In this document: one piece after another, positions 1-64,000 of the stretch
How positions within the stretch are numbered: position 1 is the stretch's first letter
How the letters are laid out: each line of letters begins with the position of its first letter
Origin: a virus
Reading direction: 5' to 3' (one strand)
IMG/VR virus record: IMGVR_UViG_3300046832_000578
DNA length: 64,000 nucleotides
Notes under the pieces: model-generated
What the model saw: the letters and a program-made list of their open reading frames with translations, nothing else
Databases searched by the model: none
What the model was told of the DNA's origin: nothing
Translations under genes and position numbers: made by a program

Positions 1-117
1 GCTGATGTTAAATCAGTTGTTACTGATGCTCCAGTAGAAACATTGACAGAAGAGAACAAGCCAAAACTTGATCCAACTATGTCTGCGTATCTATCAGCAC
101 TCAACAAAAATAAATAA
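1..117 (+). CDS. 3' end of prohead core scaffold protein (gp22-like), truncated by window
   Basis: Open frame ...PVETLTEENKPKLDPTMSAYLSALNKNK* immediately upstream of gp23; 'M.AY..A' C-terminus and position typical of T4-like gp22. Confidence 0.7.
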   Translation, partial: ADVKSVVTDAPVETLTEENKPKLDPTMSAYLSALNKNK

Positions 118-128
118 AGGAAAATAAA

Positions 129-1439
129 ATGACTATCAATCGTCAAGATTTAGTTAAGAAGTGGGCTCCAGTTCTGAACTCAGAAGCTGCATCCCCAATC
201 AAAAATAACTACATTAAAGAAGTTACTGCAGTTCTATTAGAAAATCAAGAGCGTGAATTGCGTCGTGGTCACGAAGCAATGGGCGAGTTGAACGAAGCAG
301 CACCAGCTAACGCTGTTGGCTCTTATGGTGATACTGGCGGTTTCGCTAAGTTTGATCCAGTTCTAATCTCTTTGGTTCGTCGTGCAATGCCACAACTTAT
401 CGCTTATGATGTTGCTGGTGTTCAACCAATGACTCAACCAACTGGCTTAATTTTCGCAATGAAGTCACGTTACAGCACTCAAGGTGGTACTGAGGCTCTA
501 TTCAACGAAGCAGATACTGACTTCGCTGGTACTGGCACTCACTCTGGTGTTTATGACTTCGGTGGTTCTGAAACTACTGGTACTGGTCTAGCAACATCTG
601 CAGCAGAGCGTCTTGGTCAAGGTGGCACTGGTGATGGTTCTTTCGGTGCAATGGCTTTCTCTATCGAGAAAACTTCTGTAACTGCTAAGACTCGTGCCTT
701 GAAAGCTGAGTACTCAATCGAACTAGCACAAGATATGAAATCTGTTCATGGTCTTGATGCTGAAGGCGAATTGAGCAACATTCTTTCAACAGAGATCCTT
801 GCTGAAATCAATCGTGAAGTTATCCGTACAATCTACAAAACTGCAAAAGCAGGTGCAGCAGTTGGTACTACTACTGCTGGTACTTTCGACTTAGATACTG
901 ATTCTAATGGTCGTTGGTCTGTTGAGAAGTTCAAAGGTTTAATGTTCCAAATCGAGCGTGAAGCCAATGCAATCGGTCAACAAACTCGTCGTGGTCGTGG
1001 TAACTTCATCATCACTTCAGCTGACGTAGCGTCTGCTCTAGCGATGGCTGGTGTTCTTGACTACACTCCAGCACTACAAGGTAACAGTGCATTGAATATC
1101 GATGATACTTCTACTACTTTTGCTGGTGTTCTAAACGGCAAGTACAAAGTATATGTTGATCCATACACTGCCAACGTATCTGCAACTCAGTTCTTCGTAG
1201 TTGGTTACAAGGGTACTTCAGCATTCGATGCTGGTTTGTTCTATTGCCCATATGTTCCACTACAAATGGTTCGTGCTGTTGATCCAAACAGCTTCCAACC
1301 AAAGATCGGCTTCAAGACTCGTTATGGTCTAGTTGCTAATCCATTCGTTGACCTAGATGATGCATCTGGTTCAACTGGTGATCTAACTGCGAACGCAAAC
1401 TACTACTACCGTCGTGTTAAAGTAACTAACTTGATGTAA
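129..1439 (+). CDS. gp23: Major capsid protein gp23
   Basis: KWAPVL, LLENQE, DPVLISLVRR, GVQPMTQPTGLIFAM, KTRALKAEYS, YCPYVPL, FQPKIGFKTRYG motifs. Confidence 0.98.
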   Translation: MTINRQDLVKKWAPVLNSEAASPIKNNYIKEVTAVLLENQERELRRGHEAMGELNEAAPANAVGSYGDTGGFAKFDPVLISLVRRAMPQLIAYDVAGVQPMTQPTGLIFAMKSRYSTQGGTEALFNEADTDFAGTGTHSGVYDFGGSETTGTGLATSAAERLGQGGTGDGSFGAMAFSIEKTSVTAKTRALKAEYSIELAQDMKSVHGLDAEGELSNILSTEILAEINREVIRTIYKTAKAGAAVGTTTAGTFDLDTDSNGRWSVEKFKGLMFQIEREANAIGQQTRRGRGNFIITSADVASALAMAGVLDYTPALQGNSALNIDDTSTTFAGVLNGKYKVYVDPYTANVSATQFFVVGYKGTSAFDAGLFYCPYVPLQMVRAVDPNSFQPKIGFKTRYGLVANPFVDLDDASGSTGDLTANANYYYRRVKVTNLM

Positions 1440-1480
1440 TCCATCGAGTTGGCACTAAGCCGACATAGAAGCGGTACTTT

Positions 1481-1510
1481 AGAGGGATCTTCGGATCCCT
1501 CTTTTTTATT
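1481..1510 (+). terminator. Rho-independent terminator with UUCG tetraloop
   Basis: AGAGGGATC-TTCG-GATCCCTCT followed by T-run, directly after gp23. Confidence 0.9.
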
Positions 1511-1518
1511 CCTAAATA
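1511..1518 (+). promoter_or_regulatory. T4-type late promoter (CCTAAATA variant)
   Basis: Variant of T4 TATAAATA, ~30 nt before gp3; same octamer recurs in intergenic positions at 18615, 35888, 40448, 57340. Confidence 0.7.
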
Positions 1519-1548
1519 ATAGTATGACACTTATCCAGAAAAGACAAA

Positions 1549-2079
1549 ATGGCTAGTACAATCACATGTCCTGTTCCAACTAACATAAATCCATTATCAC
1601 CTAATGGATTCCTGTTTAACATTCAAAAATTACCGAAAATTTCTTTTTTCTGTCAGTCTGTTAATCTTCCTGGAATTACTTTGGGTGCACCTGAGTTTGG
1701 TAATCCATTTAATATTGCTCCAATTCCTGGTGAAACATTAACATATGATCAACTTACAGTGCAGTTTCTAGTTGATGAAAATATGGAAAACTATCAATCA
1801 ATCTACAATTGGATTGTTGCTCTTGGTTTCCCAGAATCATATGATCAGTATATAACATTCACAGGTAATGACACTGCTAATTATAGCGAGTTGGCAAAAA
1901 ATTATTCTGATGCTACACTACAGATCTTAACAGCCAACAATGCTACTGCAAAGACAGTGCAATTTATTGATCTATTTCCTATTGGTATTGACTCTCTGCA
2001 ATTTGCAGGAACAAATAATGATGTCCAATATCTAATTGGAAATGCAACTTTCCGATACGCACTTTACAAATTCTTGTAA
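1549..2079 (+). CDS. gp3: Tail tube terminator / tail completion protein gp3
   Basis: N.LSPNGF...FFCQSVNLPGI...PG..LTYD.L.V.FLVDE.M.NY..IYNWI...SDATL.IL motifs; follows gp23. Confidence 0.85.
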   Translation: MASTITCPVPTNINPLSPNGFLFNIQKLPKISFFCQSVNLPGITLGAPEFGNPFNIAPIPGETLTYDQLTVQFLVDENMENYQSIYNWIVALGFPESYDQYITFTGNDTANYSELAKNYSDATLQILTANNATAKTVQFIDLFPIGIDSLQFAGTNNDVQYLIGNATFRYALYKFL

Positions 2080-2086
2080 GACAAAT

Positions 2087-2115
2087 TTGATTTTTTGTAA
2101 TAACTGTGGTATAAT
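2087..2115 (+). promoter_or_regulatory. sigma70-type promoter
   Basis: TTGATT-N17-TATAAT upstream of uvsY. Confidence 0.6.
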
Positions 2116-2141
2116 AGCAGTTATATAAATGTGAGGTTATT

Positions 2142-2579
2142 ATGAATATTGAACAATTGCAAGAAGAGTGGGACAAAGATTGTCAGATCGATGACAATTA
2201 TCTCGGTGAAAATTCCACAGCAACTCCCAAACTACATGCAAAGTATTTAAAGATACTTGTGCAGGTTAAACTCAAGCACACCAAACTCTCATCAGATTAC
2301 AACCTAACTCGTAAGAATAAGTTTCGCTACTATCGTGGCGAACTTTCTCGTGATGAGTTACAAGATCTGCAGTGGGATCAATGGCAAGGTGTCAAACCAA
2401 TCAAGAATGAAATGGATGAATTCCTAAAAGGTGATGCCGAACTCAACACTATGGATATCAAAATCAAATATCTTGAAACGATGATTTATTTTCTTGAATC
2501 AGTTCTTCAACAAATTAAAGCCAGAGACTGGCAGATTAAAACTGCAGTTGAATGGAAGAAATTCTTGGCAGGAATGTAA
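2142..2579 (+). CDS. uvsY: Recombination mediator UvsY
   Basis: W.KD..ID...LH.KYL...YY.G...IK.R.WQIK.A.EW.KF.AG; synteny gp3-uvsY-uvsW. Confidence 0.9.
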   Translation: MNIEQLQEEWDKDCQIDDNYLGENSTATPKLHAKYLKILVQVKLKHTKLSSDYNLTRKNKFRYYRGELSRDELQDLQWDQWQGVKPIKNEMDEFLKGDAELNTMDIKIKYLETMIYFLESVLQQIKARDWQIKTAVEWKKFLAGM

Positions 2580-4060
2580 TGGTAACTATTGAGAAGTTAG
2601 ATGAAGTCTACATGCGTGTGTTTTCTGATGCTAGTATTGAACAGGAACTAACAGACTTCTTTACCTATGAATATCCAGGTGCAAGATTTACACCACAATA
2701 TCGTGCCAGACTATGGGATGGTAAAGTTCGTTTATATGACCAAGTAAGAAAAACTCTTTACATTGGTTTGATTGAATATGTTCAGCAGTTCTGCGAACGA
2801 AATGATTATTCAATTACATACAAAACAGATATCTCTACATCCAATGGTATAACGCACGAACAGATTGAAGATTATGCCAAATCATTACAGCCGATGGGTC
2901 ATGGCAAACCTATTGAGATTCGTGACTATCAAGTCGAAGCAGTAAAGACTGCACTTGATAGAGAGCGAACACTTCTACTATCTCCAACTGCATCAGGTAA
3001 ATCATTTATCATTTATACAACGATGCGTTGGCATTTAGAAAATAATCGTAAATGTATCATTATAGTTCCAACAACATCTCTGGTTGAACAGTTGTATACG
3101 GACTTTGAAGATTATTCTTCTGCCAATGGTTGGGAAACAAAACAACATTGCCAAAAATTGTATAGTGGATTCACTAAAGAATTCACTAAAGATGTTTTAA
3201 TTACAACATGGCAATCAGTTTATCTACAACCAAAGTCTTGGTTCAAACAATTCGATGTTATCTTTGGTGATGAAGCACATCAATTCAAAGCAAAGTCTTT
3301 AACGACTGTTATGGAAAAGATGGATTCAATTCGTTATAGAGTTGGAACCACTGGTACTATCGATAACAAGAAAGTTCATCGTTTGGTATTGGAAGGGATC
3401 TTTGGTCCAATCCATAGGGTAACTACTACCAAAGCATTGATGGATTCTAATAAACTCGCAACACTAAATATTATGTGTCTTATTTTGAAATACTCAGAAG
3501 AGATTCGTAAGGAAAGAAAGAACAATACGTATCAAGAGGAAATTGATTGGCTTGTAGGTTGTGAACAAAGAAATAAATTTATTCGTAATCTGGCAATCAA
3601 TTCAACAGGAAACACGCTTGTTCTATTTCAGTATGTTGAAAAACATGGAAAGATTCTCTACGAGTTAATTAAGAATAAAGCACATGATACTAGAAAGGTA
3701 TTTTTTGTATATGGTGGGACAGAAGTCACCGATCGTGAAGCAATTCGTCACATTACAGAAGACGAAAGTGATGCTATTATTATTGCTAGTTTTGGTACAT
3801 TCTCAACTGGGATCAATATACCGTCTATCGAGAATGTCGTTTTCGCATCGCCAAGTAAATCCAAGATTCGTAATCTGCAAAGTATTGGTCGTGGATTAAG
3901 ATTAAAAGATGGTAAAACATCCTGTAATTTATTTGATATAGCGGATGACCTTCATTGGAAGTCTTGGAAAAACCATACTCTAAATCATGCAGCAGAAAGG
4001 TATAAAACCTATGCTGAAGAGGAATTTAAAACTAAAATAGTAGAGGTGGACTTATGTTAG
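2579..4060 (+). CDS. uvsW: SF2 DNA helicase UvsW
   Basis: WDGK.RL, RDYQ, SPTASGKS, DEAH, GTTGT, STGINI, LQSIGRGLR; start moved to ATG 2579. Confidence 0.95.
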   Translation: MVTIEKLDEVYMRVFSDASIEQELTDFFTYEYPGARFTPQYRARLWDGKVRLYDQVRKTLYIGLIEYVQQFCERNDYSITYKTDISTSNGITHEQIEDYAKSLQPMGHGKPIEIRDYQVEAVKTALDRERTLLLSPTASGKSFIIYTTMRWHLENNRKCIIIVPTTSLVEQLYTDFEDYSSANGWETKQHCQKLYSGFTKEFTKDVLITTWQSVYLQPKSWFKQFDVIFGDEAHQFKAKSLTTVMEKMDSIRYRVGTTGTIDNKKVHRLVLEGIFGPIHRVTTTKALMDSNKLATLNIMCLILKYSEEIRKERKNNTYQEEIDWLVGCEQRNKFIRNLAINSTGNTLVLFQYVEKHGKILYELIKNKAHDTRKVFFVYGGTEVTDREAIRHITEDESDAIIIASFGTFSTGINIPSIENVVFASPSKSKIRNLQSIGRGLRLKDGKTSCNLFDIADDLHWKSWKNHTLNHAAERYKTYAEEEFKTKIVEVDLC

Positions 4061-4524
4061 ATGGCACAGAGTTGTATGTTATATTGAAATTAACATCTGG
4101 TGAACAGATGATGGCTGTCTTGCGTGAAGAAGATGATGATGCAATTCTACTTGAAACTCCAATGTGCATTCGCACCATTCCAGTCTTAGAAGCAAATCGT
4201 GAACACATCACTGCATCTCCGCTTTGTCAATTCTCCGATGATAGAGTTTTTGTAATACATAAAAAAGATATAGTCTTTTGTAAGAAACTTCATCATCTTT
4301 TTATTCCTCACTATCGTCGTATTGTTGCAGAGCATGAGAAAGTATCTTTTATGTCAAAAGAGGGTACAAAAGAAACCAAAGAAGAACTTACTTGGGAAGA
4401 TGAACCTCTTACGGTAGAAGAAGTCAGAAAGAGAATCAATATGCTACAAGAGATTGTCGGTGGTGAACCGACAGAGAAAGAGGAAGAAAGAACTTATATT
4501 CAAGGAAACGATACAGTACACTAA
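4054..4524 (+). CDS. Conserved T4-like hypothetical protein (possible Sm-like fold)
   Basis: N-terminal KL.SGE motif; position between uvsW and gp55. Confidence 0.6.
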   Translation: MLDGTELYVILKLTSGEQMMAVLREEDDDAILLETPMCIRTIPVLEANREHITASPLCQFSDDRVFVIHKKDIVFCKKLHHLFIPHYRRIVAEHEKVSFMSKEGTKETKEELTWEDEPLTVEEVRKRINMLQEIVGGEPTEKEEERTYIQGNDTVH

Positions 4525-4549
4525 TCTCTTTATCAACCCTAACACAGTG

Positions 4550-4578
4550 ATTATGCCCCAAGACAAATATAAAAGCAA
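4550..4578 (-). promoter_or_regulatory. Candidate antisense sigma70 promoter
   Basis: Reverse strand reads TTGCTT-N17-CATAAT, divergent from the gp55 promoter. Confidence 0.45.
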
Positions 4579-4604
4579 ATCTAAATTGTAACAATAAAAA
4601 AGAT

Positions 4605-4633
4605 TTGTCTTTTCAATAACTTTGATGTATACT
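4605..4633 (+). promoter_or_regulatory. sigma70-type promoter for gp55
   Basis: TTGTCT-N17-TATACT. Confidence 0.7.
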
Positions 4634-4667
4634 TACGGTATATTAATTATGAAAGAACTCCCATGCT

Positions 4668-5228
4668 ATGGCTCAATACGTAAACAACGCTGATTTTCTT
4701 GCAGCTATCTCAGAGTATCGACTGAAAGTTCAACACGCTAAAGAAAACAATTTACCGAAACCACAAATTAGTAATTATATCGGTGAGTGTATTCTAAAAA
4801 TAGCAACCCATCTTTCTTATAAACCAAATTTTATAAACTACTCGTATCGTGATGATATGATTAGCGATGGTATTGAAAATTGCATTCAGTATATTGATAA
4901 CTTCGATCCCTCAAAATCTAACAATCCATTTGCTTATTTCACCCAAATTATATGGTATGCTTTTCTTCGCAGGATTGCCAAAGAAAAGAAGCAGAGTTAT
5001 ATTAAAGGTAAGTTGATTCAAGATATGCCATTTGAGATGTTTGAAGTCCAAGAGGGTGATGATAAAGATTATCATAATGCATATATGGATTTTATGCAAC
5101 AGAATCATACTTTCGATGATACATTTATAGAACGCAAAAAAGCGAAGAAAAAGAAACAAACGAATTTAGATGACTTTATAGGTGAAGATGATGACAGTGA
5201 GCAGATCGATAAGAGACTTGATTCGTGA
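4668..5228 (+). CDS. gp55: Late transcription sigma factor gp55
   Basis: YVNN.DFL, YIGECILKIA.HLS.KPNF.NY, MISDGIENC, NPFAYFTQI..AFLRRI.KEKKQ. Confidence 0.95.
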   Translation: MAQYVNNADFLAAISEYRLKVQHAKENNLPKPQISNYIGECILKIATHLSYKPNFINYSYRDDMISDGIENCIQYIDNFDPSKSNNPFAYFTQIIWYAFLRRIAKEKKQSYIKGKLIQDMPFEMFEVQEGDDKDYHNAYMDFMQQNHTFDDTFIERKKAKKKKQTNLDDFIGEDDDSEQIDKRLDS

Positions 5229-6360
5229 CTTGGGTGATGGTACTGTTGGATTTCAACCAGCACTAGCAAGAGCAAGTCGAAGATCTAAAGTAAGAGCAAA
5301 AAAGCGTACTGAAAGATTTCTTAGAAAATTTACATGGGATGCCACTGATGGGCAGTTTAATTTGAAAGATATTATGGAAGATAATAAAATATTTTTGGGT
5401 GTTTCTGATTTTGATGATCTAATCACATCTCAGATTATGGAACGTCGTGTGATTGCCAACAACTCCACTGTTCAACGAGAGACAACTGTTCTCGCAAATC
5501 GTGACACATGGAAAACCTGGGCAGAAGCAAACTTTAAAGATTTTCTTTTTGTTCAAACAAATTCTTCTAATGGATTTATTATTGAAGAAGAAACAAATAA
5601 CTTTATCAAGTTCGATGTAAACAGCAACTCAACAACTGTTCGTGCATTCGGTGATACTGATTTTGCTGATGATGTTATCGAAATCGTTGAAGAAAACTTC
5701 TCTGTTGTAACTTCATACATTGAATGGATTTATGGTAGTGATGGCAACTCTGTAAATGTTCCATTAAATCGTGATCGTCTTCCTGTCGAAGAAATGTACC
5801 CATTTCTTAAAGACGAGTCACTAGAATCTTATTACGATCGTTACATGGAATCTTCTGCAAACATTCTCCTACTAATTGGACCTCCAGGAACTGGCAAGAC
5901 TACATTTATTCGTGGTCTGCTTGCACATCGTAATTGTTCAGCAATCGTTACATATGACGCAGCAATTCTTGAGAAGGATGCTTTCTTTGCTCGCTTTATC
6001 GAAGATGATGCAGAAGTTATGGTTCTTGAAGACAGCGATGCATTCCTGAAGTCACGTAGCGATGGCAATACAATGATGCATCGATTCTTAAATGTTGGTG
6101 ATGGTCTTGTTACAACCAAAGGTAAGAAGATGATCTTCTCTACCAATCTCCCAAGTATCCGTGACATTGATTCTGCATTAGTTCGTCCAGGAAGATGCTT
6201 TGACATTGTCACATTTGATGTATTAAATTATGGACAGGCAACTACTTTAGCGAAAAAACTTAATGTCGATTTGCCAGAAATTAAAGACAGTTATTCTATC
6301 GCTGAAGTGTTCAACGAACAACAGCACAAAGCGAAAGAAAGAAAGGTAGGTTTTCTTTGA
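5191..6360 (+). CDS. AAA+ ATPase (start uncertain; alternative ATG 5374)
   Basis: Walker A GPPGTGKT, Walker B VMVLEDSD, STN, second region of homology DSALVRPGRCFD. Confidence 0.85.
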   Translation: MTVSRSIRDLIRDLGDGTVGFQPALARASRRSKVRAKKRTERFLRKFTWDATDGQFNLKDIMEDNKIFLGVSDFDDLITSQIMERRVIANNSTVQRETTVLANRDTWKTWAEANFKDFLFVQTNSSNGFIIEEETNNFIKFDVNSNSTTVRAFGDTDFADDVIEIVEENFSVVTSYIEWIYGSDGNSVNVPLNRDRLPVEEMYPFLKDESLESYYDRYMESSANILLLIGPPGTGKTTFIRGLLAHRNCSAIVTYDAAILEKDAFFARFIEDDAEVMVLEDSDAFLKSRSDGNTMMHRFLNVGDGLVTTKGKKMIFSTNLPSIRDIDSALVRPGRCFDIVTFDVLNYGQATTLAKKLNVDLPEIKDSYSIAEVFNEQQHKAKERKVGFL

Positions 6361-7412
6361 AAGTAGCCATTATTACAGATCAACACTTTGGTGCAAGAAA
6401 TGATAGTATTGCATTCTTAGATTTCTTCCAAAAATTCTATGATAACACTTTCTTTACTACACTTGATCAGCAGGGTATTGATACTGTTCTCATTCTTGGT
6501 GACACTTTTGATCGTAGGAAATATGTTAATTTCTACGCACTCCAACGAGCCAAAGAAATGTTCTTTAACAAACTTTCTGATCGAGGCATTTCTGTTTATA
6601 TGCTTGCTGGTAATCATGACACTTACTATAAGAATACTAATGATGTGAACTCACCAGACCTTCTATTAAAAGAATATAAAAACATTAAAGTTATAGACAA
6701 ACCCACAACGATTGATGTTGGTGGGTTTAACATTTGTATGATGCCATGGATATGTCCAGAAAACTATCAGGCATCATTGGATGAATTAGAAACTACAACT
6801 GCCGAAATTTGCATGGGACATTTCGAGATCGCAGGATTCGCCATGTATAGAGGAATGCAATCCAATGAAGGATTATCTAAAGAAACATTTAATAAGTTTG
6901 ACCTTGTGTTTTCTGGTCATTATCATCATCGTTCAGATGATGGTCATATTTACTATCTCGGCAATCCCTATGAACTTACTTGGCAGGATTACAAAGACAC
7001 TAGAGGATTCCACCTGTTTGATCTCAACAACAGAGGACTCGAATTCATACCAAATCCAAATACTATGTTTGAAAGAATCGAATACAACGACAAAGAGCAA
7101 GAGCCCATCGACCTCGATGCAATCGATCTAAATCAAAAGTTTGTAAAACTGGTTGTTGTGAATAAAAATGACTTCTATAAATTTGACAAGTTTATTCAGA
7201 AGTTGTATAATAAGGGATGTTATGAAATCAAAATTATTGAAGATCTATCAGAGTTTGAAGATGGTGAGATCGGTGAGGAAATTAACCTTGAAGATACGCT
7301 ATCTGTACTTGCTAATTACATTGACTCGGTTGAGACGGATGTTGATAAAGAACAGATCAAAACTTTTATGAGGACTCTGTATACTGAAGCAGTTAATGTG
7401 GAGGTGGTATAA
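6357..7412 (+). CDS. gp47: Recombination endonuclease subunit gp47 (Mre11/SbcD-like)
   Basis: TDQHFG, LGDTFD, GNHD, GHF, SGHYH metallophosphoesterase motifs. Confidence 0.95.
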   Translation: MKVAIITDQHFGARNDSIAFLDFFQKFYDNTFFTTLDQQGIDTVLILGDTFDRRKYVNFYALQRAKEMFFNKLSDRGISVYMLAGNHDTYYKNTNDVNSPDLLLKEYKNIKVIDKPTTIDVGGFNICMMPWICPENYQASLDELETTTAEICMGHFEIAGFAMYRGMQSNEGLSKETFNKFDLVFSGHYHHRSDDGHIYYLGNPYELTWQDYKDTRGFHLFDLNNRGLEFIPNPNTMFERIEYNDKEQEPIDLDAIDLNQKFVKLVVVNKNDFYKFDKFIQKLYNKGCYEIKIIEDLSEFEDGEIGEEINLEDTLSVLANYIDSVETDVDKEQIKTFMRTLYTEAVNVEVV

Positions 7413-7720
7413 TGCAACAACTTAACATAGAGTATTTCTTTCCACTGACAGAACAGATTCCACTTGAGTTGGATTATGAACCAAGTAGATTATATGCAAA
7501 AGAACTGAATCGTCAAAGAAGCATTGATGGTAGTTCAGGACAGTTTCTAATAAATGGTGGAACTAATAGTACATGGACTACCTTGTCTACTAATCTAGGT
7601 AGCCCATCCTTTACTATTAATGTTGATGCCATGCCAATTACTATTATCTCTAAAAAGAAACCCAATTTTATAATGAAGTTCATTTATAAGTCTATGGGTA
7701 TGAAATGGAAAGCTGAATGA
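7412..7720 (+). CDS. Hypothetical protein
   Basis: ORF coupled between gp47 and gp46, with a GGAGG SD. Confidence 0.6.
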   Translation: MQQLNIEYFFPLTEQIPLELDYEPSRLYAKELNRQRSIDGSSGQFLINGGTNSTWTTLSTNLGSPSFTINVDAMPITIISKKKPNFIMKFIYKSMGMKWKAE

Positions 7721-9432
7721 TAGAATTTAAGTCTGTACAATGGAAGAACTTTTTATCCACTGGTAATTCACCGAATAAAGTATTACTAAACAAATCCCCA
7801 ACAACTCTTATTATTGGTAAGAATGGTGAAGGTAAGAGCACAATCTTAGATGCATTGTGCTTTTCGTTATTTGGTAAACCATTTCGTAATATTAATAAGG
7901 GGCAGTTGGTCAACTCCATCAATGGAAAGAACTGTCTTGTTGAAATAGAACTTTCTATAGGTACAAAAGATTATAAAATCATCCGTGGAATAAAGCCAAA
8001 TGTATTTGAGATTTGGTCTGATGGAGACTTACTCAATCAAGATGCAGCATCTCGTGATTATCAAAAAGTTCTTGAACAACAAATCCTAAAGTTAAACTAC
8101 AAAACATTCACACAGGTTGTCATTCTTGGTTCTGCGTCGTTTGTTCCATTTATGCAGTTACCAACAACTCAACGAAGAGAAGTTATTGAAGACATTCTTG
8201 ACATTCGCATTTTCTCTACAATGAATCAACTCTTGAAAGAAAAGGCACAGGAAACTAAAGATGCCATATTCAAAATTGAAAACGAGATTGCCAGTGCAAA
8301 AGATAAGGTTGACTCACAACAAGCGATTATCAAAACAATCACTGAAGCGAAAACAGAAAATATCAACAACATCTTATCCAAGATTTCTGCAAACTCTACT
8401 GAGATTTTATCTGTCGAGGGCGAGATCGAACTTATCATTTCGCAGATCGATACTCTTAAAGCAAGCATCAATGATAAGGAAGATGTTACTGAAGGAATTG
8501 AGAAAGCCAAATCAATCAAATCAAAGTTGCTTCAAAAGATCGAAACTTGCGAGCATAACACAGAGTTCTTTAGTGAGCACCATGTATGTCCAAGCTGTAA
8601 CCAAGATATCGCAGAAGAATACAAAGAGACCATTATCAAAGACCTTAATGCAAAAATGTTGGACAACAACAAAAAGATTGGTGAACTTGAAACTGTCCTC
8701 TCCAATCTTAATGAAAAGTTATCTCGAATCAATGAAGTACAATCGCAAATTACCGATAAGAATATTGAACTATCTACAAGAAACTCAACAATCACCCTGC
8801 TCAATAAACAGATTAAAGAAATGCAGGCTGAAGTTGAAAGCACAAAAACTGATACGACAAATATCGATGAAGAGAAGCGTAAGTTAAAAGAACTTGCTAC
8901 TGATGCCATTACTAAAATTAGTACCAAAACATCTTTACAAGAACAAAGAAATCTAGAAGAAGTTGCTTCGATTCTTTTAAAAGACACTGGAATTAAGACA
9001 GCAATTATTCGTGAGTATTTACCTGTAATGAATAAACTCATCAACAAGTATTTAAATGCTATGGATGCGTATATTCATTTCGAGTTAGATGAAGCATTCA
9101 ATGAGATTGTTAAGTCAAGACATCGTGATGACTTTACATATGCTTCTTTCTCTGAAGGTGAGAAGATGCGTATTGACTTATCAATTCTATTCACATGGCG
9201 ACAGATTGCCAAGATGAAAAACTCTGTCAATACAAACCTACTACTGCTTGATGAGATCTTTGATTCATCTTTAGATACGGCAGGAACAGATTACTTCCTA
9301 TCATTGATGGGTTCATTCGGTGAAAACACCAACATATTTGTAATCTCTCACAAAGGTGATCAACTGTTTGACAAGTTTAGATCCGTTATTAAGTTTGAAA
9401 AACGCAACGATTTTTCAGTTATTGCAACTTAG
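7717..9432 (+). CDS. gp46: Recombination ATPase gp46 (Rad50/SbcC-like)
   Basis: KNFLSTGN, GKNGEGKST, CPSC zinc hook, FSEGEKMRID, LLLDEIFD, ISH. Confidence 0.96.
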   Translation: MIEFKSVQWKNFLSTGNSPNKVLLNKSPTTLIIGKNGEGKSTILDALCFSLFGKPFRNINKGQLVNSINGKNCLVEIELSIGTKDYKIIRGIKPNVFEIWSDGDLLNQDAASRDYQKVLEQQILKLNYKTFTQVVILGSASFVPFMQLPTTQRREVIEDILDIRIFSTMNQLLKEKAQETKDAIFKIENEIASAKDKVDSQQAIIKTITEAKTENINNILSKISANSTEILSVEGEIELIISQIDTLKASINDKEDVTEGIEKAKSIKSKLLQKIETCEHNTEFFSEHHVCPSCNQDIAEEYKETIIKDLNAKMLDNNKKIGELETVLSNLNEKLSRINEVQSQITDKNIELSTRNSTITLLNKQIKEMQAEVESTKTDTTNIDEEKRKLKELATDAITKISTKTSLQEQRNLEEVASILLKDTGIKTAIIREYLPVMNKLINKYLNAMDAYIHFELDEAFNEIVKSRHRDDFTYASFSEGEKMRIDLSILFTWRQIAKMKNSVNTNLLLLDEIFDSSLDTAGTDYFLSLMGSFGENTNIFVISHKGDQLFDKFRSVIKFEKRNDFSVIAT

Positions 9433-9451
9433 TAAGTAGTCACTCTCCCTT

Positions 9452-9512
9452 CAACCCCTGTAGATTCGGGGTAAAAATAATTGTTGTCTTTAATTCAATT
9501 TTAGTCCATAAT
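9452..9512 (+). promoter_or_regulatory. Palindrome + early promoter cassette, copy A
   Basis: ACCCC..GGGGT inverted repeat, then TTGTCT(9484)-TTAATT..-CATAAT(9507). Confidence 0.75.
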
Positions 9513-9537
9513 TCAATCTATCGTTATGGAGAAAATT

Positions 9538-9711
9538 ATGGAAAATCAATGGAGTGGTTTTGATGACTTTGAATTGGCATGTTTGTGTGCTGACTACGGA
9601 TACGAAGATGCACTTGAGATTGTAGAAATCTTGCCTGTGAAATTAGGTAATCGTGCACAAATTGAAACACTGCTAACCCAGCACGAATTTGAAATGGCAT
9701 TCGGAGAATAA
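9538..9711 (+). CDS. Small acidic hypothetical protein
   Basis: GGAG SD, directly after early promoter. Confidence 0.6.
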   Translation: MENQWSGFDDFELACLCADYGYEDALEIVEILPVKLGNRAQIETLLTQHEFEMAFGE

Positions 9712-9718
9712 ATATATT

Positions 9719-11902
9719 ATGGAAATGAAAGCATCTGATCTATCCGCAAGACTTCTTGCCACTGAAAATCTTTCAGTGATTCGTGCAAGAACTCGCACTG
9801 CATCTTTCGACATCAAGTCACGAGTGTTGACTCTTCCGATGTGGAAAGACATGACTCCCGAAATTGAAGACATGCTCATTGGGCACGAAGTTGGTCACGC
9901 ATTATATACGCTAGACCAGTATACAGACCCAATTAAAGAAAACCCTAAGATTATGGGTTACATGAATGTTCTCGAAGATGTTCGTATCGAGAAACTAATC
10001 AAACGCAAGTATCCAGGATTGCGTAAACGCATGAATGAAGGATACCGACAACTCAACGATCGTGATTTCTTTGGCACTAAACAAGTCCAAAACTTTGCAG
10101 ATCTTCTCTTGATTGACAAAATCAATTTATACTTCAAAGCAGGATTCTCTTGTGGTGTTACATTCACACCTGATGAAAAGATATTTGTGAATCGTGCAGA
10201 GCGTACTGAAACAGTTGAAGAAGTTATTGAATTGGCACAAGATGTTTATGCATATGCCAAACAACAGGCTGAAGAGCGCAAGCAACGCATGAAAGAAGAA
10301 AACCCTCAAGACTTCGAAGATGAAGACGAGGAAGATCCAATTTATGCTGACTTTGATGATTTGGATATGGATGGTGATTGGGATGAACAGGAAGACGATG
10401 AACCTGATTTGAAACCAACATCTTCACCGAAGAATCAAAACGATGAACGCAAACAGGAAGACGATGAACCTGATTTGGAATCTCAAACAGATCGTGCCTT
10501 CCAAAGTAAACTTGAGGATCTTGCAGACGAAAATACAGAGTACAAGTATTGGAAGTTTGATACTGCACCTAAAGATATTATTGTTGGGTACAAACAAATT
10601 CTAAATGAAACTAAATCACCTGAACTCTGGTCTCAAGAAGAAACAGATGGTAGATATCGTTATGTCAATAAAGAAGACATGCAACGAATCTTTGAGGCAC
10701 AATCAAAAGATTTTGATAACTTCAAGACAGAATCAATTCGTACTGTAAATTATCTTGTCAAAGAATTTGAGATGAAAAAGTCTGCACAATTGTATAAGCG
10801 TGCACAAGTATCAAAGATTGGCTCTCTTGACATGAAGAAACTCTATGCATACAAATTGCAAGATGATTTGTTCAAGCGTGTCACAACGATTCCTAAAGGT
10901 AAGAATCATGGTATGATTCTACTTGTTGATTGGTCTGGTTCGATGAGTGAAGTCTTACAAGATACATTGAAACAAGTTATTAACTTGGCGATGTTCTGTA
11001 ATCGTGTTCAGATTCCATATCGTGTCTTTGCATTCACTGATGGATACAAAGATAAAGCCAATAAAGTTGCTGCAGAGGATTGGGCTGCACACTGCGAAAA
11101 ACTAAAAGAAATTTACAACGCAAAGGTAGAACAAGGCGATATCATTAAGATCGAGGGTTTCCATCTTCTTGAATTGTTTAGCAACAAAATGACTACCAGC
11201 GAGTTTAATAACATGGCTCGTCGTGTATTGGATTATCGTTTCCAATGGAATGAAGGATACAGCACTGGTGGAACACCATTGAATGAAGCATTGGTCTGGT
11301 GTTATCAGAACATTGGTGATTACATGAAGAACAATTCTATTGAGAAGATGACATTCATTACTCTTACTGATGGCGAGGGTGCATCATTGAGTGGTTATGG
11401 ACATCGTTATCTTGAAGAATCTAGAACTGAAATTATTGGCAGTGAATACAAGCGTATCAAAACCAAACATCTTATGCGTGATGAAGTTACTCAGAAAACA
11501 TATGAGATGAGTCGTTACTCAAACTTCCAAGCAGAAATGATTTTGCGTATGATGAAAGATCGTTATGGTATTGCATTGGTAGGATTCCATATCTGTCGTA
11601 ACACTCGTCGTGATTTGTCTGGTGTTCTGAATGCTAATCTACCATCTTTCCGTGGCGATCAATTCTCAGTCATTGAAACATGGAGAAAAGATTTCCGTGC
11701 ACAAGGGTTTGCATCTATCAAAAACACTGGTCGTGATGACTTGTTTATTATCCCACAATCTTCTACCAGAATTGAAGAGGGTGAGTTGGATGTAAAGGCA
11801 GATGCAAATGCAAAAGCGATTGCAAGAAACTTTGGCAAATTCTTGAATGTCAAGAAGACTAGCCGAGTCCTACTCAATCGTTTCGTGGCTCTAGTAGCGT
11901 AA
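9719..11902 (+). CDS. CobT-like protein: N-terminal HExxH metallopeptidase-like domain + C-terminal vWA domain
   Basis: GHEVGHAL, NVLEDVRIE, acidic linker, MIDAS DWSGSM, GGTPL, TLTDGE; paired with MoxR-type ATPase. Confidence 0.85.
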   Translation: MEMKASDLSARLLATENLSVIRARTRTASFDIKSRVLTLPMWKDMTPEIEDMLIGHEVGHALYTLDQYTDPIKENPKIMGYMNVLEDVRIEKLIKRKYPGLRKRMNEGYRQLNDRDFFGTKQVQNFADLLLIDKINLYFKAGFSCGVTFTPDEKIFVNRAERTETVEEVIELAQDVYAYAKQQAEERKQRMKEENPQDFEDEDEEDPIYADFDDLDMDGDWDEQEDDEPDLKPTSSPKNQNDERKQEDDEPDLESQTDRAFQSKLEDLADENTEYKYWKFDTAPKDIIVGYKQILNETKSPELWSQEETDGRYRYVNKEDMQRIFEAQSKDFDNFKTESIRTVNYLVKEFEMKKSAQLYKRAQVSKIGSLDMKKLYAYKLQDDLFKRVTTIPKGKNHGMILLVDWSGSMSEVLQDTLKQVINLAMFCNRVQIPYRVFAFTDGYKDKANKVAAEDWAAHCEKLKEIYNAKVEQGDIIKIEGFHLLELFSNKMTTSEFNNMARRVLDYRFQWNEGYSTGGTPLNEALVWCYQNIGDYMKNNSIEKMTFITLTDGEGASLSGYGHRYLEESRTEIIGSEYKRIKTKHLMRDEVTQKTYEMSRYSNFQAEMILRMMKDRYGIALVGFHICRNTRRDLSGVLNANLPSFRGDQFSVIETWRKDFRAQGFASIKNTGRDDLFIIPQSSTRIEEGELDVKADANAKAIARNFGKFLNVKKTSRVLLNRFVALVA

Positions 11903-11913
11903 GTTGTTGTTTT

Positions 11914-11992
11914 TACAGGGGAAACTAATCCCCTGTGACGTGTAGGGTTATTGCAAATAATGCTTGTCTTTAATTGCGATTTAGGTAATAAT
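11914..11992 (+). promoter_or_regulatory. Palindrome + early promoter cassette, copy B
   Basis: TACAGGGGA..TCCCCTGTG, TGTAGGGTTATT, then TTGTCT(11964)-TTAATTGC..-AATAAT. Confidence 0.7.
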
Positions 11993-12026
11993 TATGGATG
12001 TAATACTTGATTATGGAGAAAATGTG

Positions 12027-13187
12027 ATGGCAAAAACCGATACCCTGTTCCGTGAACAGTTTGAAGCAAAGATGCACGAATTGCACCCAGATGTGCAAAC
12101 TCGTGGTACTGTATCCCGTCCAGAATTGCTGGCTGTGATGCAAGCATTAAAGACTGAGAAATATCCTCTTTGGCTTATGAAAGATAAAGTTGGTCGTGGT
12201 CTATATGCAATTGATGGTGGTACTCATGCAGTTGTTGGAAACACTGCACTGAAACCTAAGGTTGAAACAAAACAAGAATCATTTATTGTGGACTACACTA
12301 ACACTGAAGCACTCATTCCAAAGAAAGATCCGAACTTTGTACCATTCGGTAACTACAATGATTTGGAACATATTATCAAGTCAGGTATCTTTTATCCTGC
12401 ATACATTTCTGGTCCAACTGGGAATGGCAAGTCAACGATGGTCGAACAAATTTGTGCAAAGCATAAGCGTCCATTGATTCGTGTTAATCTTAACATGATG
12501 ACTGACGAAGAACAACTCATCGGTTCCAAAACATTGGAAAATGGTAATGTGGAGATTATCGAGGGTCCAGTTCTTATCGCCATGCGCAATGGTACTGCAC
12601 TCTTGCTTGATGAGATTGATGCTGGCTCTGCCAATACTCTGCTCTGCTTGCAACCAATTCTTGAGGGTAAACCATACTACTTCAAACTCAAGAATGAGAT
12701 GATTGTTCCAGCTGAAGGATTCAACGTCTTTGCCACTGCCAATACTAAGGGTAAGGGTTCAGATGATGGTCGTTACATCGGTACAAACATTTTGAACGAA
12801 GCATTCTTGGAGCGATTCGCTGTGACATTCGAACAGGAATATCCTAATGCGAAGATCGAAGTTAAGATTATTAAGAATCTCATGGAAACTTATTCATGCT
12901 TAAATGAACAGTTTGCAGAGACACTCGTGAAGTGGGCGGATGCAATTCGTCGTACTTTCGAGGATGGTGGTGTGGATGAAACTATTACTACTCGTCGTAT
13001 GATTCACATTGTTCGTGCTTATGCAATCTTTAAGACCGAACAGAAAGCAGTTGAGTTATGTTGCAATCGTTTCGATGCTGCAACAAAGACTGCATTCATC
13101 GACTTGTATGATAAAGTTGCAAATCCGCAACCAGAGGTTGTCGTGGAGCAACCAGTTGCAACACCAGAAGACGAGGTTCCATTTTAA
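12027..13187 (+). CDS. CobS/MoxR-like AAA+ ATPase
   Basis: FVPFGN, GPTGNGKS, LLLDEID, ATANTKGKGSDDGRY.GTN.LNEAFLERF, TRR; typical of T4-like 'cobS'. Confidence 0.9.
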   Translation: MAKTDTLFREQFEAKMHELHPDVQTRGTVSRPELLAVMQALKTEKYPLWLMKDKVGRGLYAIDGGTHAVVGNTALKPKVETKQESFIVDYTNTEALIPKKDPNFVPFGNYNDLEHIIKSGIFYPAYISGPTGNGKSTMVEQICAKHKRPLIRVNLNMMTDEEQLIGSKTLENGNVEIIEGPVLIAMRNGTALLLDEIDAGSANTLLCLQPILEGKPYYFKLKNEMIVPAEGFNVFATANTKGKGSDDGRYIGTNILNEAFLERFAVTFEQEYPNAKIEVKIIKNLMETYSCLNEQFAETLVKWADAIRRTFEDGGVDETITTRRMIHIVRAYAIFKTEQKAVELCCNRFDAATKTAFIDLYDKVANPQPEVVVEQPVATPEDEVPF

Positions 13188-13189
13188 AC

Positions 13190-13218
13190 TTGTCTTTAAT
13201 TAGAAACTGTAGTATACT
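13190..13218 (+). promoter_or_regulatory. Early sigma70-type promoter
   Basis: TTGTCT-TTAATT..(17)-TATACT. Confidence 0.7.
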
Positions 13219-13252
13219 TACATCTTGTTATCATTGAAAAAGGAAATTTATT

Positions 13253-13741
13253 ATGTTGAAATTTGCAAACTTGACCCTGTCCCAAAAACGATTCGTTGTG
13301 TCTGTTCTTGAGACCAACAAACAATACAAGAAAGATGGTCGCATTACTTTGAAAGAATGCGCATCGATCTATTACACTCTCCGTGACCAGCGTACTGGTG
13401 CGAAGAACGAGAAGATTGGTTACCCTAACTGGTTGTTCAATAAGAACAAAGTCGAGCGTGGTGTATATCAACTTCCCTTGCCTACTGAGTCAGACATGAC
13501 TGCATACAGCAAAGAACTCGCTGACAAGCAGACTCCAAAAGTCACTAAGGCGAAAGCCAAAGTTGCTAAACTTGCAAAGGCTAAAACTGTTAAAGTAAAA
13601 GCACCTAAGCAAGTTGAAGCACAGAAGACTGATGCATTGGAATCTTCTCGTCTGCAAAAAATCATCGATGATTCCATTCCTGTGGATGACGATATAGAAG
13701 ACTTTAATGCAATTCTTAAAGAGAATGGCATCGAAGTTTAA
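13253..13741 (+). CDS. Hypothetical basic protein, possibly DNA-binding
   Basis: SD AAGGA; Lys/Ala-rich tract; P.WL...KV.RG.Y segment similar to the N-terminus of the adjacent AAA ATPase (PLWLMKDKVGRGLY). Confidence 0.65.
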   Translation: MLKFANLTLSQKRFVVSVLETNKQYKKDGRITLKECASIYYTLRDQRTGAKNEKIGYPNWLFNKNKVERGVYQLPLPTESDMTAYSKELADKQTPKVTKAKAKVAKLAKAKTVKVKAPKQVEAQKTDALESSRLQKIIDDSIPVDDDIEDFNAILKENGIEV

Positions 13742-13756
13742 TTAAGATTTTTCGTG

Positions 13757-13791
13757 TCATCTGGGGTTAGCCATCCCCCAGATGATTTTTT
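13757..13791 (+). terminator. Rho-independent terminator
   Basis: TCATCTGGGG..CCCCAGATGA + T-run. Confidence 0.75.
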
Positions 13792-13822
13792 CATTTGATG
13801 GTTTATTATGGAGATTTATTAT

Positions 13823-14083
13823 ATGTCTAAACAAGAACTGTTGTTGACCCACCTGCAAAAAGGTAAAGAGTTTACTGCAAAGCAGATCAAGTCCTCTTTT
13901 GGTATTGCACATCCTGCCAGCACTATTCGCAATTTGCGTGATCAAGGTTACTGTGTATACTCAAACCCAGCAGTTGTGAACGGCACTGAAGTGGTTAAGT
14001 ATCGCATTGGTCGTCCAACTCGCAAAATGGTAGCAATTGCTAATGCAGTAGCTGGATCATCTGTATTTACTCGTACAGCCTAA
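13823..14083 (+). CDS. Winged-HTH DNA-binding protein
   Basis: LL.HL..G..FTAKQI...FGI....STIRNLR..GY.V pattern. Confidence 0.7.
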   Translation: MSKQELLLTHLQKGKEFTAKQIKSSFGIAHPASTIRNLRDQGYCVYSNPAVVNGTEVVKYRIGRPTRKMVAIANAVAGSSVFTRTA

Positions 14084-14097
14084 TTAAGTGAGTAATC

Positions 14098-14131
14098 AAT
14101 GGACATTCTTCGGAGTGTCCATTTGTTGTTT
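14098..14131 (+). terminator. Hairpin terminator with UUCG loop
   Basis: AATGGACATTC-TTCG-GAGTGTCCATT + T-rich tail. Confidence 0.75.
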
Positions 14132-14145
14132 CATTTGGAGAGATT

Positions 14146-14517
14146 ATGGCAACCAAAGAAGATATTGTTCCTGTACCAGCAAATACTAAAAAAGGTTTAC
14201 AGGCTATAAAAGATAGTCAAACAGCTACGACTGGTGGACGAAAATTCGATGGAGGTAAACTACAATATGGTTTACTACCACCACTTGCATTAAAAGCAAC
14301 TGTAGAAATTCTAACATTTGGTGCGGAGAAATACGAACCAGATAATTGGAAGAATGTTCCAGACTCTAAACGAAGATACTTTGACGCAATGCAAAGACAT
14401 CTATGGGCATGGAAAGAGGGAGAGCAAGACGATCCCGAAACTGGAAAGAATCACTTGGCACATGCAATGTGCTGCCTTATGTTCTTATATGAACACGATG
14501 TTAAGTATTCAAAATAA
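14146..14517 (+). CDS. dATP/dGTP diphosphohydrolase-like protein (DUF5664 family)
   Basis: G.KFD.GK..Y.LLP, VE.LTFGA.KY..DNW, RH..AW..GE..DPETG..HLAHA.CC..FL. Confidence 0.8.
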   Translation: MATKEDIVPVPANTKKGLQAIKDSQTATTGGRKFDGGKLQYGLLPPLALKATVEILTFGAEKYEPDNWKNVPDSKRRYFDAMQRHLWAWKEGEQDDPETGKNHLAHAMCCLMFLYEHDVKYSK

Positions 14518-14519
14518 AT

Positions 14520-14548
14520 TTGTCAAAAACCTCGTTCTGAGGTATAAT
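14520..14548 (+). promoter_or_regulatory. sigma70-type promoter for clamp/clamp-loader operon
   Basis: TTGTCA-N17-TATAAT. Confidence 0.75.
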
Positions 14549-14591
14549 GTTTTATACATAGTAATGTAATCATTTGAATGGAGAAAAGTAA

Positions 14592-15251
14592 ATGAAACTT
14601 AGTAAAGAAACTGTATCGCTAATTAAGAATTTCGCAGGAATCAATTCGAACCTGCTTCTTAAGAGTGGTAATAAACTAGCAACAATCAGTGCACAGAAGA
14701 ATGTGATGGCTGATGCAACTATCACGGAGACATTCCCTGACTTTGGCATCTACGATCTCAATGAGTTCTTGGGTGCGATGTCTTTGTTTGACGATCCTGA
14801 ACTTGAGTTTGCAGAGAAATTTGTCTCAATCAAACAAGGTAACATGAACATTAAGTTCTTTGCTGCAGACCCAACTGTGCTAACTGCTCCACAAAAAGCA
14901 ATTACATTCCCTGAAGCAGAAATTAACTTTAGTATGTCTGCGAATATGTTAAGTATGATTAACAAAACAGCATCTGTTCTTCGTGCAGCAGATGTGGCAA
15001 TCGTTGGTGATGGTTCAACAATCACTGCAGTGGTTGGAGATAAAAAGAATGCAACAGGAAACTCTTACAGTGAACCTGTTGGAACTACTGACAAAACTTT
15101 TAAGGTAAACTTAAAGGTTGAAAACCTAAAGATGCTTCCAGGAGATTATGAAGTATCAATTTCAAGTAAAAAGATTTCTCGTTTTAAATCTCCGAGCAGT
15201 GACTTGGTTTATTATGTAGCAGTGGAAGCAGATTCTACATTTGAGTTTTAA
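14592..15251 (+). CDS. gp45: Sliding clamp gp45
   Basis: MKLSKET...KNFA.IN, FGIYDLNEFL, ENLKM.PG.Y.V, YYVA.E. Confidence 0.95.
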   Translation: MKLSKETVSLIKNFAGINSNLLLKSGNKLATISAQKNVMADATITETFPDFGIYDLNEFLGAMSLFDDPELEFAEKFVSIKQGNMNIKFFAADPTVLTAPQKAITFPEAEINFSMSANMLSMINKTASVLRAADVAIVGDGSTITAVVGDKKNATGNSYSEPVGTTDKTFKVNLKVENLKMLPGDYEVSISSKKISRFKSPSSDLVYYVAVEADSTFEF

Positions 15252-15301
15252 TTTCAGAGAGGATATAATTCCTCTCTATTCTATATTATGTGGAGATTTA
15301 T

Positions 15302-16255
15302 ATGATTGAAAGTCGTGATGAGCAGTTCTTGTGGGTTGAGAAATATCGCCCACAAAAGATTGATGATTGTATTCTTCCTGAGTCTTTAAAGAAGACATTC
15401 AAGGATTATGTTGCACAAGGTGAGTTGCCTCACTTTCTATTGTGTGGCACGGCAGGTGTAGGTAAAACTACCATCGCCAAAGCATTGTGTAACGAAATCG
15501 GTGCAGAGTATGTAATTCTTAATGGTTCAGATACTGGTGGTCATATCGATACACTCCGTACTACTATTAAGGGTTTTGCTACATCTGTGTCGCTAACTGA
15601 TGCTAAGAAAGTTATTATCTTAGACGAAGCAGATTATCTACAAGCAAACTCCACCCAACCAGCACTCCGTAATTACATGGAAGAATTCTCTGCCAATTGC
15701 AGATTTATCTTCACTGCTAATTATAAGAATCGTATCATTGAACCGATTCATTCTCGCTGTGCTGTTATTGAATTTAAGATTGACTCTAAAGAGAAGCAAG
15801 AGATTGCTGCAGCATTCTTTAAACGAGCAACTGCTATTCTCAAACAAGAAAACATTGAGTTCGATCCTAAAGTTGTAGCAGAACTAATCACCAAACACTT
15901 TCCTGATTATCGTCGTATTCTTAATGAGATGCAACGATACTCTGTGTCAGGTAAAATCGACTCAGGCATTCTCGTCAATATGTCTGAAGAATCTTTCAAA
16001 GGTTTAATTAAACTTATGAAGGACAAAGACTTTACTGAAGTGCGTAAATGGGTTGCCAAAAACTCTGATGCAGATACAACTGCATTGTTTCGTGAATTGT
16101 ATGACAACGCATCCGTAAATATGGATGTGAATAGTATTCCACCAATGGTTCTTATCCTAGCAGACTATCAATACAAAGCAGCATTTGTGGCTGACCATGA
16201 ACTAAATATTATGGCAGCACTAACTGAGATTATGGCTCAGTGCAAATTCAAATGA
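15302..16255 (+). CDS. gp44: Clamp loader large subunit gp44
   Basis: LWVEKYRP, GTAGVGKTT, DEAD, Q.ALR..MEEFS.NCRFI, SRC, FPD.RR. Confidence 0.96.
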   Translation: MIESRDEQFLWVEKYRPQKIDDCILPESLKKTFKDYVAQGELPHFLLCGTAGVGKTTIAKALCNEIGAEYVILNGSDTGGHIDTLRTTIKGFATSVSLTDAKKVIILDEADYLQANSTQPALRNYMEEFSANCRFIFTANYKNRIIEPIHSRCAVIEFKIDSKEKQEIAAAFFKRATAILKQENIEFDPKVVAELITKHFPDYRRILNEMQRYSVSGKIDSGILVNMSEESFKGLIKLMKDKDFTEVRKWVAKNSDADTTALFRELYDNASVNMDVNSIPPMVLILADYQYKAAFVADHELNIMAALTEIMAQCKFK

Positions 16256-16262
16256 GGATGCC

Positions 16263-16583
16263 ATGGAATTTCTTATACTCTTTGCCGTACTAGTAGTGGG
16301 TATCCACTGGGGCTGGACTGCTCGTGAAGCAGTTGCTAAACGAAGAGCAGACTTTCTTTTATCTAAATTACAAGAGATAGAAGAAGATACTCCAGAAGAT
16401 ATTATCCGTATTAATATTGAAAAAGATAATGGTGTGCTCTTTGCATACTACGAACAAGATAGTCGTTTTATAGTACAAGCAAACAGTCGTGAAGAACTGG
16501 AGAATAAACTAAAAGAATTGTTTCCAGGAAAACGATTTGGTTGTTCTCCAGAAACCTTAAGAAAATGTGGCTTTATATTATGA
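16263..16583 (+). CDS. Hypothetical protein with N-terminal TM anchor
   Basis: Hydrophobic N-terminus; GAGGA SD; inserted between gp44 and gp62. Confidence 0.6.
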   Translation: MEFLILFAVLVVGIHWGWTAREAVAKRRADFLLSKLQEIEEDTPEDIIRINIEKDNGVLFAYYEQDSRFIVQANSREELENKLKELFPGKRFGCSPETLRKCGFIL

Positions 16584-16957
16584 CTCCCTTTGACTTTATT
16601 AATGCAATTAACCTAACCAAAAAGAATCTGTTCGAAGATCCACAAGCAGAGAAAGACTATCTCCCCTTTCTTGTGAACAGGGGTTTGTCTTATTTTCCCG
16701 ATACAGTCCTTTATGCCAACGAGATGAATCGTAACTCTGGCATCCCAAAAGACTGGCAATTTTCCTTTTTCCTAAATACTATACCAAAGAAAAAGAGATT
16801 CAGTAAGTGGCATAAAAAAGATGCCGATTCTGATTCCTTGACACTCGTTAAAGAGTACTTTGGTTACTCATCAGAGAAAGCATTAGAAGCATTGAGCATT
16901 CTCTCCGATGAACAGTTGGCTATGATAAAAGAAAAATTATACAAAGGTGGAAAATAA
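16580..16957 (+). CDS. gp62: Clamp loader small subunit gp62
   Basis: PFDF.NAIN, Y.PF.VNR.LSYF.DT..YANEMN, KKRFSKW, EY.GYS..KA. Confidence 0.92.
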   Translation: MTPFDFINAINLTKKNLFEDPQAEKDYLPFLVNRGLSYFPDTVLYANEMNRNSGIPKDWQFSFFLNTIPKKKRFSKWHKKDADSDSLTLVKEYFGYSSEKALEALSILSDEQLAMIKEKLYKGGK

Positions 16958-17376
16958 TGACTGTTGAGATGATTTACTACGACTGGACTCCCGAGTCCAT
17001 GCTTGAAGTGATACTGCCAGAACCAGACAATTTTTTAAAGGTTCGTGAGACACTTACTCGCATCGGCATCGCATCCAGAAAAGAAAACAAACTGTATCAA
17101 TCGTGCCATATCTTGCATAAGCAGGGTAGGTATTTCATCGTGCATTTTAAAGAATTGTTCGCTCTTGATGGTAAAGAATCAAACATCACGAGTGGAGATA
17201 TTGAGAGAAGAAACGCTATTGCTAGTTTATTGCAAGACTGGGATCTTTTAAAGATTCTAAATAATGCATTGGTAGAACAAAAAGCATCACTCTCTCAAAT
17301 TAAGGTGGTCTCTTATAAAGAAAAAGACCAGTGGGAATTAGTTCCAAAATATAACATAGGAAAAAAATCAAAATGA
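16957..17376 (+). CDS. regA: Translational repressor RegA
   Basis: DNFLKVRETLTRIGIAS, LYQSCHILHKQG.YFIVHFKELF.LDG, RRN.IA.LL.DW. Confidence 0.97.
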   Translation: MTVEMIYYDWTPESMLEVILPEPDNFLKVRETLTRIGIASRKENKLYQSCHILHKQGRYFIVHFKELFALDGKESNITSGDIERRNAIASLLQDWDLLKILNNALVEQKASLSQIKVVSYKEKDQWELVPKYNIGKKSK

Positions 17377-17546
17377 TCAAACTTGAATTGACAGTAGATG
17401 AGTGCAATACTATTCTTCGTGTATTAGGTAAGCACCCATTTGAGGAAGTTGTAACAATTATTAACAAGATTAAAGCACAAGGCGAGCCACAAGTGCTAGC
17501 CATGGCAGAAGCAGAAAAATCTGCAGCTGAAGAACCAAAAGCATAA
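17373..17546 (+). CDS. Small hypothetical protein (57 aa, MIKLELTVDECNTILRVLGKHPFEEV...)
   Basis: Manually translated; ATGA overlap with regA stop. Confidence 0.65.
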   Translation: MIKLELTVDECNTILRVLGKHPFEEVVTIINKIKAQGEPQVLAMAEAEKSAAEEPKA

Positions 17547-17650
17547 ATACCATTAGGCATAACTAATGATTTTACTTAGGTTGTTTTTATGTTCTCCGTT
17601 ATAAGTATAAATGTCCTCTATGGACACTAACTTAATTAAGGAGAAAGATT

Positions 17651-17722
17651 ATGTGGACAACACCGACAGCAACAGACATGAGATTCGGATTCGAAGTAAC
17701 AATGTATGTGATGAACAGATAA
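17651..17722 (+). CDS. pqqA: PQQ precursor peptide PqqA (MWTTPTATDMRFGFEVTMYVMNR)
   Basis: Manually translated 23-aa ORF with strong SD (AAGGAGA); MW..P....R.GFEVTMY..NR pattern with the E-x-x-x-Y residues that become PQQ. Confidence 0.92.
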   Translation: MWTTPTATDMRFGFEVTMYVMNR

Positions 17723-17801
17723 GTTTAGAACCTACAAAAGAAGATAAAGAAATAAATATGCAAAAGTTACTTGAAAGTTTAAGTGACTGTGTATAAAAAT
17801 T

Positions 17802-17933
17802 CACCTTAGGACCACTAAGTTACGAATCGTTATAAAGCAGACATGACGCACGATGTCGCTGGAATTGTAACCAGCATCTGATATGCCTTCGGGGTATCAA
17901 TTTTAATTTAACTCGCTTAATAGGAGAAACAAA
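17802..17933 (+). ncRNA. Structured 5' leader of hsp20, ROSE-like RNA thermometer candidate
   Basis: Four successive hairpins, then CTCGCT-TAAT-AGGAG pairing the SD with a bulged G (ROSE U(U/C)GCU signature). Confidence 0.6.
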
Positions 17934-18440
17934 ATGGTAAGACAATTCATCCCCACAATTTTTGGTGAACACTTCAAAGACTTTGATAAGGTGTTCGTAG
18001 GTTTTGACGACCAGTTCTCGAAGATGCAAAGTCTTCATGACGAACTAACCAAAAACATCCCTAACTATCCTCCATTCAATGTTCGTAAGAACGGTAATAC
18101 CTACACGATTGAAATCGCTGTAGCAGGTTTCGCACAAAACGAAATCGACATTACCATCGATGGTGGCAAACTAATCGTTAAGGGTAACTCTGAATCAAAA
18201 GATCCAGAAGATACTGATTACTTGTTCAAAGGTATTGGCATGCGTGCGTTTACTCGTGCATGGGCAATCGGTGACCAGTATGAAGTTAAAGATGCTGAAC
18301 TGTTCAATGGTGTTCTAAAGATTGCTCTTGATCAATTGATTCCAGAAACACAGAAAGCAAAAAAAGTTCCAGTGAAGACTAAAGGGCAAAAAGAATTCTT
18401 ACGAGAGGACGCATATGACAAAGCTGCTGAAACTCTTTAA
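17934..18440 (+). CDS. Small heat-shock protein (Hsp20/IbpA-like)
   Basis: NYPPFNV, IEIAVAGF, YLFKGIG.RAF.R.W, A.L.NGVL.I.L. Confidence 0.95.
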   Translation: MVRQFIPTIFGEHFKDFDKVFVGFDDQFSKMQSLHDELTKNIPNYPPFNVRKNGNTYTIEIAVAGFAQNEIDITIDGGKLIVKGNSESKDPEDTDYLFKGIGMRAFTRAWAIGDQYEVKDAELFNGVLKIALDQLIPETQKAKKVPVKTKGQKEFLREDAYDKAAETL

Positions 18441-18516
18441 GGATGTGTCTAGTGGGCTATATGAAGGTCTTCTTATGATGAGAAAACATAAAGCCGACAG
18501 GTTCAATAGATTATGA
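18415..18516 (+). CDS. Small hypothetical peptide (33 aa)
   Basis: GAGGA SD; manually translated MTKLLKLFKDVSSGLYEGLLMMRKHKADRFNRL. Confidence 0.4.
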   Translation: MTKLLKLFKDVSSGLYEGLLMMRKHKADRFNRL

Positions 18517-18590
18517 CTAACTGGATCCCAATGACAGATGATGATTGGGATTGGGTGAACGGTAAACAACCTAAACCAGTCAAGTCGTAG
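18513..18590 (+). CDS. Small hypothetical peptide (25 aa, MTNWIPMTDDDWDWVNGKQPKPVKS)
   Basis: ATGA-coupled to previous small ORF; ends just before a hairpin. Confidence 0.4.
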   Translation: MTNWIPMTDDDWDWVNGKQPKPVKS

Positions 18591-18594
18591 AAAT

Positions 18595-18622
18595 TTTAGG
18601 GAGTCTTCGGATTCCCTAAATA
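18595..18622 (+). terminator. UUCG hairpin overlapping late promoter CCTAAATA (18615-18622)
   Basis: TTTAGGGAGTC-TTCG-GATTCCCTAAA. Confidence 0.6.
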
Positions 18623-18628
18623 CTTTCT

Positions 18629-18835
18629 ATGATGAGAGCAAAACTATCACCCAACATGATTTCATTTGTCACAGTTCGTCGTGGCGAATGGGTCTTAAAA
18701 ATATCTGTGTTTAAGAACAGACAGATAATGGTAGTTGCACAGCATTGTTATGAGTTGGAAAGATTGCTTGTTAGATTCTTTATTGACCAAAATCATGCTG
18801 CAGATTTTATTGAACAACTTGTTATAGAGGAATAG
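18629..18835 (+). CDS. Hypothetical protein
   Basis: ORF track; packed tightly with the next gene. Confidence 0.5.
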   Translation: MMRAKLSPNMISFVTVRRGEWVLKISVFKNRQIMVVAQHCYELERLLVRFFIDQNHAADFIEQLVIEE

Positions 18836-18836
18836 A

Positions 18837-19130
18837 ATGAACGACATTAGAGTATTTAAATTGATCAGTGGTGAAGAACTTATTGCACAGATTTTCAATC
18901 ATTACGATCGCCACATTGAATTAAAGAAACCCGCATCAATAGTAATGCAGAGAACTGAACAAGGTGTTGGAGTTGGACTCGCACCATATATGCCTTATGC
19001 GACAGGAAACATTGATCTACACAGAACTGCCATCGCATCAGACGCTGAACCCGACACTCAACTAGTCAACGAATATAGCCGACTTTTTGGCTCTGGCATC
19101 CAAATAGCCTCAGCATCGGCTCTTAAGTAA
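18837..19130 (+). CDS. Conserved T4-like hypothetical protein (possible Sm-like fold)
   Basis: IRVFKLISGEELIA, L.PY.PYA, Y...FGSGI. Confidence 0.7.
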   Translation: MNDIRVFKLISGEELIAQIFNHYDRHIELKKPASIVMQRTEQGVGVGLAPYMPYATGNIDLHRTAIASDAEPDTQLVNEYSRLFGSGIQIASASALK

Positions 19131-19247
19131 GTAAGTGCTAACTTACTAGAGACGAGAGACCCTGTAGAGACAGGGCTAGAATAACCCTACTTTCAGTAGG
19201 GTTTTTTGCATTTAGTTGTTGTCTTTAATTGCAACTTAGGGCATAAT
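19131..19247 (+). promoter_or_regulatory. Palindrome + early promoter cassette, copy C
   Basis: GTAAGT-N4-ACTTAC, CCCTGT..ACAGGG, AACCCTAC-N5-GTAGGGTT, TTGTCT(19219)-TTAATTGC..-CATAAT(19242). Confidence 0.8.
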
Positions 19248-19277
19248 AGTTATATTATGATGAAGAAAGGTGATAAG

Positions 19278-19619
19278 ATGAAATACGATGTTTACCAGTT
19301 TGTGCTTAGCAACTCAATGATTGATGAAGTGAATTCTTCTGATAGTCAGCGTCCTGCTTTCTATGAAAAGTATTTAAATGTGACTTGGAAACCGACTGCT
19401 GAGTCGATCCTCGAAGCAAAAGAATATTTTAAGAAAGTTGCTACGATCGAAGCAGAAAACTTCGGGCAGGTTTTTGAAATCGGTAATATTGGTCCAGAAG
19501 AAAATATTACTCGTCACGATCGCATGCACTCTGTTTCTGTTGGTGATGTGGTTGTTCGTGAAGATGGAACTGCAAAATTTGTAGATCGCATCGGGTTTGG
19601 CTCTGTGTTGTTTAACTAA
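19278..19619 (+). CDS. Hypothetical early protein (YodL-like C-terminal motif)
   Basis: HSVSVGDVVV....FVD.IGF motif. Confidence 0.55.
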   Translation: MKYDVYQFVLSNSMIDEVNSSDSQRPAFYEKYLNVTWKPTAESILEAKEYFKKVATIEAENFGQVFEIGNIGPEENITRHDRMHSVSVGDVVVREDGTAKFVDRIGFGSVLFN

Positions 19620-19633
19620 AAGGGAAATATATT

Positions 19634-19873
19634 ATGAAAAACAAAAAAATTGTTGCAGTGATTTACAATCGGTCTACACAGACTAAAGCAGAGATCCGTG
19701 CTGAAGGTGAGAAAGCATTGAAAGCATTCTTACGCAAAGGTGGTGTGATTCAAGTTGACGAGAAAAAACGTCGTGTACCTAAGTCCAAGATGTCTGCAAA
19801 GTCGTCTCGTGGCTTTGTGTCTGGAACTGGTGGGTTTGCAACTGGATTCCCACGCAAAAGTCTTGCAATTTAA
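19634..19873 (+). CDS. Small basic hypothetical protein
   Basis: ORF track; AGGGA SD. Confidence 0.6.
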   Translation: MKNKKIVAVIYNRSTQTKAEIRAEGEKALKAFLRKGGVIQVDEKKRRVPKSKMSAKSSRGFVSGTGGFATGFPRKSLAI

Positions 19874-19876
19874 TAG

Positions 19877-19905
19877 TTGTCTTTAATTGCGAGTTGATGT
19901 ATAAT
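19877..19905 (+). promoter_or_regulatory. Early sigma70-type promoter
   Basis: TTGTCT-TTAATTGC..(17)-TATAAT; downstream ATAATAGTTATATTATGATG is shared with the 19242 copy. Confidence 0.8.
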
Positions 19906-19929
19906 AGTTATATTATGATGGAGAATGTG

Positions 19930-20295
19930 ATGCAATCTTGGGAAGAAATGACTGTGTTGGAGCAAATGCAATGCCAGTTCTGGGATATGTATAAGGATGC
20001 CTATGGTGTCCGTCCTCGTGGTATCGATACCACTAGCTGGACTGAGGCTGACTTCGAAGCCGAATTCCAAATGCTGGGTAAGGTTATCGAGCAAGAGGAC
20101 ATTGCTCGCAAAGAAGCAGAAGCAGAAGCCACTGCTAAGTTTGAACAGCATGTTACCAATACCATCTGTATGGGTGCGAAAGATCGTGCCACTGCACTCC
20201 GCTGGATCATGGATGCCAGCCAAGCAGGTGATGACTGGGAATACTTCTGTTTCCTCAATGGTCTACCCTATGGTTACTTTAGGGAAGCAGCATGA
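19930..20295 (+). CDS. Conserved phage hypothetical protein
   Basis: D.YKDAYGVRPR and GA.DR.TALRW motifs; GGAG SD. Confidence 0.7.
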   Translation: MQSWEEMTVLEQMQCQFWDMYKDAYGVRPRGIDTTSWTEADFEAEFQMLGKVIEQEDIARKEAEAEATAKFEQHVTNTICMGAKDRATALRWIMDASQAGDDWEYFCFLNGLPYGYFREAA

Positions 20296-20639
20296 TTCTC
20301 GCTAAAGAGATCACTGTCTGGTCTACAGACTTTCAACCAAATCATACATATCTAATGAATGATTCGATGGATAAAATCATTGGGTATTTCAAATGGAACA
20401 ATCCAAAAGACTTTACGAAGTTTAAGAATCCTCTAAGATTCGATACTCGTTATCGCAAATTCAAAATCCTCCAGCGTTATGAAGACAAAACAAATGCCAA
20501 GCGATGGAAGATTAATGGTAGTAAAGACCATGTGTATTATGTAGAAGAAACCGACAATGGAATGTCATGCACATGCATCGGTCACAAATATCATGGCAAG
20601 TGTAAACATATTGAACAGGTGAAGAATGAACATCAATAA
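20292..20639 (+). CDS. SWIM zinc-finger protein
   Basis: GS....Y.V......CTC.G..YHGKCKH. Confidence 0.8.
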   Translation: MILAKEITVWSTDFQPNHTYLMNDSMDKIIGYFKWNNPKDFTKFKNPLRFDTRYRKFKILQRYEDKTNAKRWKINGSKDHVYYVEETDNGMSCTCIGHKYHGKCKHIEQVKNEHQ

Positions 20640-21930
20640 ATTTTTAGATAGTCTAGCTGCGAATGCCTCACGCAATTTCAAGATCGACCAATTAAACGCA
20701 CAGAGCGATAACGAAACTCTGCGTGAGGTCATTCGTCTGGCTCTCGACCCATTTACGCAATTCTATCAGCGTAAGATCCCTCAGTATGTTACTGATTCTA
20801 AACAAACCTCTTTGGAGAATGCACTTGGAGCACTTTATGATTTATCTTCTCGCACTGTTACAGGTAATGCAGCAATCGAATATCTACGCATGTTGCTCGC
20901 ATCTTTATCACCAGATGATGCTAAAGTTATCGAACGAATCATTCAGAAAGATCTGAAATGTGGTGTTGATGTATCCACTGCCAATAAAGTTTGGAGTGGA
21001 TTAATTGCAGAGTATCCATGTATGTTATGCAGTCCATTCGAACAGAAGTTGGTTGACAAGATTAAGTTCCCAGCCTATGCTCAGATGAAGATGGATGGTA
21101 TGCGATTCAATGCCATTGTTCGTGATGGTAAGGTAGAATTCCGTAGCAGAAATGGTAAACAGATTCATCTGTTGGGCAATCTGGAACAAGAATTTGCTAC
21201 ACTGGCAGGGAATATCGATTGTGTCTTTGATGGTGAGTTGTTGGTTATGCTTGAGGGTGATCATCAGTTTGCAGATCGTCAGACAGGTAATGGTATCCTT
21301 AACAAAGCAAACAAGGGTACAATTTCTGCTGAAGAAGCATCGATGGTACATGCATCTGTTTGGGATTTAATTCCGTATGTGATGTTTGAAGCAGGACAAT
21401 GTTCAACTCCATACTCAAAACGATTCTCGACTTTGGAACAGATTGTAAACAATCAGAAGTCAGATGGTAAAAAGATATGGACAGTATCATCTACAATTGT
21501 AGAAACAATAGAACAAGCACAAGAGATCTTCCAAGAATACTTGTCTCTTGGTTACGAAGGTATCATCCTCAAAGATGGTAATGGTATCTGGGAAGACAAA
21601 CGAAGCAAGACTCAGATTAAATTCAAAGGTGAATTGGAATGCGATCTGAAGATTGTTGCAGTTGAAGAAGGTAAAGGTAAGGCTACAGGAATGCTTGGTG
21701 CAATTATCTGCGAGTCTGCAGATGGGATTGTAAAGGTAAATGTAGGATCTGGTTTCAATGATGCACAAAGAAAGCAATATTGGAAAGAAAATTTAGTTGA
21801 CAAAATCGTGGCAGTGAAGTATAATGCTAGAATCAAAAACAAACAAGGTGAAGAGAGTCTGTTCCTACCTGTCTTTGTAGAAATCCGTGACGACAAAGAT
21901 GTTGCAGATTCTTCAAAAATTATTAAATGA
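20626..21930 (+). CDS. gp30: ATP-dependent DNA ligase gp30
   Basis: KMDGMR (motif I), FDGEL, EGIILK, VGSGF, LFLPVF..IR.DK. Confidence 0.95.
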   Translation: MNINKFLDSLAANASRNFKIDQLNAQSDNETLREVIRLALDPFTQFYQRKIPQYVTDSKQTSLENALGALYDLSSRTVTGNAAIEYLRMLLASLSPDDAKVIERIIQKDLKCGVDVSTANKVWSGLIAEYPCMLCSPFEQKLVDKIKFPAYAQMKMDGMRFNAIVRDGKVEFRSRNGKQIHLLGNLEQEFATLAGNIDCVFDGELLVMLEGDHQFADRQTGNGILNKANKGTISAEEASMVHASVWDLIPYVMFEAGQCSTPYSKRFSTLEQIVNNQKSDGKKIWTVSSTIVETIEQAQEIFQEYLSLGYEGIILKDGNGIWEDKRSKTQIKFKGELECDLKIVAVEEGKGKATGMLGAIICESADGIVKVNVGSGFNDAQRKQYWKENLVDKIVAVKYNARIKNKQGEESLFLPVFVEIRDDKDVADSSKIIK

Positions 21931-22172
21931 TACTCGAAAGCAGATTAAAACCAAAAAGATTTTTTGATGTTAAATCAAAACAGGATATGAGTCTTGTAAA
22001 AAGATTCGTCAAAGACCAGACATGGGGAACTGAAGGATGTCCATTTTATCTTGAGTTTCCTTACACAACAATTCCAGATATGGTTAAAGACAAAGTCATA
22101 CATCATACACTGGGAATAAAATTCAATAGATTCCATCATGTATTTGGAGAACAAAATGAAAGTAGTAATTAA
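21927..22172 (+). CDS. Hypothetical protein
   Basis: Coupled ORF; WG..GCPF.LE.PY. Confidence 0.6.
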   Translation: MILESRLKPKRFFDVKSKQDMSLVKRFVKDQTWGTEGCPFYLEFPYTTIPDMVKDKVIHHTLGIKFNRFHHVFGEQNESSN

Positions 22173-22521
22173 TAGATGTTTTGGTGGGTTCGGTATCTCA
22201 AATTTAGCATTTGAGAAATTACTTGAACGCAAGGGTATTGCATTTGATAAAGTGCCTGCCAAATATCCAATTCGTGGAAATGACTCAGACTATTACAAAG
22301 CTGGTAGTCCACAATCTGATGCGACATACCTAAGTGAGCATGAGTTCTATGAACAACGCAATGATCCAGATTTGATTGCAGTGATTGAAGAGTTGGGTAA
22401 AGATTCATGGGGTTGGGCATCAGAACTGGCAATCTTGGATATTCCAGATGATGTTGAATGGCATATCAGTGAATACGATGGACTTGAACATGTGGCAGAA
22501 AATCATAGGACTTGGTCATGA
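22156..22521 (+). CDS. Conserved phage hypothetical protein
   Basis: KVVINRCFGGF, R.DP.LI.V.EELG, EYDG.E.V.E.H..W. Confidence 0.75.
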   Translation: MKVVINRCFGGFGISNLAFEKLLERKGIAFDKVPAKYPIRGNDSDYYKAGSPQSDATYLSEHEFYEQRNDPDLIAVIEELGKDSWGWASELAILDIPDDVEWHISEYDGLEHVAENHRTWS

Positions 22522-23066
22522 AAAAAGAATTAGATGAAGCACTCTGTGCAAAGTATCCGCTGATCTTTAGAGATCGTCATGCGAATATGCAAACCACAGC
22601 CATGTGTTGGGGATTTGAATGCGGTGATGGTTGGTATAACATCATCGATGTTCTTTGTGGACTATTGACTTCTGAATATCGTGGTGCGAAAAGTCAATAC
22701 GAATACATTAAAGATAAAGTGAATCAACCAACATATGGTTTTAAAGATAATGGTGACCCTGTTGGTAAAATTATCACTCAAGAACTGATTGATGAACGTA
22801 AAGCAAAGATGGAAGAAGAAGAATTGAAAGTTCCAGTCGCTTCTCAGGTTAAAGAAAAGTTCGGTGGACTAAGATTCTATGTTCATGGTGCAACTGATAC
22901 ACATTATAAGTATATCACCTTTGCAGAGAGTATGAGTTATCGTACATGCGAAGAATGTGGTGCTCCAGGAAAAACATACACTGATGGTTGGCATACTACT
23001 CTGTGTGATATTCATGCAGCGATGGCTGGTCGTGAGGAAGAATATGAGTATGAGGAGAATGAATAA
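22518..23066 (+). CDS. Conserved phage hypothetical protein
   Basis: CGDGW, QVKEKFGGLRFY, CE.CG.PG, TLC..H. Confidence 0.75.
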   Translation: MKKELDEALCAKYPLIFRDRHANMQTTAMCWGFECGDGWYNIIDVLCGLLTSEYRGAKSQYEYIKDKVNQPTYGFKDNGDPVGKIITQELIDERKAKMEEEELKVPVASQVKEKFGGLRFYVHGATDTHYKYITFAESMSYRTCEECGAPGKTYTDGWHTTLCDIHAAMAGREEEYEYEENE

Positions 23067-23431
23067 TGTTTTATGGTAAAGACTCTATTGAGGAAAACTT
23101 TTCTCTTGTTTTAAAGAAACTTGATGAACAAGAATTGTTTCTGTTTGAACCAATGCCAAGTTATAAATTAAACGAAAGATGGACTGATGAATTTCGTATT
23201 CGTGATGGTCATACTAAACTTGCTGATGGTTCATGGGTAACTATTCATAAATTAACTACATATGTTGAGTCCCTAAAGAAAAGTACTACAGAATTATACG
23301 AACACTATCAAGAAACTCTTAGTCAGTTGAATATGGTGAGACAACAAAAGCGTGAGATGGAATTTGGTCTGCGTACTGCGCAGAAATCTTTGGATAAAGC
23401 ACTAGCAATGAAAGGTGATAGAGATGAGTAA
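23066..23431 (+). CDS. Hypothetical coiled-coil protein
   Basis: ORF track; GAGGAG SD. Confidence 0.6.
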   Translation: MFYGKDSIEENFSLVLKKLDEQELFLFEPMPSYKLNERWTDEFRIRDGHTKLADGSWVTIHKLTTYVESLKKSTTELYEHYQETLSQLNMVRQQKREMEFGLRTAQKSLDKALAMKGDRDE

Positions 23432-23864
23432 AGAATATATTGAGATGTTAAAACAAGAACGACAGGTTCTACTTGATCGTTACGATCCTTACAATGAGGG
23501 TACTGGCCATTTTAATACTGCTGTTAGCGTATTGACTGCTCGTATTGAAGAGTTGGAAACTCCATCTAAAATCAAAGAAGGTTCAGTGTGGGTATTGGTT
23601 GAAGCAATTCAATCATATCGTATGCGTTACATGATTGAAACACCAGCAACTAATCCAGAGTATGCCATGGATGATGTTACCTGTGAAGATGCTAAAGAGT
23701 TTTCTCAATTGGCATTACCAGAAGTGATTACATCGCATCGTGTTGTTTCTGAAGAAGAAGCATTGATTCTTTGTGACATTGATAATGATTACACTAATGG
23801 TTGGACTAAAGAGCAAAAGATTAATGCATTCTTCACTAAAGAAGGTGAAGGTCGGGGATTCTAA
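23424..23864 (+). CDS. Hypothetical protein
   Basis: ORF track; coupled. Confidence 0.6.
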   Translation: MSKEYIEMLKQERQVLLDRYDPYNEGTGHFNTAVSVLTARIEELETPSKIKEGSVWVLVEAIQSYRMRYMIETPATNPEYAMDDVTCEDAKEFSQLALPEVITSHRVVSEEEALILCDIDNDYTNGWTKEQKINAFFTKEGEGRGF

Positions 23865-24433
23865 TGTTTATGTTTGATGTAGAAACGCTGGGAGTAGAAT
23901 CAACTTGTGTGATTCTCTCTGCAGCTATGGTTCATTTTGATCCAGAAAAGCGACCAACATATCAAGACTTGTTGGACAATTCATGTTTCGTAAAGTTTGA
24001 TGTGAAGGAACAACTACAACTTGGAAGAACATCATCCAAGGGCACACTTGATTGGTGGAAAGGTCAACACGAATATGTTCGTAAGGTTTCTTTGGATCCA
24101 TCTCGTGAAGATATGACTGTCGAAAATGGCTTGAATGCATTCTATAACTACATGAGTAAGTTTGCAAATGCTGATAAACAAACAATGTGGGCACGAGGTT
24201 CACTTGATCAGATGGCGATTGATTCATTGGCAGTTAGAGTTGGCATGCAAGAAATTACAGGGTATAATGTATGGAGAGATGTCAGAACTGCAGTTGATAT
24301 TCTCTACGGCACTACAAATGGATATGTAGATGTAGATCATCCTTTGTTTAAGCGACATGAAGTCATCAAACATCATCCTGTTCACGACTGTGCACTTGAT
24401 GCAATGCAACTAATGTATGGAAAAATAACTTAA
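23864..24433 (+). CDS. DEDDh 3'-5' exonuclease (DexA-like)
   Basis: FDVETLG, W.RG..D, RDVRT, H.P.HDCALD. Confidence 0.85.
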   Translation: MFMFDVETLGVESTCVILSAAMVHFDPEKRPTYQDLLDNSCFVKFDVKEQLQLGRTSSKGTLDWWKGQHEYVRKVSLDPSREDMTVENGLNAFYNYMSKFANADKQTMWARGSLDQMAIDSLAVRVGMQEITGYNVWRDVRTAVDILYGTTNGYVDVDHPLFKRHEVIKHHPVHDCALDAMQLMYGKIT

Positions 24434-26919
24434 TGGAATTTTACACAAGCGTCCATCCACTGGGCGATAAGATACTCGTTAGAGGGTACGATAAAGGAAG
24501 AGCATATCAGCGTAAGGTAGATTTCTACCCTACGCTTTTTGTCACTTCTAAGAAGCAATCTAAGTGGAAGACTTTGGATGATACATATGTTGATGAAGTA
24601 AAACCTGGAACGATTAAAGATACAAGAGAGTTTGTCAAACGCTACGAAGATGTAGAAGGTTTTGCTGTGTATGGTAATACCAATTACGCATATCAATATA
24701 TCAGCGACACTTATCAAGACGATGTCAATTGGGACATGGAACAAATCAAAGTATTCACCATTGACATTGAGACTGCCACTGAGAATGGATTCCCAGATAT
24801 CCGTAGTGCCAATGAAGAGATTCTTCTAATCACAATTAAGAATCTACAAACGAAAAACATTATCACCTTTGGCACTAAGCCATATGAAAACAAACGAGAA
24901 GATTGTCAGTATGTTTATTGTCGTGATGAACAACAACTACTAAAAGAGTTTATCATTTGGTGGCAACAGAACTATCCAGATTGTATCACTGGTTGGAATA
25001 CAGACTTCTTTGATGTGCCATATCTTATCAAACGATTGGACAGAGAACTTGGTGATTCATTCTCCAAGAAAGTTAGTCCATGGGGTTACATCAATGAACG
25101 CAAGACATTCATTAAAGGCAACGAAGAACTTCACTATGACATTCTAGGTATTTCTCAACTAGACTATCTCGAACTTTATAAAAAATATACATATACAAAG
25201 CAGGAGTCTTATCGTCTGGATTATATCGCACAAGAAGAACTTGGTGATAAGAAGAAAGAGAATCCAGGAACAGACTTTAAAGATTTCTATACAAACTATT
25301 GGGATAAGTTTGTTGAATATAACATTCACGATGTGGAGTTAGTTGATCAACTCGAAGACAAGATGCGTTTGATTGAACTGCATCTGACTATGGCATACAA
25401 TGCTAAGATTAATCCTGAAGATGTTTACTCACAAGTTCGTATGTGGGATACTATCATCTACAATCACCTGCGTAAGAAAGGTATTGTTATTCCAGCAAAG
25501 ACTTCTTCAGGTAAAGATGCACAGTTCGAAGGTGCTTTCGTTAAAGATCCAATTATCGGTATGCATAAATGGGTAGCATCCTTTGACTTAAACAGTTTGT
25601 ATCCGCACTTGATTATGCAATACAACATTAGTCCTGAGACCCTGACCAGTGAGAAACTCTCTGTCACAGTTGATAAATTGCTTAATCAAGAAGTGGATAC
25701 ATCTTATATTAAACGAAGAGATCTAACTCTGACTGCAAATGGATGGACATATCGTAAAGACATCAAAGGTTTTATGCCTGAGTTGATGGAGCATATGTAT
25801 GTTAATCGCTCCAAGTTTAAAAAACAGATGTTGAAAGTTGAACAAGAATACCAAAACGATAAGACAAAGGTTCATCTATTAAAAGATATTTCTCGTCTAA
25901 ACAATCTGCAGATGGCGATGAAGATTGCTCTTAACTCTGCTTATGGTGCGATGGGTAATCAATACTTCCGTTACTTTGATATTCGTATGGCTGAAGGTAT
26001 TACCACTTCTGGTCAGTTATCCATTCGTTGGATGGCAAACAAACTCAATGCATTCCTCAACAAAACTCTCAAGACAGAGGGTAAAGATTTCGTCATTGCC
26101 ATTGATACAGATTCGATCTATCTAACATTGGAAGATTTGATTGAGAAGGTTTGTGAAGGTAAAACTACTGAACAGAAAATCAAAACAATGGACAAGATCT
26201 GTGAAGAAGTTTTTCAACCATTTATTGATCAAGGATATGATGAACTTGCTGACTATATGAATGCGTATGGTCAGAAGATGCAAATGAAACGAGAAGTACT
26301 GGCTGACAAAGCAATCTGGACTGCCAAGAAACGATATGTTATTAATGTTCATAATTCGGAAGGAGTGCAATTTGCGAAACCTAAAATCAAAGTTATGGGT
26401 TTGGAGATGGTCAAGTCGTCTACACCTGCGGTTATTCGTGACAAACTTAGGGATTCGTTACAAGTTATTCTTGCTGGCGATCAAAAAGACCTACATACAT
26501 ATGTAACAGCATTTAAGAAAGAGTTCGATAAACTTCCAGTGCATGAAGTAGCATTTCCTCGTGGTGTGAATGGTATGAAACAGTATGCTGGTTCTCCGAT
26601 TTATACAAAGGGAACACCAATTCATGTTCGTGGTGCGTTGCTCTACAATCATCACTGTAAGCGTATGGGACTAGATAAAAAGTATCAACCAATTCGTGAT
26701 GGTGATAAGATTAAGTTTGTTTATGTTCGTACACCAAACCCTCTGCAAGAAGATGTGATTGCTTTTAGTCAGCATCTTCCAAAAGAGTTTGGACTGGAAG
26801 CATACATAGATTATGATAAACAATTTGAAAAAGTATTTCTTGATGCTCTACAGATTGTTATTCAACCACTAGGTTGGAAGACTCAAGAAGAAAGTTCATT
26901 GGAGGATTTCTTTGGCTAA
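24433..26919 (+). CDS. gp43: Family B DNA polymerase gp43
   Basis: DIET, GWN...FD, YN..D, SFDLNSLYP, K..LNS.YG, IDTDS, KKRY; uninterrupted. Confidence 0.98.
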   Translation: MEFYTSVHPLGDKILVRGYDKGRAYQRKVDFYPTLFVTSKKQSKWKTLDDTYVDEVKPGTIKDTREFVKRYEDVEGFAVYGNTNYAYQYISDTYQDDVNWDMEQIKVFTIDIETATENGFPDIRSANEEILLITIKNLQTKNIITFGTKPYENKREDCQYVYCRDEQQLLKEFIIWWQQNYPDCITGWNTDFFDVPYLIKRLDRELGDSFSKKVSPWGYINERKTFIKGNEELHYDILGISQLDYLELYKKYTYTKQESYRLDYIAQEELGDKKKENPGTDFKDFYTNYWDKFVEYNIHDVELVDQLEDKMRLIELHLTMAYNAKINPEDVYSQVRMWDTIIYNHLRKKGIVIPAKTSSGKDAQFEGAFVKDPIIGMHKWVASFDLNSLYPHLIMQYNISPETLTSEKLSVTVDKLLNQEVDTSYIKRRDLTLTANGWTYRKDIKGFMPELMEHMYVNRSKFKKQMLKVEQEYQNDKTKVHLLKDISRLNNLQMAMKIALNSAYGAMGNQYFRYFDIRMAEGITTSGQLSIRWMANKLNAFLNKTLKTEGKDFVIAIDTDSIYLTLEDLIEKVCEGKTTEQKIKTMDKICEEVFQPFIDQGYDELADYMNAYGQKMQMKREVLADKAIWTAKKRYVINVHNSEGVQFAKPKIKVMGLEMVKSSTPAVIRDKLRDSLQVILAGDQKDLHTYVTAFKKEFDKLPVHEVAFPRGVNGMKQYAGSPIYTKGTPIHVRGALLYNHHCKRMGLDKKYQPIRDGDKIKFVYVRTPNPLQEDVIAFSQHLPKEFGLEAYIDYDKQFEKVFLDALQIVIQPLGWKTQEESSLEDFFG

Positions 26920-27463
26920 TATCAGAGTAATTAAAAAAGGAATAAATGTATCCAAGATACTGAAACAATTACATCAGTATCCAGAGGATTGGGGTGCTCA
27001 GAAAAACATTGATGGTGTAGGAGATCTTGTAGACGATTGCGGATTCCCTGCAGTTGAAGCAGGTGTTCTACAGTTAGTCATGGGAGTTGTCTCATCTAAA
27101 GATCAGTATGTGGGTGATAGTGAGATGTCTGCATCAACACCTGCATATAGTCATCATACAGAAATTATTTCATTCTTAAAGAGACACTTCAAGAAATTTG
27201 ATAGGTGTGGATTCTTATCATTACCCATTGCTGGTGTCGTTGGTCAACATATTGATATTGGATCTTACTATCAAACACGAGATAGATATCATCTTGCAAT
27301 TCAAGGTGCATATGATTATACAGTTGGAGGAGAGACTGTAAGAGTAGAAGAAGGTGACTTGATTTGGTTTGATAATAAACAATCACATGGAACAAAGAAT
27401 GTTGGAGATGCTGTAAGAATTACATTTGTGTTTGATGTTCCGCATGCCAAGAACAATCCATAA
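26912..27463 (+). CDS. Asp/Asn beta-hydroxylase-like 2OG-Fe(II) oxygenase
   Basis: HID.G.YY..RDRYHL, G...WFDNK..H...N....RI.FVFD. Confidence 0.8.
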   Translation: MANIRVIKKGINVSKILKQLHQYPEDWGAQKNIDGVGDLVDDCGFPAVEAGVLQLVMGVVSSKDQYVGDSEMSASTPAYSHHTEIISFLKRHFKKFDRCGFLSLPIAGVVGQHIDIGSYYQTRDRYHLAIQGAYDYTVGGETVRVEEGDLIWFDNKQSHGTKNVGDAVRITFVFDVPHAKNNP

Positions 27464-27492
27464 TTGTCTTGCAACAAAAGTTACTGTATAAT
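27464..27492 (+). promoter_or_regulatory. sigma70-type promoter
   Basis: TTGTCT-N17-TATAAT. Confidence 0.7.
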
Positions 27493-27503
27493 AGGAGATA
27501 TAA

Positions 27504-27755
27504 ATGAAAGTTTTAAAATTTTATGCCGACTGGTGTGGTCCATGCAAAGCATTGACAAGAATTATTGAAATCGCTGGAGAGAAAGTTACAATCCCAGTTG
27601 AAAATGTAAACATTGATGAGAACATTTTTCTTGCACAAGAGTTTAAAGTTCGTTCAGTTCCGACTATGATATTGGTTGATGATACTGAAAATGAAATTAA
27701 ACGACATGTCGGTTTAGTGAATGAAGAGAAATTATTAGAATTCCTGAAAGGTTAA
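27504..27755 (+). CDS. Thioredoxin
   Basis: FYADWCGPCK, VRSVPT. Confidence 0.92.
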   Translation: MKVLKFYADWCGPCKALTRIIEIAGEKVTIPVENVNIDENIFLAQEFKVRSVPTMILVDDTENEIKRHVGLVNEEKLLEFLKG

Positions 27756-27756
27756 T

Positions 27757-28830
27757 ATGAGCATACTAGACAAAATTAAAAAGAATACAACAATCAAAGA
27801 TTCAGCAATTCTTGCTCAATCAAAATTCTTCGCTAAGAAGGACATGATTCCAACCTCAGTACCAATTATCAATGTGGCTTTATCTGGTCGTCTTGATGGT
27901 GGATTAGTTCCAGGATTGACGATGTGGGCTGGTCCAAGCAAGCACTTTAAAACTGCTTTCTCTTTGCTTATGGCAAAATCTTATTTGGACAAGTATGAAG
28001 ATGCAGCGTTATTGTTTTATGATTCTGAATTTGGTACTCCTCAGTCTTACTTTGATACCTTTGGTATTGATACTAAGCGAGTGCTTCACACTCCTGTTAC
28101 AGATGTTGAACAACTCAAGTTTGATATCATGCAGCAACTGTCAACCATCGAGCGTGGAGATCACCTCATTATCGTCATTGATTCGATAGGAAATCTCGCT
28201 TCCAAGAAAGAAGTAGAGGATGCATTGGACCAGAAAGCAGTTGCTGATATGAGTCGTGCAAAGCAGATGAAGAGTTTGTTCCGTATGGTTACACCTCATT
28301 TGTCCATGAAAGATATTCCACTTGTTGTAGTGAATCATACATATAAAGAGATTGGTCTTTATCCTAAAGACATCGTTGGTGGTGGTACTGGTTCTTACTA
28401 CTCAGCGGACAACATCTTTATTCTTGGTCGTCAGCAAGAGAAAGATGGAACTGAATTAACAGGTTACAATTTTATTATTAATGTTGAGAAGAGTCGTTAT
28501 GTTAAAGAAAAATCTAAGATACCTGTTAGCGTATCTTTTGATGGTGGTCTTAGTAAGTGGAGCGGTTTGCTTGATATTGCTCTTGAGTCCAAACATGTGG
28601 TCAAACCATCCAATGGTTGGTATTCCAAATGTGATCCAGTTACAGGAGAAGTAGAAGAAAAGAAATATCGTTTGAAAGATACTGACACTAAAGAGTTCTG
28701 GTTACCACTTCTTACAGATAAAACATTTTATGACTATGTCAAGAACAAATATTCAATGGGTCAGGGTGATATGATTAGAGCAGATGAGTTGGATAAGGCA
28801 CTTGAGGAATTGGAATTCGATGAAGAGTAA
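27757..28830 (+). CDS. uvsX: RecA-like recombinase UvsX
   Basis: GPSKHFKT, YDSEFG, IDSIGNLASKKE, DMSRAK..KSLFR, VGGG.G..YSAD. Confidence 0.96.
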   Translation: MSILDKIKKNTTIKDSAILAQSKFFAKKDMIPTSVPIINVALSGRLDGGLVPGLTMWAGPSKHFKTAFSLLMAKSYLDKYEDAALLFYDSEFGTPQSYFDTFGIDTKRVLHTPVTDVEQLKFDIMQQLSTIERGDHLIIVIDSIGNLASKKEVEDALDQKAVADMSRAKQMKSLFRMVTPHLSMKDIPLVVVNHTYKEIGLYPKDIVGGGTGSYYSADNIFILGRQQEKDGTELTGYNFIINVEKSRYVKEKSKIPVSVSFDGGLSKWSGLLDIALESKHVVKPSNGWYSKCDPVTGEVEEKKYRLKDTDTKEFWLPLLTDKTFYDYVKNKYSMGQGDMIRADELDKALEELEFDEE

Positions 28831-29152
28831 TTTACCCATAATTGTTACAGAAAACAAACACAATGGACTTCAAGCAATTAAATTGACAGAAGGTGCATTT
28901 GAGGGTATAATTTATACCTATGGGAAAGTTAGTATTGATGCAGATGAAGAGAATGATAAGATTCATCTAAAATTTGAATATGAAATTCTTGATTATGCGG
29001 ATAAAGGGTTGACAGACATGAAACCTTTTGAAGCATACATAGGTAAGATACTTGAAGGATTAATCCACGAGGGTGTCGAAGAAAATAATTTAACATACAC
29101 AGGCGGAGTTGATGAGAATAGAACAGAAGATTCTAAGCAATCTGATACATGA
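28820..29152 (+). CDS. Hypothetical protein in the gp40 syntenic position
   Basis: Between uvsX and gp41; homology not confirmed. Confidence 0.55.
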   Translation: MKSNLPIIVTENKHNGLQAIKLTEGAFEGIIYTYGKVSIDADEENDKIHLKFEYEILDYADKGLTDMKPFEAYIGKILEGLIHEGVEENNLTYTGGVDENRTEDSKQSDT

Positions 29153-30500
29153 TGAGCATTATTGTCGTAAGGTAATTCCGTTTCTAAAGAAAGAGTATTT
29201 CACAGATCGTAAAGAAGCAATCCTTACAAGTGAGATTGTTTCCTTCTTCACAAAATACAACAAACCTGCAACAAAAGAAATTCTATCTATTGAAGTTGGA
29301 AATAGAAAAGATCTTAATGACAAAGAGTTAGTTGAACTTGCCGATTATATCGGTAGTTTAAATCATGAGCCAGTTAATGAAGACTGGATGCTAGAAAACA
29401 CTGAGAAGTTTTGTAAAGATAGAGCGGTTTATAATGCGATCCTTAATTCAATTAGTATCATCGATGGGCGAGACAAAATTCATACTAAAGATGCGATACC
29501 TAGCATCCTTAGCGATGCACTCGCTGTTTCTTTTGATAATCACATCGGTCATGACTATCTGGATGACCACCTTTCGAGGTTTGATTTTTATCACAGGGTT
29601 GAAGAGAAAATTCCTTTCGACCTTGACATGTTCAACAAAATCACCAAAGGTGGACTCTCAAAGAAAACCTTAAACATCGCACTTGCTGGCACTGGTGTTG
29701 GTAAGTCATTGTTCATGTGTCACATGAGTGCTGGTTGTTTGACACAAGGTAAAAATGTTTTATACATAACTATGGAAATGGCAGAAGAAAGAATCGCTGA
29801 GAGGATTGATGCGAATCTCTTGAACCTTACCATGGATGAATTGAAAGTTATTGATAAGGATATCTTTGAATCTCGTATCGCAAAGATTACAAGTAAGACT
29901 AAAGGTAAACTAATTGTCAAAGAATATCCAACTGCAAGTGCTCACTCTGGGCACTTTCGTGCATTGCTGGAAGAATTAAAACTGAAACGAGACTTTAGAC
30001 CTGATATAATCTTCATTGATTATCTTAACATCTGTGCGAGTCAGCGAATGAAGCAAGGTGGAAGTATTAACTCTTATACATATATTAAGGCAATCGCAGA
30101 AGAGTTGAGAGGTTTGGCAGTAGAGTATAATGTGCCAATCGTTTCAGCAACTCAAACAACTCGTTCTGGGTATACAAATTCAGATCCAGGACTAGAAGAT
30201 ACGAGTGAATCATTTGGTTTGCCAGCGACCGCTGACTTCATGTTTGCTTTGGTCAGCAATGAAGAATTAGAAGCGTTAAATCAAATCCTTGTAAAACAAT
30301 TAAAGAATCGTTACAACGATCCTAGTTTTTACAAACGATTTGTGATTGGAATTGATAGAGCAAAGATGAAATTGTATGACACAGAAGCATCTGCTCAAGT
30401 TAATATAAGTGACTCTGGTCAAGATGATGAGCCAGTGTTTGATAAGAGTAGTTTTGGTCGCAGACAAAAAGCAGAATCATTCGAGGGATTTAAGTTTTAG
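29112..30500 (+). CDS. gp41: Replicative helicase gp41 (DnaB-like)
   Basis: AGTGVGKS, TMEMAEE.IAERIDAN, DYLNIC, SATQTTR, SESFGLP.TAD, QLKNRY.D. Confidence 0.96.
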   Translation: MRIEQKILSNLIHDEHYCRKVIPFLKKEYFTDRKEAILTSEIVSFFTKYNKPATKEILSIEVGNRKDLNDKELVELADYIGSLNHEPVNEDWMLENTEKFCKDRAVYNAILNSISIIDGRDKIHTKDAIPSILSDALAVSFDNHIGHDYLDDHLSRFDFYHRVEEKIPFDLDMFNKITKGGLSKKTLNIALAGTGVGKSLFMCHMSAGCLTQGKNVLYITMEMAEERIAERIDANLLNLTMDELKVIDKDIFESRIAKITSKTKGKLIVKEYPTASAHSGHFRALLEELKLKRDFRPDIIFIDYLNICASQRMKQGGSINSYTYIKAIAEELRGLAVEYNVPIVSATQTTRSGYTNSDPGLEDTSESFGLPATADFMFALVSNEELEALNQILVKQLKNRYNDPSFYKRFVIGIDRAKMKLYDTEASAQVNISDSGQDDEPVFDKSSFGRRQKAESFEGFKF

Positions 30501-30509
30501 GAGAAAGAT

Positions 30510-31823
30510 ATGGTAAAAGTTATTGTAGCAAAACAGAAACATGATATGACTCATATGTTGGGACAGTTCCCTGATGAGTCGCATTATGATCATCTTATCG
30601 AGGAAGATACAGATGTATACATGCCAGAGATTCCAGGACATCCAGAGATGACATTCTCTGAAGAGAGGATTGTTCTGAAGTTTCGTAAGAATTATTTTAC
30701 AAAAGAACAACAAGACCAAGCATACATTGGACTTCGTGAAGCTGCAACTGAGACGCAGAATCGTGGACTTGCAGCTGGACCAAGAGCAGAGAAGTTAGGT
30801 AATCGTGAATGGGTCACTGAGTATGAATATGACATCGTTGATTACTTCAGTAATCCCAAAGCCAATCTATTTGGTGAAGATCCAATTGAAGCAATTCGTC
30901 AGGCACATAAGAACAAGAAGCCATCTCCGTCTAATCGTAATAATGTTTGGGGTATTTCTACTGTAAAGAAAGACAACTTCGTCTTTGAAGACTGGGTTGA
31001 AGCAACAAGAAAACTTTCTGAGAATGAAATGCGTGCAGAAGCAAAACGAGTTGCTGAGAAATATATCTGTGCAACAACCTATGCCAATGGTGTGTTCTCT
31101 GGTATTGCTGGATGGTTCGATCGTTATCCTCGCATTCCTTATGGTCGTGCAACATCTTATACTGCGAATCATCCAGACAAATTTGCTATGGCGTATCCAT
31201 TCCTACAGCAACTTGCACAGGGTTTTAAAGATCTGTTGCCATGGAGATATGGTAATCAGATGGAAGCAGCAAATAAAATGGATCCTCGTTTCTTAGTTCC
31301 AGAAACTCCATTCACTACTGTCACTGTGAATAGATCTTTTAGAACTGCGTGTCACTTTGATGCAGGTGACCTAACTTCTGGTCTATCAAATCTACTGACA
31401 TTATCAAACAATGGTAATTATCGTGGTTGCCATCTTGTTGCACCAGAGTATCGTGTCGCAGTAAATCCCAGACCTGGAGATCTACTTTTGATTAACAATC
31501 ATGAAGTAATGCATGGTAATACTCAGATTGAATTGCTTGATGATGTGGCAGAGAGAATTTCATTGGTTGTGTACTTCCGTGAGAAGATGCTTGAGTTAGG
31601 ATCTAAAGAGTATGAAGATTGTCGTTTTGACTTTGTTGAATCTCGCAGACTTAATAAAGAACATCCAGAACAACGACCATTGTGGAATGGTGTATCACCA
31701 TCAATGTGGGATTCTAAAGAATGGTTTGATTATCTAGAATCAAAACTAGGTACAGAAGTATTGAACAAGTATCATCCACCAAAGACTACAACTGTTAATG
31801 CACTCGAGGAGTTCTTCGGATAA
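30510..31823 (+). CDS. TET/JBP-family 2OG-Fe(II) dioxygenase (5-methylpyrimidine oxidase)
   Basis: FTTVTVN...RTACHFDAGD (HxD), PGDLLL.NNHEVMHGNT (distal His), RISLV.YFRE (2OG-binding Arg), SGIAG.FDR. Confidence 0.85.
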   Translation: MVKVIVAKQKHDMTHMLGQFPDESHYDHLIEEDTDVYMPEIPGHPEMTFSEERIVLKFRKNYFTKEQQDQAYIGLREAATETQNRGLAAGPRAEKLGNREWVTEYEYDIVDYFSNPKANLFGEDPIEAIRQAHKNKKPSPSNRNNVWGISTVKKDNFVFEDWVEATRKLSENEMRAEAKRVAEKYICATTYANGVFSGIAGWFDRYPRIPYGRATSYTANHPDKFAMAYPFLQQLAQGFKDLLPWRYGNQMEAANKMDPRFLVPETPFTTVTVNRSFRTACHFDAGDLTSGLSNLLTLSNNGNYRGCHLVAPEYRVAVNPRPGDLLLINNHEVMHGNTQIELLDDVAERISLVVYFREKMLELGSKEYEDCRFDFVESRRLNKEHPEQRPLWNGVSPSMWDSKEWFDYLESKLGTEVLNKYHPPKTTTVNALEEFFG

Positions 31824-32518
31824 TGTGTGCCGTAATTGGAACAATCATTCAGAATCCTTCAACAAAGGATTTTGAAAATCTACTTCGTGTATTCCATGAG
31901 TCTAAGATTCGTGGAATGCATGCTACAGGAATCTCATATGTTAAGCATGGTAAAATCCATACTGAGAAACACCCAGTGCCAGCTAATAATTTTCCTTTTG
32001 ATTTGCCAGCGTATGTCAATGAAGATGGAAATCTATACCTTATTGGGCACTGCCGTTATAGCACTAGCGATCTTGAGTATAATCAGCCAATTGCTAATGA
32101 TAATCTCTCAGTAGTTCACAATGGTGTTATTACTCAAGAACTACCAGAGAAATGGAAAGAGTTGTATGGTTATGATTGTGAAACTAAAAACGATACAGAA
32201 TTAATCCTACACACAGCAGAAAATTGCATCTCTCCGTTAGTTCGTTGGAAAGATTCTAGTCTTGCAGTTTGCGAGTTGCATGTTGATAGAGTTATTCGTG
32301 CATATCGCAATGGCAAGCGTCCATTATATTTGACAACTTTCAACAATGGATGTATAATTACCTCTACTGAAAATATTCCTGCACGAGCAGGTATTGAAGG
32401 ATTTACAACTGAGTTACCTTTGAACACTTATATAACTTTTGATGATGCATTGGCTATGATGGTTGAAAAAGAAACGATAGCTGACGCAGTGGATTTCCAA
32501 CACTATGAACTTTGTTAA
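31823..32518 (+). CDS. Class II (Ntn) glutamine amidotransferase, stand-alone glutaminase domain
   Basis: N-terminal MCAVIG (Cys nucleophile), RG.HATG, GHCRYST, NQP, HNG, DTE. Confidence 0.88.
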   Translation: MCAVIGTIIQNPSTKDFENLLRVFHESKIRGMHATGISYVKHGKIHTEKHPVPANNFPFDLPAYVNEDGNLYLIGHCRYSTSDLEYNQPIANDNLSVVHNGVITQELPEKWKELYGYDCETKNDTELILHTAENCISPLVRWKDSSLAVCELHVDRVIRAYRNGKRPLYLTTFNNGCIITSTENIPARAGIEGFTTELPLNTYITFDDALAMMVEKETIADAVDFQHYELC

Positions 32519-33146
32519 TTCTACAAGAGTAGAAGAACTAATTAAAAACAGTCCAGCTGGTAAGAACACCAAGTTCTTATCGGCTGCACACTCATTGTGG
32601 TATCGCTTTCATAATTATGACAAAGCACCACCGATGACATATGAAGTAAATGGTGAAGTTGTATCTCTTATCTTTGCCACATTCAATCGTGACAACTACT
32701 CAAATCTATACGAAATCGTTACAATTGAAGGACATGAAGGTAAAGGATATGCATCCAAGTGTTGGGATGCATGGATTGATTATGCAGTCAAAGAAAGAAA
32801 GATGACTCGATTGAAAATGTCCTGCACACCATCATCTGTTACATGGCACTATAAGAATGGTTTGATTTGGTGGGCAGTAGATCCAACAGGTTCACTTCGC
32901 TCTGATCAACCATTATTCCCAACAAGAGTAGAACAGATTGCTTATCGAGATTATGCTATTGTGAATCCACTTCAAGCACTACCACCATACAAAGCAAGAG
33001 AACAATTTCGATTAGAGGGATTAGAATCCTACAAGTGGGGTGAGAAAAAGAAAGCAAAAAGCCAAGCAGCAATTGATGCAGTGGGTAAGGCATGGTTAAG
33101 AGAAGCACTAATGGAACAACCCTCTTTAGAAGAATTTTTAGTATAA
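32505..33146 (+). CDS. GNAT-family acyltransferase
   Basis: Motif A LYEIVT....EGKGYAS, then S..WHYKNG. Confidence 0.7.
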   Translation: MNFVNSTRVEELIKNSPAGKNTKFLSAAHSLWYRFHNYDKAPPMTYEVNGEVVSLIFATFNRDNYSNLYEIVTIEGHEGKGYASKCWDAWIDYAVKERKMTRLKMSCTPSSVTWHYKNGLIWWAVDPTGSLRSDQPLFPTRVEQIAYRDYAIVNPLQALPPYKAREQFRLEGLESYKWGEKKKAKSQAAIDAVGKAWLREALMEQPSLEEFLV

Positions 33147-34165
33147 TGGATTATCGTTTGCAAGAAAATCGTAAGGAAGCATTCATTCGCTGGTATGCTT
33201 GGTCGTTGAAGTATGATGACTGCGATCCTGCTGTATGGGCAACAAACTATCTGAACAATCGTTATGAACATAATGATGAGCAGAAGTTGTGGTTGTGTTG
33301 GTTGTATGGTAATACATACTATCTTCCAACTGCATGGATTCTTATGAACGAGTTTCCAGACTTTGAGTTAGCCACTGTAGATCGTATGACACAATGGAAC
33401 ACTACAAACTATAAACGATTAAGATACCAAACAGATACAAAGTGGAACAAAGGACACCTCCCTACCATGTTCGCTTCTTACCAACAATTTGTGGGAGACA
33501 AAACACAGAGAGAAAGGTTAGAAGAATATTATGGACGCAATGAAGAAGAGAACTTTAATAACCTGTGGACAGGCATTAAGTCTGGGTTGCATAAGTTTGG
33601 TCGTTATTCCACTTGGTTTTATCTTCAGCATCTTAAGCATACTGCTGGTGTCCATATCAATCCTACTTCTCTCATGTTGGATGATTATGATGGCTCTCGC
33701 TCTCATCGTAATGGATTGCTTTATGCCGTTGGACAGGAAGACTTTGTGGATAGAAAACTCACTGGAGGACATTATAGCAACCTTGAAGCACAAGCGTACG
33801 AGATTCTTTGCGAGACGAAAGCGAGATTTCCAGAACTAATTGATCAGATAGATTACTTTACCATGGAAACTTGTTTGTGTTCTTTTAAGAAGATCTTTAG
33901 AGCACATCATGGTCGTTATCTTGGATACTATCTTGATAGACAGGCAGAAGAAATTATGCAGTGTGAGAAGGATGGATGGTATGGTATTGATTGGGATGTT
34001 TTGTGGCAATCACGAGAAGAAACTATCGACTTGAGATTAGACCACAGAAGAGGAATTGATAAAGAAAGATTTTCTAGTTTTATTAATACAGGAAGACTAG
34101 AGAATTTAGAGTGGATGTTTGATGATGAGCAACCTATATTAAATGGATTGGAGATTTTTGCATGA
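33146..34165 (+). CDS. Amino-acid:DNA transferase (aGPT-PPlase2-like, HhH-glycosylase fold)
   Basis: D.DP, WL.WLYG.TY, KFGRYSTWFY.Q.L (HhH-like), ETCLC.FKK, RY.GYY.DR; context with TET and kinase. Confidence 0.75.
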   Translation: MDYRLQENRKEAFIRWYAWSLKYDDCDPAVWATNYLNNRYEHNDEQKLWLCWLYGNTYYLPTAWILMNEFPDFELATVDRMTQWNTTNYKRLRYQTDTKWNKGHLPTMFASYQQFVGDKTQRERLEEYYGRNEEENFNNLWTGIKSGLHKFGRYSTWFYLQHLKHTAGVHINPTSLMLDDYDGSRSHRNGLLYAVGQEDFVDRKLTGGHYSNLEAQAYEILCETKARFPELIDQIDYFTMETCLCSFKKIFRAHHGRYLGYYLDRQAEEIMQCEKDGWYGIDWDVLWQSREETIDLRLDHRRGIDKERFSSFINTGRLENLEWMFDDEQPILNGLEIFA

Positions 34166-34557
34166 GTTTAACAACGACAAGTTCTGTTTCTTTACCAGTA
34201 AGCATTAGTGATATGACCACTGGGAGTATAACTATATCAAACACCAGTGGTAGTTATGGAACCATTGCCATGGGTGTAATAACCGATGACTTACTAGACA
34301 AGTATGAGTTTAATAAACTAACTGTTGATCATAAAGTATCAGCACATGAACTCTTAAAGTTAAAAGATACTGTTCCAACTTATGCAGACGAGATTAAAGA
34401 AAACCTTGCTAAGAATGCATCAAGAGAATTGGTAAAGAAGATTACCTTTACAAAGAAACATGATGTTGACTCTGATGTGCATCACTTTATTGGAAGAGTC
34501 TGGGTATTTACAGAGGAAGAACTAAGAAAACTTATTGAGGAAGTGAAACATGCTTAA
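34162..34557 (+). CDS. Hypothetical protein inside modification operon
   Basis: Ser/Thr-rich N-terminus; overlaps neighbours. Confidence 0.55.
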   Translation: MSLTTTSSVSLPVSISDMTTGSITISNTSGSYGTIAMGVITDDLLDKYEFNKLTVDHKVSAHELLKLKDTVPTYADEIKENLAKNASRELVKKITFTKKHDVDSDVHHFIGRVWVFTEEELRKLIEEVKHA

Positions 34558-35158
34558 AGAAATTGTAGGAACAACTGATCAAATTTCAATTCAGATTATT
34601 CGTGGAGAACCACAGGTGCGTAAACTAATCGCTGTGGGTGGTCAACCTGGAACTGGTAAAACCACTCTATTCCGTAAGTTTATGGAGAAGTATCAATGGG
34701 AGAAAGTCGAACCTAAAAAGATGCTTCCTGCTCTATATTGTAAAGAACTAGACCTATACATTCTAGGTAAGTATGATGATGGAGAAACCTTTGCTGGTAC
34801 AGATCGTCTAAGTATGGCTGTTCAACCAGTGGCACAGGAGTTTGTTAGAGAGACCACCTCCAATATTCTATTCGAGGGAGACCGAATCTTTAATCAGTCC
34901 TTCCTAGAGTTTGCAATGGGACTTCCTAATACAGATCTTCAGGTAATTTACCTTAAAGTTCCAGATGCTATGCTAAAAGAACGCTATGCAGAACGAGGAT
35001 CCGACCAATCTGAGACTTTCCTAAAAGGTCGTGCGACTAAATATAGTAATATATTGTCTAATTTTGAACTGATGCCCTACATTACAGAGTTCGTTAATAC
35101 TAACTTAGAGGAGCAGGGAAAGGTTTTGAGTTTCTTGGAAGGACATTTCAAGAGATAA
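34550..35158 (+). CDS. P-loop kinase (5-hydroxymethylpyrimidine DNA kinase-like)
   Basis: GGQPGTGKTT, LGKY....FAGTDRLS, FEGDR, R..ERGS. Confidence 0.75.
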   Translation: MLKEIVGTTDQISIQIIRGEPQVRKLIAVGGQPGTGKTTLFRKFMEKYQWEKVEPKKMLPALYCKELDLYILGKYDDGETFAGTDRLSMAVQPVAQEFVRETTSNILFEGDRIFNQSFLEFAMGLPNTDLQVIYLKVPDAMLKERYAERGSDQSETFLKGRATKYSNILSNFELMPYITEFVNTNLEEQGKVLSFLEGHFKR

Positions 35159-35179
35159 AATGCCTTTCTAGGATGTAAA

Positions 35180-35896
35180 ATGAAGTTCCTAGAAAATGCC
35201 AATTTCGACTGGATGGATCTACTCAACTTTGGGGAACGACCATTCAGAGCGAAGTTCATTCCTGCAAAGGTTTGGAAAGATCTTGATCTCTATCGCAACG
35301 ATGGCAAGGGTCTTTCCAACTACTTCCGTAAGTGGCGAACAAAGATAGAGTTTCGACCAGAGCCATCCAAAGCCAAGATGTATGAATCCTATGTGGCTTG
35401 TGGTGGAGAATACGATCCCACTACTCGCCAGTCTACAATATTCATCTACACCTATTACTTCGATGAATTCCCATTCACAGATAAAACTTGGGACAAATTC
35501 AAGTATCGTCTAATTCAAGTGACTATGCATGAGTTAATACACTTCATGCAGTTCGATCGTAGAGGAGACGAGTGGAGTGGGTATGTAGTTCCTTACAAAA
35601 AGGTTAAGTCACAAAAGAAGAACGACGAGAGAAAGTATCTCTCTGAGTTTGATGAAATACAAGCATATGCACATTGCTGTTTGTTAGACTTTAAAACCTA
35701 TCGTCCAAATGTTCCTATTGACATTCTGTTATCTCGTGCAAAGAAATACAGAGACTCATCAACCCTTAGATCCTATCTAAAGTCCTTCAATTACGACTAC
35801 AAGAACAATGTTGCAATCCCAAAGATTATGCAACAGATTATCAAGTGGGATCGTAAATATCAAAAAACAGTCCGAGCATCTCGTCGTCCTAAATAA
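35180..35896 (+). CDS. Zincin-like HExxH protein
   Basis: MHELIHFMQ ... Y....DEIQAYA. Confidence 0.65.
   Translation: MKFLENANFDWMDLLNFGERPFRAKFIPAKVWKDLDLYRNDGKGLSNYFRKWRTKIEFRPEPSKAKMYESYVACGGEYDPTTRQSTIFIYTYYFDEFPFTDKTWDKFKYRLIQVTMHELIHFMQFDRRGDEWSGYVVPYKKVKSQKKNDERKYLSEFDEIQAYAHCCLLDFKTYRPNVPIDILLSRAKKYRDSSTLRSYLKSFNYDYKNNVAIPKIMQQIIKWDRKYQKTVRASRRPK
35888..35895 (+). promoter_or_regulatory. Late promoter CCTAAATA
   Basis: Recurrent octamer ~30 nt before next start. Confidence 0.65.
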
Positions 35897-35921
35897 TTAG
35901 TATTTACTAATAGGGACAGTG

Positions 35922-36731
35922 ATGGCAGCACAACAGGGCTTCGCCTACGAAAACAATGCATACAAAGCACTTGCCAAATTCGGTATCAGTGCTGGGTCAG
36001 GTGCAGCTGGAGCATCGTCCGATCGCCCAGATCTAGAAATCAAACTTATTAGAGATAAAACAGGTGTCAATAAAGAGGGATGCGAGTTAAAGATTGCACC
36101 CACTGCAGCAGGTTCACTAGTCCTTAAATACTATGATGGTAAATGGGCATATGGTGTGACTGATGATGATCCTGAAAAGGAATTATTAGTAGCACTTGGA
36201 AACAAATACAAACTATTAAATGAGATGAATGTCTCAGGTACATATGGTAAGAATTGGAGAGGTAAAGTTCCTTTTTTACAAAATGATAAAGCAGGTAAGA
36301 AGATTGTTCCAAGTGGTAAGACTAAAGCAGATGCCTACAAAGAAGACATAAAGCAGTTTAGTGGTCCAAACGAAGTCCATATACCTGTCCCAGCCAAAGC
36401 AATTTGCGACTACTACAACTCGAAGAAGTGTGCATATATTAATGTTGGCACACATGGATTCTTTTTACTAAACAAAGCAGATCCATTAAAACTAAATCAA
36501 AAACTGAAGAATAAAATCCCAGACTTTGCTGACATTGCATCATCTAGAATTAGAGTGCGATGCCAATATAAAGGTTCTGGAGATTATCAATTCGTCATGA
36601 CATTAGAGTTTAGTAAAATGGCTAAATCATTATATAATATTGCACCAGTTATGAATGCATCCAATATAACAATTAATGAGATGGCATATCAGACAGAGTA
36701 CAACAAACAGTTAATCGGAGCATTTGCGTAA
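35922..36731 (+). CDS. PD-(D/E)xK restriction-endonuclease-fold protein
   Basis: GF.YE, DRPDL, ELK, YY..K...YI.VG..GFF. Confidence 0.6.
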   Translation: MAAQQGFAYENNAYKALAKFGISAGSGAAGASSDRPDLEIKLIRDKTGVNKEGCELKIAPTAAGSLVLKYYDGKWAYGVTDDDPEKELLVALGNKYKLLNEMNVSGTYGKNWRGKVPFLQNDKAGKKIVPSGKTKADAYKEDIKQFSGPNEVHIPVPAKAICDYYNSKKCAYINVGTHGFFLLNKADPLKLNQKLKNKIPDFADIASSRIRVRCQYKGSGDYQFVMTLEFSKMAKSLYNIAPVMNASNITINEMAYQTEYNKQLIGAFA

Positions 36732-37951
36732 TGTTAAATTTTAAATCATTCTTAAAAGAAGAAACTTTACTAGTAGAGAAAGCACTGAGCAGTGCAGTGG
36801 ACAGTGATGACAAAGGTAAGTTACACGAAATCCTTTTATCAAAATATCTACATCCAGAAACTAAATTACCTGCTCATCATCGTGCAGAATCTGAAAATGA
36901 AGACCATGCTGGCACACCACAGCAAGTGCATGATCGCTTAAAGAAAAAAATTGGCGACGCTGCATATAACGAAATTGATTCTCATGCAAAGTCTACAGCC
37001 AAAGCATTACACGATCATTTAATACAACAGGGACATATCAAACCTGGACATAAGATTGGAAATGTTTACTGGACATCCAACGCTGACAAACCAAACAAAC
37101 CTGGAGATCATGAGAAAACTACTGGCATTAAAGATGTGAACTCAAATGCAGATTTAATCGTAGAAATTCATGATAAAAATGGTAAGGTTATTGGACATCA
37201 TGGAATCTCAGCAAAGTATGGAACAAACAAACAACCAAACTATCGCAATCCAGGACTTGACTCTTTAGAGAAAACTGCAAACATTGCAGCAGGTTCTTTA
37301 AATTCACATTTAAAAGTTCATGCATCAGCGATGGAAAAATTAGGTTACACTGGTTCTGCAGAGGATCGTCATGCTCAATACAAGGCAGACAGTTTGGGTA
37401 TTGATAAAGTAAGAGCAGAACACGCTCGTCTTTCTGGATTACTTTCTTCTGGTAGAAAGTTATCCGCAAAAGAAAAGAATACACATAAACATTTTGAGAT
37501 GTTTGTTAATGCTCATGACAACCATAAGAAACCAGATGAGTTTCTACAGATGGCTGCAGCAAGAGCAAAGTCTGCAGAAGAAGGTGCATTGATTGCTAAA
37601 CGAGCAATCGCCAAGAAATTTGCAGATGGTTTGGCTACACATGATGATACTAAACTTAGAGAAATTGTTAATCAGCATGTATCCGCACCAACTAAAATCC
37701 CGCACACTGTGGCACACTCTCATGTTCAAGATGATGGTTCATCAAAACCTGTAGTAAAACCTGCACATAAAATTGCTGATGAACACTTAGATAATTTTGA
37801 AAATCTTCATGTAGTTCATAATGGTGGCATTGCTGTCAACATTAAGGGTACACATAAGAAAACTGGTAAGATTATGAATGTGGCGACCATGACTATAAAG
37901 GGATCTTCTGGTCCACACAAGGGAGCCAACGGCACTTTCACTCTAGGATAA
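36731..37951 (+). CDS. Putative PD-(D/E)xK-like nuclease / virion internal protein
   Basis: N-terminus MLNFKSFLKEE; GKLHE, NADLIV, GISAK motifs; His-rich. Confidence 0.5.
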   Translation: MLNFKSFLKEETLLVEKALSSAVDSDDKGKLHEILLSKYLHPETKLPAHHRAESENEDHAGTPQQVHDRLKKKIGDAAYNEIDSHAKSTAKALHDHLIQQGHIKPGHKIGNVYWTSNADKPNKPGDHEKTTGIKDVNSNADLIVEIHDKNGKVIGHHGISAKYGTNKQPNYRNPGLDSLEKTANIAAGSLNSHLKVHASAMEKLGYTGSAEDRHAQYKADSLGIDKVRAEHARLSGLLSSGRKLSAKEKNTHKHFEMFVNAHDNHKKPDEFLQMAAARAKSAEEGALIAKRAIAKKFADGLATHDDTKLREIVNQHVSAPTKIPHTVAHSHVQDDGSSKPVVKPAHKIADEHLDNFENLHVVHNGGIAVNIKGTHKKTGKIMNVATMTIKGSSGPHKGANGTFTLG

Positions 37952-38015
37952 TCCCCTCAAGTCTGTAGGGTTATTACAGAAAGGTGTTGTCTTTAATTGC
38001 AACTTGCGGTATAAT
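37949..38015 (+). promoter_or_regulatory. Palindrome + early promoter cassette, copy D
   Basis: TAATCCCCT..TGTAGGGTTATTA, TTGTCT(37987)-TTAATTGC..-TATAAT(38010). Confidence 0.8.
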
Positions 38016-38021
38016 AAAGGT

Positions 38022-38642
38022 ATGAAAAGGTTTAGAGAATACATAGAAGAAGCGGTGGTAGAGCCGACTGGGAGTCTAACGATATTCGATATCGATGACA
38101 CTCTATTCCACACCACTGCTCAAATCGCAGTTGTCAAAGATGGTAAGACTATCGCCAAACTTACCAATCAAGAATTCAACAACTACAAATTAGGCGACGG
38201 AGAGTCGTTTGACTTCTCTGAGTTTAAAGATGCTCATAAGTTCTATCATGAAAGCAAACCAATTGGTAGAATGCTGGCAAAAGCCAAAGCAATCTTGACT
38301 AACTCTATTAAGAATCCGTTGAGTAAAGTTATCATTCTTACTGCTCGTGCAAACTTTGATGATAGAGATAAATTCCTATCAACATTTCGTAAGTATGGGT
38401 TCGACATCGATAAAGTTCGTGTTGAAAGAGCAGGTGAATTAGTTGGCAATGAGATTCCAGCTATCAAGAAAGTAGTCATCGTTAGGAAATATCTACAAAG
38501 CAATCAATACGGTAAAGTGAGATTGTTTGATGACTCGATGAGTAATCTACGAGAGTTCTTAAAATTAAGAACAGAGTTTAAGAATATTAAGTTCGAAGCA
38601 TTCTTCGCAAATCCAGATGGTTCAGTAAAGGTTATTAAGTGA
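38022..38642 (+). CDS. HAD-superfamily phosphatase
   Basis: IFDIDDTLF, ILTAR, K, LFDDS..NL. Confidence 0.85.
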   Translation: MKRFREYIEEAVVEPTGSLTIFDIDDTLFHTTAQIAVVKDGKTIAKLTNQEFNNYKLGDGESFDFSEFKDAHKFYHESKPIGRMLAKAKAILTNSIKNPLSKVIILTARANFDDRDKFLSTFRKYGFDIDKVRVERAGELVGNEIPAIKKVVIVRKYLQSNQYGKVRLFDDSMSNLREFLKLRTEFKNIKFEAFFANPDGSVKVIK

Positions 38643-39868
38643 AAACACTAAAGAATTACATCGTTGAACAAAAGAATACTCACATGACTCATGTGGAAGA
38701 TCTGGTATTCGATGGTGGTGTTGATGGTACTCGTCAAGCAATTAAGTTTCTTCAAGATCTTCGTGATATGCTTGCTGGAAATTCTAAAACTAAAATTACT
38801 GCCACTGTAAAGTGGGATGGTGCACCTGCAGTTTTTGCTGGTATCGATCCAACAGATAAGAAGTTCTTTGTTGCTAAGAAAGGTGTCTTCAATAAGAATC
38901 CAATAGTTTATAAAACAAATGCGCAGATTGATGCCGATACCTCTGGCGATCTTGCTGCAAAGTTAAAGGTGGCTCTTGCTGAGTTTAAGAAACTCGGTAT
39001 TAAGTCTGGCGTGTATCAAGGTGATCTTATGTTCACTGACGATAAAAAGATTGTCACTATTGATGGACAAAAGTATGTTACCTTCCATCCAAATACAATC
39101 GTCTATGCTGTTCCTGTTGGCACAGAGTTGGCCAATAAGATTATGAAAGCAAAAATTGGTGTAGTGTGGCATACTACATATACTGGCACTACATTTGAGT
39201 CAATGACTGCATCGTTTGGCAAATCAATCGTGTCAAAGATGACACCATCTGCATCTGTTTGGATGGACGATGCAAACTATAAAGATTACTCTGGCACTGC
39301 CACATTCACTCATGAGCAAACCAAAGAACTAACTACCATTCTGTCACAGGCTGGAACATTGTTTAGTTCTATTCCTGCTGCAACTCTTAATGCCATTAAA
39401 GACAATGAAGATCTTAATATGGCAGTCAATACATACAACAACTCTAAAGTTCGTGCTGGCGAACAAATCACCGACACTCATGCTCATGTAGTTGGTCTGT
39501 TCAATTATATTCACGATAAGTATCAAGGTGAAATTGATAAACTAAAAACAGAAAAAGGTAAAGCAGGTAAAGAAGAAAAAAGAAAATCAGTTTTATCTTT
39601 CTTCGCAACCCATGACAAAGCAGAGATTGTAAAGATATTTGATTTGGTTAATTTACTCGCCAAAGCAAAACTGATGATTATAACAAAGATGAATGAAGCA
39701 GGACACATTAGCACATTCCTTAGAACTACTGCTGGTTATAAAGCTACTGGTGTTGAAGGATTTGTTGCTATTGATCACCTAACTGGTGGAGCAGTTAAGA
39801 TTGTAGATCGTTTAGAGTTTAGCAAGTCTAACTTCTCTGCTGATATTATTAAAGGATGGCAACGATGA
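38639..39868 (+). CDS. Conserved T4-like protein (DUF6267-like) with ligase-type KxDG motif
   Basis: KNTHMTHVED, TVKWDGAPA, QGDLMF, F.PNTI.Y, EGFV, K.VDRLEFS..NF. Confidence 0.7.
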   Translation: MKTLKNYIVEQKNTHMTHVEDLVFDGGVDGTRQAIKFLQDLRDMLAGNSKTKITATVKWDGAPAVFAGIDPTDKKFFVAKKGVFNKNPIVYKTNAQIDADTSGDLAAKLKVALAEFKKLGIKSGVYQGDLMFTDDKKIVTIDGQKYVTFHPNTIVYAVPVGTELANKIMKAKIGVVWHTTYTGTTFESMTASFGKSIVSKMTPSASVWMDDANYKDYSGTATFTHEQTKELTTILSQAGTLFSSIPAATLNAIKDNEDLNMAVNTYNNSKVRAGEQITDTHAHVVGLFNYIHDKYQGEIDKLKTEKGKAGKEEKRKSVLSFFATHDKAEIVKIFDLVNLLAKAKLMIITKMNEAGHISTFLRTTAGYKATGVEGFVAIDHLTGGAVKIVDRLEFSKSNFSADIIKGWQR

Positions 39869-40212
39869 AAAAACTTATAGTAGTTCTAGCACTTGCTTTA
39901 TCTGGTTGTGCATTTATTTTTCCAAAGCCACATGATCCAGTAATGTTTGGATATATGGTTGATGTTAAAGTTGGATTGAGTAAGGTTACTTGTGATGCAA
40001 AACAAGAGTGGAAACCTGTAATGGAAAGAATCGAGACTGTTAAAGTCTATTCTGATTTAAGAGGTGATCCACAGGCTCCAGCATTAAAGAGTTTACAAGA
40101 TGCTGTCACTAAAGCATATGATAGTAAGAGTGTTACCTTTTGTGAAAGTGTCCTAAAACTTAACAGAACTAGAGTCGATGTCGCCATCGATGCATGGAAA
40201 GGAAGAAAATGA
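39865..40212 (+). CDS. Lipoprotein
   Basis: MKK + hydrophobic core + lipobox LSGC. Confidence 0.7.
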   Translation: MKKLIVVLALALSGCAFIFPKPHDPVMFGYMVDVKVGLSKVTCDAKQEWKPVMERIETVKVYSDLRGDPQAPALKSLQDAVTKAYDSKSVTFCESVLKLNRTRVDVAIDAWKGRK

Positions 40213-40445
40213 GCATAATGAATTCTCTAAGAGAACAAGCAGGACTTGGTGGTCCAGCTGCAGTATTAGCCAACGAAATGTTAGTAATTCGTGAGAACTA
40301 TGAGCAAGGACAACTAACCAAAGAAGAATACGAGTTTCTATTACAAGAGATCGCCAGCATCCGTGCACAACAAGACTTAGCGTCAGACGAGATCGCTTGT
40401 CGTTGGATCGTTGCTGCAGCAGAGGCATTGATTGCAGTAGCATAA
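40209..40445 (+). CDS. Hypothetical protein
   Basis: ATGA-coupled to lipoprotein gene. Confidence 0.6.
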   Translation: MSIMNSLREQAGLGGPAAVLANEMLVIRENYEQGQLTKEEYEFLLQEIASIRAQQDLASDEIACRWIVAAAEALIAVA

Positions 40446-40447
40446 CT

Positions 40448-40455
40448 CCTAAATA
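40448..40455 (+). promoter_or_regulatory. Late promoter CCTAAATA
   Basis: Recurrent octamer upstream of 40488. Confidence 0.65.
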
Positions 40456-40487
40456 ATGTAGTAAAACCCTTTTTATAGATGGATTAA

Positions 40488-43400
40488 ATGAAAGATTACA
40501 AACAACTAATCAAAGAACTACCTGCAAAGTCCGTAGTTTTCGCATTCGGGAGATTTAATCCCCCAACTATCGGACACGAACTGTTAGTCAAAGCTGTTAA
40601 GAAATTGGCTCAGCAAAGAAACGCTGACCATGTAATCTATGCATCTAGGTCACAAGATGCTAAAAAGAATCCCCTATCTGTAGAGAAAAAGGTTAAGTAT
40701 CTTAAGCTGATGTTTAAGAGCACTAACTTTGCTGCAGCCAATGATCAAGAAAGAACCTTCATTGAAGCAGCAAAGGCACTGAATAAGAAGTATAAGAACA
40801 TTATTATGATTGCTGGTTCAGATCGTATTGCTGAATTTAAACGATTGTTAAATACCTATAACGGTAAAGATTTTAATTTCGATACCATTGAAGTTGTATC
40901 TGCAGGTGAAAGAGATCCTGATGCGGATGACGCTACAGGTATGTCTGCATCTAAGATGCGTAGTCTTGCTGTTAAAGGTAGCTACTCAGAATTTAAGAAA
41001 GGTTTACCTTCCACTGTCCGTGACATTGATGGTAAACGATTGATGAATGACATTCGTGATGGTATGGGTCTTGAACCCATCAAAGAACAGATTGTTCTTG
41101 TTAAAGATGAACTTCGTGAGAAGTTTTTTCGTGGAGAGATCTTTAATGAGGGAGATATTGTAGAGTCCGCTGGCGAAAGATTTACTATCGTTAAGCGTGG
41201 TTCAAATCATTTACTACTAAAAGAAGCATCTGGAAACCTAGTATCAAAGTGGATTCAAGATGTTCAACCAACAGAAGAAAAAGAAGATATGAACGAAGAA
41301 CTTACAGATAAAACATTAAGACCGACTGATAAGATTAAAGTCGCTCGTATTATCGCAACCATGCTTGGTGTTGATAATGCAGAGACATCATCTAATCCAG
41401 AGAATCTTATCAATCAAGCACTGCGCAAAGTTCGCACGAAGGCACTTAATCCAGAAGCACTTCATATCCTCGATAAAATGCTTAATCTTGCCACAGAGCA
41501 AGGTATTCAATACGATGCTACATTAAAACCATCTAAGTTAAAAGAAGGTGTAACGCAGATTGGTGGCACAGATAAGATTGAGACAACTACAGATTCAGTT
41601 GTTGTGAATAAGAACAGTAAGTATAATATTGCAAAAGATATTCTTCGTTTCAATGACTTTAAAAAACTACAAAAGATGAATTCTGTTAAAGAGGAAGAAG
41701 AAATAAAAACTCCAGGACAGACAAATCAAATTGGTGGCACATTAACATCAAGTGATACTTCAGATAATCTTCGTCGTCGCAAGATTAAATATCATTTAGG
41801 CGAACAGAATAAACCTCCTCATGTAGACATGTCTGCATATGAAGATGAATCTGCACATGAGAATACTGTTGATCATATTATTAGCAGTCCAGAACATACT
41901 GAAAAACAAAAGAAATTAGCAAAATTATTTATCGATAAACTTCGTAGTGTCACTGAGCAAGATGATAGTGCAGCAAAAGAAACTGCCAAAGCAAATCTAA
42001 TGGCTAAACATGCCAGAGAAAAACAATCTCTTGCCGATAAACAGACTAGAGAAAAAGAATCATTAAAAGAAGAACATATTGTTCATGTTGATGATGGTAG
42101 TAACTATGGTGACAAACCACATCCTAAAGATGTAGAGCATGTCAATGCTGGAGTTAAAAAACATGGTGGTGAATTTGATGGGCATTCAGACAAAGGTGCT
42201 TACTTTAAATTTAACTCTAAGTCAGACGCTAAAAACTTTGCTGATCATGTTAAAAAATCACCACATAAATCTGTTTATGCAGACCTACATGAAGAAGTTC
42301 AATTAGAAGAAGCGACTGTTAAGACTCAAAAGTATTCATGGGGAACTATGAAAACTGTTCATCATGGTGCTGACTTCTCTATTCCTCTGCACCCAGAACA
42401 TCACCAAGCAATCGCAAAGTTAAAAGATGAGCAGGAGCATAAGTTTAAAACTGAAGATGGAAAACATTGGACTGCTCGTCGTAAAGGCGATGAAGTTCAT
42501 TTCCAAGGTGCTAACAATGGTGGTTCTACTAAAGTTAAACACGCTGATCTAAAAGAAGAAGTACAAATCTGCGAAACAGCAGACGCTGGTCTTGCTGCCA
42601 AAGCAGAGAAGTCAGGTGTTTCAATTGGTACACTACGTAAAGTATACAAGCGTGGTGTTGCTGCTTGGAACTCTGGTCATCGTCCAGGAACTACTCCACA
42701 GCAGTGGGGTATGGCTCGTGTAAACTCTTACATCACTAAAGGTAAGGGAACATATCATGGTGCTGATAAAGATCTACGTGAAGAAGAAATTCAAGAGAAC
42801 AATCTACCTGAAGTTCCAAAACATAAAGAGTCTGGTCTTCCAAAGAAGTATGTAGCTGGATTGTCTGACGCAACTGCAAAGGCACGTGCTGCTCATTTCG
42901 ATAAAGCCGATAAGTTGTCAGATAAAGATCCTGAAGCATATAAACCAGCACCTGGAGATGCAACTGCTAAAACTAAGCCAAGCAAACATACATTAAAGTA
43001 TCGTGCCATGTTCGGTGAAGACATGTGCGAAGAATTGTATGAAGCATGTTGGGATACTCACAAGCAAGTTGGTATGAAGAAGAAAGGTAATCGTATGGTT
43101 CCTGACTGTGTACCAAAGAACGAGGAAGCAGAAGTTTGTCCAGTTTGTAATAAAAGTCCATGTGAGTGTGATAAACCAAGTGCTGGTCCAGTAACAACAG
43201 ACAAACCATTTGATGCATTCTTTAAAGAAGATGAAGATGAGTTTGACTTTCCAGAACCATCTGATGACGAGATTGAAAGTATGGCAGATGAATTATCAGA
43301 TGATGATTACCTAGACACTTATGAAGAAGATGAACTAGGCATTGTTGATGATGAGACTGGAGAAGAATTACCAGAAGATGAAGAGGAAGAAAAGAAACTC

Positions 43401-43769
43401 AAAGAATCTGCTCTGATGGAAGTACTATCCCGCATCGAACGAATGAAAGCCAAAGCAAGAATTCGTCGCACATCAGCAAAACGTGAACGAGCAACCAAGA
43501 TTGCATTAAAGCGTTATTCAAATACTGCTACAATTAACAAACGAGCACGCAGACTTGCAATTAAACTAATGAAGAAAAGATTGCTTCGTGGTAGAGATCC
43601 ATCAAAGGTTTCTGTTGGCGAAAAAGAAAGAATCGAAAGAACATTAGAAAAAAGAAAAGCAGTTATTGGTCGTATTGCCACTCGCTTAGCACCTCGTGTT
43701 CGTAAAGTAGAAAAAGCAAGATTGTCTCATACAAAATACACTCAAGGGAGCCAGCCAAGTGTCTTTTAA
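40488..43769 (+). CDS. Large multidomain protein: N-terminal HIGH-family (cytidylyltransferase-like) domain + multiple small modules
   Basis: FGRFNPPTIGH, GSDR, SAGERDPD, MSASKMR; later KA.KSG....L..VY.RG.AAW..GHRPG..QQW.MARVNS and CW..HKQVGMKKKG..MVPDCVP modules. Confidence 0.8.
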   Translation: MKDYKQLIKELPAKSVVFAFGRFNPPTIGHELLVKAVKKLAQQRNADHVIYASRSQDAKKNPLSVEKKVKYLKLMFKSTNFAAANDQERTFIEAAKALNKKYKNIIMIAGSDRIAEFKRLLNTYNGKDFNFDTIEVVSAGERDPDADDATGMSASKMRSLAVKGSYSEFKKGLPSTVRDIDGKRLMNDIRDGMGLEPIKEQIVLVKDELREKFFRGEIFNEGDIVESAGERFTIVKRGSNHLLLKEASGNLVSKWIQDVQPTEEKEDMNEELTDKTLRPTDKIKVARIIATMLGVDNAETSSNPENLINQALRKVRTKALNPEALHILDKMLNLATEQGIQYDATLKPSKLKEGVTQIGGTDKIETTTDSVVVNKNSKYNIAKDILRFNDFKKLQKMNSVKEEEEIKTPGQTNQIGGTLTSSDTSDNLRRRKIKYHLGEQNKPPHVDMSAYEDESAHENTVDHIISSPEHTEKQKKLAKLFIDKLRSVTEQDDSAAKETAKANLMAKHAREKQSLADKQTREKESLKEEHIVHVDDGSNYGDKPHPKDVEHVNAGVKKHGGEFDGHSDKGAYFKFNSKSDAKNFADHVKKSPHKSVYADLHEEVQLEEATVKTQKYSWGTMKTVHHGADFSIPLHPEHHQAIAKLKDEQEHKFKTEDGKHWTARRKGDEVHFQGANNGGSTKVKHADLKEEVQICETADAGLAAKAEKSGVSIGTLRKVYKRGVAAWNSGHRPGTTPQQWGMARVNSYITKGKGTYHGADKDLREEEIQENNLPEVPKHKESGLPKKYVAGLSDATAKARAAHFDKADKLSDKDPEAYKPAPGDATAKTKPSKHTLKYRAMFGEDMCEELYEACWDTHKQVGMKKKGNRMVPDCVPKNEEAEVCPVCNKSPCECDKPSAGPVTTDKPFDAFFKEDEDEFDFPEPSDDEIESMADELSDDDYLDTYEEDELGIVDDETGEELPEDEEEEKKLKESALMEVLSRIERMKAKARIRRTSAKRERATKIALKRYSNTATINKRARRLAIKLMKKRLLRGRDPSKVSVGEKERIERTLEKRKAVIGRIATRLAPRVRKVEKARLSHTKYTQGSQPSVF

Positions 43770-44049
43770 ATCTTTTAAATCGTGGCTTGAAGAAGCAGCA
43801 GTTGATGCCAAAGGACACAAGTCTTCAACTGGTGGTTTAACTCAAAAGGGTCGTGATGCATACAATGCTAAAGGTGCTAATTTACAAGCACCAGTTACCA
43901 CACCACCTTCTAAATTAAAACCTGATAGCAAAGCAGCAAAACGCAGAAAATCTTTCTGTGCACGTATGGGTGGTATGGAAGGTGCAATGAAAGACGATAA
44001 AGGTCGCCCGACTCGTAAAGCACTTGCACTTAGAAAGTGGAACTGCTAA
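43759..44049 (+). CDS. Conserved small basic T4-like protein (DUF6321-like)
   Basis: GGL..KGR..YN....NL.APV, RRKSFCARM.G, ALRKWNC. Confidence 0.75.
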   Translation: MSFKSFKSWLEEAAVDAKGHKSSTGGLTQKGRDAYNAKGANLQAPVTTPPSKLKPDSKAAKRRKSFCARMGGMEGAMKDDKGRPTRKALALRKWNC

Positions 44050-44534
44050 TGTCACTCAAGCACATAATCAAACACACTGAAACTGAAATTGTTTTTAAGT
44101 GTTACGTAACAGCTGCTGGAGGTGCTGATGTGGATATCAGTATTCAAAATGACTGTACAAAATCTACACAAGCATATGTAGCACCAACATCTATTCCAGA
44201 TGAATCTGGTGGAGCGTTTGTTAATTATACTGGATCTAGAGTTTATATCACTGGTATCTGGTGGGGTATAAAATCTGGTAAGCAGCTAGATATTTCAAGA
44301 ATTATTGATACTACTCCAAACCCAGACACACTACATGGGCATTATTATCTTATGCAAACTGGTTTTCATGATTTCCATGACTTTGCAGATAGAGTTTATG
44401 CCAACAAAGATCTTCGACTAACATTCGATGGTCCAGGACATTGTATTCTTCGCCTACGTAAAGAAGGTTGGAATCCTAAAGTTGAGACTGCTGTATTTGG
44501 TCCATACGATAACGAAACTGCGGTAGGTTCATAA
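44049..44534 (+). CDS. Hypothetical virion-associated protein
   Basis: Coupled ORF; L.LRK..GW..KVE.A.FG.YD C-terminus. Confidence 0.6.
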   Translation: MSLKHIIKHTETEIVFKCYVTAAGGADVDISIQNDCTKSTQAYVAPTSIPDESGGAFVNYTGSRVYITGIWWGIKSGKQLDISRIIDTTPNPDTLHGHYYLMQTGFHDFHDFADRVYANKDLRLTFDGPGHCILRLRKEGWNPKVETAVFGPYDNETAVGS

Positions 44535-44551
44535 TAGAACTGTTAATTAAA

Positions 44552-44559
44552 ACTAAATA
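44552..44559 (+). promoter_or_regulatory. Late promoter ACTAAATA
   Basis: TAAATA core upstream of 44581. Confidence 0.55.
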
Positions 44560-44580
44560 AGAAATAACTGGAGAAGAAAC

Positions 44581-45969
44581 ATGCAATTTAAATCATTTAT
44601 GGAAGCATTGAAGGGTAAACAGCATAAGATCGACAAGAATAAAAATGGTAAGATCGATGCTCATGACTTCAAATTGCTTCAAAAAGAAGAACAAGAAATA
44701 GAAGAATCTGAAGATCGTATGGCTCGTGCAGATTACAAAGTTAGTCCATCTGGTCGTAAATCTCACAAAGAGATTATTTTCACTTCTGGTCAAGAAGATA
44801 AAACAAAAGAAACAGTTAAAGAAGAAATGACTGATGCGCAAATGAAAAAGCGTGAAGAAATTGTCAAGTCAATGAAGAAAGACAAAGCAGGATTTAAAGA
44901 TCGTTATGGCGATCGTGCTGAGACTGTTATGTATGCTACTGCCACTAAAATGGCGATGAAAGAAGAAGCTGAAGAATTAGATGAAAAGTCTGATCAAGCT
45001 AAACAAAACAAGACAATGAAGAATATGATGGACGCATCTCGTGGTGCTCGTTTTAAACTTAATAATCCAGTTCCAGACGCTGAGCCAGAACACAAAACTG
45101 CTAGAGCACATAATGTGGCAATTGGTCGTGCATTACGCAAAGAAGGTTATTATGAAAAGCCAGCATCTGCTTATCGTCGTAAAGGTGATGAAATCGGTGG
45201 CGGTTCTTCTAAGAATGATGTACCATTCGATGGTCCATACACTAAGACTAAAGGTAACACTACAGACAAGTCTGGTGCAGTTCACTCACCAATGAGTCGT
45301 GCCAAACATTTAGCAAAAATGGCAATGAAGAAATCAATGAAAGAAGACATCGATCGTTTGTTTGAGAAAGATGACGAAGAGTATAACTACGAAGGTGATA
45401 TGGCTATCACTCAACTCAAGACTATCTCTCGTCACGCTGAAGCATTACAAGCAAAGATGAAACCAGATACTAATCTGCCAGAGTGGGTTCAGTCTAAGAT
45501 TACTCTAGCAACAGATTATATGCAAACTGCTCATGACTATCTGATGTCTGAGTTAGATGAGCAAGCACCAGTTGCTCCAGTTCCAGGAATGAAGTTTAAG
45601 AATCAAGCTGTCATGGTTCATCCAGAAACTAAAAGTCGTGTTGTAATCAATCGTAAAAACATTGACAACTACACTAGTGATGGATATAAAGAAGTTCGTC
45701 CAGGACAAAAATTAAAAGAAGACGAAGAAGTAAAGTTTTCTTATGAAGAATTAATGATGATTAACGAAATTAAGTTAGCTGACTTACCTGTTCGTAGAAT
45801 TAAAGGACACTCTTATGGTGCAGATTACTCTGATCCAGAAGGTGCTGATGATTATGATGACAAAAAACCAATGAAACCTACAGCTGAGAAGCGTGGTCGT
45901 GGTCGCCCAGCTGGATCACAATCTGGTGCACGCAAAAACTTTGGCAGTTCTAAACTGCATACAAAATAA
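44581..45969 (+). CDS. Charged mosaic protein, probable head internal protein
   Basis: MQFKSFME start; EF-hand-like DKNKNGKIDAHDF; YATATK.A and EGDMA..QL...LPEWVQSKIT.A.DY modules. Confidence 0.65.
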   Translation: MQFKSFMEALKGKQHKIDKNKNGKIDAHDFKLLQKEEQEIEESEDRMARADYKVSPSGRKSHKEIIFTSGQEDKTKETVKEEMTDAQMKKREEIVKSMKKDKAGFKDRYGDRAETVMYATATKMAMKEEAEELDEKSDQAKQNKTMKNMMDASRGARFKLNNPVPDAEPEHKTARAHNVAIGRALRKEGYYEKPASAYRRKGDEIGGGSSKNDVPFDGPYTKTKGNTTDKSGAVHSPMSRAKHLAKMAMKKSMKEDIDRLFEKDDEEYNYEGDMAITQLKTISRHAEALQAKMKPDTNLPEWVQSKITLATDYMQTAHDYLMSELDEQAPVAPVPGMKFKNQAVMVHPETKSRVVINRKNIDNYTSDGYKEVRPGQKLKEDEEVKFSYEELMMINEIKLADLPVRRIKGHSYGADYSDPEGADDYDDKKPMKPTAEKRGRGRPAGSQSGARKNFGSSKLHTK

Positions 45970-45987
45970 ATTTAAGGAGAATTAAAA

Positions 45988-46989
45988 ATGGCACTATGGG
46001 GAAATAAAGATAGTAAAACTGCTAGCGGAACAATTGCGATTGCATCACCTGGAGGTGCAGTGACTGGTTCTTCTACTTCTTTTACTACACAAACAAGAGT
46101 TGGTGATTATATCCGTGTTAGCGGAGAAGATTACCTAATCACAGCAATCGCATCAAACACTGCAGCGACTGTTCGTGCTGGTGTTCCAGGAGCAACACTA
46201 ACAGTTGTTAATGCTGGCACATCATACACATTATCAGAAAAACCAGCATCTGTAACTACTGCAGAATCAGCAGGTTCAGCATCTGGTGTTCATGGTGATC
46301 CAACTAAAGTATTTGGTATGGACACTACTGAAGTTTCTGCTGGTGGCGATAATGTTACTGCTGTATCAGTTGCTGGTGGTGGAACTCTATATGTAGAAGC
46401 ACCAACTGTTGCATTCTCTGGTGGCGGTGGATCTTCTGCTGCAGCTACTGCAACTATCTCTGGTGGTGCAGTAACTGCTATTACAGTAACCAATGTTGGT
46501 TCGGCATATACTTCTGCTCCAACTGTTACAATTCCAAAAGCACGAGTAACAATTCCTACTTCTGGTATTACTACTGCCACTGATACTATTGCATATACTG
46601 CTCACGGATTATCTGCTGGTGATTCAGTTGTGTATAACAATGGTGGCGGAACTTCTGCAACTGGTTTAACTTCTGGTACAACATACTATGTTATATCTTC
46701 TGGTTTAACTGCAAATGCATTTAAAGTTTCTGCTACCTCTGGTGGTACTACAGTTGATATTACTGGTACTGGTAATAATGCTCAATATTTTGAGAAAGTA
46801 GCATCTACTGCCTCAACAGCAACTGCTGCACTAGGTGAGGGTACTATTGGTGGTGCTGCTCACGCTGGTTGGGTTCGTCGCACAGTAGGCACTGGTGGTC
46901 GTGCTGGTCGTATTCAAACAGAAGTTTTAGTTGCCATGGGTTCAATGACTGGTGACCAATCTGACGATATTCAATATCCAGACGCATAA
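45988..46989 (+). CDS. Gly/Thr/Ser-rich virion structural (fibre/decoration-like) protein
   Basis: MALWG start, beta-rich repeats (GG..Y..APTV), H.GWV....G.GGRAGR...E.LVAM C-terminus. Confidence 0.7.
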   Translation: MALWGNKDSKTASGTIAIASPGGAVTGSSTSFTTQTRVGDYIRVSGEDYLITAIASNTAATVRAGVPGATLTVVNAGTSYTLSEKPASVTTAESAGSASGVHGDPTKVFGMDTTEVSAGGDNVTAVSVAGGGTLYVEAPTVAFSGGGGSSAAATATISGGAVTAITVTNVGSAYTSAPTVTIPKARVTIPTSGITTATDTIAYTAHGLSAGDSVVYNNGGGTSATGLTSGTTYYVISSGLTANAFKVSATSGGTTVDITGTGNNAQYFEKVASTASTATAALGEGTIGGAAHAGWVRRTVGTGGRAGRIQTEVLVAMGSMTGDQSDDIQYPDA

Positions 46990-47005
46990 TAAATACATGA
47001 TGTAA

Positions 47006-47031
47006 AGAGGGAGAATGTTCTCCCTCTATTT
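47006..47031 (+). terminator. Hairpin/terminator
   Basis: AGAGGGAGA-ATGT-TCTCCCTCT-ATTT. Confidence 0.6.
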
Positions 47032-47044
47032 CTGTGAAGAGAAT

Positions 47045-47425
47045 ATGGTTAGTGAAAAAATAAATGAAGGTAACTTTCTTGTCTATGCGATGCATCACTA
47101 TGATAACCCACAGTGTCATAGTTTAGCAGAGTTTGAAGAAGACATCAAGAAGTTTTTATATCTTAAGAAATTACTTTCTAGGTATAAGAACAATGGTGAA
47201 CTGCGAGAAAGATTAATCCTCAATCACATTATTGTGCTTTACAATATATTTGGAGATGCAGCAACCAGAATGTTGTTTCATAAAATTGAAGAATCCTGCT
47301 GGGATTCTTTGATAACATTCTTGGTCTATCTTGATAGAATGCCTGAGTCTCTGCCAGAATTTAATATTGTTTTATCTGAAATTGTTTTGGATGAAACAAT
47401 TATTGCAATACTAAGGAAGATTTAA
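47045..47425 (+). CDS. Conserved T4-like hypothetical protein
   Basis: YA...YDNP.C....EF.ED......LK.L...Y...GEL.ERLILNHII.LYN.FG. Confidence 0.8.
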   Translation: MVSEKINEGNFLVYAMHHYDNPQCHSLAEFEEDIKKFLYLKKLLSRYKNNGELRERLILNHIIVLYNIFGDAATRMLFHKIEESCWDSLITFLVYLDRMPESLPEFNIVLSEIVLDETIIAILRKI

Positions 47426-47934
47426 TGAGTCGCATTGTAGATAATTTGGTCGCTTATAAAATCCTTTCAATGTTAGTCACTAACTTTGAAGATACAAAAG
47501 CATACAAATTAAATATCATTGATAAGAATGGTAAAAATCTAAAGAAAGCAAGTACTCTTAAGACATCTGAAGAGAAGGATGCTTACACTTATCTGACTCG
47601 TTTAGTTTTCAACATGAAAAAGATCATCAATAAAATTGGTGGTGAAAACAAACTTAAATCTTTAGTTGCAGCACTATGGTTAGTCAAAGAGCAGTATGAA
47701 TCTGGTAATCGTTCAACTGCATTAATGGAAGATAAATTTGACAGAGTGATGAAGTTGTTGGATAATAACTGTGTCCTTGTTGAAGAAGAGATTATTGTTA
47801 AGAAGTTTCTTGATGAAGAAGCACCTGCAAACTCTACTGCTGGTGCTGCAGTAAGCGAACCAAAGATCCAAAAGAAAGACATCAAGAAATATCAGGTTAT
47901 GGCTAGGAGAAAACCTGTAAATGTTCCTACTTAA
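47425..47934 (+). CDS. Conserved T4-like hypothetical protein
   Basis: D....Y.IL..L...F....AY...IID.NG, E..AYT...RLVFN.K. Confidence 0.75.
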   Translation: MSRIVDNLVAYKILSMLVTNFEDTKAYKLNIIDKNGKNLKKASTLKTSEEKDAYTYLTRLVFNMKKIINKIGGENKLKSLVAALWLVKEQYESGNRSTALMEDKFDRVMKLLDNNCVLVEEEIIVKKFLDEEAPANSTAGAAVSEPKIQKKDIKKYQVMARRKPVNVPT

Positions 47935-48379
47935 TTTTATTCCTGATGCCCTTATTATTTGGGTAGTAAATGCAATCCTTATCAGCGGTATCGTTGGTAC
48001 GATTGTTTCATTCTTCTTTGGATTCTTCGCTAGGTTTGTTCCGCAGCTATATGCGATACGAATGCCTCTGCAAATCATCAGTTTGATTCTTCTAATTGGT
48101 GGTGTATATTTTAAAGGTGGTGTTGGTGTTGAGATGGAATGGCGAGCAAGAGTTGCTCAACTAGAAGCACAGATTAAAGAGTCTGAGGCAAAGTCCAAAG
48201 AGACAAACATTCAGATACAAAAAGTTTATGTGGACAAAGTAAGAGTTGTTAAAGAGAAACAAATAGTTGTCCAAGAAAAAATTGTTGAGAAAGAAAAGAT
48301 TATTGATGCAGAGTGTAAAGTTGTTCCTGAAACGATAACAATTTTAAACGATGCAATAAACACAGGAGTTAAGAAATGA
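47921..48379 (+). CDS. Inner-membrane spanin-like protein (Rz-like)
   Basis: N-terminal TM helices, coiled coil, C-terminal Cys; overlaps lipoprotein gene. Confidence 0.6.
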   Translation: MFLLNFIPDALIIWVVNAILISGIVGTIVSFFFGFFARFVPQLYAIRMPLQIISLILLIGGVYFKGGVGVEMEWRARVAQLEAQIKESEAKSKETNIQIQKVYVDKVRVVKEKQIVVQEKIVEKEKIIDAECKVVPETITILNDAINTGVKK

Positions 48380-48639
48380 AACTTCTGTTAATATTACCAG
48401 TATTATTATTGACAGGATGTTTAGTATCAACTCCTGTTAAACGAAATTTCCCAGAAGTTCCAAAAGAACTTATGGAAGCATGCCCTGATTTAAAGAAGAC
48501 AGAATCCACTGAAAAGTTGTCTGAGGTTCTTAAAGTTGTTGTTGATAACTATGGACAGTATCATGAATGTAAAATTAAAGTAGATACTTGGGCTGAATGG
48601 TATAAGACACAAAAAGACATTTTTGAGAGTGTAAAATAA
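48376..48639 (+). CDS. Outer-membrane lipoprotein spanin-like protein (Rz1-like)
   Basis: Lipobox LLTGC, P..P..L...CP.L, NY..YHEC. Confidence 0.65.
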   Translation: MKLLLILPVLLLTGCLVSTPVKRNFPEVPKELMEACPDLKKTESTEKLSEVLKVVVDNYGQYHECKIKVDTWAEWYKTQKDIFESVK

Positions 48640-48996
48640 ATGGAATCACCAGAAAGAATTGCTAAATTGGAAGCACAAATGGATGCCCTAAAAGAAGATG
48701 TCACAGAAGTTAAACATGACATCAAAGAGATTCACTCTCGTATCACTACTTCTAATAGAGAAATTGTTGATAAGATTGACGATATGCAAACTCGTCTTGA
48801 ACATAAGATGCAAGCGACATCACAAATATCTCAACAGCAACACGCTGAGATTAAAAAAGATGTTGTTGAAGATCTAGAGAAAATGAACAACCGAGTATCT
48901 GCTCTTGAGCAGTGGAAGTGGTATGTCATTGGTGGTGCTGCAACATTTGGTTTTGTTCTTGGTCACATCAACGAAATTGCAAAATATCTAAAATAA
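48640..48996 (+). CDS. Coiled-coil protein with C-terminal TM (possible holin/lysis accessory)
   Basis: Heptad repeats, then LEQWKWYVIGGA hydrophobic tail. Confidence 0.5.
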   Translation: MESPERIAKLEAQMDALKEDVTEVKHDIKEIHSRITTSNREIVDKIDDMQTRLEHKMQATSQISQQQHAEIKKDVVEDLEKMNNRVSALEQWKWYVIGGAATFGFVLGHINEIAKYLK

Positions 48997-48999
48997 AAT

Positions 49000-49028
49000 T
49001 TGCTTTGTAATGATATGTAGGGTATAAT
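49000..49028 (+). promoter_or_regulatory. sigma70-type promoter
   Basis: TTGCTT-N17-TATAAT upstream of primase. Confidence 0.7.
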
Positions 49029-49051
49029 TGTACTCTATATGTGGAGTTATT

Positions 49052-50083
49052 ATGTTATACATTGATGCAAAGTATGCCCAAATTCTGGGTAGTAGGTTGC
49101 GAAATTTCAAACAGAAAAAAGATTATCTCTGGAACTATTCTTGTCCAGTGTGTGGTGACTCATCTAAAAATAAGTTGAAGGCACGAGGTTACATCTATCG
49201 TGCAGAGTCAGATCTATTTGTTAAGTGCCACAATTGTGGTTATGGTACGAACATTGGTAATTTAATTAAGTATGTAGATACAAAGTTGTATGATGAGTAT
49301 GTGCTTGAAAGATATAAGGCAGGTGCTACTCGTTACAATGCACATAAAGATGTAGCTGAGATACTTGAGCAACCAAAACAAGAACTGCTTGAAGATGATA
49401 TCCTTAGTGGATTGACTCGTCTTGATAAACTCGCACTTGACAAACCAGATCATCCTGCGATAAAATATGTAGAGAACAGAAAGATTCCTCGTGATAAATG
49501 GTATCTTCTTTACTTTACTGCAAAGTTTAAAGCATATACAAACTCTATTACACCAAAGTTTGTAGAGCCAATTGTTGATGAACATCCGAGGATGATTATC
49601 CCATACTTCACTTCCGCAGGGAAGTGTTTTGCATTTCAGGCTAGAGCGTATGGAAATGAAGAGCCTAAGTATTATACCATCAAGGTAGATGAGACACAAG
49701 AAAAGATTTATGGTCTTGAAAGGATTGATTATGCTAAAAGAATTATCGTTGTGGAAGGTCCAATTGACTCACTGTTTCTACAAAATGCAGTGGCTGTTTC
49801 AGGAGCAAGTTTTGATACCCCTACTATTCGTAGCATCCTTACTAATGCTACTATAGTAATGGACAATGAACCTCGCAATAAAGACATTGTCAAACAGTTA
49901 GAGAAGTATATTAATCTAGGTTATAGCGTTTGTATGCTCCCAGATTTCATAGAGCAAAAAGATATCAATGAAATAATTTTGCATGGTAAAAAGACTGCCA
50001 GTGAGATTATGGATCTAATAAATACAAACACCTACTTTGGTATGGAAGCAAAATTAAAATTTAGTACATGGAAGAAAATATGA
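49052..50083 (+). CDS. gp61: DNA primase gp61
   Basis: CPVCGDS...K.KARG, KCHNCG zinc finger, FQAR, VEGPIDSLF, DNEPRN, KDINE (TOPRIM). Confidence 0.95.
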   Translation: MLYIDAKYAQILGSRLRNFKQKKDYLWNYSCPVCGDSSKNKLKARGYIYRAESDLFVKCHNCGYGTNIGNLIKYVDTKLYDEYVLERYKAGATRYNAHKDVAEILEQPKQELLEDDILSGLTRLDKLALDKPDHPAIKYVENRKIPRDKWYLLYFTAKFKAYTNSITPKFVEPIVDEHPRMIIPYFTSAGKCFAFQARAYGNEEPKYYTIKVDETQEKIYGLERIDYAKRIIVVEGPIDSLFLQNAVAVSGASFDTPTIRSILTNATIVMDNEPRNKDIVKQLEKYINLGYSVCMLPDFIEQKDINEIILHGKKTASEIMDLINTNTYFGMEAKLKFSTWKKI

Positions 50084-50748
50084 AAGTAAGGTTGATTAGT
50101 TATAGCAATCCATCCAAAGAAATTGCTGAGCAAGGGCTGTATGATGTTCAAGAACTTATAGCATTCTGCGCAAGGGTGAGCAACCCCAGCAATCAAAACA
50201 ATACAGAGACATCAGAGAAGTTAATTAAGTATTTAATTAAGCATCAACATTGGTCACCTTTAGAGATGGTCAGTGCCTGTTTAGAAATTGAAACAACTCG
50301 TGACATAGCAAGACAAATATTGCGTCATCGTTCTTTTTCGTTCCAAGAATTCAGTCAGCGATATGCTGATCCAACCAAAGACTTATCTTTCGTTCTTAGA
50401 GAAGCCCGACTTCAAGATACGAACAATCGTCAAAATAGTGTTGAGAATACGAATCTAGCATTGGCTGCTTGGTGGGAAGAAAGACAAAAGCGAGTAATTG
50501 AAGAAGCGAAGAATGCTTATGAATGGGCAATCCAACATGGTATCGCCAAAGAACAAGCAAGAGCAGTATTACCAGAAGGATTGACTGTCAGTCGTTTATA
50601 CATGAATGGTACATTACGCAGCTGGATACATTTTATAGAATTAAGATCTGCGAATGGTACACAAAAGGAACATCAAGAAGTCGCACGAGAATGCGCAAAA
50701 GTTATTGCTGAAGTATTTCCTTTGGCAAATGAATTAGTAAAACTATAA
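50080..50748 (+). CDS. thyX: Flavin-dependent thymidylate synthase
   Basis: ARVSNP, HWSPLE, RQILRHRSFSFQEFSQRY, AKEQARAVLP, Q.EH. Confidence 0.95.
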   Translation: MKVRLISYSNPSKEIAEQGLYDVQELIAFCARVSNPSNQNNTETSEKLIKYLIKHQHWSPLEMVSACLEIETTRDIARQILRHRSFSFQEFSQRYADPTKDLSFVLREARLQDTNNRQNSVENTNLALAAWWEERQKRVIEEAKNAYEWAIQHGIAKEQARAVLPEGLTVSRLYMNGTLRSWIHFIELRSANGTQKEHQEVARECAKVIAEVFPLANELVKL

Positions 50749-50765
50749 TAATATTGGGGCAAGAT

Positions 50766-52565
50766 ATGGAAGAAATTGTGCATGGCATAAAGGTTGATTA
50801 CACTCGTGATACTTTGTTTGACGATTTAGGTAAGCTACGATTAAAAGAAAGTTATATGAAAGATGATGAAGTGAGTCCTCAAGAGAGATTCGCTTTTGTT
50901 AGCAGTAAGTTTAGTTCTAATCCAGAACATGCACAGAGATTATATGAATATAGTAGCAAACATTGGTTGTCATATTCAACACCTATCTTATCGTTTGGTC
51001 GAAGCAAGCGTGGTTTACCAATCTCTTGTTTTTTAAATTATATTGAAGATACAGCGGAGGGTTTAGTTGATAATCTTAGTGAAACTAATTGGCTTAGTAT
51101 GCTTGGTGGCGGTGTCGGTATTGGTTTTGGTATTCGTTCGGCAGATGATAAATCGACTGGAGTTATGCCTCACCTCAAAATTTACGATGCGTCGAGTTTG
51201 GCATATCGCCAAGGTCGTACCCGTCGTGGCAGTTATGCTGCTTATCTTGACATTAGCCATCCAGATATTATTAATTTCTTAGAGATGCGTAAACCAACAG
51301 GGGATCAGAATATGAGAACCCTGAACATGCATCATGGTATTAATATTCCAGATGCATTTATGCAAATCATCGAACAATCAATGATTGATCCAGAGTTTGA
51401 TGACTCATGGGAACTTATCGATCCAGCATCATTGATTGTCCGTGAGAAGGTAAGTGCAAAAGAATTGTGGCAACGAATTCTTGAAATGCGTATGATGACT
51501 GGTGAACCATATCTACATTTTATTGATACATCCAATCGTCATTTACCACAATGGTTAAAAGACAAAGGGTTAAAAGTCCACCAATCAAATCTCTGTTCAG
51601 AGATTATTCTCCCGACAAATGAGAAACGAACAGCAGTCTGTTGTTTATCTTCTCTTAATCTAGAGTACTACGATGATTGGAAAGATGATGCTCTCTTCTT
51701 AAAAGATGTCGCTGAAATGCTAGACAATGTTCTTCAGTATTTCATTGACAATGCTCCAAAAGAAATCAAGCGAGCAAAGTATTCTGCCATTCGTGAAAGA
51801 AGTATTGGTATCGGTGCATTGGGTTGGCATGCACTACTACAGCGTAAGAATATTCCATGGGAATCATCTATGGCTGTTGGTCTTAACAAAACAATTTTCG
51901 AAAGTGTCAGAGGAAAATTAGATGCAGCTAATAAAGAACTTGGATTGGAGAGAGGTGAGGCTCCTGATGCTGAGGGTACTGGTAATCGTTTCAGCCATCT
52001 CATGGCAATTGCTCCCAATGCTAGTTCTTCCATTCTTATGGGCAATACCTCTCCTAGTATTGAACCTTATAGGGCTAATGCTTATAGGCAGGACACTCTG
52101 TCGGGTTCTCACTTAAACAAGAATCGTTATCTTGATAAGATAATTCAAAGCGAAGCAGGTAAACATAATGAAGGATGGGCAGAAGAAGTTTGGCGTAGTA
52201 TTATTGCGAATGATGGTAGCGTTCAGCACTTGGATTGGATGGAAGAGTGGACAAAAGATGTTTTCAAAACATCTATGGAAATTGACCAGCGTTGGGTGGT
52301 CCAACATGCAGCGGACAGACAAGAATACATCGACCAAGCACAATCGTTAAATGTATTCTTCCGTCCAGATTCTCATATCAAATACATTCATGCTGTGCAT
52401 TTTCAAGCATGGAAGTCTGGATTGAAAACCATGTATTACTGCCGAAGTGATAAGATCGCTAAAGCAGACAAAGTCTCTAAGAGAATTGAACGAGAAATTA
52501 TTAAAGAGATCGACTTAACAGCACTCACAACAGACGAAGGTGTATGTCTGGCTTGTGAAGGATAA
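50766..52565 (+). CDS. nrdA: Class I ribonucleotide reductase alpha subunit (no ATP cone)
   Basis: STP, SCFL, GGGVG, RRGS.A, SNLCSEI, CCLSS, APNASSS, IDQAQS.N, KT.YY, C-terminal CLACEG. Confidence 0.95.
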   Translation: MEEIVHGIKVDYTRDTLFDDLGKLRLKESYMKDDEVSPQERFAFVSSKFSSNPEHAQRLYEYSSKHWLSYSTPILSFGRSKRGLPISCFLNYIEDTAEGLVDNLSETNWLSMLGGGVGIGFGIRSADDKSTGVMPHLKIYDASSLAYRQGRTRRGSYAAYLDISHPDIINFLEMRKPTGDQNMRTLNMHHGINIPDAFMQIIEQSMIDPEFDDSWELIDPASLIVREKVSAKELWQRILEMRMMTGEPYLHFIDTSNRHLPQWLKDKGLKVHQSNLCSEIILPTNEKRTAVCCLSSLNLEYYDDWKDDALFLKDVAEMLDNVLQYFIDNAPKEIKRAKYSAIRERSIGIGALGWHALLQRKNIPWESSMAVGLNKTIFESVRGKLDAANKELGLERGEAPDAEGTGNRFSHLMAIAPNASSSILMGNTSPSIEPYRANAYRQDTLSGSHLNKNRYLDKIIQSEAGKHNEGWAEEVWRSIIANDGSVQHLDWMEEWTKDVFKTSMEIDQRWVVQHAADRQEYIDQAQSLNVFFRPDSHIKYIHAVHFQAWKSGLKTMYYCRSDKIAKADKVSKRIEREIIKEIDLTALTTDEGVCLACEG

Positions 52566-52583
52566 CAATAAAAGAGAACAGAA

Positions 52584-53576
52584 ATGATTAAGAAAACTCA
52601 AAGTAGGATGACGGATGAACGAACATATTTTAAACCATTCAATTATCCTTGGGCATACGATGCATGGTTAAAACATGAGCAAGCACATTGGCTACATACA
52701 GAAGTGCCAATGGCAGAAGATGTTAAAGACTGGAAGAAGAAACTAACTACTGAGGAAAAACAATTCCTTACTAACATCTTTCGTTTCTTTACACAAGGTG
52801 ACATCGATGTGGCAGGTGGATATGTTAAAAACTATCTTCCTTATTTTCCACAACCAGAAATTCGTATGATGTTATCTGGGTTTGCTGCAAGAGAAGCATT
52901 ACACATTGCTGCGTATTCTCATCTAATTGAAACACTTGGTATGCCAGAATCTACCTACAGCGAGTTTTTAGAATATCAAGAAATGAAGGACAAACACGAT
53001 TATGTTACGGAACTCAGTTCGAAGAATGGTACTCTTGAATCAACTGCGACACACATCGCTGTCTTCTCTGCTTTTACAGAGGGCATGCAGCTTTTTAGTT
53101 CTTTTATTATGTTGCTTAATTTTCCTCGTCATGGTATTATGAAGGGGATGGGACAGATTGTTACTTGGTCTATTGTTGATGAAACAATGCATGCTGAATC
53201 AATGATCAAACTGTTCAAAGAATACATCAAAGAAAATCCAGAGATCTGGGGTGATGATCTAAAAGGTAAGATTTATACAATCGCTGAAAAGATGGTTCAG
53301 TTGGAAGATAAGTTTATTGATTTATCTTTTAATGGAACACACATGCGTGATTTAGAGCCAGAAGATGTTAAACAATACATTCGTTATATCGCAGATCGTC
53401 GTTTGATTTCTCTCGGCATGAAAGGTATCTTTAAAGTTAAAAAGAATCCACTGCCATGGGTAGAAGAAATGATTAATGCTCCAGTGCATGGTAACTTTTT
53501 TGAGAATCGTGTCACTGATTATGCAAAGGGTGCTTTGTCTGGTACATGGGAAGATGTTTGGGCTAAAGCAGCATAA
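52584..53576 (+). CDS. nrdB: Ribonucleotide reductase beta subunit
   Basis: FFTQGD, EALH..AY, EG.QLFSSF, DE.MH, NFFE.RVTDY. Confidence 0.95.
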   Translation: MIKKTQSRMTDERTYFKPFNYPWAYDAWLKHEQAHWLHTEVPMAEDVKDWKKKLTTEEKQFLTNIFRFFTQGDIDVAGGYVKNYLPYFPQPEIRMMLSGFAAREALHIAAYSHLIETLGMPESTYSEFLEYQEMKDKHDYVTELSSKNGTLESTATHIAVFSAFTEGMQLFSSFIMLLNFPRHGIMKGMGQIVTWSIVDETMHAESMIKLFKEYIKENPEIWGDDLKGKIYTIAEKMVQLEDKFIDLSFNGTHMRDLEPEDVKQYIRYIADRRLISLGMKGIFKVKKNPLPWVEEMINAPVHGNFFENRVTDYAKGALSGTWEDVWAKAA

Positions 53577-54214
53577 TGGCACATATAATTGCGAACCTTC
53601 CACCTGTGAAGTGTTTCGTTCGCAGAGAGTTTCTCTATGACTTTGAGAAAGGTCATGGAGAACTTGAACCTTGTTGGTGGATAAGTATTAAGTCTTTAAG
53701 AGGGCAAGCATTTCGTATTGAGTCATATCTTAATGAATATGGTGCTCTCTATGATAAACTACCACTACACGCATATTGCTGGAAACCAATTGATGGTGAA
53801 CCATTACCATTAGATTATCTTCAGTTATGGGATTGTTTATCATATGATATAACTGTGCTAAAGAAAGCACAGCTACAATCAATGAGATGTAAGTTTAAGT
53901 TAAAGAATGGGGATTGGATGTATGGTGTTTATCTTTTTACAGTTGATTCTGCTCATCCTGACTTTAACATTCTTGATACAGGGTTTTCTGAAGATGTCGA
54001 GGATCACAAGTCTTATAATTTCATTCAGTGTGATAATGGGCAGTTTGCTGCTCAGCCAAATAATCGTTTAATTATATTAGAGCCAAGTAGTAATCCAAAA
54101 GAACTTAAGAAACCAGATTTTAGAGTAGCAACAAAACGCTGGTCTGTAGAAACAGACTCCAAGTGGGCATTGGGAGATACCAATACCATAATGTACGAAA
54201 GGCAAGATGGCTGA
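53576..54214 (+). CDS. Conserved phage hypothetical protein
   Basis: GALYDKLP, LQLWDC.SY, YLFTVD, HKS.N....NGQFAAQPNNR. Confidence 0.75.
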   Translation: MAHIIANLPPVKCFVRREFLYDFEKGHGELEPCWWISIKSLRGQAFRIESYLNEYGALYDKLPLHAYCWKPIDGEPLPLDYLQLWDCLSYDITVLKKAQLQSMRCKFKLKNGDWMYGVYLFTVDSAHPDFNILDTGFSEDVEDHKSYNFIQCDNGQFAAQPNNRLIILEPSSNPKELKKPDFRVATKRWSVETDSKWALGDTNTIMYERQDG

Positions 54215-54911
54215 GTTAATTTATCTGTTGGTGATGACACACATCACCATTGTTTGTGTTACATTGTTTTTACATAGAGGACAAACACATAGGGGTTTAG
54301 AGTTTAATTCTGGACTATCTCATTTCATGAGATTTTGGTTGTGGCTAACTACTGGCATGGTAACGAAACAATGGGTTGCCATACATCGTAAACATCATCA
54401 GAACTCTGATAAAGAAGGTGATCCACATAGCCCACACAATGAAGGTATCTGGTTTGTTTTATTTGCTGGAGTTTCTTGCTATGTTCAATCTGCAAAAGAT
54501 AAAGAAATGATTCAGAAGTATGGTGTTGGTACTCCAGATGATTGGATTGAGAAACATGTTTATTCCAGATTCCCATATGCTGGAATAGTACTTATGTTAG
54601 CAATTAGTTTAATGCTGTTTGGTTGGTGGGGAATTTGGTTCTGGGCAGTTCAAATGGTATGGATTCCATTTTGGGCAGCAGGTGTTGTGAATGGTGCTGG
54701 ACATTACTATGGATACAGAAATTATGATAGTAAAGATAAATCAACTAATATAGTTCCATGGGGAATTATTATTGGTGGTGAAGAACTACATAACAATCAT
54801 CACGGAGATCCAGCAAATCCAAAACTAAGTAGAAAGCCACTAGAGTTTGATATGGGTTGGATGTGGTTTAAGATTTTTAACAAATTAGGTTTAGCAAAGG
54901 AAAGACAATAA
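54207..54911 (+). CDS. Membrane fatty-acid (delta-9 acyl-CoA/lipid) desaturase
   Basis: Three His boxes HRGQTH, HRKHH, HNNHH; GDPHSP; TM segments. Confidence 0.92.
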   Translation: MAELIYLLVMTHITIVCVTLFLHRGQTHRGLEFNSGLSHFMRFWLWLTTGMVTKQWVAIHRKHHQNSDKEGDPHSPHNEGIWFVLFAGVSCYVQSAKDKEMIQKYGVGTPDDWIEKHVYSRFPYAGIVLMLAISLMLFGWWGIWFWAVQMVWIPFWAAGVVNGAGHYYGYRNYDSKDKSTNIVPWGIIIGGEELHNNHHGDPANPKLSRKPLEFDMGWMWFKIFNKLGLAKERQ

Positions 54912-55297
54912 TGGCTTACTCAGACAAGGTTATAGATCATTATGAGAATCCTAGAAATGTAGGAAGTTTTGATAAGAGTGATAAAAATATTGGTACAGGA
55001 ATGGTCGGTGCACCAGCGTGTGGTGATGTGATGAAATTACAGATAAGGGTAAATGAAGATGGGATTATCGAAGATGCAAAGTTCAAAACTTATGGGTGCG
55101 GTTCGGCAATTGCTTCTTCCTCTCTCGTTACAGAATGGGTCAAGGGTAAAACGCTTGAGCAAGCTGGACAGATTAAGAACTCTGAGATCGCAGAAGAACT
55201 CGCACTTCCGCCAGTTAAAATCCATTGCTCGATTCTTGCAGAGGATGCGATAAGAGCAGCAATAAAAGATTACAATCTGAAATGTGAGTGCGTATGA
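54911..55297 (+). CDS. iscU: Fe-S cluster scaffold IscU
   Basis: MAYSDKVIDHYENPRNVG, APACGDVM, GCGSAIASSS, LPPVKIHCS. Confidence 0.97.
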   Translation: MAYSDKVIDHYENPRNVGSFDKSDKNIGTGMVGAPACGDVMKLQIRVNEDGIIEDAKFKTYGCGSAIASSSLVTEWVKGKTLEQAGQIKNSEIAEELALPPVKIHCSILAEDAIRAAIKDYNLKCECV

Positions 55298-55605
55298 TTA
55301 CCGTAACAGAAGCAGCAAAAACACAACTTAACGAAATTCTTTTGGATGAACCAACTGCCAAATTTGTAAGAGCATTTATCTCTGGTGGTGGGTGCTCTGG
55401 TTTCAATTATGGATTTACTCTCGAAGAAGGTAAAGAAGAAGATGACTTTGTTATTGATAATCTTATAGTTGATTCGATGAGTATGCAGTATTTCGATAAT
55501 GCCACGATTGACTTTACCAGTGATAAACTAAAGGGTTCACAATTTGTAATAAGTAATCCAAATGCAAAAACCACATGCGGGTGTGGTAGTTCATTTTCAG
55601 TATAG
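55294..55605 (+). CDS. A-type Fe-S carrier (IscA/ErpA, HesB family)
   Basis: GGGCSGF.Y, VD..S..Y, NPNA..TCGCGSSF. Confidence 0.93.
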   Translation: MITVTEAAKTQLNEILLDEPTAKFVRAFISGGGCSGFNYGFTLEEGKEEDDFVIDNLIVDSMSMQYFDNATIDFTSDKLKGSQFVISNPNAKTTCGCGSSFSV

Positions 55606-55613
55606 GACAATAG

Positions 55614-55763
55614 ATGACAACTAAATACTTTGAGTGTAATGAATGTGGAGCGAGAGGAAAGATCGTCCTCAAGGGAGATGACCACAGCACAGAAGATTTG
55701 GTATATTGTCCAGTCTGCTCTGCTGACATCTATGAAGAGGAGGATCTTGACGATGAAGAATGA
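55614..55763 (+). CDS. Small zinc-ribbon/rubredoxin-like protein (49 aa)
   Basis: Manually translated: CNEC ... CPVC with acidic tail; AGGA SD. Confidence 0.7.
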   Translation: MTTKYFECNECGARGKIVLKGDDHSTEDLVYCPVCSADIYEEEDLDDEE

Positions 55764-56188
55764 CTTGGTATTATCAAAACAATCCCATAGAGGAATTGCC
55801 TGAAGATTGTGTTGGCTTTGTTTATTTAATTACGAACAAAGCCACCAGTCGTATGTATGTGGGTAAGAAATTAGCAAAGTTCTCTAAAACTACATACAAA
55901 ACAATCAAACAAAAAAACGGAACGAAGAAGAAGAAAAAGATCCGTAGTAAAATAGACTCTGATTGGTTGGAGTACTATGGTTCAAGTATAGAACTAAATA
56001 AAGATGTAGAGTTACTGGGAAGGGACAACTTCACCAGAGAAATTTTATTTTTGTGTAAATCAAAAGCAGAATGTTCATACATAGAAGCACGAGAACAGTT
56101 TGCCCGAAAGGTATTAGAATCTGATGACTTTTATAACGGACAAATATCTGTAAGAGTTCACGGATCTCATATTAAAAACAAACTATGA
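55760..56188 (+). CDS. GIY-YIG endonuclease (stand-alone catalytic domain)
   Basis: GFVYLITN....MYVGKK, YYGSS, F.REIL, E, YN. Confidence 0.8.
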   Translation: MTWYYQNNPIEELPEDCVGFVYLITNKATSRMYVGKKLAKFSKTTYKTIKQKNGTKKKKKIRSKIDSDWLEYYGSSIELNKDVELLGRDNFTREILFLCKSKAECSYIEAREQFARKVLESDDFYNGQISVRVHGSHIKNKL

Positions 56189-57330
56189 CATACTTACTAT
56201 TCACAGTTGCATTAGGACTTTCAGCAGTTGCTGCATATTATGCAGTTGCTGGTCTGATTGCCATCTTTGCTGCAGCTGTGATTCCAATTGCAATTATGGG
56301 TTCGTTGCTTGAAGCATCGAAACTCGTAGTGGCATCGTGGCTTTATAAAAATTGGAAAGAAATTCCAATTCTCTTAAAGTCATATTTTACCGTAGCCCTA
56401 GTTGTGTTGATGTTACTAACTTCAATGGGCATTTTCGGATTCTTATCAAAAGCACATTTAGACCAAGCAATTCCAACAGGAGATGTTCAGTCTAAATTAT
56501 CATTGATTGATGAGAAAATCAAAACAGAAAAGGAGAACATTAATGCAAGCCGTAAAGAACTTTCTCAACTCGATGCTCAATTGGATCAAACTATCTCCCG
56601 CACCACAGATCAAGGTGGAACAGAGCGAGCCATCCAAATCAGAAGAAACCAGCAAAAAGATAGAAACAGAATCCTCACCGAAATCGGTAGTGCCCAAACC
56701 AAGATCGCCAAACTCAACGAAGAGCGTGCCCCGATCGCCAGCGAAGTCCGTAAAGTCGAAGCAGAAGTAGGACCAATTAAATACATTGCTCAAGTAATCT
56801 ATGGTGACGCTGATACTGATCTTTTAGAAAAGGCAGTTAGGTTTGTCACCATATTAATTGTTCTTGTATTTGATCCACTTGCTGTTTTAATGTTAGTTGC
56901 TGCAAACTGGCAAATGAGAAAAGATAAAGAAACTATTGAGCCAGAACCTACCAAAGAAAAGGTATGGGATACGTTCTTCAAAAAAGAGCCTGTTACTGAA
57001 TTTCCAGAAAAAGAACCTGAGATTAAACACATTGTTATAGAAGACAATATACAATTTAAAGATACAATTAATCCAAAAGAACAAGATTCAGAGTTACCAG
57101 AGATAGAAGTAGATGAACATAACAAAGACTGGGAACCAGAACTTTTTGATAGAAAACAGGTTAAAAAGATAGAATATGATTCTGCAGGGAGAAGAATTAC
57201 TCCTATTACAGAAGAAGAGTTAAACCCTCCAACTAAAACACAATCTTTCTTGAATAAAGTACAAGAAGTGTTTTCATCCCCTAGTGTAAAAACTATCGAA
57301 AAAGAAGTAGAAGAGTTACAAAAGAAATAA
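56185..57330 (+). CDS. Membrane protein with coiled-coil domain
   Basis: Three N-terminal TMs, TSMGIFGFLSKAH, coiled coil, EVGPIKYIA, TM FDPLAV, acidic tail. Confidence 0.75.
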   Translation: MTYLLFTVALGLSAVAAYYAVAGLIAIFAAAVIPIAIMGSLLEASKLVVASWLYKNWKEIPILLKSYFTVALVVLMLLTSMGIFGFLSKAHLDQAIPTGDVQSKLSLIDEKIKTEKENINASRKELSQLDAQLDQTISRTTDQGGTERAIQIRRNQQKDRNRILTEIGSAQTKIAKLNEERAPIASEVRKVEAEVGPIKYIAQVIYGDADTDLLEKAVRFVTILIVLVFDPLAVLMLVAANWQMRKDKETIEPEPTKEKVWDTFFKKEPVTEFPEKEPEIKHIVIEDNIQFKDTINPKEQDSELPEIEVDEHNKDWEPELFDRKQVKKIEYDSAGRRITPITEEELNPPTKTQSFLNKVQEVFSSPSVKTIEKEVEELQKK

Positions 57331-57339
57331 CCCTTAGTT

Positions 57340-57347
57340 CCTAAATA
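57340..57347 (+). promoter_or_regulatory. Late promoter CCTAAATA
   Basis: Recurrent octamer heading the secreted-protein cluster. Confidence 0.65.
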
Positions 57348-57404
57348 ATATTAGAGTGAACGCAATAACTTGTTATTTTCCGTATAACTAAAAAAGGTTT
57401 AAAA

Positions 57405-57878
57405 ATGACCAAAAAGATCGCTACAGCGGTGCTTTTTGTCATGACTTTGTCTTCTGCGATGGCTGATCCCATCGTGACTGATTCGACTAGTAGAAGTACA
57501 ACTGATTCTACTTCAAATAGCACAACAACAGTAAAATCCCCTCCACCAACAGCAGTGGCTCCAGCAATCACAATCATTAATAGTGATGTTTGTGCAGTTG
57601 CGGTGTCTGGTGCAACTCAAACTCAAATTCTTGGTATCTCTTTTGGAGCCACGATGACTGATAAGAATTGCGAAAGATTAAAATTAGCTCGTTCTACATA
57701 TGACATGGGTATGAAAGTAGCAGCAGTTGCTATTATGTGTCAAGATGAAAGAGTATTTACAGCAATGATGAATGCTGGAACACCATGTCCAGTAGATGGT
57801 AAGATTGGCGAGCAAGCCAAATCAATCTGGGAAGCAAATCCAGACAGAATTCCGCAAAAAGTCAAGAGTAAAGACTAA
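57405..57878 (+). CDS. Secreted Cys-containing protein
   Basis: Signal peptide (..SSAMA|D), PPPTA.AP, D.C, NCERLKL, GMKVAAVA.MCQD.RV, AGTPCP. Confidence 0.75.
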   Translation: MTKKIATAVLFVMTLSSAMADPIVTDSTSRSTTDSTSNSTTTVKSPPPTAVAPAITIINSDVCAVAVSGATQTQILGISFGATMTDKNCERLKLARSTYDMGMKVAAVAIMCQDERVFTAMMNAGTPCPVDGKIGEQAKSIWEANPDRIPQKVKSKD

Positions 57879-59800
57879 TGAGATTCTGGGGATTATTGCT
57901 TGTAGTATTGTCGGTGGTGCTTGTAACACCTAAAGCACACTCACAAATAGTGACAATTCCAATTCCAGGAAGTCCACTGTCACTAAATGTGATGGCCAAT
58001 CCACAACCACTACAAAACATATACAATAATCCATCAGCAGTGCCTTATCAATTGTGGGATGATGGATGGGCAAATGTGCCATTACCATTCACGTTTCCAT
58101 TCTTTGATAAAACATTCAATAACTCTACAATGTATAGTAATGGTGCTGTGCAGTTTGGACCACCAGTAACAGGATTTCCATCTAACAACACTTTTTGCTG
58201 TAGTGGTATTACGATTGATAGAAATACACCATCAGCATACAATTATAGCATTCTTATGATGCAAGACGATTTGTATGGAGCGACTGGAAACAATCACTAT
58301 TCATTGGGCACGTCAAACACAATGACCTATGGTTGGTATAATGTTGAACGATTGGGAATGCCTCAAAACAAAACCAGTTTTGAATTAAAGATTGATAGCA
58401 CTGGCGGTATTGATATGCGTTGGACTGGTGCATTACTATCGTACAGTTCACCAGCAATTGGAGTAATTGGTGATGCATCCAAAGGAGAGTTTGCTGTTCT
58501 TCAACAAGGTGGTCTAACAGCTAACACTTTCTCAATTCCAGGATTGACTCAGTGGACAACTGGACAAACTCCTGATATTATTATTGATCCATGCACAACT
58601 AATCCACTTTATGCACCATCATGTGCAGGTTATCAAGCAGCATACACTGAACAACAATGCTCAATTAATCCATTATACTCTACAACATGCTCAGGTTATC
58701 AGTCTGCATATACTCAGCAGCAGTGTTCTATTAATCCATTATATTCTATGACATGCTCTGGTTACCAACAAGCATATCACAGTCAACAATGTTCTCTTAA
58801 TGCACTCTATTCTACTGACTGTCCTGGATATGCATCTGCGTATTTAAATCAGCAGTGCAGTATTAATGCTCTTTATTCTACAACTTGTTCTGGATATCAA
58901 CAAGCATATCATGCTCAACAGTGCAGTATTAATGCTCTTTATTCTACAACTTGTTCTGGTTATGCTGAAGCATATAAAGCACAACAATGTTCATTAGATG
59001 GATTATACGACAGAACATGCCCAAACTATTCAACTGCTTATGCAACTAAAATGTTACTTGAACAACAAGGCACAGCAGGAACAGTAGCAACTGCAGGTAC
59101 AGTGGCACGAAACGATCCTGCCAATCAACCTGTTTCTACAACAACTGCTTCAGCTACAGTTGGTTCTGATGGCGCAGTTGCTGTTGGTGTTTCAAAAACA
59201 GGTGATAGTAATGTGGACAAAGCAATTGCTCCTCCACCACCAAGCGCAAATTCTGCTACCGCACCTGCTGGCGCAGTTCAGTTAGCACCACCTCCACCTG
59301 CTCCACAACAACAAATGGCTCAGAATGAACCAAAGGGTGGTGGCGATAAACCTGAACCAAGAGGTGGAAATAAACAAGAGGATAAAAAAGATGATGCTCC
59401 GAAAGGCTCTGGAGGCAGTTCTCCGTCACCGAATACTAATACTACTGCATCGTCATCTGATAAACCAGCAGCACCTACTGCTCGCCAAGCACTCCAAGAA
59501 CGAAGAGAAGCTGCAGCAAAAGCAGCAGCAGTAGAACAAGGTAAAAATCTTGCCAACGAAATGGGTAAAGCTGACAACATGGAACAACAGAAACAAGTTC
59601 AAAATGTCGTAATCCAAGCAATGGGATTCACACCTGGATTTGATACATACGGTAAAGCAATGCTACCAGATGTTGCAGGATATAAACCATACACAGTTTA
59701 TAATAATCAGAGAAATGTTGAGAATCGTGCTACATTAAGAATGTTTGGTGGTACTGATTCAGTGCATCAACAAATGATTGAGTCTCAATATAAGAGGTAA
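57878..59800 (+). CDS. Secreted protein: nidogen(NIDO)-like domain, Cys-rich 22-aa repeats, Pro/Ala-rich linker
   Basis: Signal peptide; DDG...V.LPF.FPFF; (QQCSINPLYSTTCSGYQ.AY) repeats. Confidence 0.7.
   Translation: MRFWGLLLVVLSVVLVTPKAHSQIVTIPIPGSPLSLNVMANPQPLQNIYNNPSAVPYQLWDDGWANVPLPFTFPFFDKTFNNSTMYSNGAVQFGPPVTGFPSNNTFCCSGITIDRNTPSAYNYSILMMQDDLYGATGNNHYSLGTSNTMTYGWYNVERLGMPQNKTSFELKIDSTGGIDMRWTGALLSYSSPAIGVIGDASKGEFAVLQQGGLTANTFSIPGLTQWTTGQTPDIIIDPCTTNPLYAPSCAGYQAAYTEQQCSINPLYSTTCSGYQSAYTQQQCSINPLYSMTCSGYQQAYHSQQCSLNALYSTDCPGYASAYLNQQCSINALYSTTCSGYQQAYHAQQCSINALYSTTCSGYAEAYKAQQCSLDGLYDRTCPNYSTAYATKMLLEQQGTAGTVATAGTVARNDPANQPVSTTTASATVGSDGAVAVGVSKTGDSNVDKAIAPPPPSANSATAPAGAVQLAPPPPAPQQQMAQNEPKGGGDKPEPRGGNKQEDKKDDAPKGSGGSSPSPNTNTTASSSDKPAAPTARQALQERREAAAKAAAVEQGKNLANEMGKADNMEQQKQVQNVVIQAMGFTPGFDTYGKAMLPDVAGYKPYTVYNNQRNVENRATLRMFGGTDSVHQQMIESQYKR
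58591..59040 (+). repeat. ~7 tandem 66-bp coding repeats (22-aa CxxxxLYxxxCxGY unit)
   Basis: Translation shows the repeat; two adjacent units share an exact nucleotide tract CAGTGCAGTATTAATGCTCTTTATTCTACAACTTGTTCTGG. Confidence 0.9.
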
Positions 59801-59802
59801 TT

Positions 59803-59976
59803 ATGGAAACACAATTAGCATTAGTGGCTTATATTTTAGCAGTTATATCTTTAGCAGTATCAGTATATGTTGCTTATCTCTTAAGTGAATTAAAAGATAG
59901 AATAACCCCACGAAAAGACAATCATATCCAACGACAACCTACAAAAGCACAGAAATTAAAAGGTCATTGGGACTAA
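59803..59976 (+). CDS. Small single-TM protein (57 aa)
   Basis: Manually translated METQLALVAYILAVISLAVSVYVAYLL...; GAGG SD. Confidence 0.65.
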   Translation: METQLALVAYILAVISLAVSVYVAYLLSELKDRITPRKDNHIQRQPTKAQKLKGHWD

Positions 59977-59986
59977 GGAGTAAAAG

Positions 59987-60583
59987 ATGTCAGAAGAAAT
60001 TAAAGATGTCAATGCAAAGATTGACGAGGCAGAAGCTACAGTAAAAAAGTATGCCAGCAAAGATACTGTAATTAGTATCGGTGGTTATGAGTTTACTCCA
60101 GCTAAACTTATGGTAGCATTTACTTTAGTATCATCATTGCTTGGTGGTCTATATGGATGCTTCGAAGTTTATAAAGATTATATGGGTATGAAGAAAAAGA
60201 TCGCTGAATATGTTACACCTGATCTTACTGAAATTTACAAAAAAATGGAAGTGTTAGATGCTAACACCAGTAAGATGGTTGAGTATACTGAATCTATTAA
60301 GGGTGATTTGAAGAATGATGTTCGCAGACTAGAAGGTGTAGTAGAAAATGTTGAAAGATCTAGTAAAACAGACCAGCGTTTGACAGATGCCACAGTTAAA
60401 GACATTAAGCGTGAGAACGATGCCACAGTTAAAGATATCAGAAGATACACTGATGAAACAATTAGAGATGTAAATCGTGAGATGGTAAAAAATCAAAAAG
60501 AAACAACAGCGGAAATCCGTGCGTTGAGAAGCGAAGTTGATATGAAGATTAAAAAAGCATTGGATAATCCTCTATCAAACTAG
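59987..60583 (+). CDS. TM + coiled-coil protein, paralog 1
   Basis: Shares VKKYASKDTVISIGGYEFTPAKLM and KALDNPL with next gene. Confidence 0.8.
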   Translation: MSEEIKDVNAKIDEAEATVKKYASKDTVISIGGYEFTPAKLMVAFTLVSSLLGGLYGCFEVYKDYMGMKKKIAEYVTPDLTEIYKKMEVLDANTSKMVEYTESIKGDLKNDVRRLEGVVENVERSSKTDQRLTDATVKDIKRENDATVKDIRRYTDETIRDVNREMVKNQKETTAEIRALRSEVDMKIKKALDNPLSN

Positions 60584-60593
60584 GAAAAGAGAA

Positions 60594-61073
60594 ATGACAG
60601 AGCAAATTAAAGATGTAAATAAAAAGATTGATGAGTTAGAAGCAGGTGTTAAGAAATACGCCAGCAAAGATACAGTTATTAGCATTGGTGGATACGAATT
60701 TACTCCAGCTAAACTTATGATAGCTGCAACTATTGTGTCATCAATACTCGGTGGACTATACGGAGCATTTGAAGTCTATAAATCATATCAAGATATGAAG
60801 ACTAAAATTGAAAAGTACGTAGCACCAGACTTAACAGAAATTGAAAAGAAGTTGGCGATTGTTGAAGAGAATTCTCAAAAGTCATCTGATTATACTCGTG
60901 ATATCAAGAACGATCTTAAGAATGACATCCGTCGTCTAGAGGGAGTTGTTGAAAGTGTGGAAAGATCATCTAAACAATCTCAAAGAGAGACTGAGCAAGA
61001 TGTTCGTAACTTACGAAAAGAAATAGATAGTAAGATCCAAAAAGCGTTAGATAATCCATTGGCAGGAAAATAA
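60594..61073 (+). CDS. TM + coiled-coil protein, paralog 2
   Basis: See paralog 1. Confidence 0.8.
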   Translation: MTEQIKDVNKKIDELEAGVKKYASKDTVISIGGYEFTPAKLMIAATIVSSILGGLYGAFEVYKSYQDMKTKIEKYVAPDLTEIEKKLAIVEENSQKSSDYTRDIKNDLKNDIRRLEGVVESVERSSKQSQRETEQDVRNLRKEIDSKIQKALDNPLAGK

Positions 61074-61089
61074 TTATAAGGAATTTGCC

Positions 61090-61371
61090 ATGAATGATAA
61101 AAAATTATTTAAATGGGTAATCATACTTCTTTTGTTACCACTTGGTTTGGCATATTTTGGCGGAGATCGTTTTAGATATCCATGTCAAGATCCAGACAAT
61201 TGGGACAAAGAGATGTGTAAGATGCCTAGATGCGACGTAACTAGAACTTGTCCTGAACATATTTTTAAAGGACAAAGAGATCCTAGACTTGGTCCACCAC
61301 CAACTAGAGTAGAACCGATGGGTGCAACACCAGCACCAACATGTCAACAACCAGCAGGAGCATGCAAATGA
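61090..61371 (+). CDS. Membrane-anchored Cys-rich small protein
   Basis: TM, then DRFRYPCQDP.NW....C..P.C.....CPE. Confidence 0.7.
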   Translation: MNDKKLFKWVIILLLLPLGLAYFGGDRFRYPCQDPDNWDKEMCKMPRCDVTRTCPEHIFKGQRDPRLGPPPTRVEPMGATPAPTCQQPAGACK

Positions 61372-61841
61372 GTGAACAATTTATGTACACAGAAGACCAG
61401 TTGATGGCTCGACTAAGATTCTTTATTGGAGTCTGTTTGGCACTAACATTGACTGGCATCGTTTTTGTGGTTTTATATTCAATTATTTTTGTGACACAAC
61501 CACTAAACGCTATTAGTCCAATTGACCAAAAATTCTTTGAGTTAATTATTCCTATTGCCACTTTCTTGACTGGTACTTTGTCAGGCATTATGCTGGCAGG
61601 TAAAGATCCTGAAGCAAACAAAATGGCACTACAAGCAGCAAACAAAGGATGGGATAAACCACCAACACCATCTGCACCATCTTCTGGTGGTATGCCACCT
61701 CGTCCATCAATCGGTGGAATGGTAAGTGGACTTGCAGCAGGTGCAACTGGTTTTGGTATGAGTGCAGGTTCACCAGTAATGACTAGAATGCCAGACTTAG
61801 AACCTGGAGATCCTACTCACAGAAATTTCCGTAATGATTAA
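61368..61841 (+). CDS. Two-TM membrane protein
   Basis: Two hydrophobic helices; P.D..FF..I.PIATFLTG.LSGIML. Confidence 0.7.
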   Translation: MSEQFMYTEDQLMARLRFFIGVCLALTLTGIVFVVLYSIIFVTQPLNAISPIDQKFFELIIPIATFLTGTLSGIMLAGKDPEANKMALQAANKGWDKPPTPSAPSSGGMPPRPSIGGMVSGLAAGATGFGMSAGSPVMTRMPDLEPGDPTHRNFRND

Positions 61842-61920
61842 TCCCTTTGATGTATGGGTAAGAACCATGTTAGAACTATGGTTTTTACCCTATAAAATCA
61901 TAGGAATGGCTTCCAAATAA
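61834..61920 (+). CDS. Small hydrophobic peptide (28 aa)
   Basis: Manually translated MINPFDVWVRTMLELWFLPYKIIGMASK; overlaps previous stop. Confidence 0.35.
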   Translation: MINPFDVWVRTMLELWFLPYKIIGMASK

Positions 61921-62014
61921 CCCTACAATCTGTAAGGTCATCCTAAACCCCTGTAAATACAGGGGTTTTTTCTTGTAAAAAGTGCTTGTCTTTAATTGCA
62001 AATTAGGGCATAAT
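61917..62014 (+). promoter_or_regulatory. Palindrome + early promoter cassette, copy E
   Basis: ATAACCCTACA..TGTAAGGT, AAACCCCTGTA-AA-TACAGGGGTTT, TTGTCT(61986)-TTAATTGC..-CATAAT(62009). Confidence 0.8.
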
Positions 62015-62044
62015 AGATGTATGAAAAGTGAAAAAGGAGTTGTT

Positions 62045-62203
62045 ATGAAAGGTTCGATTCGTTTAGTTGTGGGGTTTCTCCTCGTGTTCGGTGCTGTTGG
62101 TGGTCTTGACAATCCTGAGAATCCCGTGATGGCAGGAATTGCTCTTGCTGCAGTTGGTTTGGGTTTGATGTACTCTGGTTCAAAAGCGATGGAGCGTGTA
62201 TAA
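62045..62203 (+). CDS. Small two-TM early protein
   Basis: AAGGAG SD; hydrophobic hairpin. Confidence 0.65.
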   Translation: MKGSIRLVVGFLLVFGAVGGLDNPENPVMAGIALAAVGLGLMYSGSKAMERV

Positions 62204-62385
62204 TGGGTAAATTAAAAGAGTCTTTGATTACTTTGGAAGAAATGGTCGAGCAGGGTTTCACTGCTACTGAGATTAGCAATCAACTCGGTGTTTCTTATGA
62301 TTTGGCAATGCAATACATTTTTCAGCGTCATGAACTTGAATTGCAGAAACAACATGAATTTATGTCTTATGGAGAACAGCAATGA
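62203..62385 (+). CDS. Small HTH-like protein
   Basis: G.TATEIS.QLGVS pattern. Confidence 0.55.
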   Translation: MGKLKESLITLEEMVEQGFTATEISNQLGVSYDLAMQYIFQRHELELQKQHEFMSYGEQQ

Positions 62386-62618
62386 AAAATACAATTGAAT
62401 ATCGTGGTCAGACTTTTGACCGCACACATGGTAGTCCTTTCGATCGTGGTGCAGCTGATAGCTGGTACAGTCGTCCGCAAAGTCCACACTGGTATCCTAA
62501 GGGATCTTATCGTGGTGACCGAGTTGAATCTAAAGACATGAGTATTGCAGAAATGCGTGCATACTTCATGGGCTACGAATACAATGAGCAGTTCGGTGAT
62601 AAAAAGAGTTGGGATTAA
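62382..62618 (+). CDS. Conserved phage hypothetical protein
   Basis: HGSPFDRG.ADSWY.R...PH, E..AY..GY..NE..GD.K.W. Confidence 0.7.
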   Translation: MKNTIEYRGQTFDRTHGSPFDRGAADSWYSRPQSPHWYPKGSYRGDRVESKDMSIAEMRAYFMGYEYNEQFGDKKSWD

Positions 62619-62628
62619 AACCCCAAAT

Positions 62629-62787
62629 GGTCTTTGTGGAGGGATATCCGTGGCAGACCTTAAACAGCCTAAACAGCAGTCTATATCTACAGGTCGTTGC
62701 GTCCTTTGACTGAGAGACTATAAAGAAAGAGTCATAAACTGATGCAGTCTATTTTTGCTGGTTACAGACTATAAAGAAAAACCAGCA
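62629..62787 (+). ncRNA. Tandem H-type pseudoknot array (2 clear units + 1 weaker)
   Basis: AGTCT/AGACT stem 1 and A-rich ATAAAGAAA loop conserved; stem 2 differs but still pairs (TGACT/AGTCA; TGCTGGTT/AACCAGCA). Confidence 0.55.
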
Positions 62788-62807
62788 CTAATTTTGAAGG
62801 AGTTGTT

Positions 62808-63017
62808 ATGTTAGCATATTGTGATTACATCGCTAAAGTGATTAGCGAATCAATGAAGAAAGACTCGAATGATAATTATATGTCTTACATTGATAATGTT
62901 GGAAAGATTCAATGGGATCTCGGAGAGAAGGGAGAATTCCTTTCTACTAAAAAGACCATGTCTGTAGTTGATAGGAATGGTAAATGTTATCGTGTGACTG
63001 TTGAGGAAGTAAGATGA
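62808..63017 (+). CDS. Hypothetical protein
   Basis: AAGGAG SD. Confidence 0.65.
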   Translation: MLAYCDYIAKVISESMKKDSNDNYMSYIDNVGKIQWDLGEKGEFLSTKKTMSVVDRNGKCYRVTVEEVR

Positions 63018-63226
63018 TTAATGTGTTGAAGTGGGTTGCCACCATCGTTACAATCGCAGGGGCTATTGCAACTGCATTAATGATTGACCCATTAAACATC
63101 TGGCTATTAAACTTGGGTGCATTTTTGTTTTTGATTTGGGGTTTCCTAATCAAAGAGAAAGCGATGATTGCAGTGAACGCTGGTTTACTGCTCGTGTATG
63201 TTGGTGGAATTTTTTATAGGATGTGA
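63014..63226 (+). CDS. Small three-TM membrane protein
   Basis: Hydrophobic; LKW.AT...I.GA. Confidence 0.65.
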   Translation: MINVLKWVATIVTIAGAIATALMIDPLNIWLLNLGAFLFLIWGFLIKEKAMIAVNAGLLLVYVGGIFYRM

Positions 63227-63227
63227 C

Positions 63228-63530
63228 ATGAATAAATTTGCAGCAATGAAACAAAAGAATGCGATTGACAGTGAGATTCTCTTGATTACTCAAGAAGAAT
63301 GTGCTGAAGTTACGCAAGCGATAAGTAAGGTGTTCAGGTTCGGTATGGACGATGAACATAATGGACAAACTAATCGAGAACACCTAGAAGAAGAAATTGG
63401 TGACTTAATGTGTATGATTGACTTGCTTATCGAGAATGGTATTATTAGTGAATCTGCAGTAATTACTGCAAAAAACGAGAAGCTGAATAAGCTGATGACA
63501 TGGTCTGGAATTTTTAAGGATGCAGCATGA
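63228..63530 (+). CDS. MazG-like NTP pyrophosphohydrolase
   Basis: QEECAEV.QAISK..RFG, LEEEIGDL. Confidence 0.85.
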   Translation: MNKFAAMKQKNAIDSEILLITQEECAEVTQAISKVFRFGMDDEHNGQTNREHLEEEIGDLMCMIDLLIENGIISESAVITAKNEKLNKLMTWSGIFKDAA

Positions 63531-63766
63531 TTCAGATTAATAATCTATCGCCTTATGAAGTCGAAATGCTAGATCATATGTGGTCTTTGGACACTGAAGA
63601 AGAGTATTTTGAGTGGTGGAATTTGCTAGATGAAGAGGATCAGAGACTTGCAGATAGTCTGCAACAAATGGTTATCCTTGCATCTGCCGATGAAGTCTTA
63701 GAGAAAGATAATCAATATAAAGATGCAAAAGAATACCTAAAGAAATTTGCCTTGCAAAGAAAGTAA
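63527..63766 (+). CDS. Hypothetical protein
   Basis: Coupled ORF. Confidence 0.6.
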   Translation: MIQINNLSPYEVEMLDHMWSLDTEEEYFEWWNLLDEEDQRLADSLQQMVILASADEVLEKDNQYKDAKEYLKKFALQRK

Positions 63767-63775
63767 ATGTATAAT
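63747..63775 (+). promoter_or_regulatory. sigma70-type promoter
   Basis: TTGCCT-N17-TATAAT. Confidence 0.65.
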
Positions 63776-63781
63776 AGAACC

Positions 63782-63904
63782 TTGAAACCTAGAAATCCTA
63801 TTGCAAAGGATCTCCGCACTCCAAAGTATCGCATGCGAAAAGTGGAGAGCAAGGTTCAGTACATTCGTAAACCTAAGCACAAAAAGGACACATATGAGTC
63901 TTAA
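63782..63904 (+). CDS. Small basic peptide (RNPIAKDLRTPKYRMRKVESKVQYIRKPKHK)
   Basis: Manually translated; TTG start just after promoter (in-frame ATG at 63767 overlaps the -10 box). Confidence 0.55.
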   Translation: MKPRNPIAKDLRTPKYRMRKVESKVQYIRKPKHKKDTYES

Positions 63905-64000
63905 TTATGAGGCAGAGTTCTATCGAAGTGGTCTGTTAAAGACTGTTAAGATTAAGGAACATAACATGGGCACATCTTATGAAATGATTGAATTTACAAT
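63894..64000 (+). CDS. Hypothetical protein, truncated by window end
   Basis: AAGGA SD, ATG 63894, open to end. Confidence 0.5.
   Translation, partial: MSLNYEAEFYRSGLLKTVKIKEHNMGTSYEMIEFT

Follow-up and report, generated by a model that had tools for sequence, protein, structure and literature searches.

The regA-hsp20 interval and its pqqA reading frame

In this work we characterized a stand-alone pqqA gene in a 64,000-nucleotide stretch of viral DNA (the window; IMG/VR record IMGVR_UViG_3300046832_000578). The gene content of the window is T4-like and includes gp23, UvsY, UvsW, a gp55-like sigma factor, gp46/47 and gp45, together with gp44/62, RegA, ligase, gp43, UvsX and gp41. T4-like core genes flank pqqA on both sides and on the same strand, with the clamp-loader genes, regA and a conserved 57-codon ORF upstream, and hsp20 downstream (Table 1). 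The original prediction, which was made from the sequence without database searches, placed the peptide between regA and hsp20. The RegA and Hsp20 flanks agree with that placement, with the correction that the 57-codon ORF intervenes after regA. This small ORF is 51-100% identical in relatives by tblastn and matches no Pfam family. Searches of the window returned nothing from Rfam and no tRNA genes.

Table 1. Features of the regA-hsp20 interval in window coordinates
Feature	Position	Strand	Basis or remark
regA (RegA)	16957-17376	+	PF01818
Conserved 57-codon ORF (context only, outside pqqA)	17373-17546	+	tblastn in relatives
pqqA cassette	17547-17796	+	Alignment A1, pqqA-positive vs. pqqA-negative relatives
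AT-rich hairpin CATTAG-N6-CTAATG, then ATTTT	17551-17574	+	Conserved in L254, L256, L265 and L263 (A1)
TAAGTATAAAT box, including TATAAAT	17602-17612	+	38 nt 5' of the ATG; conserved with the cassette
Inverted repeat TGTCC-N5-GGACA	17612-17626	+	Presumed 5' leader
Shine-Dalgarno AAGGAGA	17638-17644	+	6 nt upstream of the pqqA ATG
pqqA coding sequence, 23 codons + TAA	17651-17722	+	Sequence reading, ORF listing down to 20 aa, HMM
Structured hsp20 leader	17797-17927	+	RNAalifold, alignment A1
hsp20 (Hsp20)	17934-18440	+	PF00011

The pqqA reading frame begins with an ATG at 17651, ends with a TAA at 17720-17722 and translates as MWTTPTATDMRFGFEVTMYVMNR (23 aa), shorter than the 60 aa at which ORF listing starts by default. 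As claimed at the outset, the ORF follows an AAGGAGA Shine-Dalgarno box; both elements (17638-17722) are evident in the sequence and in the ORF listing, and an (A)AGGAG box at the same spacing from the ATG is kept in nearly all aligned viral copies of pqqA. The peptide scored 39 bits (E = 7.5e-10) against the PqqA family PF08042, which has a curated cut-off of 21.1 bits, and 37.9 bits (E = 1.1e-09) against TIGR02107, an equivalog model with a curated cut-off of 20 bits. Scores so well above both cut-offs rule out a chance ORF. By the measure of two curated models the ORF is a bona fide PqqA, and the predicted identity of the peptide has withstood the HMM check. Within the peptide, Glu15 and Tyr19 form the E-x3-Y pair (E15-V-T-M-Y19), as cross-linked into PQQ, and an M-W-T-x-P motif (W-x2-P) that is conserved among copies marks a putative N-terminal leader recognised by PqqD. 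No PHROGs family was found for the window peptide.

A 61-codon ORF (17611-17796) overlaps pqqA, and it could be argued that this ORF, or its last 12 codons, is the real gene and that the PqqA frame is incidental. The longer ORF is open in the window and its nearest relatives, and all five differences between the window and L254/L256 that fall within 17758-17796 are synonymous in its frame. However, it contains at least one stop in L263, L265, L270-L273, L276 and L286-L288, in which the PqqA frame is intact, and the PqqA frame matches the two curated HMMs. Because the 61-codon ORF has stops in all but the closest relatives, PqqA is taken to be the selected frame, and we regard the reverse as highly improbable. 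A 12-codon mini-ORF downstream may exist separately, without overlapping pqqA. This mini-ORF, MQKLLESLSDCV (window 17758-17796), lies just 3' of pqqA and occurs only in the closest relatives of the window; its five out of five synonymous differences to L254/L256 hint that it could be a second tiny gene.

The AT-rich hairpin forms the 5' edge of the cassette. Judged by its sequence it might act as a weak terminator for the regA unit, and it went uncalled in a consensus terminator scan. The TAAGTATAAAT box, which has the consensus TAAGTA[AT]A[AT][AG] among relatives, is a candidate promoter of pqqA. We grade it as a candidate only, because no second copy of the box exists in the window, which also shows no enrichment of the late-promoter-like motif TATAAATR. 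No element specific to pqqA emerged from consensus promoter and terminator scans. The inverted repeat in the presumed 5' leader retains its GTCC/GGAC arms in L254, L256, L265 and L263, with loops that differ.

In most relatives a tight terminator lies directly 3' of pqqA, whereas in the window the gene instead runs into the structured leader of hsp20. This leader contains hairpins at 17840-17857, 17858-17875 and 17880-17898, followed by a U-rich tract. RNAalifold on 18 relatives found compensatory changes at 13 of 22 pairs, and the fold z-score is -2.4; Rfam has no match for the element. The leader is present in pqqA-positive and pqqA-negative relatives alike. In the window the leader probably doubles as the 3' end of the pqqA transcript, which may be terminated by the last hairpin (17880-17898) and the U tract. 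An invariant ACTCGCTTAATAGGAG within the leader could pair over the Shine-Dalgarno box of hsp20, and the element is a candidate for an RNA thermometer or a RegA operator. A TATAAATA-like late-promoter box precedes the last leader hairpin in distant relatives.

The original prediction also held that the window contains no other pqq gene, and this proved correct. A tblastn search with PqqB-E queries from a bacterial contig returned chance hits only (E > 1), and Pfam searches of the ~50 largest window ORFs found neither PqqB, PqqC, PqqD or PqqE, nor a methanol dehydrogenase or any other PQQ-dependent dehydrogenase. An association with pqqBCDE is absent at the window pqqA.

Cassette polymorphism and selection among T4-like relatives

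Relatives of the window were gathered through RegA, since a choice based on PqqA would have been circular. A RegA identity of 79% or more was found in ~40 usable relatives, of which 15 carry pqqA. Three of these are near-identical IMG/VR contigs from different metagenomes (L248, L249 and L281), in which both the gene and its setting are identical to those of the window, and the other 12 are diverged. The slot is the same in all 15 carriers, namely regA, 57-codon ORF, pqqA and hsp20. Some 25 of the roughly 40 close relatives are without pqqA, and the gene was found in none of ~30 more distant ones. Separate N- or C-terminal fragments of pqqA, as would be expected of a gene split by an intron, were sought in the slots of 29 pqqA-negative relatives, and none turned up. 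Alignment A1 resolves the cassette as a unit of ~190-250 nt (~250 nt in the window) that is cleanly present or absent, with the stop codon of the 57-codon ORF on one side of the insertion and the structured, conserved hsp20 leader on the other. G363, a complete 174-kb relative with direct terminal repeats and a RegA that is 93.5% identical, has 42 nt in the slot vs. ~300 nt in the window, and pqqA is found nowhere in its genome. The gene is dispensable, as most close relatives, this complete genome included, lack it. Such a clean polymorphism in otherwise syntenic T4-like genomes amounts to a natural experiment on the worth of pqqA.

In many relatives the regA-hsp20 slot holds a different small gene, instead of or besides pqqA, whose product has an Ala/Lys-rich C-terminus (...DAKKAFA...; L256 ~3560-3900, also L251, L261, L275, L277, L282, L285 and L289). 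Because so many relatives hold another gene at this position, the slot appears to be a hot spot for small cassettes. A remnant of an attP or integration site was considered and rejected for this lytic, T4-like genome; such an origin is conceivable for siphoviruses in which pqqA lies between divergent modules.

Where pqqA is carried, its protein sequence is constrained. Across the 12 distinct nucleotide sequences in the RegA-ascertained set, pooled pS was 0.67 (near saturation) and pN 0.13, giving a pN/pS of 0.20. The Glu and Tyr are invariant in all 15 copies of this set, including the variants GFEITMY and GFEVTLY, and stops or frameshifts occur neither in these copies nor in the 120 listed IMG/VR copies found by pattern search (see below). 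Substitution patterns of this kind indicate that pqqA is under purifying selection in a subset of the relatives. The expectation that the gene would be conserved in related phages, with mostly synonymous change, is borne out by the RegA-ascertained set.

A less flattering history for the cassette would be that of a neutral or decaying hitch-hiker, i.e., a host orphan pqqA unit that entered a variable slot by illegitimate recombination, is not usefully expressed and is heading for loss. Its patchiness among close relatives, the existence of a complete close relative that is cleanly without it and the other inserts found in the same slot in some relatives are all in keeping with such a course. 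Neutrality is difficult to reconcile, however, with a pN/pS of 0.20 at saturated synonymous change, with reading frames that are intact in all 15 RegA-ascertained and 120 listed IMG/VR copies, with a Shine-Dalgarno box kept in nearly all aligned copies, or with independent acquisition in at least 25 phage contexts tied to one host family. We consider a mere hitch-hiker unlikely.

pqqA in other phages and in Methylophilaceae

Every cultured Methylophilales/Methylophilaceae phage lineage returned by a tblastn search of GenBank phages carries pqqA, i.e., P19250A, Venkman, MEP301, MEP401/402 (Zobellviridae) and four Melnitz isolates (Kyanoviridae); a podovirus from spring water has it as well. In almost every such record, pqqA is either left unannotated or covered by an ORF called on the wrong strand. 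The Melnitz-1 gene (L001 4001-4066, equal to MZ577095.1 74888-74953) has an opposite-strand 'hypothetical protein' annotated over it, and the GenBank records of the cultured methylophage loci L003, L004, L002 and L006 are likewise without a pqqA annotation. The papers on Venkman, MEP301, Melnitz and MEP401/402 do not mention pqqA, so far as their text is searchable. Like the window, the cultured methylophages carry an intact pqqA of 23-24 codons that is preceded by a Shine-Dalgarno box and is their sole pqq gene, and their peptides are 73-87% identical to that of the window. Unlike the window, they belong to other phage families and carry the gene at other genome positions. Melnitz, which by regA is the closest cultured relative, has its pqqA beside a tRNA-Leu and a long way from regA; the pqqA of Venkman and that of MEP301 run antisense to all neighbouring genes, in the manner of a moron. 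The PqqD, radical SAM and PqqC families were absent from the complete genomes of Melnitz-1, Venkman and MEP402.

IMG/VR and a species-level genome collection were searched with degenerate DNA patterns for the pqqA core. The GFEVTMY pattern was found in at least 120 IMG/VR contigs, which comprise at least 25 flank contexts; all 120 listed contigs contain intact PqqA ORFs, and pqqB-E was absent near pqqA in every one of the 120 listed loci. These flanks suggest separate acquisitions of pqqA in 25 or more phage contexts, every one of them linked to one host family.

Two 'Acinetobacter phage' hits were discarded as examples of viral pqqA, as they are bacterial DNA with pqqABCDE. The 144-kb record L007 (CAKLQF020000010.1, 'Acinetobacter phage MD-2021a') holds ppk and a full pqqABCDE operon, and looks like bacterial chromosome; the record is probably a mislabelled or over-extended prophage entry. 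Since such errors do occur, one might ask whether the window pqqA is host DNA from a chimeric assembly or a mis-binned contig rather than a phage gene. That explanation is scarcely credible for a cassette of only ~250 nt with same-strand T4-like core genes on both sides, which recurs unchanged in three contigs of different metagenomes and in diverged form at the same slot in 12 relatives. Moreover, cultured, plaque-purified methylophages carry pqqA too.

A viral PqqA has been reported previously from the Methylophilaceae phage population VP_266 of Lake Baikal, and the same auxiliary metabolic role, in support of methanol oxidation, was proposed for it (Coutinho et al., 2020; Microbiome 8:163, PMC7678222). 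With viral PqqA of Methylophilaceae phages in print since 2020, the novelty implied by the original prediction was overstated. VP_266 resembles the window in encoding a phage PQQ precursor peptide and in being assigned to methylotrophic Methylophilaceae. It is a single metagenomic population that also carries a viral methanol dehydrogenase, whereas in the window a T4-like myovirus carries pqqA by itself, on a regA-hsp20 cassette that some close relatives have and others lack. Taken by itself, the window confirms an already known auxiliary gene and adds the cassette polymorphism.

In the genome collection, the core MRFGFEVTMYVMN occurs in at least 120 stretches, nearly all of them from Methylophilaceae, with carriers in Methylotenera, Methylophilus, Ca. 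Methylopumilus, OM43 and Methylobacillus. Of the 120 listed host loci, just 14 adjoin pqqB-E, and the remainder are orphan units, each with its own ribosome-binding site and most with a terminator-like hairpin after it. A pqqBCDE neighbourhood is not obligatory for PqqA, given that 106 of the 120 listed Methylophilaceae loci are orphans too. Methylophilaceae genomes have been found to contain 3-12 copies of pqqA and a single pqqBCDEFG set (Beck et al., 2014; PMC4109929), and three were counted in the streamlined Ca. Methylopumilus genome G002.

The window copy is like the Methylophilaceae orphans in that it encodes the same 23-residue type of peptide and forms a self-contained unit away from pqqBCDE. 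It is unlike them in its location among phage replication genes and in its peptide, which differs from the host consensus MWTTPAATEMRFGFEVTMYVMNK at T6, D9 and R23. A tight terminator hairpin, found immediately after most host and most viral units, is missing here. The D9 form was found in two of 361 Methylophilaceae genomes. These departures from the consensus, together with the rarity of D9 among hosts, argue against a very recent capture of the window pqqA. The changes at T6, D9 and R23 are conservative, and the peptide is therefore likely to be fully competent as a substrate. A betaproteobacterial, possibly methylotrophic host had been put forward, and the Methylophilaceae-specific type of the peptide lends support to that suggestion; on this evidence, the host of the phage is most likely a methanol-using member of the Methylophilaceae.

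Proposed role in PQQ supply

PqqD binds PqqA and PqqE cross-links its Glu and Tyr, as is established, among other sources, by work of the Klinman laboratory. Proteases, PqqB and PqqC then finish PQQ, and one PqqA is consumed per cofactor. The window pqqA shows genomic traits expected of a phage auxiliary metabolic gene, namely a T4-like genome on both flanks, a peptide of the Methylophilaceae type and a pN/pS of 0.20. We judge from these sequence data, with good confidence, that it is a functional stand-alone pqqA serving as an auxiliary metabolic gene of a lytic T4-like Methylophilaceae phage. In the mechanism that we propose, the phage would transcribe the cassette during infection, host PqqD would bind the phage peptide and host PqqE would cross-link it. 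Host PqqF/G, PqqB and PqqC would then trim the cross-linked peptide and mature it to PQQ, which would load the periplasmic XoxF/MxaF methanol dehydrogenases. The phage copy would in this way sustain precursor supply once host transcription fails, and with it the provision of methanol-derived energy until lysis. Of all components, the precursor would be the one at greatest risk of running out after host transcription ceases, because one peptide is destroyed per PQQ and because hosts keep 3-12 pqqA copies per single pqqBCDE set. It should be kept in mind that catalysis does not use up the PQQ cofactor; a need for new synthesis within a short latent period is assumed here, and could arise, for example, from leakage of PQQ out of the periplasm.

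The cyanophage gene psbA offers a parallel, being an auxiliary metabolic gene for a fast-turnover component of a host energy pathway. By analogy, a phage with pqqA would carry the consumed component only and leave the rest to host machinery. The two differ in that PqqA is a sacrificial cofactor-precursor peptide, whereas the psbA product is a protein subunit.

The same peptide could conceivably work against the host pathway, as a decoy that ties up PqqD/PqqE, e.g., so as to divert S-adenosylmethionine or to halt PQQ synthesis, or it could be a precursor that phage enzymes turn into a product other than PQQ. The departure of the window peptide from the host consensus at three positions, with D9 being rare in hosts, could be read in this way, as could the radical SAM/SPASM peptide maturase that relatives encode. 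Against a decoy, most viral copies encode the host consensus peptide, which fits a substrate rather than an inhibitor, and E15 and Y19 are invariant. An alternative product fares no better, as pqqA-bearing siphoviruses and podoviruses occur without any radical SAM gene, and the radical SAM/SPASM gene is present in relatives that have no pqqA (G363, G364 and G367). Since the enzyme occurs in these pqqA-negative genomes, and since PqqE is not among the best 25 NCBIfam matches of its protein, we regard the two genes as unlinked and have rejected the connection. We hold a decoy or an alternative product to be quite unlikely. The particular version in which D9, R23 and the dedicated leader make the peptide a tuned PqqD/PqqE competitor, or in which it is the precursor of the radical SAM/SPASM maturase on the way to a non-PQQ product, seems very unlikely; if it were true, carriage or loss of the cassette would mark host switches within the T4-like clade.

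If pqqA is the auxiliary gene that we propose, the supply of precursor peptide is a step of PQQ-dependent methylotrophy that phages seem to find worth securing. In lakes and coastal seas, the methylotrophs concerned (OM43, LD28 and relatives) form the link from algal methanol to CO2. At 69 nt and skipped by gene callers, pqqA also looks like a sensitive host marker for Methylophilaceae phages.

Several other genes deserve brief mention. The radical SAM/SPASM maturase of the relatives is 463 aa long (L333 652-2043 in G363; also in G364 and G367), with weak matches to many RiPP maturases. In the window, a DNA hypermodification set follows the gp41 helicase (30510-35158) and consists of a Tet/JBP dioxygenase, a glutamine amidotransferase, a GNAT protein, an amino acid:DNA transferase (PF18724) and a P-loop nucleotide kinase 3. 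Possible further auxiliary genes are a fatty acid desaturase (PF00487; 54207-54911) and a cupin or Asp-Arg hydroxylase-like protein adjoining the DNA polymerase (26912-27463).

Follow-up and report, generated by a model that had tools for sequence, protein, structure and literature searches.

C-terminal tails shared with the DNA polymerase probably tether candidate thymine hypermodification enzymes to the gp45 sliding clamp of a phage

Replication and modification genes of the window

The DNA analysed here, which we call the window, is a stretch of 64,000 nucleotides of a T4-like phage, from the virus record IMGVR_UViG_3300046832_000578. When the translated sequences are read to their ends, the family-B DNA polymerase, the TET/JBP dioxygenase, the GNAT acetyltransferase and the amino-acid:DNA transferase (ADDT) all finish in an L-E-x-F tail (Table 1). 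These are the tails that an earlier note on this DNA had quoted, together with a related motif near the end of gp55, and all of them are present at the genes to which it had assigned them. Both a sliding clamp and its loader are encoded within the window. The clamp matches T4 gp45 (1CZD, 6DRT) and RB69 gp45 (1B77/1B8H) over its full length (E ~1e-27), and the polymerase is homologous to gp43 of T4 and RB69 over its whole length. The last seven residues of the polymerase (nt 26896-26916) provide the reference for a clamp-binding-type tail; the corresponding tails are ALEEFFG in the dioxygenase (nt 31800-31820), SLEEFLV in the GNAT (nt 33123-33143) and GLEIFA in the ADDT (nt 34145-34162). The LDDFI motif of gp55 lies at approximately nt 5163-5183; the motif of T4 gp55 is likewise found a few residues before its end, and T4 gp43 ends in SLDFLFG.

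Table 1. Genes of the window that bear polymerase-type tails, their tail-less neighbours, and the clamp and clamp loader
Feature	Coordinates	Strand	Support
gp55 late sigma factor, TNLDDFIG 15 residues from end	4668..5228	+	Sigma70_r2; T4 gp55 match E 6e-19
gp45-type sliding clamp, 219 aa, proposed docking platform	14592..15251	+	Pfam gp45-slide_C; PHROG 223 processivity factor
Clamp loader: gp44-like AAA+ subunit (15290-16255) and gp62-like subunit (16541-16957)	15290..16957	+	Pfam Gp44_lid, AAA; Phage_clamp_A
gp43-type family-B DNA polymerase, end SSLEDFFG	24433..26919	+	Pfam DNA_pol_B; PHROG 262 aligned to end
TET/JBP (5mYOX) dioxygenase, end NALEEFFG	30510..31823	+	Pfam Tet_JBP PF12851
Class-II glutamine amidotransferase-like protein, tail-less	31823..32518	+	Pfam GATase_6/7
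GNAT acetyltransferase, end PSLEEFLV	32505..33146	+	Pfam Acetyltransf_1, 26.8 bits (cut-off 20.7)
Amino-acid:DNA transferase (AADT/aGPT-Pplase2; ADDT), end NGLEIFA	33092..34165	+	Pfam ADDT PF18724
131-aa protein and P-loop nucleotide kinase 3, candidate 5-hmdU DNA kinase	34162..35158	+	Pfam Ploopntkinase3 at 34550-35158

The dioxygenase scores 88 bits against PF12851 (cut-off 34.9), and its predicted 2OG/Fe(II) jelly-roll fold matches those of TET2, CcTet and NgTET1, with E values down to 6e-11. Of the residues of the HxD...H metal triad and the 2OG-binding arginine, H282 and D284 do not vary among 121 sequences, and H335 and R349 hardly do. Its substrate is probably thymine rather than 5-methylcytosine, making it a candidate thymine dioxygenase: the adjoining AADT and P-loop kinase point to 5hmU chemistry (PMC13229309), and no C5 DNA methylase was found in six complete relatives. 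ParB_N was also missing from these six genomes (control genomes were positive) and from the cluster genes scanned with Pfam. The ADDT covers profile positions 20-230 of 232 of PF18724 with a score of 71 bits (cut-off 26.2); its true start is probably ~18 codons downstream of 33092.

The other cluster products end differently. The end of the GATase-like protein is unrelated to the polymerase tail (71 loci), and neither the 131-aa protein nor the P-loop kinase ends in a polymerase-type tail. We considered the kinase (34550-35158) as a further client on account of its FLE..F end and rejected it, as this end lies inside the Pfam domain and its spacing is different.

Specificity and conservation of the tails

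The pattern L[DE][DEIG]F[FLIA] has five matches in the 20,279 positions of the 91 ORFs of the window, a count whose significance is indicative only because the pattern was composed after the tails had been seen. Four of the five lie at the extreme C-terminus, in the polymerase, TET, GNAT and ADDT, and the fifth is that of gp55. A broader pattern applied to two complete relatives (G002 and G007, with 242 and 241 ORFs) again returned the C-termini of the same four proteins, along with that of a single baseplate protein, the end of which probably belongs to its fold. The tail is therefore rare among unrelated proteins of these phages, as the earlier note had required. As a control, a census of T4 with the equivalent motif returned gp43, gp55 and a loop of the ligase at residue 231, with gp33 appearing under a looser pattern; all four are experimentally proven gp45 binders (PMC6212786, PMC7892883). 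The T4 control shows that a census of this type is specific.

Sequence alignments identify hundreds of orthologues that keep the tails, a conservation that the earlier note had likewise called for. The polymerase tail reads SLEDFF[GA] in 35 related loci, the TET tail is kept in 120 close homologues, the GNAT tail conforms to [ST]LE[DE]FL in ~120 homologues and in 49 loci, and G-L-E-x-F is nearly invariant among 120 ADDT homologues, with variation at x and at the last residue; relatives of gp55 also keep its motif. Throughout, the L, E and F anchor residues are conserved and neighbouring residues vary, and the linker that precedes the conserved tail is variable. The tail codons differ among the four genes, and the tails are therefore not a copied DNA segment. 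When the TET family is sampled more broadly, by representatives of 50% clusters, the tail is found in 14/28 full-length sequences, 11/28 being tail-less, and in 0/42 of the core-only representatives. Two divergent tail-bearing TETs (P0133 and P0127) come from ~2 kb contigs without gene context, and one tail-less TET (P0140) is on a 68-kb contig.

In AlphaFold models of the TET and GNAT proteins, the tails are low-confidence C-terminal extensions with a short helix at the end. For the TET model (pLDDT 95), residues 422-431 form a coil and residues 432-436 a short low-confidence helix, with pLDDT dropping to 73 and then 56. In the last 13 residues of the GNAT model, where pLDDT is 81 and then 62, a 4-residue coil is followed by a short terminal helix, so that the linker is less clear-cut than that of TET.

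Tails in other phage lineages

ViI belongs to the Ackermannviridae group, and SFP10 is a Kuttervirus of the Ackermannviridae. The polymerase tails of SFP10 and of two Vibrio phages are quite unlike that of the window, and the tails of their modification enzymes differ in the same way. In SFP10, a tail of the N-L-[LM]-S-[LM]-[LM] type is common to polymerase, HMUD2 kinase and ADDT. Vibrio phage D493 has [KR][KR]LW as the end of its polymerase, of two 5-hmdU kinases and of its ADDT; this motif occurs five times in 49,520 aa, each time (5/5) at a C-terminus. In VPALA, three proteins end in AKRLW: a kinase, a DNA methyltransferase and the ADDT. The TAGT glycosyltransferases of Stenotrophomonas phage DLP6 and Caulobacter phage Cr30 and the Dam methylase of C48C1 carry the tail type of their own polymerase; for DLP6, a higher-GC genome, the census was over all ORFs, and an antisense ORF overlaps the polymerase. 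The Cr30 TET has a weak tail, GATLF. Kinases bear tails in some other lineages, unlike the kinase of the window cluster. Of the evidence for clamp docking, this co-variation of enzyme and polymerase tails carries the most weight. In a permutation test, the observed match was reached in 4/5040 permutations, for a set of genomes chosen by convenience rather than as a blind sample. No GNAT homologue was found in the phage record collection, so the cross-lineage comparison does not extend to this enzyme.

The ADDT family bears three unrelated tail types in three lineages, which bears directly on whether the resemblance could be due to chance or be part of each protein's fold. Some look-alikes are indeed fold-intrinsic, and were rejected as clamp clients: the thioredoxin at 27504-27755 ends in LLEFLKG within its Pfam domain, and the loose matches in T4_baseplate proteins of C48C1, DLP6 and G007 and in the SFP10 tail-tube protein were judged either fold-intrinsic or too distant from the end. 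For the modification enzymes, an origin in chance or fold is largely refuted, and we give it hardly any weight, given the census statistics, the co-variation, the succession of a variable linker and a conserved tail, the low-confidence extensions in the AF2 models and the tail changes within the ADDT family.

The tail is absent from homologues in phages in which no gp43 or gp45 was found. No such tail was found on the TET/ADDT homologues of Mithril and Montesquieu, in which no gp45 was found, or on those of S-CBWM1, HTVC112P and P12024L, in which no gp43-like polymerase was found; the earlier note had suggested such a comparison for phages without gp45. In Ralstonia phage RP13, the only ADDT-like match is weak and tail-less, and there is no gp45 match. 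UDP-galactopyranose mutase and dNMP kinase are also without a polymerase-type tail. Short hydrophobic C-terminal peptides can serve as protease tags, and the tail might accordingly be a different signal, marking the protein for timed degradation (a degron), for assembly or oligomerisation, or for localisation. We regard this as very unlikely, since it would leave unexplained the presence of the tail on the essential polymerase and on gp55, its restriction to enzymes that are likely to act on polymeric DNA (with GATase, UDP-galactopyranose mutase and dNMP kinase tail-less), and its absence where no gp43/gp45 is found.

Somewhat less remote, although still improbable, is docking of the tail on some other shared partner in the replisome, such as the single-strand-binding protein, the helicase loader or the polymerase itself. 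The data prove that the partner is shared rather than what it is, and that the SFP10 and Vibrio polymerase tails bind their own clamps is suggested by analogy. However, the window polymerase is homologous over its full length to T4/RB69 gp43, whose C-terminal peptide binds gp45 (1B8H; PMC6212786), the known clamp client gp55 bears the same motif, and the T4 census with the equivalent motif yields only gp45 binders.

Clamp tethering and its relation to known systems

Taken at the level of sequence comparison, the most probable reading, and one that we hold with good confidence, is that the tails are a sliding-clamp-binding motif that tethers enzymes of post-replicative thymine hypermodification to gp45. 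The TET, GNAT and ADDT tails would be clamp-binding motifs of the polymerase-tail kind. Once the phage clamp loader has placed trimeric gp45 on phage DNA, each enzyme would be held at one of the three peptide pockets of gp45 through a short and flexible linker, and the tethered enzymes would work close to the replisome or in its wake, on newly copied double-stranded DNA. The pathway would lead from thymine to 5-hydroxymethyluracil, which would then be phosphorylated, have an amino acid added and be acetylated. Tethering may keep the local concentration of the enzymes high, let them scan processively and allow them to modify the DNA before it is packaged or attacked by nucleases. The earlier note's proposal that the enzymes dock on the clamp through a polymerase-type tail is thus favoured by conservation, rarity and co-variation across lineages for the three tailed enzymes, with binding itself predicted from sequence, and does not extend to the window kinase, which is without a clear tail. 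Strict coupling to the replication fork and discrimination of self from non-self would at most be plausible consequences. Clamps also persist on the DNA once the fork has passed, and nicks can serve as loading sites for them.

The proposed interaction resembles that of the T4/RB69 clients of the clamp in the use of a short hydrophobic peptide of the L..F type, C-terminal or nearly so and joined through a flexible linker, and in the sharing of one motif by several clients of a single trimeric clamp. It differs in its clients, here enzymes that modify DNA bases, a class from which no motif-bearing client has been reported, and in the register of the motif: the hydrophobic residues of the window tails occupy positions 2, 5 and 6 of seven, unlike T4 SLDFLFG with its LDFLF core, and the tails of other lineages are quite different in sequence. 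We found no publication on polymerase-type clamp-docking tails of phage DNA-modifying enzymes in a literature search. The closest precedent is T4 alpha-glucosyltransferase, also a post-replicative DNA-modifying enzyme associated with the sliding clamp in a T4-type phage, which binds gp45 (Sommer et al., 2004; confirmed in PMC13216743) although it is tail-less. As it has no polymerase-type tail, alpha-glucosyltransferase must bind gp45 in another way, and PMC13216743 concludes that the ratio of alpha to beta glucosylation does not chiefly depend on this interaction.

Coupling of DNA modification to replication through a clamp has a parallel in eukaryotes, in which the PIP-box-mediated interaction of DNMT1 with PCNA links methylation to replication. 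There too, a clamp-binding peptide recruits a DNA-modifying enzyme to newly replicated DNA, although the clamp and the position of the motif are different and the reaction is maintenance methylation rather than hypermodification.

The thymidine hypermodification pathways of ViI, M6 and PaMx11, in which a 5-hmdU DNA kinase, an amino-acid:DNA transferase and an acetyltransferase act on polymeric DNA (PMC5889632, PMC8989533), involve the same kinds of enzyme as are predicted for the window cluster. PaMx11 gp48 is a GNAT that acts on DNA, and the window GNAT is a match to Acetyltransf_1. The two papers make no mention of the clamp, the replisome or C-terminal tails. In the window, as distinct from these pathways, 5hmU is probably made on DNA by the dioxygenase instead of being incorporated as a nucleotide. 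In the ParB-dependent 5mYOX systems, too, the gene of a TET/JBP enzyme has those of a GATase, a P-loop kinase and an AADT as neighbours, and ParB has been suggested to stabilise the association of the dioxygenase with DNA (PMC13229309). In HTVC112P and Mithril, ParB lies next to short relatives of the window TET; the window cluster and six complete relatives differ in that no ParB was found, the proposed partner being the replicative clamp, reached through a polymerase-type tail.

A bolder extension, which we offer tentatively and consider doubtful as it stands, is that gp45 takes the role of ParB as the required DNA-loading and activating partner of ParB-less thymine dioxygenases, and that each gp45-encoding lineage has its own tail code, common to the polymerase, the late-transcription factors and every enzyme acting on polymeric DNA. 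If true, this would explain the inactivity of some ParB-less clade-C1 5mYOX in heterologous assays (PMC13229309), and the last 6-8 residues of a protein could predict unknown DNA-acting enzymes.

As a practical rule, the tail can mark out those unannotated phage proteins that are enzymes acting on DNA. It may also account for the failure of some of these enzymes in heterologous or purified assays that do not include the cognate clamp and loader, a point of importance if they are to serve as tools in DNA modification and sequencing chemistry. By what means the enzymes locate phage DNA, and why phages take post-replicative routes at all, has been posed as an open question (PMC13229309). Post-replicative hypermodification must cover a large share of its target bases while the genome is copied, transcribed and packaged within minutes, and a clamp-docking tail would be a simple answer, with the enzymes riding the clamp put by the phage onto its own DNA.

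C-terminal tails in the window and in T4

The window covers part of a T4-like myophage (G+C ~38%) with nearly all of its genes on the + strand. Besides the genes listed below, the replication module includes RegA, DNA ligase, UvsX and a gp41-type helicase, and the modification cluster starts directly 3' of the helicase gene. The longest ADDT (amino-acid:DNA transferase) reading frame encodes 357 aa versus 338-339 aa in homologues, and the real start probably lies ~18 codons downstream of 33092, near the GNAT stop codon.

Replication and modification genes of the window, and two small tail-bearing proteins of other phages
Feature	Coordinates	Strand	Remarks
gp55 late sigma factor	4668-5228		grouped with replication module
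gp45-type sliding clamp	14592-15251		full-length match to T4 and RB69 gp45 structures, E ~1e-27
Clamp loader	15290-16255 and 16541-16957		replication module
gp43-type family-B polymerase	24433-26919		replication module
TET/JBP dioxygenase	30510-31823		modification cluster
Glutamine amidotransferase-like protein (GATase)	31823-32518		modification cluster
GNAT	32505-33146		modification cluster
Amino-acid:DNA transferase (ADDT/AADT)	33092-34165		modification cluster
131-aa protein	between ADDT and P-loop kinase		modification cluster
P-loop nucleotide kinase	34550-35158		modification cluster
PHROG 4789 protein, SFP10	30142-30354	-	70 aa, no Pfam match, lineage's polymerase-type tail
PHROG 4789 protein, D493	55591-55890	+	99 aa, no Pfam match, lineage's polymerase-type tail

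The C-terminal peptides quoted in the earlier note are all present in the window sequence. When the 91 window ORFs were surveyed, the motif L[DE][DEIG]F[FLIA] matched five times in 20,279 positions; four of these matches lie at the extreme C-terminus, of the polymerase, TET, GNAT and ADDT, and the remaining one, in gp55, falls 15 residues short of the end. A repeat of the census with a broader pattern took in the complete relatives G002 and G007, whose TET proteins are respectively 81% and 68% identical to that of the window; the same four proteins again had a C-terminal match and gp55 a match near its end. The sole additional match was in a ~240-aa protein whose length and tail resemble those of T4_baseplate hub proteins in phages C48C1 and DLP6; in these hub proteins the T4_baseplate Pfam profile extends to the final residue. 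The codons encoding the tail differ among the four genes, so the likeness is one of peptide and not of a copied DNA segment.

As a method control, T4 (53,807 aa) was searched with L[DE]F[LM][FY], which gave three matches: at the gp43 C-terminus, in gp55 four residues before the end, and at residue 231 of DNA ligase, exactly the loop that has been crystallised on gp45 (PMC6212786, PMC7892883). When the pattern is loosened, a 115-aa ORF with a C-terminal TLDFLL is matched too; its length and tail suggest that it is gp33. As the T4 matches are proven clamp clients, a census of this kind does recover such clients. The known precedent for enzyme-clamp contact is the reported binding of T4 alpha-glucosyltransferase to gp45 (Sommer 2004; PMC13216743); the T4 census found no tail-type motif in this enzyme. 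The loose census also marked L-E-M-M-L at residues 8-12 of a 310-aa ORF (149787-150719, - strand; possibly RNase H) beside the gp33-like ORF, which may be another point of contact with the clamp.

Three other features of the window were recorded. The helicase (29109-30500) terminates in SF[ED]GFKF, kept in 76 related loci; this conserved end differs from the polymerase-type tail and may bind another replisome partner. A 183-aa cupin / Asp-Asn beta-hydroxylase-like protein (26912-27463), kept in 30 related loci, begins 8 nt upstream of the polymerase stop codon. A 737-aa protein with no Pfam match and then a MoxR/CbbQ-type AAA_5 ATPase (11994-13187) are encoded at 9689-13187, in the interval from the gp46/47-type nuclease genes to the clamp gene.

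Conservation and structure of the tails

The tail had been expected to be conserved in orthologues, and it is: [SA]LE[EG]FF terminates almost every one of 120 close homologues of TET, [ST]LE[DE]FL is kept in about 120 homologues of GNAT, and G-L-E-x-F, with x and the last residue variable, in about 120 of ADDT. Polymerase, TET, GNAT and ADDT each retain their tail across 80 related viral contigs, where the ends of the GATase, 131-aa protein and kinase are unrelated. With TET homologues clustered at 50% identity, 14 of the 28 representatives with full-length architecture keep a strict L-x-x-F-F type tail, at overall identities of 40-58%, and none of the 42 core-only ones does; the tail is absent from 11 of the 28, including P0140, whose contig carries an ADDT and a kinase that are both tail-less.

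In the TET alignment the conserved tail is preceded by a variable linker. The AlphaFold2 model of TET (pLDDT 95) has coil at residues 422-431 and a short helix at 432-436, with confidence declining to 73 and then 56, and that of GNAT (pLDDT 88) ends in coil followed by a short terminal helix, its last 13 residues falling to 81 and then 62. Many short (~300 aa) TET/JBP proteins share another C-terminal stretch, approximately ELERAK followed, a few residues on, by GDPLY or GDPLF (representatives P0163, P0173, P0191, P0243, P0264 and others), and this extension may dock on ParB or on a different partner.

Co-variation with the polymerase tail in other lineages

The decisive comparative test of the clamp-tail reading is whether enzyme tails co-vary with that of the polymerase. 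Other phages in which gp45 was matched also have the ADDT family; their gp45 match is above the Pfam cut-off in Vibrio phage D493 only and weaker in Salmonella phage SFP10, a Kuttervirus, and Vibrio phage VPALA. The SFP10 polymerase tail is of N-L-L-S-M-M type, and close variants terminate the HMUD2 5-hmdU DNA kinase and ADDT; a seven-residue pattern for this tail, run on the whole proteome, matches four times, each 2-4 residues from a C-terminus, the fourth being the PHROG 4789 protein. In D493 (49,520 aa), all five instances of [KR][KR]LW are the final four residues of a protein, namely the polymerase, HMUD2 kinase, an HMUDK_hel kinase, ADDT and the PHROG 4789 homologue. These small PHROG 4789 proteins could be co-activators of late transcription, like gp33, or other small clients of the clamp.

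In VPALA, AKRLW terminates ADDT, the HMUDK_hel kinase and a DNA methyltransferase; in its split polymerase (L147:5495-5512) the frame reads AKR, a TAA stop at the expected Leu codon, TGG and a TAA stop, and the first stop could be an error of sequencing, truly truncate the protein or be read through. Tails of the L-x-x-F-F class are carried by the polymerase, TET and a Dam-type methylase in C48C1, and by the polymerase, TET (weakly in Cr30) and a TET-associated glycosyltransferase in DLP6 and Cr30, the variant D-L-S-x-L-F being common to the Cr30 polymerase and glycosyltransferase. Polymerase tails were scored against modification-enzyme tails over seven genomes, which were not blindly sampled, and when the polymerase labels were permuted, only 4 of 5040 arrangements reached the observed match. 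No tail was seen on GATase, UDP-galactopyranose mutase or dNMP kinase, families that usually act on small molecules. Separately, a 369-aa SFP10 protein near the hypermodification genes (L034:8254-9363; no Pfam match) terminates in TYKRLF, closer to the Vibrio-phage tail type than to SFP10's own.

The tail had also been expected to be absent outside gp45-encoding phages. Mycobacterium phage Mithril and Glutamicibacter phage Montesquieu, in which a gp45 match was not found, bear this out, their TET or ADDT homologues having no such tail. A gp43-like polymerase was not found in Synechococcus phage S-CBWM1, Pelagibacter phage HTVC112P or Nonlabens phage P12024L, and in all five phages the TET or ADDT homologues have unrelated ends. 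A ParB gene adjoins the short TETs of Mithril and HTVC112P.

Possible clamp tethering of DNA modification

The chemistry of the modification cluster is inferred from its context. No C5 cytosine methylase or ParB was found in six complete relatives, and an AADT and a P-loop kinase lie nearby. This gene set has been tied to thymine oxidation and 5hmU-based hypermodification (PMC13229309), and kinase, AADT and acetyltransferase have been shown to act on polymeric DNA (PMC8989533). Thymine would be converted in turn to 5hmU, phosphorylated 5hmU, an amino-acid adduct and finally an acetylated adduct.

A search of the open-access literature for clamp or replisome together with hypermodification enzymes found no description of clamp-binding tails on such enzymes, and neither of the two main papers on thymidine hypermodification refers to a clamp or a replisome. 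A eukaryotic parallel is the binding of DNMT1 to PCNA.

We propose that the TET, GNAT and ADDT tails are sliding-clamp-binding motifs, although their residue register differs from that of T4; that the partner of the SFP10 and Vibrio polymerase tails is likewise the clamp is assumed by analogy. The phage loader would put gp45 on primer-template junctions of phage DNA, where each of the clamp's three pockets could hold one client, and the dioxygenase, transferase and acetyltransferase would thus be concentrated on newly made duplex DNA and slide along it. The earlier note had gone on from such tethering to strict coupling of modification to the fork and to self/non-self discrimination, both of which we regard as conjecture.

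Follow-up and report, generated by a model that had tools for sequence, protein, structure and literature searches.

Which base does the gene cluster behind the gp41 helicase gene of this phage make, where does its hydroxymethyl group come from and what supplies its nitrogen? We analysed the whole 64,000-nucleotide stretch of viral DNA that contains the cluster (IMGVR_UViG_3300046832_000578; hereafter the window), which comes from a widespread, uncultured T4-like myophage. A reading made from the sequence alone had placed a six-gene DNA hypermodification operon at 30510-35158. All six genes were found there on the + strand, directly after gp41, and Pfam families matched five of them. The features of the window relevant to the argument are:

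14592..15251, + strand, gp45 sliding clamp (gp45-slide_C)
24433..26919, + strand, gp43 DNA polymerase, C-terminus ...SSLEDFFG
28883..28911, + strand, second perfect sigma-70 consensus, upstream of gp41 and the operon
29109..30500, + strand, gp41-type replicative helicase (DnaB_C, phrog_19), 9 nt upstream of the TET gene
30510..31823, + strand, TET/JBP-family 5-methylpyrimidine dioxygenase, 437 aa (Pfam Tet_JBP, E 4.6e-25)
31823..32518, + strand, stand-alone class II (Ntn) glutamine amidotransferase, 231 aa (GATase_6, E 2.5e-10; GATase_7)
32330..32358, + strand, TTGACA-17-TATAAT, a perfect sigma-70 consensus within the glutaminase gene and ahead of the GNAT gene
32505..33146, + strand, GNAT-fold acyltransferase, 213 aa (Acetyltransf_1, E 6.6e-6)
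33146..34165, + strand, AADT (amino-acid:DNA transferase, formerly aGPT-Pplase2), 339 aa (ADDT PF18724, E 1.3e-19)
34162..34557, + strand, small protein of no family, 131 aa (u131)
34550..35158, + strand, P-loop kinase of the 5-hmdU DNA kinase type (Ploopntkinase3, E 2.3e-11)
35180..35896, + strand, HExxH protein, 238 aa, putative metallohydrolase, conserved, seventh core gene
50068..50748, + strand, ThyX flavin-dependent thymidylate synthase (Thy1, E 1.2e-46)

The six genes are translationally coupled, the junctions gp41-TET-glutaminase-GNAT-AADT-u131-kinase measuring, in that order, +9, -1, -14, -1, -4 and -8 nt. Because the same gene order was found again in approximately 80 IMG/VR loci (TET identity 73-100%), we regard it as a conserved operon rather than a chance arrangement; synteny extends to a further lineage at approximately 50% identity. 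The sigma-70 consensus inside the glutaminase gene is a candidate internal early promoter. Its 12/12 match is preserved by 41 of the 51 distinct relatives, including ones with as little as 56% protein identity. The HExxH gene follows the kinase gene in every locus that reaches that far, with 42% identity in the distant locus L088, and belongs to the same module. Its residues H117-E118-x-x-H121 and the segment EFDEIQAYAH are invariant, suggestive of a metallohydrolase; Pfam and PDB searches gave no match, and the Atlas only a weak lead to SprT-like proteins. The u131 gene is an accessory and not a core member. Its product has a variable, Ser/Thr/Gly-rich N-terminus and, by alignment, a conserved C-terminal domain of 85 aa, it gave no lead in Pfam, PHROG, NCBIfam or the Atlas, and in L088 its position is taken by a Nuc_deoxyri_tr2 gene. 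The HExxH gene, the absence of ParB and an insertion in the TET protein, the latter two described below, are three features that the sequence-only reading had missed.

The first gene of the operon had been read as a TET/JBP dioxygenase with an HxD..H..R signature, and the family match bears this out. Residues H282-x-D284, H335 and R349 (the iron triad and the 2OG-binding Arg) are invariant in 22 relatives, with H282, D284 and H335 still conserved to 90% or more across 126 diverse homologues. An AF2 model (pLDDT 96, pTM 0.90) gave a Foldseek match with an E value of 1.3e-10 and VIA Z scores of 21.0 against human TET2 (rmsd 4.6, 271 residues aligned), 20 against CMD1 and 18.6 against NgTET1, but only approximately 13 against AlkB/FTO. 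Modelled fold and residue signature are thus those of a TET/JBP (5mYOX) dioxygenase, here in a ParB-less form. Among short relatives, the nearest are ParB-linked enzymes of the Clade C1 type, with 45-47% identity in the catalytic core, and one of them lies two genes from an AADT gene. Aligned against these relatives, the protein shows a helical insertion of approximately 95 aa (residues ~92-185) and a C-terminal extension (residues ~375-437, ending ...NALEEFFG), whereas the relatives stop earlier. ParB (PF02195) was matched neither in two complete relatives of the phage nor among the large ORFs of the window, and the N-terminal region of the TET protein shows no similarity to the neighbouring ParB of a relative. 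The ParB-less form with the ~95-residue insertion is new here. Within the ParB-linked Clade C1 subclass, the three enzymes with the highest activity proved to be T-dioxygenases by experiment; some ParB-less Clade C1 TETs were inactive in E. coli assays, which counts against the pathway proposed below (PMC13229309).

The source of the 5-hydroxymethyl group depends on the rest of the genome. ThyX had been attributed to the phage and was found at 50068-50748, so that ordinary dTMP is evidently made by the phage through this enzyme. None of the window's large ORFs contained a ThyA-like (dUMP hydroxymethylase) or C5-methyltransferase domain, as the earlier reading had said. A genome-wide search for such genes, which it had proposed, was made in the two complete relatives G002 and G003 (CheckV 100%, 164 and 171 kb); neither matched PF00303, PF00145, PF02195 or PF01266. 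Since the complete relatives lack a hydroxymethylase, a C5-methyltransferase, ParB and a DAO-family oxidoreductase of the PaMx11 gp47 type, thymine oxidised in situ is the likely starting point. The fully post-replicative start that had been suggested is therefore likely, and the nearest short TETs are of the Clade C1 type.

Two further genes belong to families characterised on 5hmU. The kinase scored 44 bits against Ploopntkinase3 (PF18751; cut-off 27) and has the Walker A motif GQPGTGKTT. It is homologous to the 5-hmdU DNA kinase gp49 of PaMx11 (26% identity, pairwise E 9e-9) and 39% identical to a gene beside the TET/AADT cluster of phage Cr30. The gene at 33146..34165, described earlier as an aGPT-PPlase2-like transferase, scored 71.3 bits against PF18724 (curated cut-off 26.2) and matched phrog_3271 (E 3e-55). 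Relatives place its start at ATG 33146 (MDYRL...), in agreement with the coordinate given in the sequence-only reading, where the ORF listing had 33092. E241 and C245 (ETCLC) are invariant and align with the catalytic E243 and C247 of PaMx11 gp46 (PMC11472151). The AADT is approximately 27% identical to ViI-type (serine) transferases.

The stand-alone Ntn glutaminase with Cys at position 2 was likewise confirmed: the protein matches the N-terminal domains of PurF, AsnB and GlmS, and its catalytic and binding set (C2, R30-G31, R78, N100-G101, D124) is invariant in relatives. Its 231 aa comprise this domain alone, with no fused acceptor (synthase) domain, and 1862 homologues of near-equal length were found. 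That it serves the transferase, as had been supposed, receives computational support. The predicted AADT-glutaminase complex reached a median ipSAE of 0.88 (runs 0.60, 0.88 and 0.91), against 0.00 for the best of three controls; 58 of 80 solved complexes and 2 of 110 mismatched pairs reach this mark, a calibration that is only rough because the prediction was built on our own shallow alignments. The runs shared at least 91% of contacts, with partner pLDDT of at least 89. The predicted interface involves the active-site face of the glutaminase and takes in its residues 1, 28-33, 79-81 and 101-107. On the AADT side the contact segments RYEHNDE and NEFPDFELA are preserved in both GATase-bearing lineages and missing from the AADTs of Cr30, ViI-like phages and PaMx11, all of which are without a GATase. 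The glutaminase is thus predicted to dock on the AADT by its active-site face, a feature new here; we found no solved precedent for a glutaminase paired with a DNA-base transferase of the AADT family. The predicted docking suggests that the nitrogen donor is glutamine-derived NH3. To our knowledge, such a step has not yet been shown for any DNA, and every AADT characterised so far uses an amino acid or a polyamine, never ammonia.

For the third gene, the GNAT domain proposed before was recovered marginally above the cut-off (Acetyltransf_1, 26.8 versus 20.7 bits). No protein of the module is more conserved than the GNAT, which shows an invariant motif A-like EGxEGxGYASK; it has no homologue in cultured phages, no sequence relative in the PDB and no detectable similarity to PaMx11 gp48. 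Its C-terminus (...QPSLEEFLV), like those of the TET protein (...NALEEFFG) and the AADT (...NGLEIFA), mimics the tail of gp43 (...SSLEDFFG); in four phage lineages the module tails look like that of the phage's own polymerase. In T4, where clamp-binding C-terminal epitopes have been reviewed, the polymerase tail binds the sliding clamp (PMC2988020). On motif likeness, the gp45 clamp is a candidate docking platform for the three tails, and the polymerase-like tail of the TET protein appears to be new here. TET, GNAT and AADT would probably ride gp45 clamps left behind on replicated DNA, and such tethering may stand in for the ParB activator needed by related TETs.

Taken together, families and models indicate that the gene set most likely makes an amino-type hypermodified base from thymines in finished DNA. 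We propose a pathway whose steps are all drawn from family membership or modelling. The TET/JBP enzyme would hydroxylate thymine in duplex DNA to 5-hydroxymethyluracil, as its family, the gene context and the absence of another 5hm source suggest. The P-loop kinase, being homologous to characterised 5-hmdU DNA kinases, would phosphorylate the hydroxymethyl group to give 5-phosphomethyl-dU. Cys245 of the AADT would then attack C6 with expulsion of the phosphate, leaving an exocyclic methylene, given that the Glu/Cys of the M6, ViI and PaMx11 enzymes is conserved (PMC8989533; PMC11472151). Next, the Ntn glutaminase seated on the AADT would deliver NH3 from glutamine as nucleophile to form 5-aminomethyl-dU, a step based on the predicted complex and on the lack of the glycine/FAD-lyase route. 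Finally, the GNAT may N-acylate the amine, probably with acetyl-CoA, which is the weakest step. We consider this whole explanation, post-replicative conversion of thymine to acyl-aminomethyl-U with glutamine-derived NH3, somewhat more probable than its competitors combined. A 2OG oxygenase, a radical SAM enzyme and a 225-242-aa ORF occur in relatives as additional tailoring genes, a hint of a possibly more complex adduct than aminomethyl. A more specific form, a glutamine-dependent DNA amidotransferase in which glutaminase and AADT channel NH3 to the enzyme-bound methylene and so make 5-aminomethyl-U directly in DNA while TET, AADT and GNAT are tethered to gp45, the clamp replacing ParB, is put forward tentatively, at rather less than even chances. 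If true, the replication clamp would play the part that the ParB clamp has for related phage T-dioxygenases.

The most serious competitor, which we think unlikely without dismissing it, shares the route from T through 5hmU to 5-PmdU. Here the AADT would install a free amino acid or amine that the Ntn protein and the GNAT then tailor, for example by hydrolysis of a side-chain or gamma-glutamyl amide on the adduct and acylation of its amine, so that the product would be an amino-acid-derived base and not acyl-aminomethyl-U. All known AADTs take Gly, Ser or putrescine (PMC8989533), the AADT resembles ViI-type serine transferases at the identity given above, the radical SAM, extra 2OG oxygenase and other tailoring genes of relatives recall the M6 pathway, and the modelled docking of an Ntn active site to the AADT would also suit an amidase acting on the nascent adduct. 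However, the glutaminase retains the full glutamine-binding and catalytic set of the PurF/GlmS/AsnB type, docking by the active-site face is the classical ammonia-channel geometry, and the version in the window is without a decarboxylase, lyase or ATP-dependent ligase for amino-acid processing.

Glutamine-derived NH3 on oxidised thymine, our preferred reading, has also to be set against doubts about extent and substrate. The cluster might be conserved without bulk genome hypermodification, placing sparse, sequence-specific regulatory marks or acting on host DNA or RNA; the phage T-dioxygenases characterised so far show sequence selectivity and modify no more than approximately 35% of T (PMC13229309), and the operon lies among early replication genes behind sigma-70-like promoters. 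We judge this improbable, as the set of kinase and AADT is known solely from virion-DNA hypermodification and the polymerase-like tails point to replicating phage DNA; sparse marking in any case differs from the main explanation only in degree and does not conflict with it. Least probable is a cytosine hypermodification, for which the TET protein would act on 5mC provided by a host methylase or an unrecognised phage one. Oxidation of 5mC is indeed known from phage TETs of clades A and B (PMC8256090), phage T-dioxygenases can carry it out in vitro as well (PMC13229309) and contigs with kinase-linked TET and C5-MT exist. Against this, PF00145 was unmatched in the window and in the two complete relatives, the closest short TET relatives are ParB-linked and Clade C1-type, and the AADT and kinase families are characterised on 5hmU only. 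The published assignment of Clade C1 to T itself drew in part on the absence of a C5-MT nearby (PMC13229309), as is found here.

Compared with known systems, the gene combination is less novel than first claimed: the co-occurrence of TET_JBP with a GATase, a kinase and an AADT has been explicitly published from metaviromes (Lee 2021, PMC8989533; O'Toole 2026, PMC13229309), and neither study assigns the GATase function or defines a product. The nearest neighbourhoods are those of Clade C1 5mYOX enzymes (PMC13229309; PMC8989533 Fig. 2, sequences 22-25), where, as here, TET_JBP stands beside GATase, kinase and AADT, dUMP hydroxymethylase and C5-MTase are absent and the 5hmU acceptor is proposed to form in situ. 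In contrast to Clade C1, complete relatives of this phage have no ParB anywhere; the 437-aa TET carries its ~95-aa insertion where the subclass-specific 'vi' inserts lie and has a different C-terminal extension with the polymerase-like tail; and the module is embedded in a T4-like replisome block with GNAT and HExxH as core members.

Cr30, a cultured Caulobacter phage with a T4-like backbone, encodes a full-length TET from this long subfamily, 46% identical across residues 1-423, with an AADT (27% identity) and the 39% identical kinase nearby, but is without glutaminase, GNAT and HExxH genes. Its cluster instead carries a weak TET-associated glycosyltransferase match, an inositol-1-phosphate synthase and a dGTP-diphosphohydrolase-like gene, suggesting that its adduct differs from that of the present module; we found no published chemistry of Cr30 DNA. 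PaMx11 makes 5-acetylaminomethyl-dU with gp46 (AADT), gp47 (FAD lyase), gp48 (acetyltransferase), gp49 (kinase) and gp51 (dUMP hydroxymethylase). The kinases are homologous, the AADTs share their Pfam family and catalytic Glu/Cys, both modules have a GNAT-type acyltransferase and the end product predicted here may equal or resemble that of PaMx11. The routes differ: PaMx11 takes 5hmU from the nucleotide pool, whereas here it would come from TET, and obtains its amine by glycine transfer and an FAD-dependent lyase, whereas here a glutaminase is predicted on the AADT and no lyase is present. No homologue of gp47 or gp51 was found in the window, PF00303 and PF01266 being unmatched in the complete relatives too, and the two GNATs are not detectably homologous.

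The glutaminase itself shares with PurF, GlmS, AsnB and GltS the N-terminal Cys nucleophile, the Asn-Gly oxyanion hole and glutamine binding by Arg/Asp. In those enzymes it is a fused domain, whereas here it is a separate 231-aa protein with the AADT as predicted partner in trans. As in class II amidotransferases, it is predicted to lie against its acceptor enzyme with the active-site face.

The window carries a portion of a T4-like myophage genome (GC ~37%) with the genes for the gp23 capsid protein, UvsW, gp46/47, the gp45 clamp, the gp44/62 clamp loader, RegA, ligase, the gp43 polymerase, UvsX and the gp41 helicase. It also encodes a ribonucleotide reductase and, as the sequence-only reading had reported, ThyX. 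A gene for a 183-aa cupin or Asp/Asn beta-hydroxylase-like 2OG oxygenase (26912-27463) overlaps the end of gp43. Beginning 9 nt past gp41, six plus-strand genes follow in a row, with junctions that overlap by 1, 14, 1, 4 and 8 nt. Their coordinates and Pfam matches agree with the coupled genes and domains that had been read from the sequence; a seventh gene, listed last, had been missed there:

30510-31823, plus strand, TET/JBP dioxygenase (Pfam Tet_JBP)
31823-32518, plus strand, glutaminase (GATase; Pfam GATase_6/7)
32505-33146, plus strand, GNAT (Pfam Acetyltransf_1, marginal)
33146-34165, plus strand, AADT (Pfam ADDT; start set by relatives)
34162-34557, plus strand, 131-aa protein (no Pfam family)
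34550-35158, plus strand, P-loop kinase (Pfam Ploopntkinase3)
35180-35896, after the kinase gene, 238-aa HExxH protein

The ADDT profile match bears out the transferase proposed at 33146-34165, and comparison of relatives shows that it starts at ATG 33146, which overlaps the GNAT stop. Two proteins of 270 and 406 aa (35919-37951) come after the HExxH gene; the gene of the former occurs in only few relatives, that of the latter in many. A megablast search of the cluster against GenBank phages gave no match; the phage group is uncultured.

An IMG/VR scan identified 307 contigs with a gene for a TET relative. Among the best 80 of these, the order gp41-TET-GATase-GNAT-AADT-131-aa gene-kinase, then the 238-aa gene, is kept wherever the contig reaches. 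A distant T4-like contig (L088), whose proteins are 42-60% identical, retains TET, GATase, GNAT, AADT, kinase and the 238-aa gene, with a nucleoside-deoxyribosyltransferase-like gene in place of the 131-aa gene. The 131-aa protein, for which an Atlas look-up and NCBIfam returned nothing, is accessory. Some relatives have a 2OG-FeII_Oxy_5 oxygenase inserted between TET and GATase (L027:1676-2287, L076:11332-11931), some a radical SAM enzyme of 474-503 aa before the kinase (L022:6777-8201, L079:6881-8392) and some an ORF of 225-242 aa with no assigned function between GNAT and AADT (L012:11114-11791, L058:5332-6060). With these extra genes in some genomes, the module is therefore combinatorial, a make-up already described by Lee et al. 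for T-hypermodification genes in general (PMC8989533), and several different adducts are probably made within the phage group.

We searched two relatives rated 100% complete by CheckV, G002 (163.6 kb) and G003 (170.8 kb, with terminal repeats), in six frames, with positive controls that matched. Neither genome contained a Thymidylat_synt family member (dUMP or dCMP hydroxymethylase) or a C5 DNA methylase, which extends to complete genomes what had been claimed for the window, and neither ParB_N nor a DAO-family oxidoreductase was detected in them. The window itself has no homologue of the hydroxymethylase or the FAD lyase of PaMx11, a Pseudomonas phage that makes 5-acetylaminomethyl-dU. Since no hydroxymethylase or C5 methylase was found and dTMP is made via ThyX in the window phage, TET acting on T in DNA is the only visible source of a 5-hydroxymethylpyrimidine.

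In the TET, H282-x-D284, H335 and R349 are invariant. An AF2 model built on a deep alignment (126 sequences from a search of representatives) reached a pLDDT of 96, compared with 50 when 22 close relatives were used, and matched human TET2 with a Z of 21 (271 residues, rmsd 4.6); AlkB/FTO scored ~13. The nearest short relatives (~300 aa) share 45-47% identity with the window TET across the catalytic core. Each is located directly downstream of a 207-236-aa gene, with a weak ParB_N match in one case, and one is two genes from an AADT. This arrangement is that of the ParB-dependent Clade C1 described by O'Toole et al. 2026, who report the subclass as 'consistently linked with' GATases, P-loop kinases and AADTs; T-dioxygenase activity was shown for its most active members (PMC13229309). 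In contrast to its ParB-linked relatives, the window TET has a helical insertion of ~95 residues that follows the conserved NRGxAAG segment, about where the variable insert governing ParB dependence has been placed (PMC13229309), as well as a C-terminal extension. A fused ParB at the TET N-terminus was rejected, as hhalign gave a probability of 0.2% and, in the model, the alignment with TET2 already starts at residue 1.

The C-terminus of the TET resembles that of the gp43 polymerase. Ends of the (S/A/G)LE(D/E/I)F(F/L) type are encoded in the window at 26890-26919 (gp43), 31797-31823 (TET), 33120-33146 (GNAT) and 34140-34165 (AADT).

C-terminal tails of gp43 and TET
Window: gp43 ...SSLEDFFG; TET ...NALEEFFG
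L088: gp43 ASLEEFFG; TET NSLEEFFA
Stenotrophomonas phage DLP6: gp43 ATLDSFFA; TET ATLGDFFV
Caulobacter phage Cr30: gp43 ADLSSLFD; TET GATLF

In L088 and DLP6, and more weakly in Cr30, the TET tail follows that of the cognate polymerase. The window GNAT and AADT end in ...PSLEEFLV and ...NGLEIFA, and the tail residues of all three enzymes are invariant within each family; in the AF2 model the TET tail is a short terminal helix of lower confidence. In T4, gp43, gp55 and gp33 have similar hydrophobic-acidic C-termini, which bind gp45 and can be exchanged for one another (PMC2988020). The tails of TET, GNAT and AADT are thus candidate gp45 clamp-binding epitopes on DNA-modification enzymes. Judging from these sequences, we infer that the three enzymes may use gp45 as a platform, which could stand in functionally for the ParB clamp found in related systems.

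Downstream of the TET, the kinase is 26% identical to the 5-hmdU DNA kinase of PaMx11 (gp49) and 39% identical to a gene of Cr30. In a MAFFT alignment bridged by Cr30 and ViI-like sequences, AADT residues E241 and C245 fall in the same columns as E243 and C247 of PaMx11 gp46; hhalign of a narrow AADT profile against gp46 gave no match. C247 is the proposed C6 nucleophile of gp46 (PMC11472151), and M6 gp51 and ViI gp247 require the corresponding Cys and Glu (PMC8989533). The GNAT, a marginal family call, carries a motif-A-like EGxEGxGYASK and has no relative in cultured phages. Profile searches with AADT and GNAT against PDB sequences yielded nothing usable.

The glutaminase belongs to a large family (1862 protein clusters) and has NCBIfam matches to the N-terminal domains of AsnB, PurF and GlmS; Cys2, R30-G31, R78, N100-G101 and D124 are invariant. 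Its homologues in cultured phages (PaP3-like, Vibrio 1.262.O) are ~25% identical and lie in amidoligase/gamma-glutamyl-cyclotransferase clusters, and we set them aside as a guide to operon context. Complex prediction of AADT with the glutaminase, run on shallow custom alignments, gave ipSAE values of 0.60, 0.88 and 0.91 (median 0.88) and 0.00 for all three controls; among solved complexes 58 of 80 attain this ipSAE mark, and among mismatched pairs 2 of 110. The runs share at least 91% of their contacts, with a pLDDT of 89 or more for the partners. To our knowledge there is no solved complex of this kind, so that a score due to a memorised structure is unlikely. On the glutaminase, the predicted interface (residues 1, 28-33, 79-81, 101-107, 144-146, 164-167 and 181-184) surrounds the catalytic Cys, Arg and oxyanion hole, the geometry used by Ntn amidotransferases to pass ammonia on to their acceptor domains. 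The predicted AADT contacts are RYEHNDE (39-45) and NEFPDFELA (68-76), which are invariant in the window family and L088, whereas the AADTs of Cr30, ViI-like phages and PaMx11 lack both segments and their gene clusters lack a glutaminase. The prediction supports, rather than shows, binding of the glutaminase to AADT. Taken together with the contact segments and the missing glycine/lyase route, it would make glutamine-derived NH3 the most economical nucleophile. The complex would supply this NH3, with 5-aminomethyl-dU as the predicted product, which the GNAT could then acylate.

We count the 238-aa protein as the seventh core member of the module, as its gene follows the kinase in all relatives that extend so far and is also present in a lineage at ~42% identity. 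With an invariant HExxH and a downstream EFDEIQAYAH motif, and no match in Pfam, PHROG, NCBIfam or a profile search against PDB sequences, it looks like a small metallohydrolase without a family. An Atlas look-up gave only a weak SprT-like lead (0.85, 16% of members), from which one could ask whether the protein acts in trimming the adduct or in resolving covalent AADT-DNA intermediates.

Two perfect TTGACA-17-TATAAT sites (12/12) were found around the operon:

28883-28911, before gp41
32330-32358, inside the glutaminase gene

The latter site is unchanged at 12/12 nucleotide positions in 41 of 51 distinct relatives, some with as little as 56% protein identity. These sequences suggest that the host sigma-70 polymerase transcribes the operon early and that the GNAT-AADT-kinase half has a promoter of its own inside the operon. 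The T4 late-promoter core TATAAATA is absent from the 64-kb window (4 expected by chance). Late promoters in this group of phages must differ from that of T4.

The novelty had been rated too high in the sequence-only reading, as neighbourhoods of the TET/GATase/kinase/AADT type are already published (PMC8989533, PMC8256090, PMC13229309), and amidotransferases have been named as recurrent partners of thymidine-hypermodification genes, without a function. Our literature search found no published function for the GATase, product for this gene combination, or ParB-less, clamp-tail-bearing TET in T4-like phages. With more than 300 IMG/VR contigs, the operon offers a natural test case that is both compact and very abundant, and its ParB-less TET, with an enlarged insert and a clamp-binding-like tail, bears on the requirement of some phage T-dioxygenases for a ParB activator. 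Amination of DNA by a glutaminase-AADT heterocomplex is proposed as a specific, falsifiable mechanism; if true, it would be a reaction class new to enzymes acting on DNA polymers and could provide enzymes for site-selective amination of 5-hydroxymethyluracil or T in DNA. Among phages that can be grown, Cr30 has a putative TET-initiated pathway: its cluster (51.8-60.7 kb of the record) encodes a long-form TET annotated as 'SNF2 DNA repair protein', AADT and kinase, together with a weak TET-associated glycosyltransferase match and an inositol-1-phosphate synthase. Compared with PaMx11, the end product of the window operon would be the same or similar but the proposed route different, which, if true, would make it a second, convergent route to aminomethyl-type thymines.
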